Assembly: GCA_963721455.1 (NCBI GenBank)
Contig: CAVRJG010000050.1
Coordinates: forward strand, 1-49,887
Origin: an uncultured Methanosarcinaceae archaeon
GTDB taxonomy: Archaea > Halobacteriota > Methanosarcinia > Methanosarcinales > Methanosarcinaceae
Direction: 5' to 3'
Length of the DNA stretch: 49,887 nt
In this document: piece after piece, positions 1 to 49,887 of the stretch
Layout of the letters: every line of letters starts with the position of its first letter
Numbering within the stretch: position 1 is the stretch's first letter
The notes under the pieces: model-generated
The model's input: the letters and a program-made list of their open reading frames with translations, nothing else
Database searches by the model: none
What the model was told of the DNA's origin: nothing
Made by a program: the position numbers and the translations under genes

Positions 1-248
1 CCAAGAAATTAAGAATACAAAAACTAAGGCTATTGAAGCTAAAGCTATTGAATAAGATATTTTTCTCTTCGGGTCTTATGAATAGGCATAAAACCAGCAT
101 CTTTATTTTCTGCTCAATTCGTCTCCTTAAAGTTTATTACAAAGATCCCCACTATTATTATGTGACTTTCCTGAGGGTGAGGTCATGAATCTCAAATCAG
201 TTAAACTCCCTACTTGAGAAGCAAACTGAATATGTTCGAGATGAAAGC

Positions 249-1613
249 ATGAAATTAAAATCTGTTAATCCCTATACAGAAGAAGTAAACTGGACATATG
301 ATTCTTTTTCTTTTGAGGAATGTGAGGCATATATTAAAAAATCAAGGGCTGCTTTTTCCATGTGGAGTTCCTTGTCTGTTGACGAAAGGACAAAGTATCT
401 TGCAAGGGTTGCAGAGGTACTTCGAAAGAATTCCGATATCTATGCCGAGATTATTACGAAGGAGATGGGAAAACCTATCAAGCAGTCGAGAGCCGAGGTC
501 CAGAAGTGCGCCTTTATATGTGACTATTACATTAAAAATGCGGCTGAGTTTCTGAAAGACGAGTTTGTTGATACAGGGGCTGACAAAAGTTATGTGACTT
601 TTGAGCCTCTGGGAATAATTCTCGGGATCATGCCCTGGAATTTTCCTTTCTGGCAGGTGTTCAAGTTTGCAATACCTACAATTTGTGCAGGAAATGTCTG
701 TGTACTAAAACACGCCTCAAATGTGCCGAGGTCAGCCCTGGAGGTTGAGAAGGTCTTTCTGGATGCCGGGTTTCCGGAGCATATTTTTAAGACCCTGTTA
801 ATTGACTCTAAAATTGCCATGGAAATTATTAAAAAGGACATGGTGGACGGGGTTTCGCTTACCGGCAGCGTAAATGCAGGCTCTGAAATCGGAGAGCTTG
901 CCGGGAAAGCTATCAAGCCTTTTGTGCTGGAACTGGGAGGCTCGGACCCATTTATAGTGCTTGAAGATGCCGATATCGAAAAGGCTGCCCAGGCTGCAGC
1001 AAAGTCTCGTTTCCTCAACACAGGACAAGGATGTATTGCTGCCAAGAGGTTTATTGTCCTGGAAAATGTCATTGCGGATTTTACGAAGGCATTTGAACTC
1101 GAAGTAAATAAACTGAAAGTCGGGAACCCAATGGATGAGGAAACCGATATAGGACCTGTTGCAAAGAAGGAATTTGTCGAAAATCTCGAAAAGATCATGC
1201 AGGACGCAAAAAACAAAGGGGCAGAGCCCCTTGCTTGTGGAAAAGAGTGTGAAAAGGGCTTTTTCTTCAGGCCGACCATTATCCCCGCAGCCAGTCTCGA
1301 TATGGAAGCCTGTAGTGTGGAGGTTTTCGGCCCTATTGCGCCATTGATCACGGTAAAGGACGAGGACGAGGCAGTAAAAATCGCAAACTCCACAGAGTTC
1401 GGGCTTGGAGCCGAAGTGTGGTCCGGAAACCTGGAAAGGGCAGAGAGGCTGGCAAAAAGGATCAGGTCAGGATTTGTAGCAATCAATGGAATGGTCAGGT
1501 CCGATCCGAGGCTGCCTTTTGGTGGGGTCAAGAAGTCCGGGATCGGGCGAGAACTTTCCCATTATGGTCTCAAGGAATTTGTTAACATAAAGACTGTCGT
1601 GGTTAACAAATAA
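249..1613 (+). CDS. NAD(P)-dependent succinate-semialdehyde/aldehyde dehydrogenase
   Basis: ALDH motifs MPWNFP, LKHA, LTGS, LELGGSDP, catalytic GQGC, EVFGP, PFGGVKKSGIGRE. Confidence 0.93.
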   Translation: MKLKSVNPYTEEVNWTYDSFSFEECEAYIKKSRAAFSMWSSLSVDERTKYLARVAEVLRKNSDIYAEIITKEMGKPIKQSRAEVQKCAFICDYYIKNAAEFLKDEFVDTGADKSYVTFEPLGIILGIMPWNFPFWQVFKFAIPTICAGNVCVLKHASNVPRSALEVEKVFLDAGFPEHIFKTLLIDSKIAMEIIKKDMVDGVSLTGSVNAGSEIGELAGKAIKPFVLELGGSDPFIVLEDADIEKAAQAAAKSRFLNTGQGCIAAKRFIVLENVIADFTKAFELEVNKLKVGNPMDEETDIGPVAKKEFVENLEKIMQDAKNKGAEPLACGKECEKGFFFRPTIIPAASLDMEACSVEVFGPIAPLITVKDEDEAVKIANSTEFGLGAEVWSGNLERAERLAKRIRSGFVAINGMVRSDPRLPFGGVKKSGIGRELSHYGLKEFVNIKTVVVNK

Positions 1614-1627
1614 CAGATATAAGAATT

Positions 1628-1653
1628 AGGACTTACGCAGTTGAACTGAAAAA
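1628..1653 (+). mobile_element. Solo IS701-type terminal inverted repeat (aggacttacgca)
   Basis: Same end sequence precedes the IS701-like transposase at 46898 and bounds the MITE at 44991-45292. Confidence 0.6.
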
Positions 1654-2241
1654 TAGAAGCGGAAAACTCCTCACTGTTTAAATCCCAATAACAATTGCGC
1701 TGGCGCACCCCTCTGCAAGCAACAGTATGTTCCCGCCACAGCCCCCAATTTATGAAAAGAAGACAATAACCTGATACTATTTAGCTTCAGCAAAATTTCA
1801 CAAACAAAAGATTGATGGACAAATATCACGTAATTTTCTTATGGCTTATGGGGAAGTTTTTATCCCCGCAGTAAGCTGTGGGGTATTCGACTGAAAAGAA
1901 TTAGTTTATTGCAGTGTCAATGAAGCAGATAACAACACCTACAAATGAAAACTTGTGGAACAATGTTTCCAGAGAGCACTAAAATACGAAACAAAAACGC
2001 GAAACATTGACTCCGCCATCTTCAGGGAATAGTAGGTCTGAATCCGGAATTTCCAACATCAATCGCCTCGAATGTGAGTACTTCAGTTTTTTTACATTCC
2101 CTGATGGGGGACACATCATTTTGGCGGACGTGAACTGTAGGATGCCTCTTGATTCGGGATATGGGGTTCATATTTAATGCTTATACCCTAATTCATCCGA
2201 GTTAAGGCGCGAAACAAAAAGACCAGAATCGGAGGGAAGAG

Positions 2242-2481
2242 ATGAACGTAAAGGAAGAAGTTTACGAACAGATCCTTGCAATACTTAAAGATGCAAAATT
2301 TCCCATAAACACGATGGATGAGTTGATTGCTGCCTTACCCGAGGGGCTGGACACCACGTGCAGAATAGGTGATGTTGAAGTTACTGCAAAAGAGGCGGAA
2401 AGCCTGATTACTGAAAAGGATTTCCCGTTCAAAGATGCAAAACACGTGGCAGACATAATGGTTGAAAGAGCGGGACTGTGA
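2242..2481 (+). CDS. MTH865-family small protein
   Basis: 79 aa, AKFPINT..ELIAALPEG.DTTC...DFPFK pattern; GGAGGG RBS upstream. Confidence 0.85.
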   Translation: MNVKEEVYEQILAILKDAKFPINTMDELIAALPEGLDTTCRIGDVEVTAKEAESLITEKDFPFKDAKHVADIMVERAGL

Positions 2482-2640
2482 ACTACCAACGGCTAAAGCA
2501 CATTGGCTTCCTACTTCATCCCTTTCTCTTTTGAGAACAAGTCCATAGGCTCTTCCCTGCGTTCCGCAGGTGTCAAGTAGTTATGAGATTTTGATCAAGG
2601 AGAGAGAACTTTTTGATATTAATTGCAGCATTAATATCCC
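2460..2640 (-). ncRNA. Predicted TnpB omegaRNA/reRNA (right-end scaffold plus flank-derived guide); boundaries approximate
   Basis: Position over the tnpB 3' end and right end; stem-forming cctgcggaacgcagg; inferred from established TnpB biology. Confidence 0.6.
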
Positions 2641-3803
2641 TATCATGCGGAGTCTTGCAATCAGGGCAAATCCATTCTCTATCCTTTAATATCAAATCTG
2701 AATTATAATATCCACAAACGTTACAAAGTTTAGAGGATGGTTCAAATCTTCCTATTCTTAGAATAGTTTTCCCGAACCATTCAGCTTTATACTCTAACTT
2801 TGTTACAAAACTACTCCATGAAGAATCTGAAATAGCCTGTGCAAGAGAGTGATTTTTCTGCATCCCTTTAACATTCAGAGTTTCCAACGCAATAGCTTGG
2901 TTCTCGCTTATTATTTTAGAAGAGATCTGATGCTGGAAATTATTTCTCTGATTGCTAATTTTCTCATGGGTTTTTGAGAGTAGCATTCGTGCTTTATCTC
3001 TACGTTTAGAACCTTTTACTTTTCTTGATACTCTTTTTTGGAGACATTTTAGCCTTTTAAGAGAATTTTTTAGGTATTTAGGGTTTTCAATTTTTTTTCC
3101 TGTAGAAAGAACTGCAAAATCTTTGATACCTACATCTACACCTACAGTAGTAGATTCCAAATATTTTTGTTTATTAGGAAGTACGTTACCGTCATCTACA
3201 AGAATACTAATATAGTATTTTCCTGTGCAGGATCTTGAAATGGTTGCAGTTCTTAGAGTACCTTCAAACTTTCTATGGAAAATAGCTTCAACTTTTCCGA
3301 TCTTAGGAAGTTTCACAATGCTGTTTTTAAAATCTACGGTATAATGTTGAGGTACGGGAAAAGATTGAATAGGGTTCTTTTTCGATTTGAAGCTTGGAAA
3401 TCCGTCCTTCTCTCTAAAAAATCGAGTGAAAGCAGCATCTACATGTTTTGTCATACCTTGAAGTGCCTGAGAATTAGTTTCTTTCAGAAAAGGTTTTTCG
3501 GTTTTCAAGATAGGGAGAAGCTTATCAATATCAAAATGGGAAATTGATTTTCCAGTTTGTTCATAAGTTTTTATTTTCTGTTCTAAAGCCCAATTATAGA
3601 CTAACCTACAGCAGCCAATATTCTTATCTATTGACACTTTTTGTTTTTTTGTAGGTTTCAATCTATACTTATAGGCTTTTAACATTACTATTTATACGCT
3701 TTACCCGCATATATAAACGAGGGGTAAACTTTAAAATGTAAGACGGTTAAGTTGACGGATTCATCCCACGACTAAAGATCGTGGCCTTTCTCCTTCGACT
3801 TTC
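2478..3803 (-). mobile_element. IS200/IS605-family element, tnpB only (IS1341-like)
   Basis: Left-end hairpin ccacgactaaagatcgtgg (~3766-3784); right-end hairpin ccaacggctaaagcacattgg ending GTAGTTCAC on the minus strand; TTAC immediately outside the left end; no tnpA. Confidence 0.85.
2573..3685 (-). CDS. tnpB: RNA-guided endonuclease TnpB
   Basis: MLKAYKYRL HTH, RuvC-I GVDVG, RuvC-II ALETL, Zn finger CNVC...CPDC, RuvC-III DRDINAA. Confidence 0.95.
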   Translation of the reverse strand: MLKAYKYRLKPTKKQKVSIDKNIGCCRLVYNWALEQKIKTYEQTGKSISHFDIDKLLPILKTEKPFLKETNSQALQGMTKHVDAAFTRFFREKDGFPSFKSKKNPIQSFPVPQHYTVDFKNSIVKLPKIGKVEAIFHRKFEGTLRTATISRSCTGKYYISILVDDGNVLPNKQKYLESTTVGVDVGIKDFAVLSTGKKIENPKYLKNSLKRLKCLQKRVSRKVKGSKRRDKARMLLSKTHEKISNQRNNFQHQISSKIISENQAIALETLNVKGMQKNHSLAQAISDSSWSSFVTKLEYKAEWFGKTILRIGRFEPSSKLCNVCGYYNSDLILKDREWICPDCKTPHDRDINAAINIKKFSLLDQNLITT

Positions 3804-3920
3804 GTAATTTGACTTTGCCATAACCTAAAAAATATAATATAGAGAGTAATGAGAACAAAGTTTATAGAAAAGAGCTCAGGTTAAATCAGACAACGAAAAC
3901 GGAGGTTTCCTTTTTTTATT

Positions 3921-4604
3921 TCATCCTCCTGCATGCTTTACAAAAATTCTCTGTTCAGCAAGAATATTCCTGCTTTTAATGTCAACAACCTTCAATATAA
4001 TTTCGGAGCCTGCTTTAAAGCCATAATTGTCAGAAGTATTACCGACTCCATCAACACTTACTTTTACACTTGAATCGATGGATGTCGAACTGTCCTGTCC
4101 GCAGAGGATCAGTTTTTCTCCAACGGTCCAGGAGCCATCTTTAAGGACTTGATTATTTCGGGTCATGTATTTGGGGTTTTTCCCTGTCGGGCTCAGGTTC
4201 TGGTAAAAGACTTCTGTGTTTCCTACAATCTTTGTCCCATTTCCATCAGCAATACCCGTGTAGGAGTTCCCATATCCTGAAACCTTTATGGAAATGGTGT
4301 CAAGAGGAAGAGAACTGCCTCCTTCGTGCACAAGCACGATTGTGTTATTCTCAAGCGTAGCCCTCTCATCTTCAGGTCCATTATTAAAAAGTCCTCCTTC
4401 ACAGGATTCAAGAGAAATCTTTGCAATCAACGGTTGAGAGCTTAAACCATCCCCAGCACTATTAAAGAAACTGCTTGCAGCCACACCTGCGAGCGTAAAC
4501 AAAATCAGCAACATAAGAAGGGAACCGATAATAGGAGTTATGGCTTCTGATGTTGGTTTAGATGAAAAGAAACGTTTAGATCGGATCTTTCCCCAGGCTT
4601 TCAT
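3921..4604 (-). CDS. Archaeal type IV pilin-like protein
   Basis: Basic leader then EA/ITPIIGSLLMLLILFTLAG class III signal/hydrophobic helix; LVHEGG..L and W.VGE motifs; start at 4604 preferred over 4652. Confidence 0.85.
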   Translation of the reverse strand: MKAWGKIRSKRFFSSKPTSEAITPIIGSLLMLLILFTLAGVAASSFFNSAGDGLSSQPLIAKISLESCEGGLFNNGPEDERATLENNTIVLVHEGGSSLPLDTISIKVSGYGNSYTGIADGNGTKIVGNTEVFYQNLSPTGKNPKYMTRNNQVLKDGSWTVGEKLILCGQDSSTSIDSSVKVSVDGVGNTSDNYGFKAGSEIILKVVDIKSRNILAEQRIFVKHAGG

Positions 4605-4769
4605 CAATGAGGAGATATGGCAAAACTGTAATAAATAGTTTATGAACTTCAAAAAAGAGTTATTATTCGGAGATAAAATCTGGAGGGAAAAATATCCTCG
4701 CAGGATTATTTCCTTAAAGTATATAATCCTAAATACCTGTTTTATATTATATGACTAAATCGGTTGATG

Positions 4770-5054
4770 ATGTCCATTGTATGGACGCCGGCTATTTAAA
4801 CGCAAAGCAGAGACTGAAGAATGCGGACATTGGGAAAAAATAAAGTATTAATTGAAGATTTTATAATTGCCTTGAGGCGGGAAGGGGTAGCAAAAGCAAC
4901 AATCACAGTACATATTAGCTATATTACCCGAATGGCGCAGCAACTTCAGGAAATAGGATTTACTGAGACTCTTGACAAACTGGCCCCCAATACTTTTGAC
5001 AGGTTGCTTATTTTTCTGGAGGACGAAAGAAAATTATCCCCAGGTACAATAAGG
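4770..5054 (+). pseudogene. N-terminal fragment of a tyrosine integrase, frameshifted and cut by IS6
   Basis: NKVLIEDFIIALRREG.AKATI...EDERKLSPGTIR resembles an integrase N-terminal (SAM-like) domain; similarity ends at the IS6 IR at 5055. Confidence 0.65.
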
Positions 5055-5915
5055 GGTTCCGTTGCAAAAAATATCTGCCAGGGATATACTAAAATAAAAA
5101 TGAAATCAAAGATAGTGATATGCTATCTAATTCCTTCAAATGGAAGCACTTTGTCGGTGAAATTATCTTATTGAATGTTAGATGGTACTTAAAATACCCA
5201 CTTAGTTATAGAAATTTAAAGGAAATGATGGCAGAAAGAGGGATAATAGTCAACCATACAACCATTATGAGATGGGTACATCAATATTCACCTGAAATTG
5301 AAAAGAATGTCAGAAGGCATTTAAGACCAACAAACGACTCTTGGAGAGTGGACGAAACCTACATAAAAGTAAAAGGTGAATGGAAATATCTTTACAGAGC
5401 AGTTGACTCAAATGGTAATACAATCGATTTCATGTAAGTGCAAAACGAAGTAAAAAAGCTGCAAAGAGATTCTTTAAGAAAGCTTTGGGTTCAAAGCACA
5501 ATCAAATCCAAAGAGTAATAACAGTTGATAAAAATCCAGCTTATCCACCTGCTATAAATGAACTGAAAAATAACAGAATGTTACCTCAAAATGTAAATCT
5601 TCGACAAATTAAGTATTTAAATAATATTGTTGAACAGGATCATAGATCTATAAAACGGATAGTGTGTCCAATGTTAAGTTTCCAGTCTTTTTCTACGGCT
5701 ATTAAAACTATAAAAGGAATTGAAATCATGCATATGATAAAAAAGGACAGGTTGATACTTTAAATCAATGTGTCCGTGTTGAAGTCAATTTTATAAACCA
5801 GTTATTCGAAATAGCTGCCTAAATCTGGATGTTATTTGAGATATTCTGTTTTTTTATGTTCTTTGTTGTGAAACTAAATTTTTGCTTCAATATCATGATT
5901 TTTTGCAACGGAACC
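5055..5915 (+). mobile_element. IS6-family insertion sequence
   Basis: IRs ggttccgttgcaaaaa / tttttgcaacggaacc enclosing an IS6 transposase; no target duplication seen. Confidence 0.93.
5120..5822 (+). pseudogene. IS6 DDE transposase, inactivated
   Basis: FKWKHF, WRVDETY, YLYRAVD, TVDK, NNIVEQDHR motifs; internal TAA at 5435-5437 and late frameshift. Confidence 0.9.
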
Positions 5916-6063
5916 TAGAAAACTATCCCAAGGTCATTTTTCTGTACAATATAAAATTGGTACATAATTATGACGCTTATGTATATAAATATACACCATT
6001 AATACTTGCTTATAAATTACGAACCAGATCTTTAAGGTGTTGATAATTGATGGTTGTGATATT

Positions 6064-6468
6064 ATGGTAAAATTAGATGAAGAGATGAAAACTGCATTTT
6101 CAAAGGTTAAGATTTTTCCTGTAGCTACAGCCTCAAAGGATGGAATTCCAAATGTAGTACCTATAGGGTTCTGCCAACTTATCGATGATGATACAATCTG
6201 GATTGTGGATAATTTCATGAGTAAATCCTTAGCAAACTTAAAAGAAAATCCTAATGTTGCAATTTACGTTTGGGGTCCTGATACAGGTGGCTGCTTTCAA
6301 ATAAAAGGTAAAGCAATTGTTATCGAATCGGGAGAAAAGTTTGAAAAAATGAAGTCAATTGTGCATACAGCAAAACCCGGACTTCCTGCAAAGACTCTTA
6401 TAGAAGTTCAGATTTCCAACGTCTTTCAATGTGCTCCTGGTCCAAATGCAGGACAGAAATTGCTTTGA
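6064..6468 (+). CDS. Pyridoxamine 5'-phosphate oxidase-like FMN-binding protein
   Basis: VATASKDGIPNVVP, DNFMSKSLANLKENP, FQIKG motifs. Confidence 0.88.
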   Translation: MVKLDEEMKTAFSKVKIFPVATASKDGIPNVVPIGFCQLIDDDTIWIVDNFMSKSLANLKENPNVAIYVWGPDTGGCFQIKGKAIVIESGEKFEKMKSIVHTAKPGLPAKTLIEVQISNVFQCAPGPNAGQKLL

Positions 6469-6490
6469 TCAAAGTAAAGGTGAACTCAAT

Positions 6491-6928
6491 ATGGACTCCT
6501 CTAGCATGGATAGAGAAAAGTTCTGGGATGCACAAACTTTTGCAATAATCACTGATCACACAAAGCCGGCTATGAAATGGACAGCCTCTGAACTCAAAAG
6601 CAGAGGTAAAAAAGTATATCTTGTAGACCTTTCCCAAAAACCTGATCGAGATTCACTTACAGACCTGGCTGAAATCCCCGTAGACGTAGATCATGTGGTT
6701 ATTGGAGTCACAAATACCGAACCAGGCGATTTAATTCCTATTCTTAAAGGAAAAGGCATAAAAAAAGTATGGCTTCACTGGAGAACTGATACTGAAAAAT
6801 CCGTGGAAGCCTGCCAAAAACAGGGATTTAAGTGTATAACTGGATACTGCCCAATGATGTATCTCGGTAACGGGTTAAGCATTCATGGTATGCACAGGGG
6901 AATTGTAAAGATTATGAGAAAGTACTAA
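6491..6928 (+). CDS. CoA-binding (YccU-like) Rossmann protein
   Basis: ELKSRGKKVYLV, SLTDLAEIPVDVD, GIKKVWL, C-terminal CPMMYL. Confidence 0.7.
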   Translation: MDSSSMDREKFWDAQTFAIITDHTKPAMKWTASELKSRGKKVYLVDLSQKPDRDSLTDLAEIPVDVDHVVIGVTNTEPGDLIPILKGKGIKKVWLHWRTDTEKSVEACQKQGFKCITGYCPMMYLGNGLSIHGMHRGIVKIMRKY

Positions 6929-6991
6929 AATTTAGCAAATGATTCAGGAATATCCATCATAGATAATTCAGTAAACCATGGGGGAAAAAAC

Positions 6992-9313
6992 ATAATCCAA
7001 ATTGCTCTTTATGGGAAAGGAGGCATAGGGAAGTCAACCATTGCTGCAAATCTCTCGGCTGCCCTTGCTGATTTGAAAAAAAGGGTGTTGCAGGTCGGCT
7101 GCGACCCAAAACACGATTCTACTCGTCTGCTCCTTGGAGGGGCCGATATCCCCACAGTGTTGGACTATATGCGCAAAAATCCTCAGGAAGCGCAGCATCT
7201 TGAAGCCGTGGTCTTTGAAGGCTATGGAGGCATTGCCTGCATAGAAGTCGGAGGTCCAAAACCCGGAATAGGATGTGCAGGTAGGGGAATACTGAGTAGC
7301 TTTGAGGTCTTAAAACGCCTAGGGCTTAGAGCTTCCTCTTTCGACGTCGTTCTCTATGATGTTCTTGGGGACGTAGTCTGTGGAGGGTTTGCACTTCCCC
7401 TCAGGAAAGAATATGCTGATGCGGTTTTTCTGGTGACTTCAGGGGAATATATGGCCCTATACGCAGCCAATAATATCCTCCGGGGAATCCAGAATTTCGA
7501 GGACGCAGCCCCCAGAGTTGCAGGCATCATCTTCAACAGACGCGGACTTTTCGCTGAAGAGAAAAGAGTTTATGCCTTTGCTCAGGCAGTAGGGCTGCCT
7601 GTAGTAGCCTCCCTTCCCAGGGATGAAGTATTTTCTAGGGCTGAAAAAGCCGGAAAAACCCTGGCTGAAGCCTTCCCTTCTTCTGTCCCTGCAAATGTTT
7701 TCAGGGAGTTAGCAAGATATGTTGAAACCCTGGAAAAGAATCGGAGCCTGCTCTACCTTGCCAACCCCCTAAGTGACCTTGAGCTTGAAGCCTTGGTGCT
7801 TGGAAGGCGTGAACGACCCGATATAAAGTCATTTGAAATAGGTTCTGTATCCGAAAAAAGGCAATATGCTGAATCTGTTCCTATCAGACAAGAAAACGGA
7901 TCTTCCACGAAAATCCACATGAAGATACCCGAAGCAAGTTCTGAAAATAGCTGTAAAGTGATTCCCGAAATACAACCTGTAGAAATTTTCACGGGAACTT
8001 CCAAAAAAGTGTCTACGCCATCTCCAATAGTATTTACTTCTAGACCGCTTCTTTATGGTTGCGCTTTTTCAGGGGCTGTAACTGCGACTTTTCAGGTTAA
8101 CGATGCTGCTACCGTTCTACACGGGCCAAGAAGCTGCACTCATTTTATAACCGATGCCCTTGTAGGCTCATTTTTAAGGGGAGGAAGAATAAATATACAG
8201 ACTAACGATGAAAGGCAGATCTCTAGCCTCTTACCCACAGATATAAACGAAGAGGAAGCAATTTTCGGGGGATTTGAAAAGCTTGAGAGGAAAATCGAAG
8301 AAGCCCTTTCAGCTGGCTGGCGAACTGTTTTTGTGGTGAACACCTGCCCCACAGGGATTATAGGCGACGACATAAAAAAGGCAACCTCAAGAGCGAAAGT
8401 CCGTTTTCCCGGAGCAAGAGTTATCCCCATTCCTGTAGAAGGAGTTATTACAGGAGACTTTTCGACTGGATTGCTTGAGGGCTACAAAAAAGTTGCTGAC
8501 CTGATTGATCCTTCTGTAAAGCCTGAAAAAGGTCTGGTCAATATTATTGGAGAAAGGAGTGTTTCCCTGAGGGACGAAGAACACTTCCATACTGTTGAGA
8601 AGCTCCTCAAAAGGTTGGGTTACAAGGTCAATTGCAGGTTTTTAAAAAGGACAGACACTCTTTCCCTTCGTTCTTTTAAAAAAGCGGAAATCAACTTGTT
8701 AGCCTATGATGACCCAGATACCCGAAACATGCAAGCATACCTTTCTGAGCGTTTCGGGGTTGAGTTTTTTGAGCTTCCATTTCCTGTGGGTTTCCAGGAA
8801 AGTTCTCTCTGGGTGAAAGCCCTAGTAGCACGTCTGCTCCCTGGAAAAGATTTCACACCCCTGCTGCAGGAACAGGAAAAGATGTATAGATTAGGGATTG
8901 AAAAATATGCTCCTTATCTCTCAGGTAAGCGCGTACTTTTGGTGAACTACACAGAGAACAGCGGATGGGTGCTGGACACCATCCAAGATCTAGGAATGGA
9001 AATTATCAAAGTTGGAATTCCAGTCTCTTTTTTTGAGAGGAAAAACCTCAACCTCCAGTCTCACGAAAATTTCCCAATAGAGAGGAACTATACTGATGAA
9101 AAAAGAGAAAGGGATATTAAGATTTTCAAGCCAGACTTTGTCCTTTCGAATTATGCACTTTCGGTCCCTGAAGATGGAGTGCATTACGATACCATCCCCT
9201 TTTCCCCACGGGTGGGGTTCCTTAGTGGGCTTGAGCTTGCAAAACGCTGGAGTACACTTCTACGGCTTCCAGCTGTGGAAGGATGGAAGTATGACGGTGG
9301 TGATGAATGTTGA
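6992..9313 (+). CDS. NifH-like Fe protein fused to a NifD/E-like nitrogenase component-1 domain
   Basis: In-frame IALYGKGGIGKST upstream of the called start (from ATA at 6992); GCDPKHDS, PGIGCAGRG, DVLGDVVCGGF; C-half GCAF, HGPRSC, TCPTGIIGDD. Confidence 0.9.
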   Translation: MIQIALYGKGGIGKSTIAANLSAALADLKKRVLQVGCDPKHDSTRLLLGGADIPTVLDYMRKNPQEAQHLEAVVFEGYGGIACIEVGGPKPGIGCAGRGILSSFEVLKRLGLRASSFDVVLYDVLGDVVCGGFALPLRKEYADAVFLVTSGEYMALYAANNILRGIQNFEDAAPRVAGIIFNRRGLFAEEKRVYAFAQAVGLPVVASLPRDEVFSRAEKAGKTLAEAFPSSVPANVFRELARYVETLEKNRSLLYLANPLSDLELEALVLGRRERPDIKSFEIGSVSEKRQYAESVPIRQENGSSTKIHMKIPEASSENSCKVIPEIQPVEIFTGTSKKVSTPSPIVFTSRPLLYGCAFSGAVTATFQVNDAATVLHGPRSCTHFITDALVGSFLRGGRINIQTNDERQISSLLPTDINEEEAIFGGFEKLERKIEEALSAGWRTVFVVNTCPTGIIGDDIKKATSRAKVRFPGARVIPIPVEGVITGDFSTGLLEGYKKVADLIDPSVKPEKGLVNIIGERSVSLRDEEHFHTVEKLLKRLGYKVNCRFLKRTDTLSLRSFKKAEINLLAYDDPDTRNMQAYLSERFGVEFFELPFPVGFQESSLWVKALVARLLPGKDFTPLLQEQEKMYRLGIEKYAPYLSGKRVLLVNYTENSGWVLDTIQDLGMEIIKVGIPVSFFERKNLNLQSHENFPIERNYTDEKRERDIKIFKPDFVLSNYALSVPEDGVHYDTIPFSPRVGFLSGLELAKRWSTLLRLPAVEGWKYDGGDEC

Positions 9314-10596
9314 TTTTTTCTCCTGATTCTTTTACAGGTTCTATCATGGCGGTAGAAGGTATCAGAGATGCGGCTGTGCTCCTGAACGGGCCTACAGGAT
9401 GCAAGTTATACCATGGTTTTCTCTCAGACAGACAATTTCCCAGAGAAAGTTCACATGACCCCCTGGCATTCCAGGATGAGTTCTATGTCGGGCAGCCTAG
9501 AGTTCCCTGCACCTGCTTGGATGGGGAAGACTACATTCAAGGTTCCCTTGAAAAATTTGAGAGAGCACTTACAACAATAGCAGCAAAGGAAAAAGGCTTA
9601 CTTGTGGTGATTAATTCCCCAGGAGCAAGCCTTTTGGGAGACGACCTGGAAGGTGTAATTAAAAAAGTAAGGATGCAGGACCGCTGTTTTGTGATAGAAA
9701 ATACAGGTTTTTCCCTTCCCGCAGCAACTGGCTTTGAAAATACTGCCCTTACCCTGCTCAAGCACCTGAATCTTCAGGCCTCCCATAATATAGGCTCTTC
9801 AAAAAAAGTGAATCTGATTGGGCTTTCCCTGCTCAATAAACACTGGGAAGGCTCAGTTACAGAAATGAAGCGGCTTCTGGCTTTTCTTAACCTGGAGGTA
9901 GGAACCGTTTTCCTTGCCGGAACTTCCCTCAACGAAATCCGGAAGTCAGGCGAAGCAGCCTGTAATATCGTTATTTTCCCCGAATACGGAAGAAGGATTG
10001 CAGAATGGTATAAAGAACATTTTGGGATCCCAGCTGTGTTTTCTCCTTTTGGGGCTCCCCTTGGGTTTGATGCGATTGAAAGCCTGCTGAGGGAAGTTGC
10101 AGCTGTTCTGGATATCAACCCTGCACCTGCCCTCGCAGAAGTCCATAAAGCCAGAAAGGTAAGTTATCAACAGATTTCGCGTTTCCATTCTTTCTCAGGG
10201 CTTCCCAAAGGAGCCAGTTTTTCAGTCAGGGCTGAAAGTTCCCTTGCCTATTCCCTTATACACTGGCTTTATTCTTACTTGGGAATGGCTCCTCTTGCAG
10301 TAAAACTACTTCCTGGAAGCGATCCTAAAGCAGCAGAAAATCTCAGAATATTTCTAGAAGAAAATGGTTTTTTTGAAGCATGGGATAAAGATCTTACCCT
10401 TGAATCGGTGGACATTGCCTTTGCAGATGGTCCTACTCTGCAACTTTTAAAAGCAAAGGAATGTTGCAAAACAGGCATTGAAATAACCATTCCTGAAGAG
10501 GGATACATCCACTTTCTCCCTAAGACATATCTGGGAGTTTCGGGTGCCCTCCTCCTTCTAGAAGAAATCATTAACGGATTACGCTCTAGCCAATAA
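9307..10596 (+). CDS. Nitrogenase component-1-like subunit (NifK/N-like)
   Basis: LLNGPTGC, ASLLGDDL, VNLIG, P.GFD; overlaps the upstream stop codon. Confidence 0.85.
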   Translation: MLIFSPDSFTGSIMAVEGIRDAAVLLNGPTGCKLYHGFLSDRQFPRESSHDPLAFQDEFYVGQPRVPCTCLDGEDYIQGSLEKFERALTTIAAKEKGLLVVINSPGASLLGDDLEGVIKKVRMQDRCFVIENTGFSLPAATGFENTALTLLKHLNLQASHNIGSSKKVNLIGLSLLNKHWEGSVTEMKRLLAFLNLEVGTVFLAGTSLNEIRKSGEAACNIVIFPEYGRRIAEWYKEHFGIPAVFSPFGAPLGFDAIESLLREVAAVLDINPAPALAEVHKARKVSYQQISRFHSFSGLPKGASFSVRAESSLAYSLIHWLYSYLGMAPLAVKLLPGSDPKAAENLRIFLEENGFFEAWDKDLTLESVDIAFADGPTLQLLKAKECCKTGIEITIPEEGYIHFLPKTYLGVSGALLLLEEIINGLRSSQ

Positions 10597-10620
10597 CCTT
10601 CTATAAGGGGTAGAGCTAGG

Positions 10621-10742
10621 GTTCATGTCCACAGACCTTCTGCAATAGCACTCAATGAAACTCCCAAGGAATTCCATATTTCCACTGGACGATGTCAGAA
10701 GATTTAAATCAAATTTACTGCAGAAGGTCTGTGGACATGAAC
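10621..10742. mobile_element. MITE, 122 bp, long TIR gttcatgtccacagaccttctgca (copy 1)
   Basis: 24-bp inverted repeats; near-identical copy at 31201-31322. Confidence 0.85.
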
Positions 10743-10754
10743 ATTAACTTCTTC

Positions 10755-11083
10755 GGTTCCGTTGCAAATAATTATAAAAGAGTTATTAAATCTAATTTTT
10801 CAGGATATTTTAATCCGAACGTTGTATGCTAAGACGTTCGGTTTTTTGTTCATTTTATTAATATCATTTTTGTGTAAAAATATAATTGTGATTTCATGTT
10901 TGCACGCGGCCTTCCTGTATGTGGTTTCTGTGGATGAAGATAAGGTTCTATGGTTTTCCATTGGCGTCATCGATTTCACGAAAATACATAAAAGTAAATT
11001 TATAATTTCGACGTAATATTACTTTTGGGATAGGAAGGTTTTCAACGATTTTGTAAAATGTTCTAATTTTTTGCAACGGAACC
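10755..11083. mobile_element. Non-autonomous IS6-ended MITE
   Basis: ggttccgttgcaaa ... tttgcaacggaacc ends; no transposase inside. Confidence 0.85.
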
Positions 11084-11309
11084 GCATTTATAGCGTGCTT
11101 GACCTTTTTGCGACTTAAATCATATTAATGGACAGAAAGATCAAATTGTTGTAATATACATATGCTCCAACTGTTACTGTCAATAAAAGTAAGACTACAA
11201 CCAGAATAGCCCTTCTTTTTTTCTTTTCGTTGGCTATTTGTTTATCAATGGATTTCTGTTCGTCCAGTTATTATACCCCCATATTACGTATTAAGCTACA
11301 TTTTATTTA

Positions 11310-11441
11310 AAGAACCTATACCAAAACTCAAAATTACTTCTTTTAGTCATGAATTCGGAGTAATTAAAGAATTTCTGATCATGGAAAATAGTTCTAAAAT
11401 TCTTATCGATTTGAGGTTAAAATTGGTTTTGGGATGAGCCC
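11310..11441. mobile_element. Degenerate MITE
   Basis: Imperfect IR gaacctataccaaaac ... gttttgggatgagcc; similar right end near 45875-45895. Confidence 0.5.
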
Positions 11442-12148
11442 AGCAAAAAATAACCATTCGTAGCATAATTTTATTTCTCAGAGAATGTATATATTTTTGA
11501 CATTCAACCGTACGGTTATCGATAGTAAAAATACTGTTGTCGAAATATCAAGGCTATTGATGGCGTTTTCTTAAAACCGTTCTATAGTCTATGGAATGAT
11601 TATTAACCCAAACACATAGGCACGTTTAACCGATCGCTTTTTTATTTGTTGAGTTAACAAAATTGACAAATATACTGAATTTTCATTTATAGTTGGTATT
11701 ATATTATTGTGCAAAAATAGAATGTTAAGTTAGAAGATTGTGTTACTTTTGATAAGATATTGGCATAACATCTGCGTATCTGATATAAAGGAAAAAATTG
11801 AAGAAAAATTCAAAAAAGTGTACTGTCATATTATAGAAGTTTTGTATTTAGTTCCATGATTATTATAAAATGATATAATTTTAAAGGTTATTTTGTATTC
11901 CTCGTAGTTTTGGATTTTTAATTTTATAATTTCAAAAAGGAATTGATTTTTTAAAAATAAGTGGAATCTTTGAACTAATCCGAAAATACAAATTAGTGAA
12001 ACTCCACAACGAAATATAGGCTTATTTTAAGGCTCTCTATTGATTTTTTGACAAAGGGCACGACTAAATACATCAAGCATGTTTTAAAAGTCTCTTAAAT
12101 GGGCTTAGAATCGTTGCGCCTACTGATAACGTTTTTATTATTGCATTA

Positions 12149-12196
12149 CTATAAGGAACGCCATATAGTTAATTATATACTTGGAACGCCTTATAG
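12149..12196 (+). promoter_or_regulatory. TATA box flanked by two palindromic operator-like sites
   Basis: ctataagg-aacg-ccatatag (12149-12168) and atacttgg-aacg-ccttatag (12177-12196) around ttatata, ~30 bp before the ATG at 12229. Confidence 0.55.
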
Positions 12197-12228
12197 TATA
12201 TGCAGTAAGATAAAAGGAGCACAACACA

Positions 12229-12489
12229 ATGAGCGTTTTCAACCAGACCAAAGCAGCACAGAAAGCCTGGCAATATCGCCACTATGGAAGAGATGTTAAA
12301 TTCTTGAACTTCGAAGACTGGTTTACCTGGACAACCGAGAAAATCAGATCCAGAGGCGCAAAGGTAGAAATCATTTGTAAAATTGTTTTCATTACCTGGC
12401 CTGGACAACCTGTAACAAGCTTTTCAATGCTGGACTTCAAAGCTGAATACGAAAACGTTTATAAAAAGGGAAAGCGGGCAACCGCTTAA
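12229..12489 (+). CDS. Small hypothetical protein (mobile element)
   Basis: AGGAG RBS, 86-aa ORF, first of a co-oriented series. Confidence 0.65.
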   Translation: MSVFNQTKAAQKAWQYRHYGRDVKFLNFEDWFTWTTEKIRSRGAKVEIICKIVFITWPGQPVTSFSMLDFKAEYENVYKKGKRATA

Positions 12490-12541
12490 ACTGCTTTTTC
12501 GAAACTCTCTTTTTGTTGCTCCTTAAAGGAAGGTGTCGAAC

Positions 12542-12750
12542 ATGGCTAAACTTAAAGCAACTTTCGAAGGACAGACTTTAAAAGGTCAACTGATAGAACA
12601 TATACACACGTTGTTATTATCAAGAACGCGGGCGAAGCCTGGAAAGCTGTTTCCTGGGCGGGAAGTCTTGCACTTGCACAGAAGAGAATAAGCGAATTCC
12701 TGAGATCTGGCAGGGAAATAAAAATAATTCCGGTGGATGTAGGGGTTTAA
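12542..12750 (+). pseudogene. Small phage/plasmid-type protein with a 1-nt frameshift
   Basis: Adding one T at ~12577 gives MAKLKATFEGQTFKRSTDRTYTHVVIIKNAGEAWKAVSWAGSLALAQKRISEF...; RBS aggtg upstream. Confidence 0.55.
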
Positions 12751-12910
12751 TATCCCTTATTACTTTTTTGGTGAATATGAGACACAAAAATATTATCTGT
12801 CCTTATTGTAAGGCAGTATTGACGAGATACAAGAAACTGAAAACACATATTGAAGAAGATCATCCCGGGGAAGATGTCCCTGGATGGGTAATAAAAGAGG
12901 CTGAAAAATA

Positions 12911-13240
12911 ATGACTGAACCAAAACGAAGACAGGGACAGAAGAAGGCCAACGGCAAAACGGCAATACCTAAACCTGTATGTCCGAAATGCGGCGAAATA
13001 TGCGTTAGATCATACACCAGAGGAAACGAAGAACGGAAGCGGGCTTATATCGGCTCTGGCTGGATGTGTCCCTCTGCTACATGTGATTACCTTACTAAAG
13101 ATTTTGTCGAGATGAAAGACGAGGCAGCGGAGGACACAGATAAGGCAGAGAAAATAAAGAAACTAACGGCTGAGTTCGTTAAAACACATGAACGTCTCAA
13201 CGAGCTTGCAGAACTGATACACGAATTAGAAACAGAGTAA
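12911..13240 (+). CDS. Zn-ribbon plus coiled-coil small protein
   Basis: CPKC...CPSATC and C-terminal heptad helix; gagg RBS. Confidence 0.7.
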   Translation: MTEPKRRQGQKKANGKTAIPKPVCPKCGEICVRSYTRGNEERKRAYIGSGWMCPSATCDYLTKDFVEMKDEAAEDTDKAEKIKKLTAEFVKTHERLNELAELIHELETE

Positions 13241-13255
13241 TTTTTCCTTTTTTCG

Positions 13256-13332
13256 TTCCTTTTTGCGTCAACTATTAGCTCCGGTACTGCGCCGGTCTGA
13301 CCTGCAAATAGGTTATAATCAATAGTTAACGG
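13256..13332 (+). repeat. Intergenic ~76-bp repeated element, copy 1
   Basis: Aligns with 14066-14141. Confidence 0.75.
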
Positions 13333-13767
13333 CTTTTCCTGATTGGAGAATAAAACAAGTGTTTAGGGGCTTGCACAAGGTATAGATATGAAACGACATT
13401 ATGTGGACACAGTAGTTTCTTGCACAAGCCCGATGGATGATAAAAGGGGATACTTGAAAAACTTTTCTTTTTGGCTTGGTAATTCAGTTGGTTTACCGTC
13501 CTCTACAGGGCTGGAAATGCAGGAAAAGAAGTTACAATTATTGTACATGGAGATAAGAAGGACGATGAAGAAGAAAACGAAACTGCTTAAAAACACAATA
13601 AAACCCTTCACTGTTACGTTTTGGGCTGTTGTGGTTGTTGTTATGGCTGCTTTCGGGCTGCTATTAAGACGAAAGAAGGTAACCTGATAATCGGGAAAAA
13701 AGAAAAGGCAGGAAAACTTAACATGCTGGTAGAACGAATTAAAGAGTTAAAAGGGGGAGTGGAATGT

Positions 13768-14049
13768 ATGACTAAAATGACTCTAATCGAAGCACTTGAA
13801 AAACTCGCATTAATCAAAAAAAACGGACTCGATACACTGATCCAGATTCAGGATAGTGAAAATGAACCTATTACAATTATTGAGGCAATTGAAGTTATTA
13901 GGAACGATGCTATAGACATTTATGAAGCTGATAATTATGTCATAAGCGGCGACGGAATCCAGAAAGTAGGGGATGACGGATATCTAGGCGATATTGTATA
14001 TCGAGTTAAAGACGAAACAGAACCGATCAATGAAATGGAAAACGATTAA
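13768..14049 (+). CDS. Small acidic hypothetical protein
   Basis: ggggag RBS before the ATG at 13768; followed by T-rich terminator. Confidence 0.65.
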   Translation: MTKMTLIEALEKLALIKKNGLDTLIQIQDSENEPITIIEAIEVIRNDAIDIYEADNYVISGDGIQKVGDDGYLGDIVYRVKDETEPINEMEND

Positions 14050-14065
14050 TTCACTTTTCTTTTTT

Positions 14066-14141
14066 TTCCTTTTTGCGCCTCCATCCGCTCCGGGTCCGCG
14101 CAGGCCTGGCCGGATAACATGCTATAATCAATAAGTAAAGG
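14066..14141 (+). repeat. Intergenic ~76-bp repeated element, copy 2
   Basis: Aligns with 13256-13332; cut off by an IS6-type end at 14142. Confidence 0.75.
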
Positions 14142-14350
14142 GATTCCGTTGCAAAAAATATTTCTGCAATTTGACACTATAATTTTCACCGTTATGTATC
14201 ATTTTCTCCTGAATGAAAATAATTAACTTTCCGAATTGTGGTGGTTTTTACTGATTTTGTGAAAAAGCCAGATTTTTTGCAACGGAACCTTATCTTTGGT
14301 TTTCTTTTTATTCTGTTGTATCATTAGAAAGGATTTTTTGCAATGGAACC
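14142..14350. mobile_element. IS6-ended MITE (14142-14289) plus a second right end (to 14350)
   Basis: gattccgttgcaaaaaa ... ttttttgcaacggaacc; extra ttttttgcaatggaacc. Confidence 0.8.
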
Positions 14351-14403
14351 AATTTGAGAACCACTCCTCTATTACGGTTTTCAGTAACTGATCGCTATGA
14401 CCC

Positions 14404-15153
14404 TTATTTCCAGGCCTTCAGTTTCAAGCTCTCCACAGGCAGGCATCCACACCGCCTTTCGCTTATATCTAAATCTTCAGATAAAATTTCAACTGAAAAT
14501 CCGGCTTTTTCCAAAAGTCTGAGATACTCTTCTTTTAATAACGCACCTGCAATACAGCCTGCCAGCATGTCTTTGTCGTTTTTCAGGTCTTCAGGAAGCT
14601 CGGCCAGAAGAACCATGTCTGAAATGTACATCCTTCCCTTTGGCTTCAGGACCCGAAAGGCTTCACCGAATACTTTTTCCTTATCCGGTGCCAGGTTAAT
14701 TACGCAGTTGCTTATAATGGCATCCACTGATCTATCTTCAACCGGAAGGGCTTCAATATCCCCAAAGCGGAACTCAACATTTGAATATTCGTATTTAAGG
14801 GCATTAGCCCGTGCTTTTTCAAGCATCTCAGGAGTCATGTCAACTCCGATTACCTTTCCAGAACTCCCCACTTTTTGAGCTGCAAGAAAACAGTCAAAAC
14901 CTGCGCCTGAGCCTAGATCAAGGACAACATTACCGAATTTCAGTTCCGCAAAAGCTGTAGGATTACCGCACCCCAGACCCATGTTTGCGTCCGGAACAGA
15001 CATAATTTGATCCCCGGTATAGCCAACAGATTTCGAAGCATCAACTACACTTGACTCTTCACAACATGTGCTGCTGCAACAACAGGAGCCTCCTGCCATT
15101 GCAATTTCACCATATCTCTTTTTAATGATTTCTTTTTTTTCACTGGAATCCAT
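14404..15153 (-). CDS. arsM: Arsenite S-adenosylmethionine methyltransferase
   Basis: [34 protein letters not shown]-terminal Cys cluster. Confidence 0.93.
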
Positions 15154-15168
15154 TCTTTCACCTGATCC

Positions 15169-15519
15169 TTACCTTTTTTCTTTACCTTCTTTTTTGCTTT
15201 CGGTTTCATCCTTGCAACAAACCCGGAAATTTTCCGGACCACTGCAGCAGGGCTTTAATTTCCCAATTCCAAGGACAAGAAGAATTTCCCTGGTCTCTTC
15301 ATCCTTTATGCTGTATATTACATTTCGTCCCCGCTTTTCATACTTTAAGACACCTGCCTCAACAAGCACTTTCAGGTGCTTTGAAACAGTTGTCTGGTCC
15401 TTTTCCGTAAGGGGGGTAAAATCACAGGCACAGTAACTGTGCTCCAGCAGGTAGGAGAGAACAGTAAGCCTGGTTTCGTCTCCGAGAGCTCTGAAAAATT
15501 TCGCTTTATTTTCGAGCAT
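15169..15519 (-). CDS. arsR: ArsR/SmtB family transcriptional repressor
   Basis: FRALGDETRL, CACD, Q.TVSKHLKVL; C-terminal CC pairs; upstream of arsM. Confidence 0.88.
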   Translation of the reverse strand: MLENKAKFFRALGDETRLTVLSYLLEHSYCACDFTPLTEKDQTTVSKHLKVLVEAGVLKYEKRGRNVIYSIKDEETREILLVLGIGKLKPCCSGPENFRVCCKDETESKKEGKEKR

Positions 15520-15521
15520 AT

Positions 15522-15553
15522 TTATATGCACATATGCGCCTATATGCATATAA
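15522..15553. promoter_or_regulatory. Putative ArsR operator
   Basis: Imperfect palindrome ttatatgcacata-tgcgcc-tatatgcatataa directly before the arsR start. Confidence 0.65.
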
Positions 15554-16071
15554 AGCTTATGAAAAAAAGAATGAAGGCAGTGTATCAAAAGTTCTGTAAA
15601 ATCTGAATTACTCAGCATTATTTTTTTCGCAAAAAACAGATTTATAGCCTTTACGATCGCAAGGTTTTACGACAAAACCTGATGGTTAGAGTTTACCCCA
15701 ATCTACTTGCACGTTGGGGTAAAGGCCTTCAAAAAGCTCTCAAAATCAGTCAAATAAACAAAAAATTGACCAAGAATCCAGGAACTCGAACAAATCAAAC
15801 ACAGAGGAGTTAATTTTAACCCTTCACTCTTAGCCCATCCCTGAAAGTGCACACAATCCAAGCTGCCTATCCTTTTTCGGTCTTCTCTCTTAATCATAAT
15901 AAGTAATTTGGGGATCATGGTCTTTTGCAATCTATGAAGGTCTGGAAGATATAAGAAAAGGTAGAAGGCAACTTATCAATAGCTCATAGTATTTTGGATC
16001 CCCCGAATTTAAATGAACATGAATATCAGATTTTGTAGAAAAACTCTCTAAATTTTTAGACTGCCTATAAA

Positions 16072-16368
16072 TCAGGAAAGGGAAATTTCCTCTTTTTTCC
16101 TTGCTACCTGCTCGATTTCTTTTCCTCTTAACTCCCATACCTGATCCAAGCACCATCTCAGGGCTTCGGAATCGAGATCCGTTCCTAGAGCAATCTTGAT
16201 TTTCTCAAGATTTTCATTCTGCTTTTGCGAGATTTTGAGCCCTTTCTGGATTGTATACCTCTCCTGACTCTGCTTACTTGATTCTTTTGAGAAGAACTTT
16301 CCTATTGTTTTTTCTGGTGTTTCGGATTTTTCGGATTTTTTCAAGCTTGTTTCTCCCATTCCTGCCAT
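16072..16368 (-). CDS. Small ParA partner, predicted ribbon-helix-helix centromere-binding protein
   Basis: Starts 2 nt after the parA stop; low-complexity N-tail then QKGLKISQKQNENLEKIKIALGTDLDSEALRWCLD (beta-alpha-alpha pattern). Confidence 0.65.
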   Translation of the reverse strand: MAGMGETSLKKSEKSETPEKTIGKFFSKESSKQSQERYTIQKGLKISQKQNENLEKIKIALGTDLDSEALRWCLDQVWELRGKEIEQVARKKEEISLS

Positions 16369-16370
16369 TT

Positions 16371-17141
16371 TCACGCCTCCCACCATGACAACAGTTCTTC
16401 AGTCAATTGTTTATAGGCCTGTGCCCCTTTGCTGTCAGGATCATAGGAAAATATTGCCTGATTGTATGAAGGAGCCTCATCTAGCCGGATATTTTGAGGA
16501 ATTGTAGTGCTCAGAACCCGTTCTCCGAACACCTCCGTAACCTTCTTTTTGATGTCTCTATTAATTAAGAGATGGTCATCGTACATTGTAAGCAGAACCG
16601 ATCCTATTTTCAGATGTGGATTTACATTTTCCCTGACACTCTCAATAACATCAAGGAACTGCTGGATGCCTTCCAGAGAATAAAACCCCTTTACTGGAAT
16701 AAGCAATTCATCCGCAGCAGAGAGAGCATTTATTACTATGGATCCAAGTAAGGGGGGCGTGTCGATAATTATATAGTCGTATTGTTTTGCGAAGTCGCAT
16801 TTAAGAGCTTTCTGGAGAAGGCGTTCTCTTCCTATTTTTGAAGTGATTTCCAGCTCAACGGTTGCCAGATCCATAGTAGCAGGAACTATATCCAATCCCA
16901 GAACAACCGAAGGATATGTTGCATCCTGCAATGTTCCCTGAAAATACAAAGATCTGGCACTGTTAAGGATTACAGTACTCTTTGGTAACAATGCAATTGT
17001 GGCATTGGCCTGCGGATCATTATCAATCAGTAGGACTCTTTTGCCTGCCATAGCTAGCCCTGCTGACAAATTTACAGCAGTTGTGGTTTTGCCTACCCCC
17101 CCTTTCCAGAGGCTAACGCATACGATTTTTGGTTTTGACAC
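16371..17141 (-). CDS. parA: ParA/Soj Walker-type partition ATPase
   Basis: KGGVGKTT, LIDNDPQAN, IIIDTPP, L.EAPS motifs; no N-terminal HTH. Confidence 0.92.
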   Translation of the reverse strand: MSKPKIVCVSLWKGGVGKTTTAVNLSAGLAMAGKRVLLIDNDPQANATIALLPKSTVILNSARSLYFQGTLQDATYPSVVLGLDIVPATMDLATVELEITSKIGRERLLQKALKCDFAKQYDYIIIDTPPLLGSIVINALSAADELLIPVKGFYSLEGIQQFLDVIESVRENVNPHLKIGSVLLTMYDDHLLINRDIKKKVTEVFGERVLSTTIPQNIRLDEAPSYNQAIFSYDPDSKGAQAYKQLTEELLSWWEA

Positions 17142-17160
17142 TCTAACGCTTCCTATTCAG

Positions 17161-17360
17161 TTTTCAGGCTATTCAGTTTTCAGGATATCCCATTTTCAAG
17201 ATACTTAGTTTTTAAGATACTTAGTTTTTAAGATATTTAGTTTTTAAGATACTTGGTTTTTAAGATATTTAGTTTTTAAAATATCTAACTTTTAAGATAT
17301 CTAGTTTAGGATATCTAATTTTTAAGATTTTTGATTTTCAGGATATCTAGTTTTCAAGAT
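17161..17360. repeat. ~12-13 tandem 16-bp repeats (consensus TTTTTAAGATATCTAG), putative centromere/operator
   Basis: Direct reading: ttttcaagatacttag, tttttaagatacttag, tttttaagatatttag ...; begins ~20 bp upstream of parA. Confidence 0.85.
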
Positions 17361-17681
17361 GAAAGGATCTCCTAACATAGAAGGAGAATCCTTATCTTAT
17401 GGCATTGTACATGGAAAATCAGCGTAGAAGAACTTCCTAAATTATCAATAATATCTTGAAAATAAGGGAAACCAGGAAGAAAAAGAAGCATACGAGCAAA
17501 TGAACACTGGATTTTGACTACTCCGATATAACGAAAGCATTGGCGTGAACATACCCCGTTGATTGTAGCAGGTTGTTATTTCCTCACTTAACCACAGACG
17601 CATGGATTGCTGTTTGGATTCAGTGGTTCAAACCCTCATGGTGCTGATTTTTATTGGAAAAAATCCCAAATCTTGACCATT

Positions 17682-17740
17682 TTCAATGTAATAAACTGTA
17701 ATAAACTCACAGGATTCAATGTAATAGACTGTAATAAACT
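17682..17740. repeat. 33-bp tandem duplication built from tgtaataaac units
   Basis: ttcaatgtaataaactgtaataaact repeated with one mismatch. Confidence 0.7.
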
Positions 17741-17908
17741 GTGTCAAAAACTGTGCCTTTTTTGGTCGAAAACAGATGAGAAAATATATATTATATACTA
17801 GAGATTCAGATCATATTGCAGCTCAACAATAAAAAATTTGTAGTATCCAGGTCACATCTAAGAACTTTTAACAGTTATATATATGCCGAGAACACTCTAA
17901 CTTTTGCA

Positions 17909-18394
17909 ATGGATCTTCGGAAATCAGCCCTCTATTTTGTAGCCATTCTTGTGCTGCTTAATGGAATGACTGGCGGCACTGTCCTTGATAGCACACTCAG
18001 TACGCTGACCTCCGAAGATAAGGCTGCATTTCGCTCCTAGATCTACTGCATTGTGGGGCTTCTAATCTATACTCCTGTTCGAGAAGTCTGGGATTTCCAG
18101 CTCCCATGTCCATCATTCAGCGACCTAACGCTCTCGGCTGCCATTACAAGTGTGCTAATTTTCATGCTGCATATCACAGGACATACTCAGGGCTGGAAAA
18201 GGGTAATCGAAATATTCGTTGTGGTCTGGATACTTTTCAAAATCTTCGGGCTTTTCCTGATTTATTATTCCGGTGACACCTGCATTATTCGCCTGACCGA
18301 TAGTGCAGGTATATACAACGGAATCTACCAGCTTTTAGCCCTGCTAGGCTTCGGTGTAATTTACAGGATTGCAAACATGGCGAGAAATTCGTAA
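17909..18394 (+). pseudogene. Multi-pass membrane protein interrupted by an in-frame TAG (18038-18040)
   Basis: ORFs 17816-18040 and 18053-18394 share a frame; hydrophobic helices on both sides. Confidence 0.6.
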
Positions 18395-18754
18395 TCTGGC
18401 TGTCCTGTCACTTAGATTCAACGTTTTTCAGAGTATTTTCACCGGAGACCCACCTTCCTTGAATGCCACCAGATGCTACCTGAGAGCTTGTCTGTTACAT
18501 GAACTCCTGTGTGTAGTAGGTAGTGTTTACTCGCGTACTGAACGTCCTTAGAACGGCTCTAATGAAGCAGTCGTGGTTTGATGAGCTGACTACATAGTTA
18601 GCCTTTGTAACTGTAAGTTCGAGTTTGAATATATTTAGAGGCATGACTGGAAACGGTAGCAGAAGCCGTTGTTTTTATTTTGAGCTGATTTTTGAGGCAT
18701 TGAAACGCAAAGATAACACTGGAAATGATGAAGCGCAGGCACCTTTTTTCTGTC

Positions 18755-19216
18755 AACCTAACAAAAACATAACAAAAGGTAACCAATTGCCAAAAAATAC
18801 GAAAAACCTGCATCATTCGACGTGATTTTGAAAAAAGACCTAACACATAATCTAACAAAAACCTAACAAATCTAACAAAAACCTAACACTTTTTTAGACA
18901 GATACCTAACACTAAAAAAAAAGAGCATTCGACACTTTTTGGAGAACAACCTAACAAAAACATAACAAAAACTACTGGTTTTGAGTGTTAGGTAGCCAGC
19001 GAGGGTAGACCTAATTATTTAAATTAATTTAAAGAGCGAAAAGATACCGTCACGTAGTTGAGATACTAACTAACTATATATACTATATAGCTCAAATAAA
19101 AAACACTTTCATATTATTTATAACTTTCTACACGGTTGAAAAACATGTGCCGAAATCATTCTACATTCGGTCTACCCTCGCAAAACGCCTAACAAAAACC
19201 TAACAATATCCTAACA
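18755..19216. repeat. Origin-like zone: clustered (C)CTAACA motifs, 26-bp inverted repeat, AT-rich core
   Basis: About a dozen cctaaca/ctaaca/cataaca; tgttagg-N6-gcgagggtagacc (18986-19011) mirrored at 19169-19194. Confidence 0.7.
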
Positions 19217-19367
19217 CCCATTTATGACATACGTTGTGTTACATTTAGATGAAAAATTCATATCCATATAAAATGCAAAAATAAGCGATAAAAAAAGTAA
19301 GTCAATAGATGCCGTTTTTCAGTCTCTCACTCAAGGAACAGTATTCTTGATGTCAGTAAGTATCACG

Positions 19368-19940
19368 AAACCTACCAGAACCTAACATGTCAATTGATGC
19401 TGATTCCGGCAAACATAACATCATATCTCCAGTCTCTGATAAATCCTGCCAGAACCTACCAAAACCTACCAAAACCTAATACGTCAATTGATGCTGATTC
19501 CGGCAAACATAACATCATATCTCCAGTCTCTGATAGATCCTGCCAGAACCTACCAAAACCTACCAAAACCTAACACGTCAATTGATGCTGATTCCGGCAA
19601 ACATAACATCATATCTCCAGTCTCTGATAGATCCTGCCAGAACCTACCAAAACCTACCAAAACCTAACACGTCAATTGATGCTGATTCCGGCAAACATAA
19701 CATCATATCTCCAGTCTCTGATAGATCCTGCCAGAACCTACCAAAACCTACCAAAACCTAACACGTCAATTGATGCTGATTCCGGCAAACATAACATCAT
19801 ATCTCCAGTCTCTGATAGATCCTGCCAGAACCTACCAAAACCTAACACGTCAATTGATGCTGATTCCGGCAAATATAACATCATATCTCCAGTCTCTGAT
19901 AGATCCTGCCAGAACCTACCAAAACCTAACACGTCAATTG
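19368..19940. repeat. Tandem array of six near-perfect units (4 x 94 bp + 2 x 84 bp)
   Basis: gtcaattga recurs at 19389, 19483, 19577, 19671, 19765, 19849, 19933. Confidence 0.95.
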
Positions 19941-20040
19941 AGAAGGAGTAGCACATACGGGCAATTCATGAAACAGCTTCTTGTCGCACTACAGAACTTT
20001 CGGTACACTGCCCAATTCGGAAATTTGAGTACTCTCATTA

Positions 20041-20173
20041 AGAGCCTATCCGAAAAGTGGTTACAAGCTACAACTTTTACAATATGCAATATGCAAAACC
20101 GGAACCGATACTCTGATATTATAGACCTATTGTGACTTTTCAATATGCATTACTGACTTTTCGGATAGGCTCT
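20041..20173. mobile_element. MITE with TIR agagcctatccgaaaagt
   Basis: 18-bp perfect IR; solo ends of the same type at 27691 and ~39323. Confidence 0.85.
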
Positions 20174-20230
20174 AAGCAGAAAAATAACATTTAAAGGCCA
20201 GAATTATAGCCTCAAATTGCAGAAAAATTA

Positions 20231-20246
20231 TTTTTGCAACGGAACC
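20231..20246. mobile_element. Solo IS6-type right inverted repeat
   Basis: tttttgcaacggaacc identical to the IS6 end at 5900-5915. Confidence 0.75.
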
Positions 20247-20315
20247 GTTTCTAAAGCCTTCAAACCAAAATATTTAATTGGGTTTAATATACAGTTGGAG
20301 ATATAAATATTATAT

Positions 20316-21647
20316 ATGTTAGGGGCCCCTCTAATGAAAAAAACAAAAATGTCGGCAGACGCTGGCAGGACCGGGACTTTGAGTTTTGTCCATGCTGCTG
20401 ATCTCCACCTTGACAGTCCATTCACAGGAATTTCCGGAATTGACCCGGAGCTGGGGGAAAGGCTTGCGAAAGCTACCTTTCAGGCTTATGAGGCAATTAT
20501 CGAACTTTGTATGGATGAAGAAGTTGACTTTCTGCTTATTGCGGGGGATGTGTATGACAGTACCGACAAGAGCCTTTATGCGCAGGTCAGGTTTATAGAG
20601 GGGCTTCGGAAGCTTGAAACCGCCGGGGTTCAGGTTTTTATCTGCCACGGGAACCACGATCCTCTTGACGGTTGGTCGGCAAGCCTGAAGTGGCCCGGAA
20701 ACGTACATATAATGAGGGGGGAAGGGGCAGAAATTGTGGAATTAGAAAAAGAAGGAGTAATTGCCGCCCTTGTAGTGGGGATGAGTTACCCAACACGACA
20801 CATAATGAAAAATCTTGTAAGAAACTTTCCAAATAAAGGTGATAACTGGCCATTTACTATAGGACTGTTGCATTGCAGCGTGGGAAGCAACCCGGAGCAT
20901 GACCCTTACGCACCCTGTACCCTGCAGGACCTCAGGGAGCTCAACTATGATTACTGGGCTCTGGGCCACATCCATACTCCTTCTATAGTTTGCAAAGAAG
21001 CTCCCGTTGTGATATATTCCGGCAACCCGCAGGGCAGGAATCCAGGTGAAATAGGGGCAAGAGGGTGCTTTATAGTGGATGTTTCCTTTGGAGGAGCCAT
21101 TTCTACCAGGTTCATCGAGACCGACTCTGTCCGCTGGCATACCAGGGAAATTTCCATACAAGGCCTGGAGAAAGAAGGGGAGCTTATAGAAAGTCTTCAA
21201 AGCCAGCTTGATGACATAAGGGAAAATTCTGGGGGAAGGTCTGTGATTTGCAGGTTTGTCCTCAACGGGAGGGGGTCGCTGCATCGCACCCTCAGGGAAA
21301 AGGGATTTCTTGAAGATCTACTCCATTTGCTCAGGGAGGACGAAATCCGGGGCCGGCAGTTCGTCTGGGTAGAGCGCATTGAAGATGAAACACTCTTTCC
21401 CGTGGAAAGGGAGCTTCTTCTTAAAAGGGAGGATTTTGTGGGAGATCTGGTAAAAATCGTGGAGGGCTTGAAAACAGATGAAAAGGCCCTAGATGAGTTC
21501 CGTGAAGCCTTTTCTCCTCTCTTTAAATACGGGAAGGGGAGAAAACACGTTCGCAAAATTGATGACGAAGAGATGAAATTTCTGCTTCAGCGCGCCGAAA
21601 ATATCCTTCTTGATGCCCTGCTCACGGAGGAAGACCATGAAAATTAA
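20316..21647 (+). CDS. Mre11/SbcD-like metallophosphoesterase nuclease (YhaO type)
   Basis: ADLHL, AGDVYD, GNHD, ALGHIH, YSGNPQGR motifs. Confidence 0.92.
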   Translation: MLGAPLMKKTKMSADAGRTGTLSFVHAADLHLDSPFTGISGIDPELGERLAKATFQAYEAIIELCMDEEVDFLLIAGDVYDSTDKSLYAQVRFIEGLRKLETAGVQVFICHGNHDPLDGWSASLKWPGNVHIMRGEGAEIVELEKEGVIAALVVGMSYPTRHIMKNLVRNFPNKGDNWPFTIGLLHCSVGSNPEHDPYAPCTLQDLRELNYDYWALGHIHTPSIVCKEAPVVIYSGNPQGRNPGEIGARGCFIVDVSFGGAISTRFIETDSVRWHTREISIQGLEKEGELIESLQSQLDDIRENSGGRSVICRFVLNGRGSLHRTLREKGFLEDLLHLLREDEIRGRQFVWVERIEDETLFPVERELLLKREDFVGDLVKIVEGLKTDEKALDEFREAFSPLFKYGKGRKHVRKIDDEEMKFLLQRAENILLDALLTEEDHEN

Positions 21648-24600
21648 TGCCATCCATATTGACGGTTTCGGCAAGTTTTCCAGGTTGTCGATGGAAGACC
21701 TGCCCTCCGGTCTGGTAATTTTCACAGGGGCAAATGAGGCTGGAAAATCAACATTATTCACTTTTATCCGGAGGATGTTTTTTGGCATCCCTAACACAAG
21801 GCTCTGCAATCTCTATCCCCCACTTGAAGGAGGGAAGCATGGGGGAAGGCTTGCAGTCATTGATTCCTCCGGAGACCGTTGGGTCATAGAGAGAAACATA
21901 GGCCGAAAAGAGGATGCAAAAGTAGTGCTTCCAGACGGGAATACAGGGGGCAGGGCTGAACTTCTTAAACTCTTGGGCCACGCAGACAGAAACGTCTTTG
22001 AAAATATCTATGCTTTTGGCCTTGAAGAATTGCAGAGTTTTGAGACCCTGAACGACCAGAGCATCAACAGTAAACTCTACAGTGCAGGTACAGGGGTTGG
22101 AGTTTCCATTTCAGGACTGATGAATTCAATCAGCAGCATTGAAAACAACCTGTATAAACCCAGAGGTAGCAAACCCCTTATAAACGAGTTGTTTAGGGAA
22201 ATAGGGAAAACTGAAGAAAAAACTGCCGAACTTGAAGGAGCCCAGAAAAAATATGATTCTCTTCATTTCGAACTGGAACGGCGGACCCTAGATATTGACC
22301 AGTTAAAAGAAAAGTCTCAGAATATACGGAAAAAATTAAACCACATTCAAAACCTGCTTTTCGTCTGGGAAGACTGGAAGACCATCCTTGAGTCAAAAAT
22401 CGCCCTTGAAGGCTTATCCGGGCTTGAGAGTTTCCCCGAAAAAGGGGAAGAAAAGCTTACAAGGCTCCTGGAAAGAATTGAAGAAATAAAAGAGACAATT
22501 TCGAGGCTGCAGCAGGAACTGGAAAAAAATGCCATTAAAGAAAGAAGCATTTCCCCGGACGAAAGCCTTCTGAGGCAAAAAGATGCGATGTTGGAACTGG
22601 AAAGCGGGATTGAAAAGTACAGGTCCGAAGTAAAAATGCTCCCGTCCCTGGAAATAAACCTCAAGCAGGAAGAAGAGGGGCTTTCTGAGCTACTCCTGGA
22701 ACTGGGCCCGAAATGGGATGAGGGAGCTCTGAACCGCTTTGATCGCTCAATCCCAGCAAAAGAAATCGTCATCCAGATGCGAAGGTCAGTAGAGGAAATT
22801 GAGGATCAAATAAAAGAGACCAGAAATGAACTCCAGCAGATTTTAAACAGCATCGAGCGGGTCCTCCAAGAAAATGATGTTTTTGAAGAAAGCCTCCTTG
22901 TATACAGAGTCCAGGTCATCGAACTTGGAAACGGGATCGAGAAATACCAGGCTGATAAGGACTTTCTTCTTTCCGGGACTCAGGAACTTCAGGGCAGAAA
23001 AGCCGAACTAAGGGAAACTCTGTCAGGGCTTGGAGAGGGGTGGAACGAAAGTGCCCTTGCCCGTTTCGAATGTTCGATCCCTTCAAAGGAAAACGTACTC
23101 AGAAAACGAAGGGAAATGGAGGAGGCAGAAAAAACAATTGAGAGATACCGCGACAGGCTCGAACTTGTCCTTGGGGAAATCAAAGAAGTCAGCGAGGAGA
23201 TCGAAGCTCTGAAAGAGAAACTCGAGCTATACTCAGCACTTCCCAATCCTGAAGAGCTCAAGCAGGGGCTTGAAGCTGTAAGCTACCTCAGGGTGAACTA
23301 TCCTCTCCTAAGGGAAAAGGAAAGCGAACTCAAAAATCTGGAAAAGGAAGAGATGCTTTTTGCAGCTTTGAGGCCCCGGGAAGCTGAACATCAGGACGGG
23401 CTTCCCCTCTGGCCTGCAGGAATGCTCCTGCTTGCAGGCGGCATGAGCCTGGCCTACGAGTACATGAATGGAACCCTGCTTTCCGGACTTGGCATATTTT
23501 TCCTCCTTTTCGCTACTTCTGCTGCATACTTCCTGAAAGCCAGGAAAAAGCCCTCAAGCCCTCCTTCCGGGGAGGAGCACCTGAAAGAAACCGAATCCCG
23601 GAAACAGAAAGCTCAGGACTCAAAGGAAAAGCTATACGGAGATATTGCCACCCTGAAAGAATACATAAAAACCCGGGCAAAAAAGTGCGGCTTTGAAGAC
23701 ATCCCCGACCCTTCGGTGCGGGAACAGAAAGCCGATGAGCTGCAAAGGGTCTTGATTGAGTTGAAAACTGCCGGGGAACTGCGCCAGGGAAAGAATAAGC
23801 TCCACAAGAAGCTGGAGAAGTTAAATGCAGGTTACCTGGAACTTGAGGGTAAGCTGAAAGCCGGAGAGGAAAGGCAAGAAGAGGTTCGCCAGGAATGGGA
23901 AGAGTGGCTTTTTTCTTCAGGGCTCGACCCGGAACTTTCTCCCGAACATGTGCTTGAGCTCCTTTCCGTAATCAAAGCCTGCCTGGAAAAGCAAAAAATT
24001 GTTAAAGAACTGGAAAAACAGGTAAAGCTCAAGGAAGCTGCTGTTAAAAAGTACGAAGAGGAAGCCCTTAGCATTCTGGAAGCCTGCGAAAGGCCTGTTT
24101 CGGGAATCATACTCGAAAGTGAAATAGCAAAGCTCCGGGAGGACGTAAGTTTTGCATTTAACCAGGCCGAAAGAATGAGGACACTTGAAGTTGAATCCGA
24201 AAGCCTTGATCACGAAAAAGAAAAGCTCGAAGCCCGGCTCCTTGAGGAGAGAAAGGAAAGGGACTCCCTCTCCGAAAAGTGGACTTGCTGGCTTGGGGCT
24301 TACGGGCTTGACCCCTCGCTTTCCGTGGAAAGCGTGCTTGAAATCTTTTCGGTAATCCGGACGTGCTTTGACAGGCAGCGGGCTATCCGGAACCTTGAAG
24401 GACAGATAGTGTCCAGCAAAACTTCGATAGAAGCCTATGAAGCAAAGGTGAGCGGGGTTCTGCAGGAATGCGGACGTCCGTTTTCTGGGCTTTCTTTCGA
24501 CACTCGGGTAGAGAAACTCCGTTCGAACCTTGAACAGGCATCCGAGGAAGCAAGAAGCCTGGAGCAGCTGAAAACAAGATCAAAAGAACTCGAGATCGAA

Positions 24601-25493
24601 CTTCAGGCAGCTCGGGATAAGTATGAAGACGCTGCAAAAGAGCTTGCAGTCCTTCTTGAATCCGGTTCTGCAAGCACGGAAGAAGAGTTCTGTGAAAATG
24701 CACGGCTCTGGACTCAGCGAACCGAGCTCGAAAAGCAGGGAAAGGGAGGCTGAACAGCAGATTCGTAGGGTTTCCGGGGATGGGGAAAAGTATGAGCATT
24801 TTCATCGAAGAACTGCAAGCCTCCGATCCATCAGGCCTGGAAGAAGAAAACCGCAGGCTAGAGGAATGCCTGAAAACCCTTGAACAGGAGACCACCGAGA
24901 ATATGGACAGGCGTGGAGCGATAGGAAACCAGATCGAACAGCTCGAACACGGAAGTGAAGGTTCCCTGACAAGGGTAATGCAGGAAAGCCTGCTGGAAGG
25001 CCTTCACGAAAAGTCAAGGGAATGGGCTTCTTGGTTTGGCCCGGGAAAGTCCTTGCTAAAGCAATCGAAATCTATGAGAAGGAAAGGCAGCCTGCAGTTA
25101 TCGTTGAAGCCCAGGCCTTTTTTTCAAAGATTACCGGAGGCAGGTACACGAGGATTTATTCCCCGCTCGACTCTCCCGAAATCTATGTTGAAGATCGGGA
25201 AGGACGTCAAAAGAGCATCCGGAACTCAGCCGGGGAACAGCCGAACAGCTTTATCTCTCCCTGCGTTTCGGTTTTATCAGGGAATTCGGCAGGCATTCGG
25301 AATCTCTTCCGTCGTTTTTGATGACGTGTTGGTGAACTTTGACCCTGAACGCTGCAAAAGCACCTGTGAAGCCATAAAGGACCTTGTTTCAGGCAACCAG
25401 GTCTTTTACTTCACCTGCCATCCCGAAACCGTGCAGATGCTTGTAGAAAGGTTCCCCGAAGCCCGGGCTGTAGACCTCGATAAAGTAGCATAA
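21637..25493 (+). pseudogene. SMC/SbcC-like AAA ATPase (YhaN type), C-terminus split by several frameshifts
   Basis: IDGFGKF, GANEAGKST, long coiled coil; ELSRGTAEQLYL and FDDVLVNFD recoverable only by changing frame between 24740 and 25310. Confidence 0.85.
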
Positions 25494-25907
25494 TAAGAGA
25501 GTTGAAGCGTAAAAGGGTTGGATCGGAAGAATTGAAACTAAACCGTTTTACATAAATTGTTGTGAAGCACTTTCACTCAGGAAACGGACTTCATCCCGGT
25601 TCCTGGTGTATCAATTCTATATCCTCAATGAACCCAGGACTATACGCGGATGAACAATGATGAATTCAATTAAGCGTGTTAATCCGTGTCCATTTGTAGT
25701 TGTTCATGGGAAACGCATTGGCAAGTGTTGACTTCAAAGTCGAGTTGTACTTGCCATAATTTGTACCTCGAGTGCACTAAGTTTTTATATTTTATAATTT
25801 ATATCAGAAATCCGGATTCTGTTGTGAACAAATCATCAAAATTTACAATTGTCGACTTCCTGTGTATTTCAGAAAAAATCTTCCTACCGATTCAAGTTTC
25901 CAAACAT

Positions 25908-27690
25908 TCACAGATCAATTCCCTCGCAGTATAATCTAAACCCACACTCCTTACAGTTGTCCGGATACTCTGTCCTCTCAAACCCATGCTCATAATCATA
26001 AGCAATATTTCGTGCAGTCTCTACTATAGAGTCGATTGCTCCTCTATCAAGGGGACTTACCCTGCCTTCAGTACCTCTGTATTCCCCGTCTTCCTGCAAC
26101 TCAAAACTCCTGGGTTTTTCCATGGCCAGCATGTCAAGGGTAAGCCGCTTCACCCGGTATTCCGGATGCATGTGTTCAAAACCTTTTGCGTAAAGTAGGA
26201 GCTGCCTTGAACGGTCTTCGGGGCTCACATCGTACTTACCGGTTTTATAATCGATAATTTCAACCTCTTTCCTGGAAGAGTCAAGTAAATCAACTCTGTC
26301 GATTTTTCCTTTGAAAATGAAATCGTCTATAGGAACGCTAAACCATTTTTCAACCATAAGATTGTTTGAAATCCGGTCTTTATTGCGGAGCCAGAACACT
26401 TCAAAAAGAGGGAAAGTTAATTCTAAATCCACATACATCCATTCCGGCTTTTTATGCAATGCTTCTATTATCTTATAGAGAGCCTGTTTTTCTGAAACTT
26501 TTTCTTTAACTGCGATTTCAAGCACCTCATGCACGAAACTTCCCTTAGCCAGAACACCTGTGGAATCTTCGTTCTTCCGGCTTGGCATGCGCAGGATTTC
26601 CTGCAGTTCATATTGTCTTGGGCAGTTTTCGTACACTTTCAAAGCAGAAAAGCTGAAACCAAAAGCTTCTGGATTGAACCTTAAGCCGTTGCTTCTGGTC
26701 TGCATTTTTGAGAAGATCTCTCCCGCCTTCTCTGCCGGGTCTATCAGGCTCCACTTTTGCTGCATTTCTTCAAGATAGTTCCTACATCCACCATCTCTTA
26801 GAGCCCTATATACCATCAGGTAGTGTACAGCTTCTTCAAGGTCCTTATCAAGGGATTCAATAAGCAGCTGAATACACCTGTTTTTCTCTCGCTCAAGTTC
26901 ATTGTCCCTTACAAGGCCTGCAGTTTTGATCTCAAGGTCTCTCCGGTAAGACAAATCAAGCACATCAAAAGGGGTCTCTATTTCCCTGTTACCGCTTGCT
27001 TCCCTTTCCACAGCAATTTCCAGATCCCGCCAGTGGTCATACCCAACTTCCATGAGAAATTCGGAAGGCTCCCGCTCCTTACCACCATATTCTAGAGAAA
27101 GAGTTAGTATAAGGTCTTCTTTTGCCCTTGTAAATGCCACGTAACAGAGCCGGCGCTCTTCTTGTAGTTTTATCTTTTTTTTACGCTCTTTAATTGCATT
27201 TTCAAGCTCTGCTTTACTTAATTTCAATGAGAAGAGATCCTGATACTGGCTCATCATTTCCAGTGGAATCAGAGGTTCTTGCCCACCCCTAAGCAGAGGG
27301 AACTTATCCTTTGCCATGCTGGTCACAAAAACGACTTTGAATTCAAGCCCTTTTACTGCATGGATACTCATCAGGCTTACAGCATCGTCCTCCTTGATCT
27401 TTGCAGATGCAGGGTTGCCTCCCATTTCGTCCAGAATCTCTAGATAATCAATGAAACCAAAAAGCTCTCTGTTGTAGAATTGTTCATAATTCTTTGCCAT
27501 TTCATGCAGGTTTCTCAGGTTAAGGAAAGCTTCTCTGGCTTTCAACGTATCCAGCCTATTTAAGTGTCTCACAAGCCCACTGCGGTCATAAATTTCAAGC
27601 AAAAGATCCGAGACATCCAGCAGGTTTTTCTCTCCAAGAACCCTGACTGTTTCTTTCACTTTTTCAACAGTACTCCGTCCTTTTTCACTT
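25908..27690 (-). pseudogene. C-terminal part of a UvrD/AddA-like helicase fused to a PD-(D/E)XK nuclease
   Basis: SIHAVKGLEF, EERRLCYVAFTRAK, GKIDRVD, IIDYKTG, CP...CKEC.FRLYC; Walker A half missing; open frame ends at a MITE end at 27691. Confidence 0.85.
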
Positions 27691-28258
27691 AGAGCCTATC
27701 CGAAAAGTGTTGTAACCAGTGTATCTTACTATTGGAAGCCAAAGACGTTCGCCTGCTGTAATAGCTACTGCATAGAAAGATCTGTAATCAATTTATTTTG
27801 CGAGAGTGGTAGGTTTCTATTACCTCTCTTTTTGAAATATCTACAACGCCTCTCTATGTAGAAAAGACTCAAGCAAAAAAGAAAGAAAAGGATTTCAGAT
27901 AAACATCGAGATCTTGGCTATAGTAAAACTAGACTAATTTTATAAATGTTATATTAAATAAGGAATAATTATTCTAGTATCTTAATATTATTGTAAAATA
28001 TATATGTAGATGCACTCAGGTCGATAGAATTGAACATTTTTCTCATTATGTTGATAAAAATGGGCAGTGTGCCGTTTTTTCTGTAAAATCATAAATCTCA
28101 AGAAGTTATTGGGTAGAAAAATCGATATTGTAATTAATTTTACCTACCATGGTACAAAAATTAACTTTGAATTTACAGCAAGTTCGCCACAGCCGAAAAA
28201 TGAACGTCATGAGTGCAATAGCAATAAAAATAAAATAACAAATGTGGAGGCAAATACT

Positions 28259-28492
28259 ATGGGATTTGGATTATTTGGTAGAGGGTTTGATGGTTGCGGC
28301 GGCTTTGGCGGCTGCGGAGGCGGGTTTGACGGCGGTTGTGGCGGCTTTGGAGGTTTTGGCGGCTTTGACGGCGGTTGTGGCGGCTTTGGCGGCTGCGGCG
28401 GCTTTGACGGCGGTTGTGGCGGATTTGGCGGGTTCGGCGGTCGCATCCGAGGCGCCTTCCGTGGCGAATTCCGTGGCGGACGCCGCTGGTAA
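28259..28492 (+). CDS. 77-aa Gly/Phe/Cys repeat peptide with Arg-rich tail
   Basis: GGAGG RBS at 28246-28250; FDGGCGGFGG repeats with variation at synonymous positions. Confidence 0.7.
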   Translation: MGFGLFGRGFDGCGGFGGCGGGFDGGCGGFGGFGGFDGGCGGFGGCGGFDGGCGGFGGFGGRIRGAFRGEFRGGRRW

Positions 28493-28679
28493 TTATAACA
28501 GTCGAGTCTGAAAGAATTAGTCCCTTGTGAGGGGCGGGGTCACAGGTTTGTGGCATTTTCTCCTCCCTCTCGTTTACGTTTTTTGCTTTCATGTTTTGTT
28601 TGTATCCTCTTCAAGTTTGATGGGTTTTCAATCACAGGAAAAATATAATAGTTGCTCCATTTACCCTTATCATATTTTG

Positions 28680-29483
28680 GAGTAAAAAGATGGTACAATA
28701 ATAAATGTTTCAATAACTCTTTCTCTTATTTTTGATATTTATGAAAAGTTGACTGGTATCTCGGTTATTTATAGAGATATAACCAAAAGAAAAGAAGCAG
28801 AAGACGCTTTGAAATATTTTGAGACTGCTCGTAAAAAAGAGATCCACCACAGGATTAAGAATAACCTGCAGGTAATCTCCTCCCTGCTGGAACTTCAGGC
28901 TGAAAAATTCAACAATAGGAAGGATATTGAAGATTCACAAGTTATGGAAGCCTTCAGGGAAAGTCAGGACAGAGTAATATCCATGGCTCTTATCCATGAG
29001 GAACTGCACAAAAGTGAAGGACTCGACACACTTAACTTTTCGCCGTACATTGAGAAACTCGCCAGGAATCTTTTTCTGACATATAGACTTGAAAATACTG
29101 ATGTCAGCTTAAATATGGATTTGGAAGAAAATATTTTCCTCGACATGGATACTGCAGTTCCAGTAGGGATAATCGTTAACGAAATAGTTTCCAACTCCCT
29201 TAAACATGCATTTCCCGGCAGAGACAAAGGAGAAATCCAAATCAAACTCCATAGAGAAGAAAATGGGGAAAACAAAAAGGAAGGAAATAAGAGTACATGT
29301 TTTACTCTGATCGTTTCAGATAATGGTGTAGGTATTCCTGAAAACCTTGACATTGAAGATCTTGATAGTCTTGGCATGCAGTTGATAACCACCCTTGTAG
29401 ATCAGTTAGATGGGAAACTTGAACTGAAAAGCAACAGTGGAACAGAATTTGCTATAAGGTTCACAGTAACAGAAGAAAAATAA
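28680..29483 (+). pseudogene. Histidine kinase (HisKA_2/HATPase) lacking its N-terminal sensor
   Basis: KEIHHRIKNNLQ, NEIVSNSLKHAF, SDNGVG, LGMQL; upstream in-frame PAC remnant KDGTIINVSITLS with no start. Confidence 0.8.
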
Positions 29484-29983
29484 ACGAGCATCAGTTCCAG
29501 CGTTAGCGAAGGATCTGAAATCAAATTTTTGGCTCTGTAGAAATCCTCTGAAACATCGAATTTATAGCAAATTTGTAAAATTACCTGAAATTCCATTGTA
29601 AAAATGAAAATTTCAAGATTTTTGCCTATGCGTCTTTATACTAAACTGTTCCATAGTTTATAGGAATATACTTGTTTACTCCGATTACCGGCCGATCAAA
29701 CGCAAAAATCCTATGAGAAACACATAGGTTATCCTAAAAAAGTTATTTATAGACTTGATTTTATCAGCTTTGGTTTTGTAAATGATCTTATTGTTGTCTT
29801 GTCGTCGCATGCACACAGACACACGTCTAATTAATTATAAGAATGCAGCATAATTTTTCCAATTTTCGAGAAGGTAAGCATTTTATTGAGTGTTGGCGGT
29901 GTCGGAGCGAAGAGACACTCATGCCCGAGGAATCTGGCGATATTCAGCGACATGAATCTTCCTCAAAACGATATTTTATCCTA

Positions 29984-31196
29984 GTGTCGCGTCAATCCTC
30001 AAGTGTCTGATAAATACGTGATAATTTTATCCTTGCATCTTCTGTTGTGAATTGCCAATTAACCTTTGCATTTTTGTTGTTTCTGAACTTTTGCCAGGCT
30101 AATACTTCTTTCCTAACAGCCTCGCTGTTATCCATTCTCCTTTTTAAACATTGACCTGTAAGTACATTCAATTCAATCTCTGCCATATTCAACCAGCTTC
30201 CATGTTTTGGGGTGTACACAAACTCAAACCTATCCCACAATGCCTTTGCCTTCGCTGGTGGAAATACTTCATAGAGAGATCCTGGAATATGCGTGTTTAG
30301 ATTGTCCATTACCAGTGTAATTTTATCTGTGTTTTCCTGTTGAAGTGCAATTTCTTCCAGAAAACAAGCCCAATCTCGCTTGGTTTTTCTTTCAGTAATT
30401 TTCACAATTCGTTTTCCTGCCAATGGTTCACAGGCAAGAAATATATTGCACATTCCACAACGTTTGTATTCGTAATCATACCTGGCTGGTTTTCCAGGTG
30501 AACAGGGGACAGGAACCCTGGTTTCTGCAATCAGTTGTTTTGGGGATTCGTCCATACATATAACAGGATTTCGTGGATCAAATGGACGCTTATAAACATC
30601 CAGAACCATTTCCATATTTGCAACAAAGCTACTGTTTTGTTCCCGGGGAATTACCCATCCTTTCCTTTGCCAGGGTTTGATTTCGTTTTTTTTAAAGTAC
30701 GGCGAACTGTTTCATGAGAAATATTCTCGATATAGCCAAGCTCTACAACCTGATCCGCCAACAATCTCAAAGACCATCTTGCAAAACCTTCAGGGGGTTC
30801 ACTGCAACTAAGGGCAACTAAATGGGCTTCAAAATCACCATCAACTTTTTTAGCATAAATGCGATCTCTTTTTTCCCCGTTGAGAGCAACTTCAAGACCT
30901 TCTTCAACAAATCGTTTCTTAACGCGGTCAATTTTTCTCATACTTATGTTAAGGACACGTGAAATTTCTTCATTGGTTGAATGGTTAATATTCCATTCAC
31001 CTTTATCACAATTAAGTAAGATCAGAGCATTGAGAATTTTTTGTGAGTTATGCTTACCCTTTGAAGTAAGTTCATTAAGAGCTTCACGTTCATCTTCGGT
31101 AAGTGTCACGGTGTATCTATTCATAAGGAATCCCTGAGATTCTGTATGAATATTATACAATATAAAATTTACGACATTTTATTGTTGACTCGACAC
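29984..31196 (-). mobile_element. IS630-family insertion sequence
   Basis: IRs gtgtcgcgtcaa / ttgactcgacac flanked by TA; two-ORF transposase. Confidence 0.92.
29992..31124 (-). CDS. IS630 transposase, two ORFs joined by a -1 shift at an A8 run (30686-30693)
   Basis: HTH ORF ends ETVRRTLKK; -1 frame continues NEIKPW; DDE motifs CMDE, MDNLNTH, WLNMAEIE. Confidence 0.9.
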
Positions 31197-31200
31197 TAGT

Positions 31201-31322
31201 GTTCATGTCCACAGACCTTCTGCAGTAACACTCAATGAAACTCCCGAGGAATTCTATATTTTCACCGGACTATGTCAAAAAATTTAAATTAAATTTACTG
31301 CGGAAGGTCTGTGGACATGAAC
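31201..31322. mobile_element. MITE, 122 bp (copy 2)
   Basis: Same TIR and interior as 10621-10742; CTAG on both sides. Confidence 0.85.
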
Positions 31323-31407
31323 CCTAGTATTTTCACTTTTTTGTCAGAGCTTCATTAAGTACTCTAAATAATGCCTCTGCAACTGAAACAAAAGCTTTAA
31401 TAGTAGA

Positions 31408-31450
31408 TGAGTACTTATTCATAAGTACATATGAGCAGATGTTCATCTAT
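31408..31450. promoter_or_regulatory. Putative SmtB/CadC operator
   Basis: Two imperfect palindromes atgagtacttattcat and atgagcagatgttcat before the regulator gene. Confidence 0.6.
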
Positions 31451-31458
31451 AATTATGT

Positions 31459-31842
31459 TTGAAAATTATTCATATTGGAGAGTTAGCGTTGGCTGAACTA
31501 GATAGGTGTGAAATCAATTGTATACATGATGAGGCGGTAAAAGCAGTACAAAATGCTCTATTCAGCGAGGACATAGCTATTTCTTTGGCAGAACTATTCA
31601 AGGCCCTGGGAGACCCGACAAGAGTGAAGATCTTGTTTTCCTTAATGACCAGAGAACTTTGTGTTTGTGACCTTTCAGCTGTCATAGGGGTTTCTGACTC
31701 GGCAGTATCTCATCAGCTTAAAATCCTCAGGACTTTACGTCTTGTTAAATATCGGAGAGAAGGCAAGATTCTGTATTACTCACTGGCTGATGACCATATT
31801 GAGAAACTGTTTGCTCAAGGACTGGAGCATGTCACCGAATAA
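31459..31842 (+). CDS. ArsR/SmtB metal-sensing repressor (CadC/SmtB-like)
   Basis: FKALGDPTR, ELCVCD, SAVSHQL, DDHI..L..Q.LEH alpha-5 site; start may be TTG 31489. Confidence 0.9.
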   Translation: MKIIHIGELALAELDRCEINCIHDEAVKAVQNALFSEDIAISLAELFKALGDPTRVKILFSLMTRELCVCDLSAVIGVSDSAVSHQLKILRTLRLVKYRREGKILYYSLADDHIEKLFAQGLEHVTE

Positions 31843-31902
31843 AAGTCTAAAAGAATGAAGAATAAAATTATGCCCGAGGGGGAATAAAGAACGGAACCAA
31901 CA

Positions 31903-34254
31903 GTGTCATCGAAATTTCTCGTAACAGGCTTGGATTGTGCCGATTGCGCAGCCAAAGTAGAAAAAGCCGTTAAACGTATACCAGGAGTTACTAACGTTAC
32001 AATCATTTTCCCCGCCGGAAGACTTGATGTAGATTATGACCCTCAACAAACCGGTATTACCCAAGTGATAGACAAAGTTAAAAAGTTAGGTTATGAAGCG
32101 CGGGAAGACGACAAAAAAATGCTAGAAGTTTTAAACACTTCCCAAACTACTGACTTTTGCATTATAGGAATGGATTGTGCGGACTGTGCGGCTAAATTGG
32201 AAAAACTTGTTTCCAAGGTTCCAGGAGTTGAGATTGCACAAGTAAATTTCGGGGCTTCTAAACTGACGGTAACCCATAGTGGACAAGCGGCAGAAATCCT
32301 GTCAACAATTGAAAAAATGGGTTACTCAGGGAAAGTGGATGAGGATCATCAGATAAAGAATGAACCAACTGGTTTTTGGAGATCAAATCAGTATTTCAAG
32401 CCCACAGTCATTTCTTTCCTTATGTTGGTCTCTGGGTTTATTGCTGGGAGGCTGGAAACACCGGAGTTAATGGTCAACGGACTATTCCTTATCGGGATTT
32501 TTCTTGGTGGCTATCTACCAGCTAAGAACGGCATTTCCGTACTAATTAATGCCCGAGAATTTGACATGAATTTCCTGATGAGCATAGCAGTAATAGGCGC
32601 ATCAGCACTTGGTGAGTTTGAAGAGGCCGCAGCGGTTGTATTTCTGTTCTCTTTCGGAAACGCTCTGCAAGGTTATACCCTCGATAAAACCAGGAATTCC
32701 ATTCGAGCGTTAATGGAAATCACACCAAATGAGGCCTTGGTCAGGAAAGGAACGACTGAAGTAATGTTGCCAGTAGAAAAAATAGTAATTGGAGACATCA
32801 TTATCGTTCGTCCCGGTGAAAGAATTGCTATGGATGGCAAAGTCTTTACTGGTTACTCTACTGTGAATCAGGCCTCAATCACAGGAGAGTCTATCCCGGT
32901 AGAGAAACGGCCTGGTGATGAGATATATGCGGGAACGATCAACGAACGTGGTTCGCTTGAGATCAAAGTTACCAAACTAGCCAAGGATAATACAATATCC
33001 AGAATTATTCATATGGTAGAGGAAGCTCAGGGACAGAGGGCGCCATCTCAGCAATTTGTCGATAAGTTTGCGAAATATTATACTCCTCTTGTCATAGTTC
33101 TGGCTGTTCTGGTTGCTGCGGTGCCCCCATTGATTTTCGGACAACCTTTTGAGAAGTGGTTTTACGAGGCAATGGCTATGCTTTTGGTAGCGTGCCCTTG
33201 CGCACTGGTAATCTCCACACCTGTGTCTATCGTATCCGCAATCGGTAACGCAGCAAAAAACGGTGTACTCATTAAAGGGGGTATGTATCTGGAAGAAGCC
33301 GGGGCTTTGTCAGTAATTGCCTTTGACAAAACCGGTACCCTTACAGAGGGAAAACCACAGGTAACCGATATCATTCCTATTGATGGCATCCCAGATAAAG
33401 AATTTTTATCAATAGCATCAGCAATTGAAAGTCGGTCAGAACATCCTCTGGCTGATGCAATTGTCAAATCCGCTAAAGAACACGGAGCCGAAGTATCTGT
33501 TATATCTGCATTTGAGGCGATCCCCGGTAAAGGGGCCAGAGCAATGGTTCAGGGCAAGACTTATCAGATCGGCAATTCGAGGCTCTTTACCGAGCAGTCA
33601 ATAGATCTGAAACACGTGGAAGATAAAATTTCCCGTCTGCAGAACGAAGGGAAAACTGTAATGATGCTCGGAGACGATAAACGCATCTTGGGCCTCATTG
33701 CTGTGGCGGATGTATTGAGGGAAAATTCCGGACAGGCTATCAATAAGCTGAAAAAAGCCGGTATTAAAAAAGTCATTATGCTCACCGGAGATAATGAAAG
33801 CACAGCTCGTGCTATAGCCATAAAATCAGGGGTCGATGATTTCCGAGCAGACCTATTGCCTGAAGACAAAGTAAATGCGATTAAGAGCCTTCTTGCTGAG
33901 CATGGTAAAGTAGCTATGGTGGGAGATGGCGTCAATGATGCCCCTGCTATGGCAATATCCACGGTCGGTATTGCAATGGGAGCTGCAGGAACTGATACAG
34001 CACTTGAAACTGCGGATATTGCATTGATGGCTGATGACCTTACAAAACTGACCGACACGATCATACTGAGCAGGAAAACCCTAGGCATTATCAAACAAAA
34101 CATCGCTTTTGCCTTGATAGTTAAAGGATTAATTCTTCTGCTAGTCATTCCAGGATGGCTGACTCTGTGGCTGGCTGTAATAGGAGATATGGGCAGCTCA
34201 CTTCTTGTTACTCTGAATGCAATGAGATTATTGAGAATAAAACACGAAGATTAA
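31903..34254 (+). CDS. cadA: Cd/Zn/Pb-translocating P1B-type ATPase with two HMA domains
   Basis: 2x DCADC, TGES, CPCALVIS, DKTGT, EHP, GDGVND, K and D in last helices typical of P1B-2. Confidence 0.93.
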   Translation: MSSKFLVTGLDCADCAAKVEKAVKRIPGVTNVTIIFPAGRLDVDYDPQQTGITQVIDKVKKLGYEAREDDKKMLEVLNTSQTTDFCIIGMDCADCAAKLEKLVSKVPGVEIAQVNFGASKLTVTHSGQAAEILSTIEKMGYSGKVDEDHQIKNEPTGFWRSNQYFKPTVISFLMLVSGFIAGRLETPELMVNGLFLIGIFLGGYLPAKNGISVLINAREFDMNFLMSIAVIGASALGEFEEAAAVVFLFSFGNALQGYTLDKTRNSIRALMEITPNEALVRKGTTEVMLPVEKIVIGDIIIVRPGERIAMDGKVFTGYSTVNQASITGESIPVEKRPGDEIYAGTINERGSLEIKVTKLAKDNTISRIIHMVEEAQGQRAPSQQFVDKFAKYYTPLVIVLAVLVAAVPPLIFGQPFEKWFYEAMAMLLVACPCALVISTPVSIVSAIGNAAKNGVLIKGGMYLEEAGALSVIAFDKTGTLTEGKPQVTDIIPIDGIPDKEFLSIASAIESRSEHPLADAIVKSAKEHGAEVSVISAFEAIPGKGARAMVQGKTYQIGNSRLFTEQSIDLKHVEDKISRLQNEGKTVMMLGDDKRILGLIAVADVLRENSGQAINKLKKAGIKKVIMLTGDNESTARAIAIKSGVDDFRADLLPEDKVNAIKSLLAEHGKVAMVGDGVNDAPAMAISTVGIAMGAAGTDTALETADIALMADDLTKLTDTIILSRKTLGIIKQNIAFALIVKGLILLLVIPGWLTLWLAVIGDMGSSLLVTLNAMRLLRIKHED

Positions 34255-34306
34255 ACCTGAATCTACGAACTTAAGGAATAAAAGGAATAAAAAAGGAGTA
34301 AGAAAT

Positions 34307-34507
34307 ATGGAGACTTTAAAAGTTTTAGGTGTGGACTGCAATAACTGTGCAGCGAATGTACGTAAAGCCCTGGAAGGCATTAATGGCATCGAAAAGCTTG
34401 ACATAAGGCTTTCAGATAAAATAGCGGTGGTAACCTTTAATCCTGACAAAGTTAGCAAGCAGGAAATTACTGAAAAAGTGGAAGATTTCGGCTACGATGT
34501 CGAATAA
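34307..34507 (+). CDS. Heavy-metal-associated (CopZ-like) chaperone
   Basis: GVDCNNC, C-terminal GY; aggag RBS. Confidence 0.88.
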   Translation: METLKVLGVDCNNCAANVRKALEGINGIEKLDIRLSDKIAVVTFNPDKVSKQEITEKVEDFGYDVE

Positions 34508-34692
34508 TATTACAAGAACTTACTAGAAATCCATTTTATCCTTGGGCCGACTGTAAAAATCAAAATTAGACTCTTTGAAGCTTATTTTTGAGTGGATAAG
34601 GAACTTTTGATTATTAAAATAGTCCTAAAAAGAGAGTTGAAATGTAAATATGAATTTGGTTTTTTAAGAAATATCTTGCTGAATAAAGAATC

Positions 34693-35187
34693 TTAATATT
34701 CTCTGAACTTTATGATTTTTGCAGGAGTCCCTACAACAATTGCGTTTTCAGGAATGTCTTTCGTAACTACAGAGCCAGCTCCTACTACTGCACCGTTGCC
34801 AATACAAACTCCTTTTAAGACAGTTGAGCTTGCTCCAATCCATACGTCATTTCCTATTGTGATGGGCATTCTAATATCGGGCTGTTTTCGGATGAGTTCT
34901 CCTCTCCGAATTTCTTTGTCTTTTCCCCATATTACTGTTTTAGGGCCAATCAGAACATCGTTTCCAATCGTGATTTCTCCCAAAATATGGCAACCTGCGT
35001 TCATGTAAAAGTTATTTCCTATTATGATTTCTGGATATCCTATTATCCTACAGTAAGGCTCTATTCTAGCTCTTCCGATGAAATTAACTCCTGAAAATAT
35101 GCAGTTATTTTCGATCACAACACCCTTTCTTCTCAATAAAAGCTTCTTTATGAATAATCTTACTTTTTTCTGTAGACTTTTTGGCAT
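34693..35187 (-). CDS. Hexapeptide-repeat sugar O-acetyltransferase
   Basis: ITIGNDVWIG, IGNGAVVGAGSVVTKD, GTPAK. Confidence 0.88.
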   Translation of the reverse strand: MPKSLQKKVRLFIKKLLLRRKGVVIENNCIFSGVNFIGRARIEPYCRIIGYPEIIIGNNFYMNAGCHILGEITIGNDVLIGPKTVIWGKDKEIRRGELIRKQPDIRMPITIGNDVWIGASSTVLKGVCIGNGAVVGAGSVVTKDIPENAIVVGTPAKIIKFREY

Positions 35188-35410
35188 ACTTTATTTACAC
35201 CTCTAATTCTTTATGCAATATTAATACAAAGGCACAGTGACTTTTTTTCGTAGAAAGTACCTCTTTTTTTCAGTCAAGAATTTTAGAGATAAAAGTGATT
35301 AACGCCGTTAACTTTAAAGATATTTTGATATTTTATTCACAGTGTTAACTTTGAACTTTTATTTACCACCGATGTCATCATCGTAAGCGAATTGTGTAAG
35401 TTCTACAGAA

Positions 35411-36877
35411 TTAGCCATATCTTCCTATATTTGTCTGGTTACCATTTTTACCAGAATCTTTTGAAGAAGCTGAGGGAGGATATCCTGCAGCAGTGCAAGG
35501 AGAATTTGATTTCAGGTGGTAATCGTGTTTACTCTGGTTTACAAAGAGAGGATCTGCATATATGTCAGCAGTTGAGTTTGCATTTTTATAATTACCACCT
35601 GTATTATTATATAGACAGTTGTTTTCCAGCACAAAGGTATGTGTTTTAGGAAGATAATTAATCACAGCATATCCTGTGTCATCAGGATCCTTTGTACGCT
35701 TCTGGATATCAACGATTATGTTATTACGGACAATTGTTTTGTACCCTGTCCCTTGAGGTGAAAGATCAACTGAGTGATCTACGTCTGCGGAGGAAGGATA
35801 CATGTTAATAATGGCTCCATGATATACGCCGTCAAATACATTATTTTCAATGAGAGTGTCGTAAAACCCGCTGGTCACGATCCCTCCTACCCAGTCAATA
35901 CTGGGATTCGTACCAGTGTCGTAGAAGGTATTTTGGTAAATGTGAACATTCTTAGCCTCTCCCTTTGGATAAGAGTCCCCATAACCTATCAGCCACAGCC
36001 CAGGCCCATACGTATTATTGATAGTATTATTGTATACCTCGACGTCGTTAACGACACCTGTTGTTTTCTCAATCAGAATTGCAGAGCCGCCTGCACTCCA
36101 GTGGTAAAAGGAATCGATTACATTATCATGGAATTTTACGTGATTTGAATTCATTACTCTAAGCCCGCCATTAGTTCTGCAGTTTATTCTGTTATTCCAG
36201 GCCTCTACATTCTGACTATCGATGGCAAAAAGACCATCATGTCCTAATTTATACACTTTGTTATTGTAAAATTTGATATTGGAGCTTCTCTCTACTTTTA
36301 GCCCATCTCCATGTCCGTCATGCATATACATGCCATGAATGTCTATATTCTTGGAATCAAGGAAATGGATCAGATTGTAGTATCCTTGCCCTCTCTTTTT
36401 ATCTTCATTCCTGTCATGATTCCCATCAATTTGAAATCCTTTTACAGTGACTCTATTGACTCCATCACTGTCCATCTGTGTTATCAGGGGTTTGCCCACT
36501 GGCCAGTCTGCATTATCTTCAAGTTTAACTATAGCTGTACGGTCTCCCTGAAGGACTGTATTACTCCCGATTAAAATACTGTCGGAGATAACGTATGTAG
36601 TATTACCTTTCAAATGAACAGTTGAAAACTCTGGATTTTCTGCAACATATGCAAGAGCCTGATTTATCTCCACCTGATCATCAATCCCGTCACAGGTAAA
36701 GTTTCCACTTCCATCGGCAGCTACATACACAGTCTCATTTGACGGTGTAAGAGTAGACCTAGGCTGTATGGTATGAAAAATGAATATTCCCATTGCAATC
36801 AAGAAAATGAGAATTACAATGGAAACTCCTATTTTTTTCCTGTTTTGATGTATGTATCTCAGATGTTTTCCGTTCAT
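35411..36877 (-). CDS. Membrane-anchored right-handed beta-helix protein (disaggregatase-related)
   Basis: N-terminal TM; CDGIDDQVEINQAL; PbH1-like Asn repeats; ADPLF..DYHL. Confidence 0.8.
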   Translation of the reverse strand: MNGKHLRYIHQNRKKIGVSIVILIFLIAMGIFIFHTIQPRSTLTPSNETVYVAADGSGNFTCDGIDDQVEINQALAYVAENPEFSTVHLKGNTTYVISDSILIGSNTVLQGDRTAIVKLEDNADWPVGKPLITQMDSDGVNRVTVKGFQIDGNHDRNEDKKRGQGYYNLIHFLDSKNIDIHGMYMHDGHGDGLKVERSSNIKFYNNKVYKLGHDGLFAIDSQNVEAWNNRINCRTNGGLRVMNSNHVKFHDNVIDSFYHWSAGGSAILIEKTTGVVNDVEVYNNTINNTYGPGLWLIGYGDSYPKGEAKNVHIYQNTFYDTGTNPSIDWVGGIVTSGFYDTLIENNVFDGVYHGAIINMYPSSADVDHSVDLSPQGTGYKTIVRNNIIVDIQKRTKDPDDTGYAVINYLPKTHTFVLENNCLYNNTGGNYKNANSTADIYADPLFVNQSKHDYHLKSNSPCTAAGYPPSASSKDSGKNGNQTNIGRYG

Positions 36878-37478
36878 TTTTATCCCTTATTTTTAATTAT
36901 AAACTTTCAATGTTGAAAAAATCAGGGAGCAGGTTATTGATAAACGTGAAGAAATGATCAGTCTTTCGTGTTTTGAGAATGTAGAGGAATTATTATACTC
37001 ACGATTTTCAGTAATATCTCGACAACCAATTAATTGCTACCTTCAATATTATGCATAACAAAACTCCAAGCTTACAACGAAAATGTATACTTCTTTCAAA
37101 CATCAGAATACTGTTTTTAGATGTGAGTAGGTTTTCTATTCATACTCCTATGGGATACTTTATCAACAGCCAGAATATAAGGTTTAATTAACTTTTGTCA
37201 GCTTTTATTGCCATGGTCATAAAACCTTTAAAAGTTATAATTCACATATGTGATGGTTTTTTGACATATGAATAACACTATATTTATAATAAACTAATCT
37301 AATTTATATTGCAAGTATATTTTTTGTAGAATTTACATACATGAGGCTAATAAAGCATATATGGCCTGTCATAAATACTCAATTTAGACATTTGAAGTTT
37401 TATGCAGCAGGCTACTCAATTGAACTGAGTAGTTGTTTTTCATTCTAATTGAAATAAATAAATTATTCCCATCCTAGA

Positions 37479-37550
37479 GTTATTCTTGCAAAAAATCGTA
37501 CTTAAAATTGAAAGGACATATCCAATACTGTCTAAATCATTATATTTTAG
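37479..37550 (+). repeat. Diverged 72-bp direct repeat, copy upstream of the CDF gene
   Basis: Aligns without gaps to 38753-38824. Confidence 0.7.
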
Positions 37551-37802
37551 GCATCCTTTTGAAAATTAATAAAAACGTTTATGATATTACTTTTCATTGT
37601 GAGCTATATATTTTCTGAGAAATTTGGAGGAACTATCTTGAATACTCAACCCAGAAGTTCCATGCAATACATTTCAACATCCATTAATTCCCTAATAAAT
37701 GTTTTAAGATGATCACGACAATCTTAGATTTATGGAGATTTGGAGTTCTCAGTTTAGTGAAACACAGAAAATTTAATAATGATACGAATTAATGAACTGG
37801 TT

Positions 37803-38678
37803 ATGGGTGATAGGGAAAAAAATGTGTTATTTGCTGCATCTTTGAATATACTTTTCACAATTATAGAACTGATTGGAGGACTCTTAACAAATAGTTTAGC
37901 ACTGTTGGCTGATTCATTGCATGATTTTGGTGACAGCATTGCATTATTAGTAGCTTGGTTCGCAGAAAAGAAAGCAAAGAAACCTGCAACCAGTAAAATG
38001 ACTTTTGGATATCGAAGGTTATCTCTTTTTTCTGCACTATTTGTTGCTGTTGTGCTTATAACTGGGTCATTGTTTATTCTATCCAAAGCAATTCCGCGTC
38101 TGATTAATCCGGAACACGTAAACGCCGAAGGAATGATTTTAATTGCAATCATTGGAGTTACTATAAATGGACTCGGATTTTTAAGATTGAAGAAAGGGAT
38201 GAGCCAGAATGAAAAAATATTATCGTGGCATCTTCTAGAAGACATTCTGGGGTGGTTAGTCTTGCTCATTGGAGCAATAATCATCAGGTTCTGGGACAAT
38301 CATATTATTGATCCTATAATGACAATAGGATTTACGGTTTTTATATTATGGGGAGTTTCTAAAAATGCAAAGGAAATATTTAATCTCCTTCTAGAAGGTG
38401 TTCCAGGGCATATTGACATTGATAAGGTCAATGAATCTGTTTTATCGGTAAAAGGAGTGAAAAAAATTCATGATATTCATGTATGGTCCCTGGAAGGAGA
38501 AACAGATATTTTAACAGCTCATATTGTTGTGGAAGACACATATCTACAGGAACCAGATAAAATAAGGCAATCTATTAAAAGTAAATTGGAAAAACATCAT
38601 ATAGAACATTCAACGCTCGAATTGGAAAGTGAAGGATTTTGTTCTGGAACAGAATGTATTTTTGAATTGAATAAATAA
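37803..38678 (+). CDS. czcD: Cation diffusion facilitator (CzcD/ZitB-like)
   Basis: SLALLADSLHD, TFGYRR, HLLED, HDIHVW, HSTLE. Confidence 0.9.
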   Translation: MGDREKNVLFAASLNILFTIIELIGGLLTNSLALLADSLHDFGDSIALLVAWFAEKKAKKPATSKMTFGYRRLSLFSALFVAVVLITGSLFILSKAIPRLINPEHVNAEGMILIAIIGVTINGLGFLRLKKGMSQNEKILSWHLLEDILGWLVLLIGAIIIRFWDNHIIDPIMTIGFTVFILWGVSKNAKEIFNLLLEGVPGHIDIDKVNESVLSVKGVKKIHDIHVWSLEGETDILTAHIVVEDTYLQEPDKIRQSIKSKLEKHHIEHSTLELESEGFCSGTECIFELNK

Positions 38679-38752
38679 TTCACAGTGAAAGATGATAGAG
38701 AACAATCTTTCCTTTTGATAAGCGGAAGCCCGGAGAGACTCCATTATTTGTA

Positions 38753-38824
38753 GTTATTCTTGCATAGAATTACACTTAAAATTGAAAAGGCCCATTCAAC
38801 ATAGTCTAAACCATTATATTTTAG
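38753..38824 (+). repeat. Diverged 72-bp direct repeat, copy downstream of the CDF gene
   Basis: Aligns to 37479-37550. Confidence 0.7.
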
Positions 38825-38877
38825 ATTCTTGTTAGAAAATAAGTGTAAATATTTACAACATATACTATAATTGAGCT

Positions 38878-39120
38878 AAGAGCGTGTCTTAAAATTAAAT
38901 TTGATTCTACAAATGAGATTGGACTTAAACATTTGAACTGAAAAAAGGTAGCATTAAACGTTTAAATGCTTAAAATGTAAATTTTAACCATAATGTCTAA
39001 TGTGTTTGGTTTTATACATCAAGCGAGCAAGTCAATGTAATGGATTTACAGTGCAAATTTGAAATCAACAATACCTACTATCCAAATGTAGAACTGATTT
39101 GAATTTTAAGACAGCCTCTT
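38878..39120. mobile_element. MITE with TIR aagag..tgtcttaaaatt containing a degenerate IS701-type MITE
   Basis: Ends agagcgtgtcttaaaatt / aattttaagacagcctct; same left ~65 bp recurs at ~46344-46411. Confidence 0.65.
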
Positions 39121-39607
39121 ACATTTTTCATCGAATTCATTTGAATCAATATCCTCATACAAATTTCGTAAGTATATTCATTCACTTGAACTAACTCAAA
39201 TGTTAGACCACAGTATGTTTAGAGTACTTTTGCCTTAAAAAATAGGTTTAAATATTAATATTATAGTATATTATCAGTTCACAATTGTGAATAGGAGAGT
39301 TTGAATTTTAAGACAACCTCTAAGAACCTATCCGAAAAGTCAATAATATCATGTGTAGAAGTTATATATCGAGTATCAGTTTCGTTATGCATGTTGCCAA
39401 TTATAAAATATATATCTTCGAACCCCTTTAATATAAAAGTATGAGGATTTTGAATTCATTAGAATTATAGAAATATAGTATCATGTAGAGAATTTCATAT
39501 GTCACTTCCAAGAAACTTTATTTGCTCGATATTTCTTCCATTTCTCAAAGATAATGAAAACAAAATATAGAATTAGCTCCTACCCCGGACAAAAAGGTGC
39601 GTAAAAA

Positions 39608-40475
39608 ATGATAGAGAATGTACTCTGGCTCGCAGTAGGGTTAATGGTTATCTCATCCCTAATCCCTAAAACTCTCAAGGTTCGCAAACTTATAGGAGGG
39701 ATAGGATGGAGTGTATTTTCCATCCACTGGAGTTACCAGCCTCTCCATTATCTCAAGGTTCTGGACTATGCGAACGTGTTCCTGTCAATAATAGTCGCAC
39801 TATTTTGTTTACTTGTGGCATATATTATGTTTCGTGAGTACAGGGAAGGCCTCTCTCCACATAAACAATAGAAAAGTCTTGCGTTCTAAATTTTCAGAGC
39901 AAAATGGGAGTGCTTCTATTGATACAACTTCAATGCTCACAAGTGCCAGTGCCCTTGGAGCTTTAGTTTATTTCCCATTTGCAAATTTCTCTTCTCTCAA
40001 TACCTGGATTATTGGAGAAGTTACATCACAGGTGTTTTGGGTTCTCCAGTATTTTAATATTCCTGCGTACCTGAAAGCCTGGAATGAGATAGCGCTTAAT
40101 GGGTATACAGTGGAGATAATTCTTGCCTGTACAGCTATTGAAAGTATCGCTCTCTTTATTGGCCTCATATGCGCGGTCAGAGCTCCCTTTAATCGCCTAA
40201 TTAGAGCTCTCATCGTATCCATACCCGTAATTTATTTACTTAATCTTATCAGAGTTATCTTTGTTATAGTGGCTTATGGAGAGCAATGGTTTGGTGCTGA
40301 CAGTTTTGTAATTGCGCATAATTATATCGTAAAAGCGGGATCAGGAATTGCCCTCTTCATAATCTCATATGCAGTGCTCCGAATTTTGCCAGAACTACTG
40401 GAAATGATTGATGGTCTTTGGATTATACTTTCCAAAGAAGTGAGATCCATTTTGCATATATCTGGGAGGGATTGA
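39608..40475 (+). pseudogene. artA: Archaeosortase A-like protein, frameshifted near 39850-39870
   Basis: VEIILACTAIES (catalytic Cys), NLIR, AHN; N- and C-halves in different frames. Confidence 0.85.
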
Positions 40476-40615
40476 GGTCGATGTTTGCAAAAGGCCCAGA
40501 ACCCTGGCTTTTTACAGCTGCGTCTGTAACTACACTGCTTACAATTCTTTCAAGTGCAATCAAAGTTGTGCTGGCGCACCCCTCAGAAAGCTGCGGAGTA
40601 CTCGAATAAAATATA

Positions 40616-41977
40616 TCACTGAGGCCCTGCATACAATGCCTCAAGCCATGGAAAATCTTTTTTCATAGATATATCCTTATTTACCTGTTCCACATACCCC
40701 TTATCAACGTTAACGTCGGATGTAGAATTTGCATAGAGATAGTTCCCACCAGCGTTGTTCGAAAGGCAGTTATTTACCAGAATAAATGAATGGGTGGTAT
40801 TCAACTTATTAAATATAGCATACCCTTTTCCAGCTGCATGACTAGACTGTGTATTAATTAGTATATTGTTTTTTACAACAGTTGTATAGCCTGAATCAGG
40901 AGCTGCAAATTCATCAGTAACCTGTCTATGGGCAATAGCTGCACCATAACATCCGTCAAACAGGTTATTTTCTATAAGAGTGTTCTGGAAACCATTGAGC
41001 ACTATACCCCCTGCCCAGTTAGCATCCAAGTTAGTACCGGTTTTGTAAAATTTATTATTATGGATATATATGTCTTTTGCAGTATCTTTAGAGTACTTTG
41101 ATCCATAACCCGTAATCCAGACACCTGCGGTATTGGTCTCATACAGAAGGTTATTGTAGATTTCTATGTCATCCATAACGGTTGACGGGCCATCTTTTTG
41201 AACCTGGATTCCTGCGCCGCCTTCTCCCTCGGAGTTAATGGTATTGTTGTAGAACTTTACATGGTTCGAGTTCCATATTCGAAGTCCACTATTAGTCCTG
41301 CAGGTTATTTTGTTGTTCCAAGCTTCTATGTTTGAAGAATAGATCGCGTAGAGGGCATCATGCCCTAACTTGTACACTTTGTTATTGTAAAACTGAATGT
41401 TTGAACACCTTGAAACTTTCAGCCCGTCTCCATGGCTGTCGTGCATGTACATGTCATGCACCTGTATGTTTTCGGAGTTGAGGAAGTGAATAAGATTGTA
41501 ATAGCTTTTTCCTCTCGCTTTGTCACTATTCCTGTCATGATTTCCGTCAATTTCAAATCCCCTTATGATAATATTATTATTTCCGGAGCTGTCCGCCTGC
41601 GTGATTATAGGTTTTTCTGTTGGCCAACCCGCTTTGTCTTCAAGTTTAAGAATAGATGTGGAATCTCCTTCCAGAATCGTATTGCTTCCAATAAAAATAC
41701 TATCTGAGATTACATATGTAGTATTACCTTCCAAATGAACGGTTGTGTACTGAGGGTTTTCCACCACGTAAGCAAGAGCCTTATTTATTTCGACCTGATC
41801 ATCAATACCATCACAGTTGAAATCTCCACTCCCATTGGCAGTTACATACACTATCTTACCAGAAGGTTTAGATGACAGGAAGAGAATTATAATTGCGATT
41901 ATAAAAATGAAAATCAAGCTGAAAATTATTATTTTTTTTCTGTTTCCCCACATGTTGATTCGCATTTTTTCGTCCAT
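40616..41977 (-). CDS. Second membrane-anchored beta-helix protein, paralog of 35411-36877
   Basis: Shared CDGIDDQVEIN.AL, MHD.HGDGLKV, VYKLGHD, CRTN.GLR blocks. Confidence 0.82.
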   Translation of the reverse strand: MDEKMRINMWGNRKKIIIFSLIFIFIIAIIILFLSSKPSGKIVYVTANGSGDFNCDGIDDQVEINKALAYVVENPQYTTVHLEGNTTYVISDSIFIGSNTILEGDSTSILKLEDKAGWPTEKPIITQADSSGNNNIIIRGFEIDGNHDRNSDKARGKSYYNLIHFLNSENIQVHDMYMHDSHGDGLKVSRCSNIQFYNNKVYKLGHDALYAIYSSNIEAWNNKITCRTNSGLRIWNSNHVKFYNNTINSEGEGGAGIQVQKDGPSTVMDDIEIYNNLLYETNTAGVWITGYGSKYSKDTAKDIYIHNNKFYKTGTNLDANWAGGIVLNGFQNTLIENNLFDGCYGAAIAHRQVTDEFAAPDSGYTTVVKNNILINTQSSHAAGKGYAIFNKLNTTHSFILVNNCLSNNAGGNYLYANSTSDVNVDKGYVEQVNKDISMKKDFPWLEALYAGPQ

Positions 41978-42265
41978 TTTTGCATCCCCAAATACATTAA
42001 ACTATAAACTACTTACATTAAAAATTAATATGTTGAAAGCTGCAAAAATCTATAAGAAAGTTTTGAATCCTTGTAACTGCTTGGATAGTAACTGCTTGGA
42101 TATCAACATTTAAGTCCTCAAAGTATACATTTAACTTTAAACATATATAGAAACTGAATATTCAGAAGTATATCATAATAATCCATCGAACGTCTTTGGA
42201 AAGTGTTTTGTCCAGTAAAATTCTCCGAAGATGTTTAAAAATTCGGCTGGCAGCGGATCAGCAGA

Positions 42266-43399
42266 TCAATCTAGAGACTTCCTTAAACGAGCCATGAATC
42301 CTTCATAACCTGTAGATGACCCCTTTTTTCCCAATATGAAAGGCAAATAATTGTTTATGATAAAAATTATAGGCACCAAGAGGAGAAGGTTTAGCATCGT
42401 TAAGCTCAGTGCAAAAGCTGTTTTGCAATAGAAACACTCAAGCTCTATCCCAAAAATGATAACTGTAAGTTTTGTCAGGACATCCTTTATAGGAAAGTGA
42501 AGTGCAAGCACAATTAAGCTGTTTCTGCCGTAATATTCCAGTATTTTTAAACTACCTATTTTTTTGAACAAATAAACAAAGGCAAAGATTCCTGAAAAAG
42601 CTAATAAGTAAAAAGAGAAAAATCCCCCATATTTCAGTACATTCATATTGATTTTATCTGTTGGAAACTCAAGGAGATAAGCGAAATATGTCAGGTTCAG
42701 AAGGATAAAGATTCCAAGAAAAAGATTATCAAATCGAATGAACATTTCTCGGAATCCCGAGTTTAACTCCATAGTGAAACCAGCTTCTGATTCTGCTTCC
42801 GATTCGGTGAATTTTTTAAGTGAATTTCCGGCTCCGTAAAAGACCACTGCCGAGAGAGCTACATCAGCGTTCCAGGGCAGCCTGAAAGGCACATATACAG
42901 AATAGAGATACCCGACAATTCCGGCAGCAGTAAGCCAAAGTACAAGTTTTCTCGGTTCTCCGTAATACTTCTTCGCAAATACATAAAAGAGAAGCTCAGT
43001 TACGAAAAGGCAGGTCAGAAACCAGAGAGGAGGATTATAAGAGACAAGGGGACCCAGTGCATACAGAATAGAATAAATCCCATAAAGAGCACTGGCTTCA
43101 AAAAAATCAATATTTGTAACTCCTGGCTGGAACCCTGTATCAAGCAAAAAGTAAAACAAACAGGTAAGCAATGCAAAACAGAAGTAAGGTATGATCAAAG
43201 ACCTGAATCTCCCCTTTACAAAATTCGAAGCTGATCCTGCATATTTTCCAAAGTCAAACAAAAATCCAGAGATGAAAAAGAAGAGTGGCATATGAAACGA
43301 GAAAATATAAGTATCAAGCGCTATCGGTAAGCTATGATGCGCAAATACTACAAGCATAATTCCAAGCCCTTTTAAGGCGTCAATCCAGTGGAGCCTCAT
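42266..43399 (-). CDS. Acyltransferase-3 family membrane O-acyltransferase
   Basis: IDALKGLGIMLVVFAH, FHMPLFFFISG, LWFL, GRNSL...H. Confidence 0.9.
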   Translation of the reverse strand: MRLHWIDALKGLGIMLVVFAHHSLPIALDTYIFSFHMPLFFFISGFLFDFGKYAGSASNFVKGRFRSLIIPYFCFALLTCLFYFLLDTGFQPGVTNIDFFEASALYGIYSILYALGPLVSYNPPLWFLTCLFVTELLFYVFAKKYYGEPRKLVLWLTAAGIVGYLYSVYVPFRLPWNADVALSAVVFYGAGNSLKKFTESEAESEAGFTMELNSGFREMFIRFDNLFLGIFILLNLTYFAYLLEFPTDKINMNVLKYGGFFSFYLLAFSGIFAFVYLFKKIGSLKILEYYGRNSLIVLALHFPIKDVLTKLTVIIFGIELECFYCKTAFALSLTMLNLLLLVPIIFIINNYLPFILGKKGSSTGYEGFMARLRKSLD

Positions 43400-43570
43400 A
43401 TTAACCCAATAAGTTAACAGTGTTTACAGTATAATAATATTTTGTGAGTTGTATCGAGTTTCTATCATTTTTGGATATTACCAAAACTTCCACCATCTCT
43501 TTTTATCCCAGGTGCTTCTATTGCCTTTTGATTAATCAATGTTTGAACCTGCAGGAAGTATTGTTACTTA

Positions 43571-43840
43571 CTTTCGGCAGGTCGACATTTAATTTTTGAT
43601 AATTTTTGCTGATGGCGATTTTGAAATGAGGCACCATAATTATGTGCAGTTGTTAGGTTTACATATGACCAATTATTAATTTCTCATACTAGACTTTAAT
43701 GAAAAAATGATTCAGTACTTATATATGTCGTGGGAGTTGAGCTACACGTTAACCAACTTTAAACATAATACATAGTTAGCTAATATTCAAAAACGGCATC
43801 AAGAAAAATAGTCTAATTTATATTGTCGACCTGCCGAAAG
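43571..43840. mobile_element. MITE, 270 bp, 17-bp perfect TIR ctttcggcaggtcgaca
   Basis: TIR read directly; AT-rich non-coding interior; no clear target duplication. Confidence 0.8.
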
Positions 43841-44069
43841 CAGGTTGTTATAAGTTGTTTTTAGGTCTTCTTTGTCACTTTCTGCCTTATCGAGTTCTTT
43901 TATTAATGTGGAATTATGCCTTTCGAATTCTTCAGTCCTAGCGCGCAGCTGGAGAAGTTCTCCAGGCTTCCGGGCTTCCTACAGAGAATATTTAAGCTTT
44001 ATGTTTTCGACTTGCAGCGCCTTGATATCCTTTTTGTATCATTTTATATCCTGCCATGAAGGGGAGGTA

Positions 44070-44320
44070 TTTATTGATAAGAAAGATCACAGGAACCAAG
44101 CTGAGAAGGTTCAGCACTGTTAAGATCAGTGCAAAAGAGGTTGTGCAACAGAAACAATGGGTCTAGATTCCAAAAATCAGAACTGCAAGTTTTGTCAGTA
44201 CATCCTTCATAAGAAAGTGAAGCGCAAGCACAATCAGGCTGTTTCTTCCGTAATATTCTAATATTTTTGATATCTTTATATTTTTTTAAAAGATAAAAAC
44301 CCTGAAATACAAAAGAAGAG
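44070..44320 (-). pseudogene. Decayed 3' fragment of an acyltransferase-3 paralog
   Basis: DNA similarity to ~42350-42600 (ILEYYGRNSLIVLALHF segment) with an internal stop. Confidence 0.75.
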
Positions 44321-44391
44321 CAGAGGATTTCTTCTGAGCATAGAGATTTTATGGACATATACATATCGCCACATAATAACAGGTAGTGAAA

Positions 44392-44893
44392 TGCGACAAA
44401 ACGAAAAATGACCATTTCCTTGATATGCTTGACAAAGCTGAAGAACGTGGTTTTAATCCCGAATTTGTTTTGTTTGATACATGGTATGCAAGTGTGAAAA
44501 ACCTTAAAGCCATAAGGAAGAAAGAATGGCATTTCCTTACGAGGTTAAAAAATAATCGTTTGGTAAATCCTGACAACAAGGGAAACGTACCACTTGAAAC
44601 AGTAGATATTCCTCCAGAAGGACTTGTGGTTCATCTCAAAGCATATGGATTTGTAAATGTGTTTCGGATTGTTTCAAAAGATGGAGACACGCAACACTGG
44701 GTTACAGATGTGCAGGATATGGATGAATCAAAACGTGAGGATTTGGCAAAGAAATCATGGAAAATTGAGGAATATCATAGAGGGATAAAGCAGTTCTGTG
44801 GTGTCGAAAAATGTCAGGCAAGGAAGGAAGAGTCACAAAGAGCACATATAATGTTCTCATTAAGAGCTTTTTTCAGACTGGAATTACAAAGAA
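44392..44893 (+). pseudogene. Internal fragment of IS701-family transposase
   Basis: Near-identical to 47380-47884; both ends missing. Confidence 0.9.
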
Positions 44894-44990
44894 TTATAAT
44901 GATTATAAAATAGGTACTTCTATACGTGCCGAACATAATGTTGATCACATATCACACGACACACAACTTGTCGTTCCAGTTAAATATAAT

Positions 44991-45292
44991 AGGACTTACG
45001 CGGTTGAACTGAGAAATCAAGGCTCTTCGCTGTTTTGTATGGGTTGAAAATAATTGCTTAGTTAGACAGTTGTCCGGCCAAAATGAAAAACATCGAGCTT
45101 GACTGTGATTTTCAACAACAAACGTTCCTCAATTTTATGCAAGCTACTTCCGTAGTTAGAAATGGATGTAAATTACCCACTCGAAACAGCGAAGAGCCGA
45201 AATCAATAACACTAAACCTTCAATTGTTTAAAAAGTGAATTTAACTACAACGTCTAATGCACTTGATTTTATACTTCAAGTGCGTAAGTCCT
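44991..45292. mobile_element. IS701-ended MITE carrying a nested MITE
   Basis: aggacttacgc ... gcgtaagtcct ends. Confidence 0.8.
45021..45198. mobile_element. Nested MITE, TIR ggctcttcgctgttt, 8-bp target duplication gaaatcaa
   Basis: TSD at 45013-45020 and 45199-45206; inverted diverged copy at 45364-45541. Confidence 0.88.
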
Positions 45293-45363
45293 ACTTATAT
45301 TAGTTTAATTAGACGTGTGGACGTGTGCACGAGACGACAAGACAAACAACAATTATAATTTTT

Positions 45364-45541
45364 GGCTCTTCGCTTTTTCGAGTGGGTATTCGTATCCACT
45401 TCCTGAACGTGAGAGTGACATATCTAATATTTAGAAACGTTTGTTGTGAAATCTCACATGCAAGATCGATTTTTATCTTTTTGCCATGATAACTTTCTGA
45501 TTACACAATTATTTTCAACCCATACAAAACAGCGAAGAACC
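45364..45541. mobile_element. MITE, inverted copy of 45021-45198
   Basis: ggctcttcgct...agcgaagaacc with shared interior blocks. Confidence 0.8.
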
Positions 45542-45547
45542 TTATTC

Positions 45548-45667
45548 GGTTCTGTAGAAATCCTCTAAAATACAGAATCCCCATTAATTTAGATTGAATG
45601 GTCTGATATTTTTACTCTTTTATTATTAGTCTCTTGATGCTGATTTAGATAGGTTTTCTACAAAGCC
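45548..45667. mobile_element. MITE with TIR ggttctgtagaaa
   Basis: Right end tttctacaaagcc; matching solo left end at 29531. Confidence 0.7.
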
Positions 45668-45936
45668 ATTTATCCAGAAATTCACCTACTTGTGCTCTGC
45701 ATCTCATTTCCCACTTAATCTGAAAATCTTTTAGGTTTTGGTTTTCCGTATACAGGTAAGCTTAGAAAACGAGTGCATTTGAGCAAAGTGCATTTAAAAT
45801 GAAATATCAACCAGCTAATGGGGCAACACTGCCCATGAAAAATACTGATGAAATTCTCATTGACTTGAGAATAAAATTGGTTTTAGAATGAGCTCAAAGC
45901 TTAAATCTCTGTTTTGGTAGAAACAATTTCTTGACT

Positions 45937-46170
45937 TTACCACAAGCCAATCAATTTGAGAGAATATAAAAAAATAATTCCTGACAGGATATTGATTGCT
46001 ACAAGCTGACCTTTTCTTTTATTCCATCTTTTCGCCATGATATGATTTACCCAGTAAGCCGTCGAAGTTGCCATCATCCCAATCACAAAAGCCACAACAA
46101 CATCAGGGAACCCAAAAATCCTACTGAGGATAAACCCAACTCCTCCAACTACACACACAGGACAGACCAT
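45937..46170 (-). CDS. Small membrane protein with N-terminal CxxC
   Basis: MVCPVC then ~3 hydrophobic segments; strong aggaggag RBS. Confidence 0.75.
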   Translation of the reverse strand: MVCPVCVVGGVGFILSRIFGFPDVVVAFVIGMMATSTAYWVNHIMAKRWNKRKGQLVAINILSGIIFLYSLKLIGLW

Positions 46171-46544
46171 ATTACTCCTCCTTGTTTTTGCCTCTATTCA
46201 AGCAATTAAATAAATCCCCACAAATTTGCATATCCAGACAAATTATATAGAATAAAAAGATTCAAAAATATAAATAAACATATATAAGAAAAAGCAGGAA
46301 TAATAATAAGTATCTTAGAAAGTTAAAAATGTATTTGATTATTTAGAGACTATCTTAAAATTCAAACAATTTCTACAATTGGGATAGGACTTATGCATTT
46401 GAACTGAAAAATGAGGCAGTGTCGCAAATTTGCTGTAAATTCGAAGTTAAGTTTTTATGTACTGTGTGTAATTTCGTTCTTCCGATATGGAATTTTTAAA
46501 CTACCAACTTTTTGAGATTTATGATTTTACAGCAAAATCGGCAC

Positions 46545-46751
46545 ACTGCCTATAATCTCCTGCAAGCCCGTGTATCAGATAATAATCGAAGTATGGAAAG
46601 TGAAATCAGTGATGAGAGCGTTGCTGTCTGGTTTCATTCTGATAAAATAGGCTTCCTCCTTGCAACTGTTGATGATTTTCTCATGAATGTTAAAATCGGG
46701 GAGGGGATCGAACAGGTTCTGGAAAAAGGAGACATAATCCGGGAAAGCTAA
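46545..46751 (+). pseudogene. C-terminal remnant of KEOPS Pcc1-like protein
   Basis: DN...M....LLATVDDFLMNVKI pattern; 5' part replaced by MITE sequence. Confidence 0.5.
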
Positions 46752-46897
46752 ATTTATTTCCCAGTTTTTCTTTCTTCCCTTTATTTTCTTTCCTTTGCCT
46801 TCTATAGTAAACTTACGAATTAATTACACTTTTAAAAACCAATTATAGTTTAAAATGTAAATATTTACACTTAAGCCGCTATGGGTTTTATAACTAC

Positions 46898-47900
46898 TAG
46901 GACTTACGCATTTGAAATGCCGAAAAAGTAATATCATTTAAAATATACTAATATCTCCATAGTTCCCCAAAAACGTACGGAGTTATGGATATAAACCCAC
47001 CCAAGTGTAGTGACATTGATTTCATTAATTTTCTCATTGCAGCATCTAACGTTTTCAGCTGTACTGAAGCTGCTAGATGTTATCCAATCGTAGCTAATGC
47101 TCCTTCTCATGATGCTTTCACTCGTTGCCTTCAAAGGCAACCTCCAGACACAGAAGTATTATGGGAAGAAGTAAAAAGTCATGTTAAGCCTGAAGAAGGC
47201 TTTCTAATTGTTGACGATTCAACATTAGATAAACCATACGCAAAAGAAATGGCTCTTGTTCGTCGTATGTGGAGTGGAAAACATCATCTTGCTGTAAAGG
47301 GGATAGGTTTGGTCACCTTAGTTTGGACAGACGGTACAACTGTTATACCTATCGATTTTCGAATTTATAACATTGATGAAGACGACAAAACAAAGAATGA
47401 CCATTTCCGCGATATGCTTGACAAAGCCGAAGAACGTGGTTTTAATCCCGAATTTGTTTTGTTTGATACATGGTACGCAAGTGTGAAAAACCTTAAAGCA
47501 ATAAGGACGAAAGAATGGCATTTCCTTACAAGGTTAAAGAAAAATCGTTTGGTAAATCCTGACAAGAAGGGAAATGTGCCACTTGAAACAGTAGATATTC
47601 CCCCAAAAGGACTTGTGGTTCATCTCAAAGCATATGGATTTGTAAAGGTGTTTCGGATTGTTTCAAAAGATGGAGACACGCAACACTGGGTTACAGATGT
47701 ACAGGATATGGATGAATCAAAACGTGAAGATTTGGCAAAGAAGTCATGGAAAATTGAGGAATACCACAGAGGAATAAAGCAGTTCTGTGGTGTCGAAAAA
47801 TGTCAGGCAAGAAAGGAAGAGTCACAAAGAGCACATATAATGTTCTCATTAAGAGCTTTCCTTAGACTGGAGTTACAAAGAATCAAAACGGGGATATCCC
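46898..47900 (+). mobile_element. IS701-family element, right end deleted (transposase from 46985)
   Basis: Left IR aggacttacgca after CT; DDSTLDKPY, FDTWY, WKIEEYHRGIKQ; runs into foreign MFS DNA at ~47900. Confidence 0.88.
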
Positions 47901-48475
47901 TGGTTAACTACCAGGCCTATAATTCCAATGATAAGATAAGAAGTGCGCCAGTCAGTAATAGAGATTAGCCATTCAGCTATAGGGCCGATAAATCCACCGA
48001 TGCCCAGTCCTGCAAGGACTATGCCCATAATCATGGTCCGCCTGGCCACAAACCATCTGGCTACGGTTGACATGAGCGGTACCCAGGATCCTCCCATGGC
48101 AATGCCAATGATAAGCCCATATAACAGGTACAATTGCCATAGTGCAGTAACCCAGCAGATGATTATATAACCCAAACCCATAAGCAGTCCGCATAGTGTA
48201 ACTACCAACCGGGGGCCGAATTTGTCGGTCAGCCTTCCCATCAGGATAGCGGAGAAGCCGCTGATAAGCAGGGATAGTGAAAAGGCGCCGGAGGTCTCTG
48301 CCCGGGTCCAGCCGAACTCCGCTACCATAGATTTGAAGAAAATGCCGAAAGCATGAAAGGTGACCCGACGTTTTACTGCCATGATGATAAATGCACCGGC
48401 GGCTACGGCATAGCCATAGGAAGAATTTTGATATTCTGAAGCATGGGCCGGGCGGGTATCGTGAGAAGTTGTCAC
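47900..48475 (-). pseudogene. N-terminal half of an MFS transporter (MCT/OFA-like)
   Basis: EFGWTRAETSGAFS, GRLTDKFGPR motif A, VARWF..RR; truncated after ~6 TMs. Confidence 0.82.
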
Positions 48476-48745
48476 AGTGAACCTCCTCTTCAGCAGCTTT
48501 TATTCGTGAGATTGGAGCATTATAGCATATGAAGAAGGGCTGACAACCTAGATTACTCTTTGATTACGCCCATACTTTCAACCAGAGTTAATTCTATTAA
48601 GAAAACAATGTTTGTTTTTCTGAAAGATTACCTTAAAATTACATAATATTTTAACTTTTTTCGTCCCGATTTTATGATTTCTTAAGTGTTTGTTTACTAT
48701 AATTGTCAATATAGGTAAGGCAATCTTTTTAAAGGAGGTGCTTGC

Positions 48746-49030
48746 ATGCTATTCCAGGTTGTTCATGCTCATACCAGCGAAACGTGTCCGGCCCAATCGA
48801 CTGGTGCGGCCAAGCGTTTTGGCGAATGGTGGCAGACCATGAAGAAAACACTGGGCGTGAAAGTGCTGGTAGGAACCGTCTCCCCGTTGGACCATACTTT
48901 TTACATCACTGTGGAGGCCGATGACTATCCGACTTTAGCGCGAGCACTGGGGCAGCTTGTAAGCATAGGGACGGGAAATGTCAGCCCTGTTCTTACGCTG
49001 GACCAGTCATTTCCTATGGCTGAAGCTGGT
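48746..49030 (+). CDS. Small hypothetical protein (ferredoxin-like/GYD-type fold suspected), 94 aa ending ...FRASK
   Basis: aggaggtg RBS; HAHTSETCP and HTFYITVEADD; TAG read near 49029-49031, so the end coordinate is approximate. Confidence 0.6.
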
Positions 49031-49210
49031 GCCTTTCGCGCCTCCAAATAGTGCCATTCTTGACGGCAGTGGCAACGTCTTGAACGCAGCTGAGGAAGGC
49101 GGTAAATACCTCTTCGACCAGGTTACACGTAACCTCTTAGGTGTTTCTGTAGACGTCCGAGGAAGATATAGAAAGGCAGCTTTTACGCTGTCTCTTTCAT
49201 TTTTAGAAGA

Positions 49211-49740
49211 TCATTTAGCCAAATGGAATGTTTCATACCACACCAGGGCCTTCAACGGTTTCCTGGTTTTGTCATGCCTTTCTGGAGATGCGCTTTCACC
49301 GGCAGCGTACCCAATACCGAGTATATTAATCGGTTCAATATCATCAGGTAGATTAAACTCTTTTTTAATAACGTCTGGCTTGAAATAACATACCCAAATT
49401 GTTCCCAGACCTAATTCCGTAGCTTGTAGCATCATATGGTCGGTTACGATGCTTGTATCTATATCGAGTAAGGTTTTACCATCATATGGCCGTTTCCAGA
49501 TGCTATTTTTATCTCCGCACACAATGATGGCTAAAGGTGCCCCGTATAGGTTCCAGGCTTTTTTGAGTTTTGTAAGTCCTTCATCTTCTTTTACGACGAT
49601 GAGCCGTTGAGGTTGCATATTAGCTCCTGTCGGAGCTATCCTGCCAGCTTCTAAAATCTTAATTAATTTTTCCTTTTCTACTTTTCTTGTTTGATATTGA
49701 CGAACAGAATACCTTTTTTAGCTAATTCCAAAAAATCCAT
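49211..49740 (-). pseudogene. Nitroreductase family protein with a 1-nt homopolymer frameshift near 49715
   Basis: MDFLELAKK / RYSVRQY offset by one base; APTGANMQP, MMLQATELGLGTIW, GIGY. Confidence 0.85.
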
Positions 49741-49887
49741 TCTGGTCCTGCCCTCCTGATAACCCTGTGTCAACTGAACAAAACTCTACATTTTGATTAG
49801 GTTTTAGGGAATTCTGTGTAAGTACTATCTAAACATTATAACACTGGCAGCCGAACACGCAGTAAGCAGACTATCTAAGAGACTTAT

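Follow-up and report, generated by a model that had tools for sequence, protein, structure and literature searches.

A non-coding 94/84-bp tandem array shares its heptamer with an adjacent origin-like zone in a Methanosarcina genome

What is a long, near-perfect tandem array doing in non-coding DNA, next to a zone laid out like a replication origin and a par cassette of plasmid type? The question is raised by a locus in a 3.94-Mb Methanosarcina genome assembled in 73 contigs; the window analysed here is one whole contig (C50), 49,887 bp in length. Most likely the array acts in cis as a binding block for a protein, has expanded recently and belongs to a maintenance region of plasmid origin. Its anatomy, the zone with which it shares a heptamer, the surrounding DNA and the systems it resembles are described below.

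Anatomy of the array

Six units anchored on GTCAATTGA, four of 94 bp and then two of 84 bp, flanked by partial units at both ends (Table 1), make up the array. TRF reports it in two calls (19368–19928, period 94, 6.1 copies, 94% matches, score 1017; and 19733–19941, period 84, 2.5 copies, 96% matches). The six units carry three substitutions in 544 bp, confined to the two outermost, unit 1 (19442 G>A, 19480 C>T) and unit 6 (19874 C>T); units 2–4 are identical to each other, and unit 5 differs from them by having one CCTACCAAAA subrepeat fewer and in no other way. Unequal exchange, which homogenises an array, would be expected to leave changed units at the edges and identical ones inside. An 84-bp unit is a 94-bp unit minus exactly one CCTACCAAAA, so that both the near-perfection of the array and the 10-bp origin of its length shift, as claimed in a preliminary description of this DNA, are borne out to the base.

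Arranged at exact 10-bp steps in each 94-bp unit are four heptamers, CCTGCCA, CCTACCA, CCTACCA and CCTAACA, the last being replaced by CCTAATA in unit 1. The 84-bp units have three phased heptamers each, and in five of the six units a CATAACA lies 31 bp ahead of the heptamer block. The array thus holds 24 phased CCTRMCA-type heptamers and five CATAACA, all on the + strand, together with a TCAATTGA palindrome in every unit, much as had been described. By arithmetic, the length steps of 94 and 84 bp correspond to 8.95 and 8.0 turns at 10.5 bp; all heptamer blocks would therefore lie on the same face of the helix. A diverged 'unit 0' at 19300–19388 was considered and set aside, as only its two ends are unit-like and its middle scores z 0.4.

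Owing to the presence of 6–20 stops in each of its six reading frames, the array is non-coding, in agreement with the earlier view. Its longest frame (91 aa), compared with 5.8 billion predicted proteins, yielded 48 candidates, none with E ≤ 0.001, and an Rfam search of positions 15000–22000 at E up to 1 gave two sub-threshold chance matches only (21.7 and 20.5 bits, the gathering score being 110). The units follow one another directly, all alike and without unique spacers, and so do not have the structure of a CRISPR. The array is single-copy in its own genome and is composed of 35.2% A, 30.0% C, 11.8% G and 23.0% T.

Table 1 Features of the locus, with positions in the window
Feature	Position	Strand	Description
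Small protein gene downstream of parA	16072–16386	−	104 aa, no family
parA	16371–17141	−	256 aa; AAA_31, E 3e-50; PHROG 164 ParA-like, E 5.9e-62
16-bp ×13 array, putative centromere-like site	17154–17360		directly upstream of parA
Left iteron cluster	18757–18967	+	10 direct CCTAACA/CATAACA/TCTAACA, mostly 11 bp apart
Inverted repeat, left arm	18986–19015		30 nt, 77% complementary; one inverted CCTAACA; 13-nt core GCGAGGGTAGACC
AT-rich spacer, candidate unwinding element	19016–19164		149 bp, 73% AT (window, 60%)
Inverted repeat, right arm	19165–19194		30 nt
Right iteron cluster	19188–19216	+	three CCTAACA at 11-bp steps
Tandem array	19368–19941	+	21-nt partial unit end, 4 × 94 bp, 2 × 84 bp, 9-nt partial unit start
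Partial unit end	19368–19388	+	21 nt
94-bp units	starts 19389, 19483, 19577, 19671	+
84-bp units	starts 19765, 19849	+
Partial unit start	19933–19941	+	9 nt
Right boundary	19942–20246		~70-nt dispersed repeat (19942–20012), MITE-like element, ~68-nt dispersed repeat
MITE-like element	20039–20175		137 bp, 18-bp perfect terminal inverted repeats

The shared heptamer, the adjacent zone and the par cassette

Ending 150 bp before the array is a zone (18757–19216) that contains 14 sites of the words CCTAACA, CATAACA and TCTAACA, mostly at 11-bp steps. Direct iterons on both sides, one inverted copy and an AT-rich spacer bounded by an inverted repeat give it the origin-like anatomy that had been ascribed to it. 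As in iteron origins, direct repeats stand in helical phase (the 14 zone sites at about 11 bp and the 24 array sites at 10 bp), and an AT-rich candidate unwinding stretch, the spacer, adjoins them; as in origins of the Orc1/Cdc6–ORB kind, inverted elements flank 149 nt of AT-rich DNA, with facing copies of CCTAACA. The weakest 100 bp of the spacer are among the least stable 1.3% of the window, and the perfect core of the inverted repeat, GCGAGGGTAGACC, occurs in the whole genome only in the two arms. A simple and crude wedge model, to which little weight is given, predicts strong curvature for the left iteron cluster (top 1% of the window) and curvature that is not extreme for the array.

The zone and the array are linked by their common word. 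Within 1.25 kb (18700–19950) lie 16 of the 178 CCTAACA and 14 of the 41 ACCTAACA of the genome, and this is the only place in 3.94 Mb with at least four CCTAACA in 500 bp; five of the six CTAACA pairs of the genome that are spaced by 10–12 bp are in the zone. All but one of the 43 instances of the motif in zone and array are on the + strand. The iteron block of the unit aligns with the two zone clusters at z 6.2 and 6.0 (0 of 300 shuffles in each case), compared with z 0.7 and 0.4 for control stretches, which upholds the claim that array and zone have the heptamer in common. Unusual here is that these things occur together: a single word forms four clusters, an inverted repeat bounds AT-rich DNA, and the word recurs in an array of long period.

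Short phased repeats as such are frequent. The genome has 76 arrays with a period of 10–12 and at least three copies, and a related genome contains a 13-kb stretch with four 11-bp arrays. Of 58 other genomes of the genus, 5 have CTAACA-containing 11-bp arrays, at unrelated loci; one (G066) has about 25 copies of the 11-bp unit ACTAACAAATA, and another (G014) has four copies of CCTAACAGAAG in a longer CTAACA-type run ahead of a transporter gene. A control with the pattern reversed matches four genomes. Given how common such arrays are, and how close the control comes, short repeats in phase are, taken by themselves, weak evidence for an origin. Long periods are distributed differently: nearly all of the 37 arrays with a period of at least 40 and at least three copies have periods divisible by 3, so that a six-copy non-coding array of 94 bp is a rarity in this genome, and it is the top-scoring multi-copy exception among those 37.

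Situated about 2.2 kb upstream of the array and 1.6 kb from the zone is an intact par cassette comprising a Walker-type ParA, a small downstream partner and an upstream repeat array (putative binding sites). The 104-aa protein occupies the place of a centromere-binding partner and has a counterpart in the cassette of a 32-kb plasmid of M. barkeri str. Wiesmoor (NZ_CP009525.1), which encodes Orc1/Cdc6. The 16-bp ×13 array, unrelated in sequence to the 94-bp unit, is by its position and repeats the putative centromere-like site of the cassette. The cassette as a whole is 87% identical to that of the Wiesmoor plasmid, and the 1.3-kb module recurs at 86–87% identity on this plasmid and on a contig of one further genome (G020:C42), each time with 16-bp arrays; a truncated copy (98%) is present on another contig (C72) of the same genome. 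The cassette noticed earlier beside the array is thus complete and of plasmid type. Neither the 94-bp array nor the CCTAACA zone is found beside the cassette on the M. barkeri plasmid or on the G020 contig.

Genomic setting, relatives and the search for an initiator

On both sides of the locus the contig contains blocks that are conserved in complete Methanosarcina chromosomes. To the right, beyond the dispersed repeats and the MITE-like element, homology to other Methanosarcina genomes resumes at 20247 with an SbcD-like/SMC-like operon, 82–89% identical to many of them, upstream of which the DNA differs in all four relatives examined; to the left, a segment at 5916–10840 is 100% identical to genomes of two other species. 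The intervening segment 17580–19941 matches the 176 other family genomes over no more than 81 nt and has dispersed repeats at its bounds; it is therefore regarded as accessory DNA, specific to this strain among the genomes compared. With its par module, the repeats and MITE of the right flank, the conserved operon and the identical left segment, the locus looks like a mosaic of mobile segments inside apparently chromosomal DNA. Three further contigs share pieces with this island (C72, which has truncated parA only; C34, which is plasmid-like, with ParA, DUF1699 and an integrase; and C35), and none of them, when annotated, has a heptamer cluster or an identifiable initiator.

No initiator gene is found in the window. 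Rep-like families are absent from all ORFs of the 10.8–20.3-kb region (Pfam, PHROGs and NCBIfam), and neither the ORFs of the island nor the rest of the window provide a cognate initiator gene next to the iterons. The window likewise has no orc1/cdc6 gene adjacent to the repeats, and tblastn with three Cdc6 proteins detects no remnant in it at E < 0.4. Rep3_N and Prim-Pol have no match anywhere in the genome, and the genome search for Rep_1 is one in which the control itself matched nowhere. If TAG is read as pyrrolysine, a single membrane-like frame of 192 aa (17816–18394) opens, but no Rep-like gene. Matches to Cdc6_C are limited to contigs C52 and C33. Beside the two cdc6 genes are arrays of 13 bp ×18, 18 bp ×10.8 and 12–13 bp ×21, and the words repeated there, linked to cdc6-1 and cdc6-2, differ from the CCTAACA type; the origin regions of this genome are repeat-rich, but with repeats other than those of the array and the zone. 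The proposal that array, zone and cassette define an undescribed type of replicon is not supported by these comparisons: the contig is flanked by chromosomally conserved blocks, because of which the locus is not established as a replicon, and the window has no initiator gene.

The search for the unit elsewhere that had been suggested at the outset revealed no homologous element in genome, plasmid, phage, viral or metagenome sets. DNA similarity to 61 relatives is confined to one 39-nt match (E 5.9e-4), and comparison with 177 family genomes leaves the array without a match and yields at most 81 nt for the zone. In PLSDB the only match is one of 55 nt within the 16-bp par repeats, pC2A giving none, and phage records have no DNA match. 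IMG/VR contains four single matches to the iteron pair and none to a 22-mer of the unit or an 18-mer of the inverted-repeat arm. At least 80 single chance matches to the exact 18-mer iteron pair occur in GTDB species genomes, none accompanied by a second among the matches listed, and JGI metagenome contigs have 46 single matches to an exact 18-mer of the unit. For 130 loci from pattern scans of viral, genome and metagenome sets, blastn finds no likeness beyond 23–34 nt. In the literature we found no description of iteron origins in Methanosarcina plasmids.

Logan contigs from four metagenome studies, 142–493 nt in length and thus too short for unit count or gene context, contain pieces that are 90–99% alike to the par genes, to 17.45–18.14 kb, to 18937–19262 in the zone and to 19274–19370. 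A close relative of this DNA therefore exists outside the assembly. One of these contigs enters the first unit through a variant junction that consists of two consensus CCTAACA 11 bp apart. An apparent 19370-to-19837 joint in one metagenome run was considered as a deletion and rejected, the variant junction simply fitting a later unit better. Sequencing runs that match the DNA comprise ten DNA runs, with small shares (four were examined), and no RNA run is among the runs listed.

Possible role of the array

Several known systems have parts of this layout. As with ori1 and crr of phage P4, two separate cis blocks share a short word, and the second block consists of long direct repeats, each with several copies of that word; judged from anatomy alone, the analogy with P4 that had been offered is a fair structural description. 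Phage P4 encodes its own initiator, α, and its crr, composed of two repeats, lies kilobases from ori1, whereas here the window has no initiator gene and an array of six units begins 150 bp from the zone. Like the control iterons of P1 incA, F incC and chromosome II of Vibrio cholerae, the array adds direct, helically phased sites of putative initiator type outside what would be a minimal origin, sites that could titrate or handcuff. In those systems the iterons are units of 17–22 bp beside a rep gene of the Rep_3 type; the present ones, in contrast, have a 7-bp core and a 10–11-bp period inside a 94-bp higher-order unit, in a genome without Rep3_N. In EBV oriP, with its family of repeats and its dyad symmetry, a symmetric core likewise lies beside a tandem array with which it has sites in common. 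There, in a eukaryotic virus, the family-of-repeats units, of about 20–30 bp or longer, carry sites for the same protein, EBNA1, to which no similar protein was identified for the array or the zone.

Comparisons with archaeal elements are of mixed value. Orc1/Cdc6 origins with ORB repeats are described for plasmids of M. barkeri Wiesmoor and of Methanoperedens (PMC9674854). The locus resembles them in that repeats flank an AT-rich stretch and in having a par cassette related to that of a Cdc6-encoding plasmid, and is unlike them in that its window has neither an orc1/cdc6 gene nor a remnant of one and its repeat words differ from those linked to cdc6 in the host. The tandem repeats (TRs) of Borgs are reported to be perfect, with an A content of about 48%, and to occur throughout the giant linear elements of Methanoperedens but hardly at all in host chromosomes (PMC9879509). 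The likeness to Borgs proposed earlier holds for the head-to-tail, near-perfect array with its flanking partial repeats (21 nt and 9 nt) and for an intergenic unit length not divisible by 3. It fails for perfection, given three substitutions and two unit lengths; for composition, with 35% A here against the value of about 48% in that same account (PMC9879509); and for the context of a pervasive element, as the genome has few non-coding long-period arrays, a handful of the 37 not divisible by 3, and no Borg context. The Borg analogy is therefore regarded as weak. Plasmid pC2A is reported to replicate by a rolling circle with an HUH RepA and to contain long direct repeats that are dispensable (PMC9569500). 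Long direct repeats in non-coding DNA of a Methanosarcina plasmid replicon are similar to the non-coding array by description only, the HUH RepA and the dispensability being features of pC2A.

The preferred reading, held tentatively and with rather less than even confidence, is that the array is an auxiliary iteron block, of the kind represented by P4 crr, P1 incA and the family of repeats of EBV, belonging to a plasmid-derived origin-like region in mosaic chromosomal DNA. A single sequence-specific DNA-binding protein would recognise CCTAACA and its close variants. In the zone, where sites at 11-bp steps, one inverted copy and a 30-nt inverted repeat flank the AT-rich spacer in a layout of the iteron or ORB type, cooperative binding might bend the DNA and open the spacer. 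The array, 150 bp further on, would supply 24 extra heptamers in seven blocks, with steps of 10 bp within and 94 or 84 bp between blocks, all presented on the same helix face; a length change of 10 bp would preserve this phase. Acting on the zone by looping, by pairing or by titration of the binding protein, it could have an effect of either sign, as an enhancer like P4 crr or as a brake or incompatibility locus like P1 incA and F incC. The array would have grown in steps of both 10 bp and 94 bp, through slippage or unequal recombination.

The most serious rival, which we consider possible though not probable, treats the array as a neutral tandem repeat of higher order, without function today: a 10-bp microsatellite stretch that was duplicated through unequal recombination or slippage in decaying, rep-less mobile DNA and that shares its motif with the zone by local common descent. 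The frequency of short tandem arrays in genome and genus is in keeping with such an inert repeat, as are the flanking partial units, identical inner units and 10-bp indel, which are marks of recent mechanical expansion, the lack of an initiator gene in the window and of conservation in the genomes searched, and the report that the long direct repeats of pC2A can be deleted with replication kept (PMC9569500). It accounts less readily for a six-copy non-coding 94-bp array, rare as this is among the 37 long-period arrays, for a helical phase kept by both unit lengths and for the strictly one-stranded motif, and the tie to an origin-like layout would have to be coincidence. An assembler that inflated one or two units would produce a similar picture, and this we consider hardly credible. 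The unit count is as assembled, units 2–5 present about 350 bp of exact periodicity, beyond what short reads can count, and the genome is in 73 contigs; set against this, three unit variants and two unit lengths in a fixed order are hard to create artificially, and in a separate study a metagenome contig leads from the same flank into the first unit. Assemblers usually collapse repeats rather than expand them.

The remaining alternatives accept a function for the array, and place it elsewhere. An orphan or active regulator-binding array, multiplied from a plasmid- or virus-derived module and serving transcription control or as a decoy rather than replication, is improbable. Each unit does have one 12-bp near-palindrome, CRTCAATTGAYG, the putative site of a dimeric regulator, adjoining the direct repeats, a degenerate copy of it, GTCAATAGATGC, precedes the first unit by 89 bp, and the CTAACA-type run of G014 stands before a transporter gene; no regulator gene, however, is tied to the array, no clear archaeal TATA or BRE is apparent in the unit when it is inspected by eye rather than with an archaeal promoter model, and the array is not a conserved control region of the downstream operon, since this operon has other upstream DNA in all four relatives. 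Transcription of the array into a repeat-containing non-coding RNA, as suggested for intergenic Borg TRs, taken to be regulatory RNAs (PMC9879509), is very unlikely. On the minus strand the unit folds better than shuffled sequences (z −2.95 and −2.65; 2 of 200 and 1 of 200), and an A/T-rich TATA-like stretch lies near 19266–19275, whereas the plus strand folds at chance level (z −0.45 and +0.36; whole array, +0.58) and the Rfam matches are sub-threshold chance ones. About as unlikely is a second segregation or tethering site, like the family of repeats of EBV or a second centromere, working with the par cassette. The array is near parA and offers many candidate sites on one face and in one orientation, but the cassette has its own 16-bp ×13 array, which is without sequence likeness to the 94-bp repeat and, unlike it, is kept with the cassette in two other genomes.

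A bolder extension of the auxiliary iteron block, which we hold to be unlikely, is that 18.75–19.94 kb forms a self-contained replicator of an undescribed Methanosarcina replicon type; it would lack a gene for its own initiator and depend for firing on a reader of CCTAACA that is either encoded by the host or unrecognised. The array would in that case be a length-variable dosage device that sets copy number or incompatibility, since sites on the same face are added or removed with every step of 94 or 10 bp.

Methanosarcina genetics relies on a single rolling-circle replicon, pC2A, and to our knowledge replication control of the theta and iteron types has hardly been studied in methanogens. A second cis-acting origin, together with a par cassette and its centromere, might provide the backbone for stable vectors of low copy number, and an array able to adjust the supply of initiator sites through its unit number would offer a simple, testable model. 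If the array is inert, it shows how 10-bp microsatellites give rise to higher-order repeats in intergenic DNA, which in this genus is rich in repeats.

Repeat arrays of the par module and of possible origins

Lying between parA and the iteron zone of CCTAACA-type repeats are two further groups of direct repeats, the longer of which is a 16-bp array (see the table below for coordinates). Homologous par cassettes with arrays of this kind are found on the Methanosarcina barkeri Wiesmoor plasmid, which has two of them (16.6 and 9.8 copies), and on contig C42 of another genome, G020 (12.2 copies). The array is likely to be the centromere of a mobile par module. Situated between this centromere-like array and the iteron zone is the pair of 26-nt direct repeats, possibly a further protein-binding site.

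An array of an 11-bp unit in a complete Methanosarcina chromosome (G066) also adjoins AT-rich DNA; it shares its hexamer core and period with the iteron zone and lies in an unrelated context. Both chromosomal cdc6 genes of the genome containing the window (G000) are flanked by arrays of their own (13 bp × 18, 18 bp × 10.8 and 12–13 bp × 21), which are candidates for the ORB-type repeats of chromosomal origins. The same genome carries a second plasmid-like region on contig C34, encoding another ParA, an integrase and a 441-aa protein that belongs to no family; a DUF1699 gene there has its like on the M. barkeri plasmid.

Repeat arrays, dispersed elements and gene blocks in the window and in other contigs
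Feature	Location	Details
Block of 4.9 kb	5916-10840	PNPOx-like, CoA-binding, NifH-like and two nitrogenase-component-1-like genes
Single frame, 746 aa	7073-9313	NifH-like domain, residues 1-242; nitrogenase component-1-like domain, 330-730
Two short dispersed-repeat families	14137-14289 and 20181-20250; also 19942-20012	about 70-150 nt
16-bp array	17154-17360	13 copies; immediately 5' of parA
26-nt direct-repeat pair	17682-17741	33 bp between; two TGTAATAAAC decamers in each
Two small ORFs	17816-18394	one in-frame TAG
MITE-like element	20039-20175	137 bp; perfect 18-bp terminal inverted repeats
Conserved block	20316-27659	SbcD-like phosphoesterase, SMC-like ATPase, 237-aa protein, opposite-strand UvrD_C + PD-(D/E)XK protein
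Short-period arrays by cdc6 genes	G000:C33:156913-157151; G000:C52:70785-71000, 75349-75611	
Second plasmid-like region	G000:C34 1995-4204, 9062-9640	
11-bp array	G066:C1:1209030-1209290	unit ACTAACAAATA, about 25 copies

Dispersed repeats and a possible read-through frame

Copies of the MITE-like element occur on five other contigs of the genome (C72, C64, C17, C12 and C53) at 82–96% identity, together with weaker ones, and its contig depth summed over one soil metagenome is about 92. The two families of short dispersed repeats, with dozens of copies genome-wide and also present in other Methanosarcina genomes, mark the edges of the variable segments.

Reading through the TAG between the two small ORFs would fuse them into a 192-aa membrane-like protein, a reading to which the use of pyrrolysine in the genus Methanosarcina is relevant. 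A 113-aa part of this frame has no homologues among 58 other genomes of the genus.

Gene blocks on either side

The nitrogenase-like block on the left matches contigs from two other species-level genomes (G006 and G081) at 100% identity and a third such genome (G070) at 97%, which implies that it spread horizontally very recently. Its 746-aa frame may represent a fusion or else result from ORF calling.

On the right, the conserved block is possibly a module for defence or repair. Its SMC-like ATPase (1047 aa) has a PADLOC match to LmuB of Lamassu (E 2e-16), the 237-aa protein belongs to no family, and the UvrD_C + PD-(D/E)XK protein is without the N-terminal helicase domain. Upstream of the counterpart of this block in G066 is a CRISPR array.
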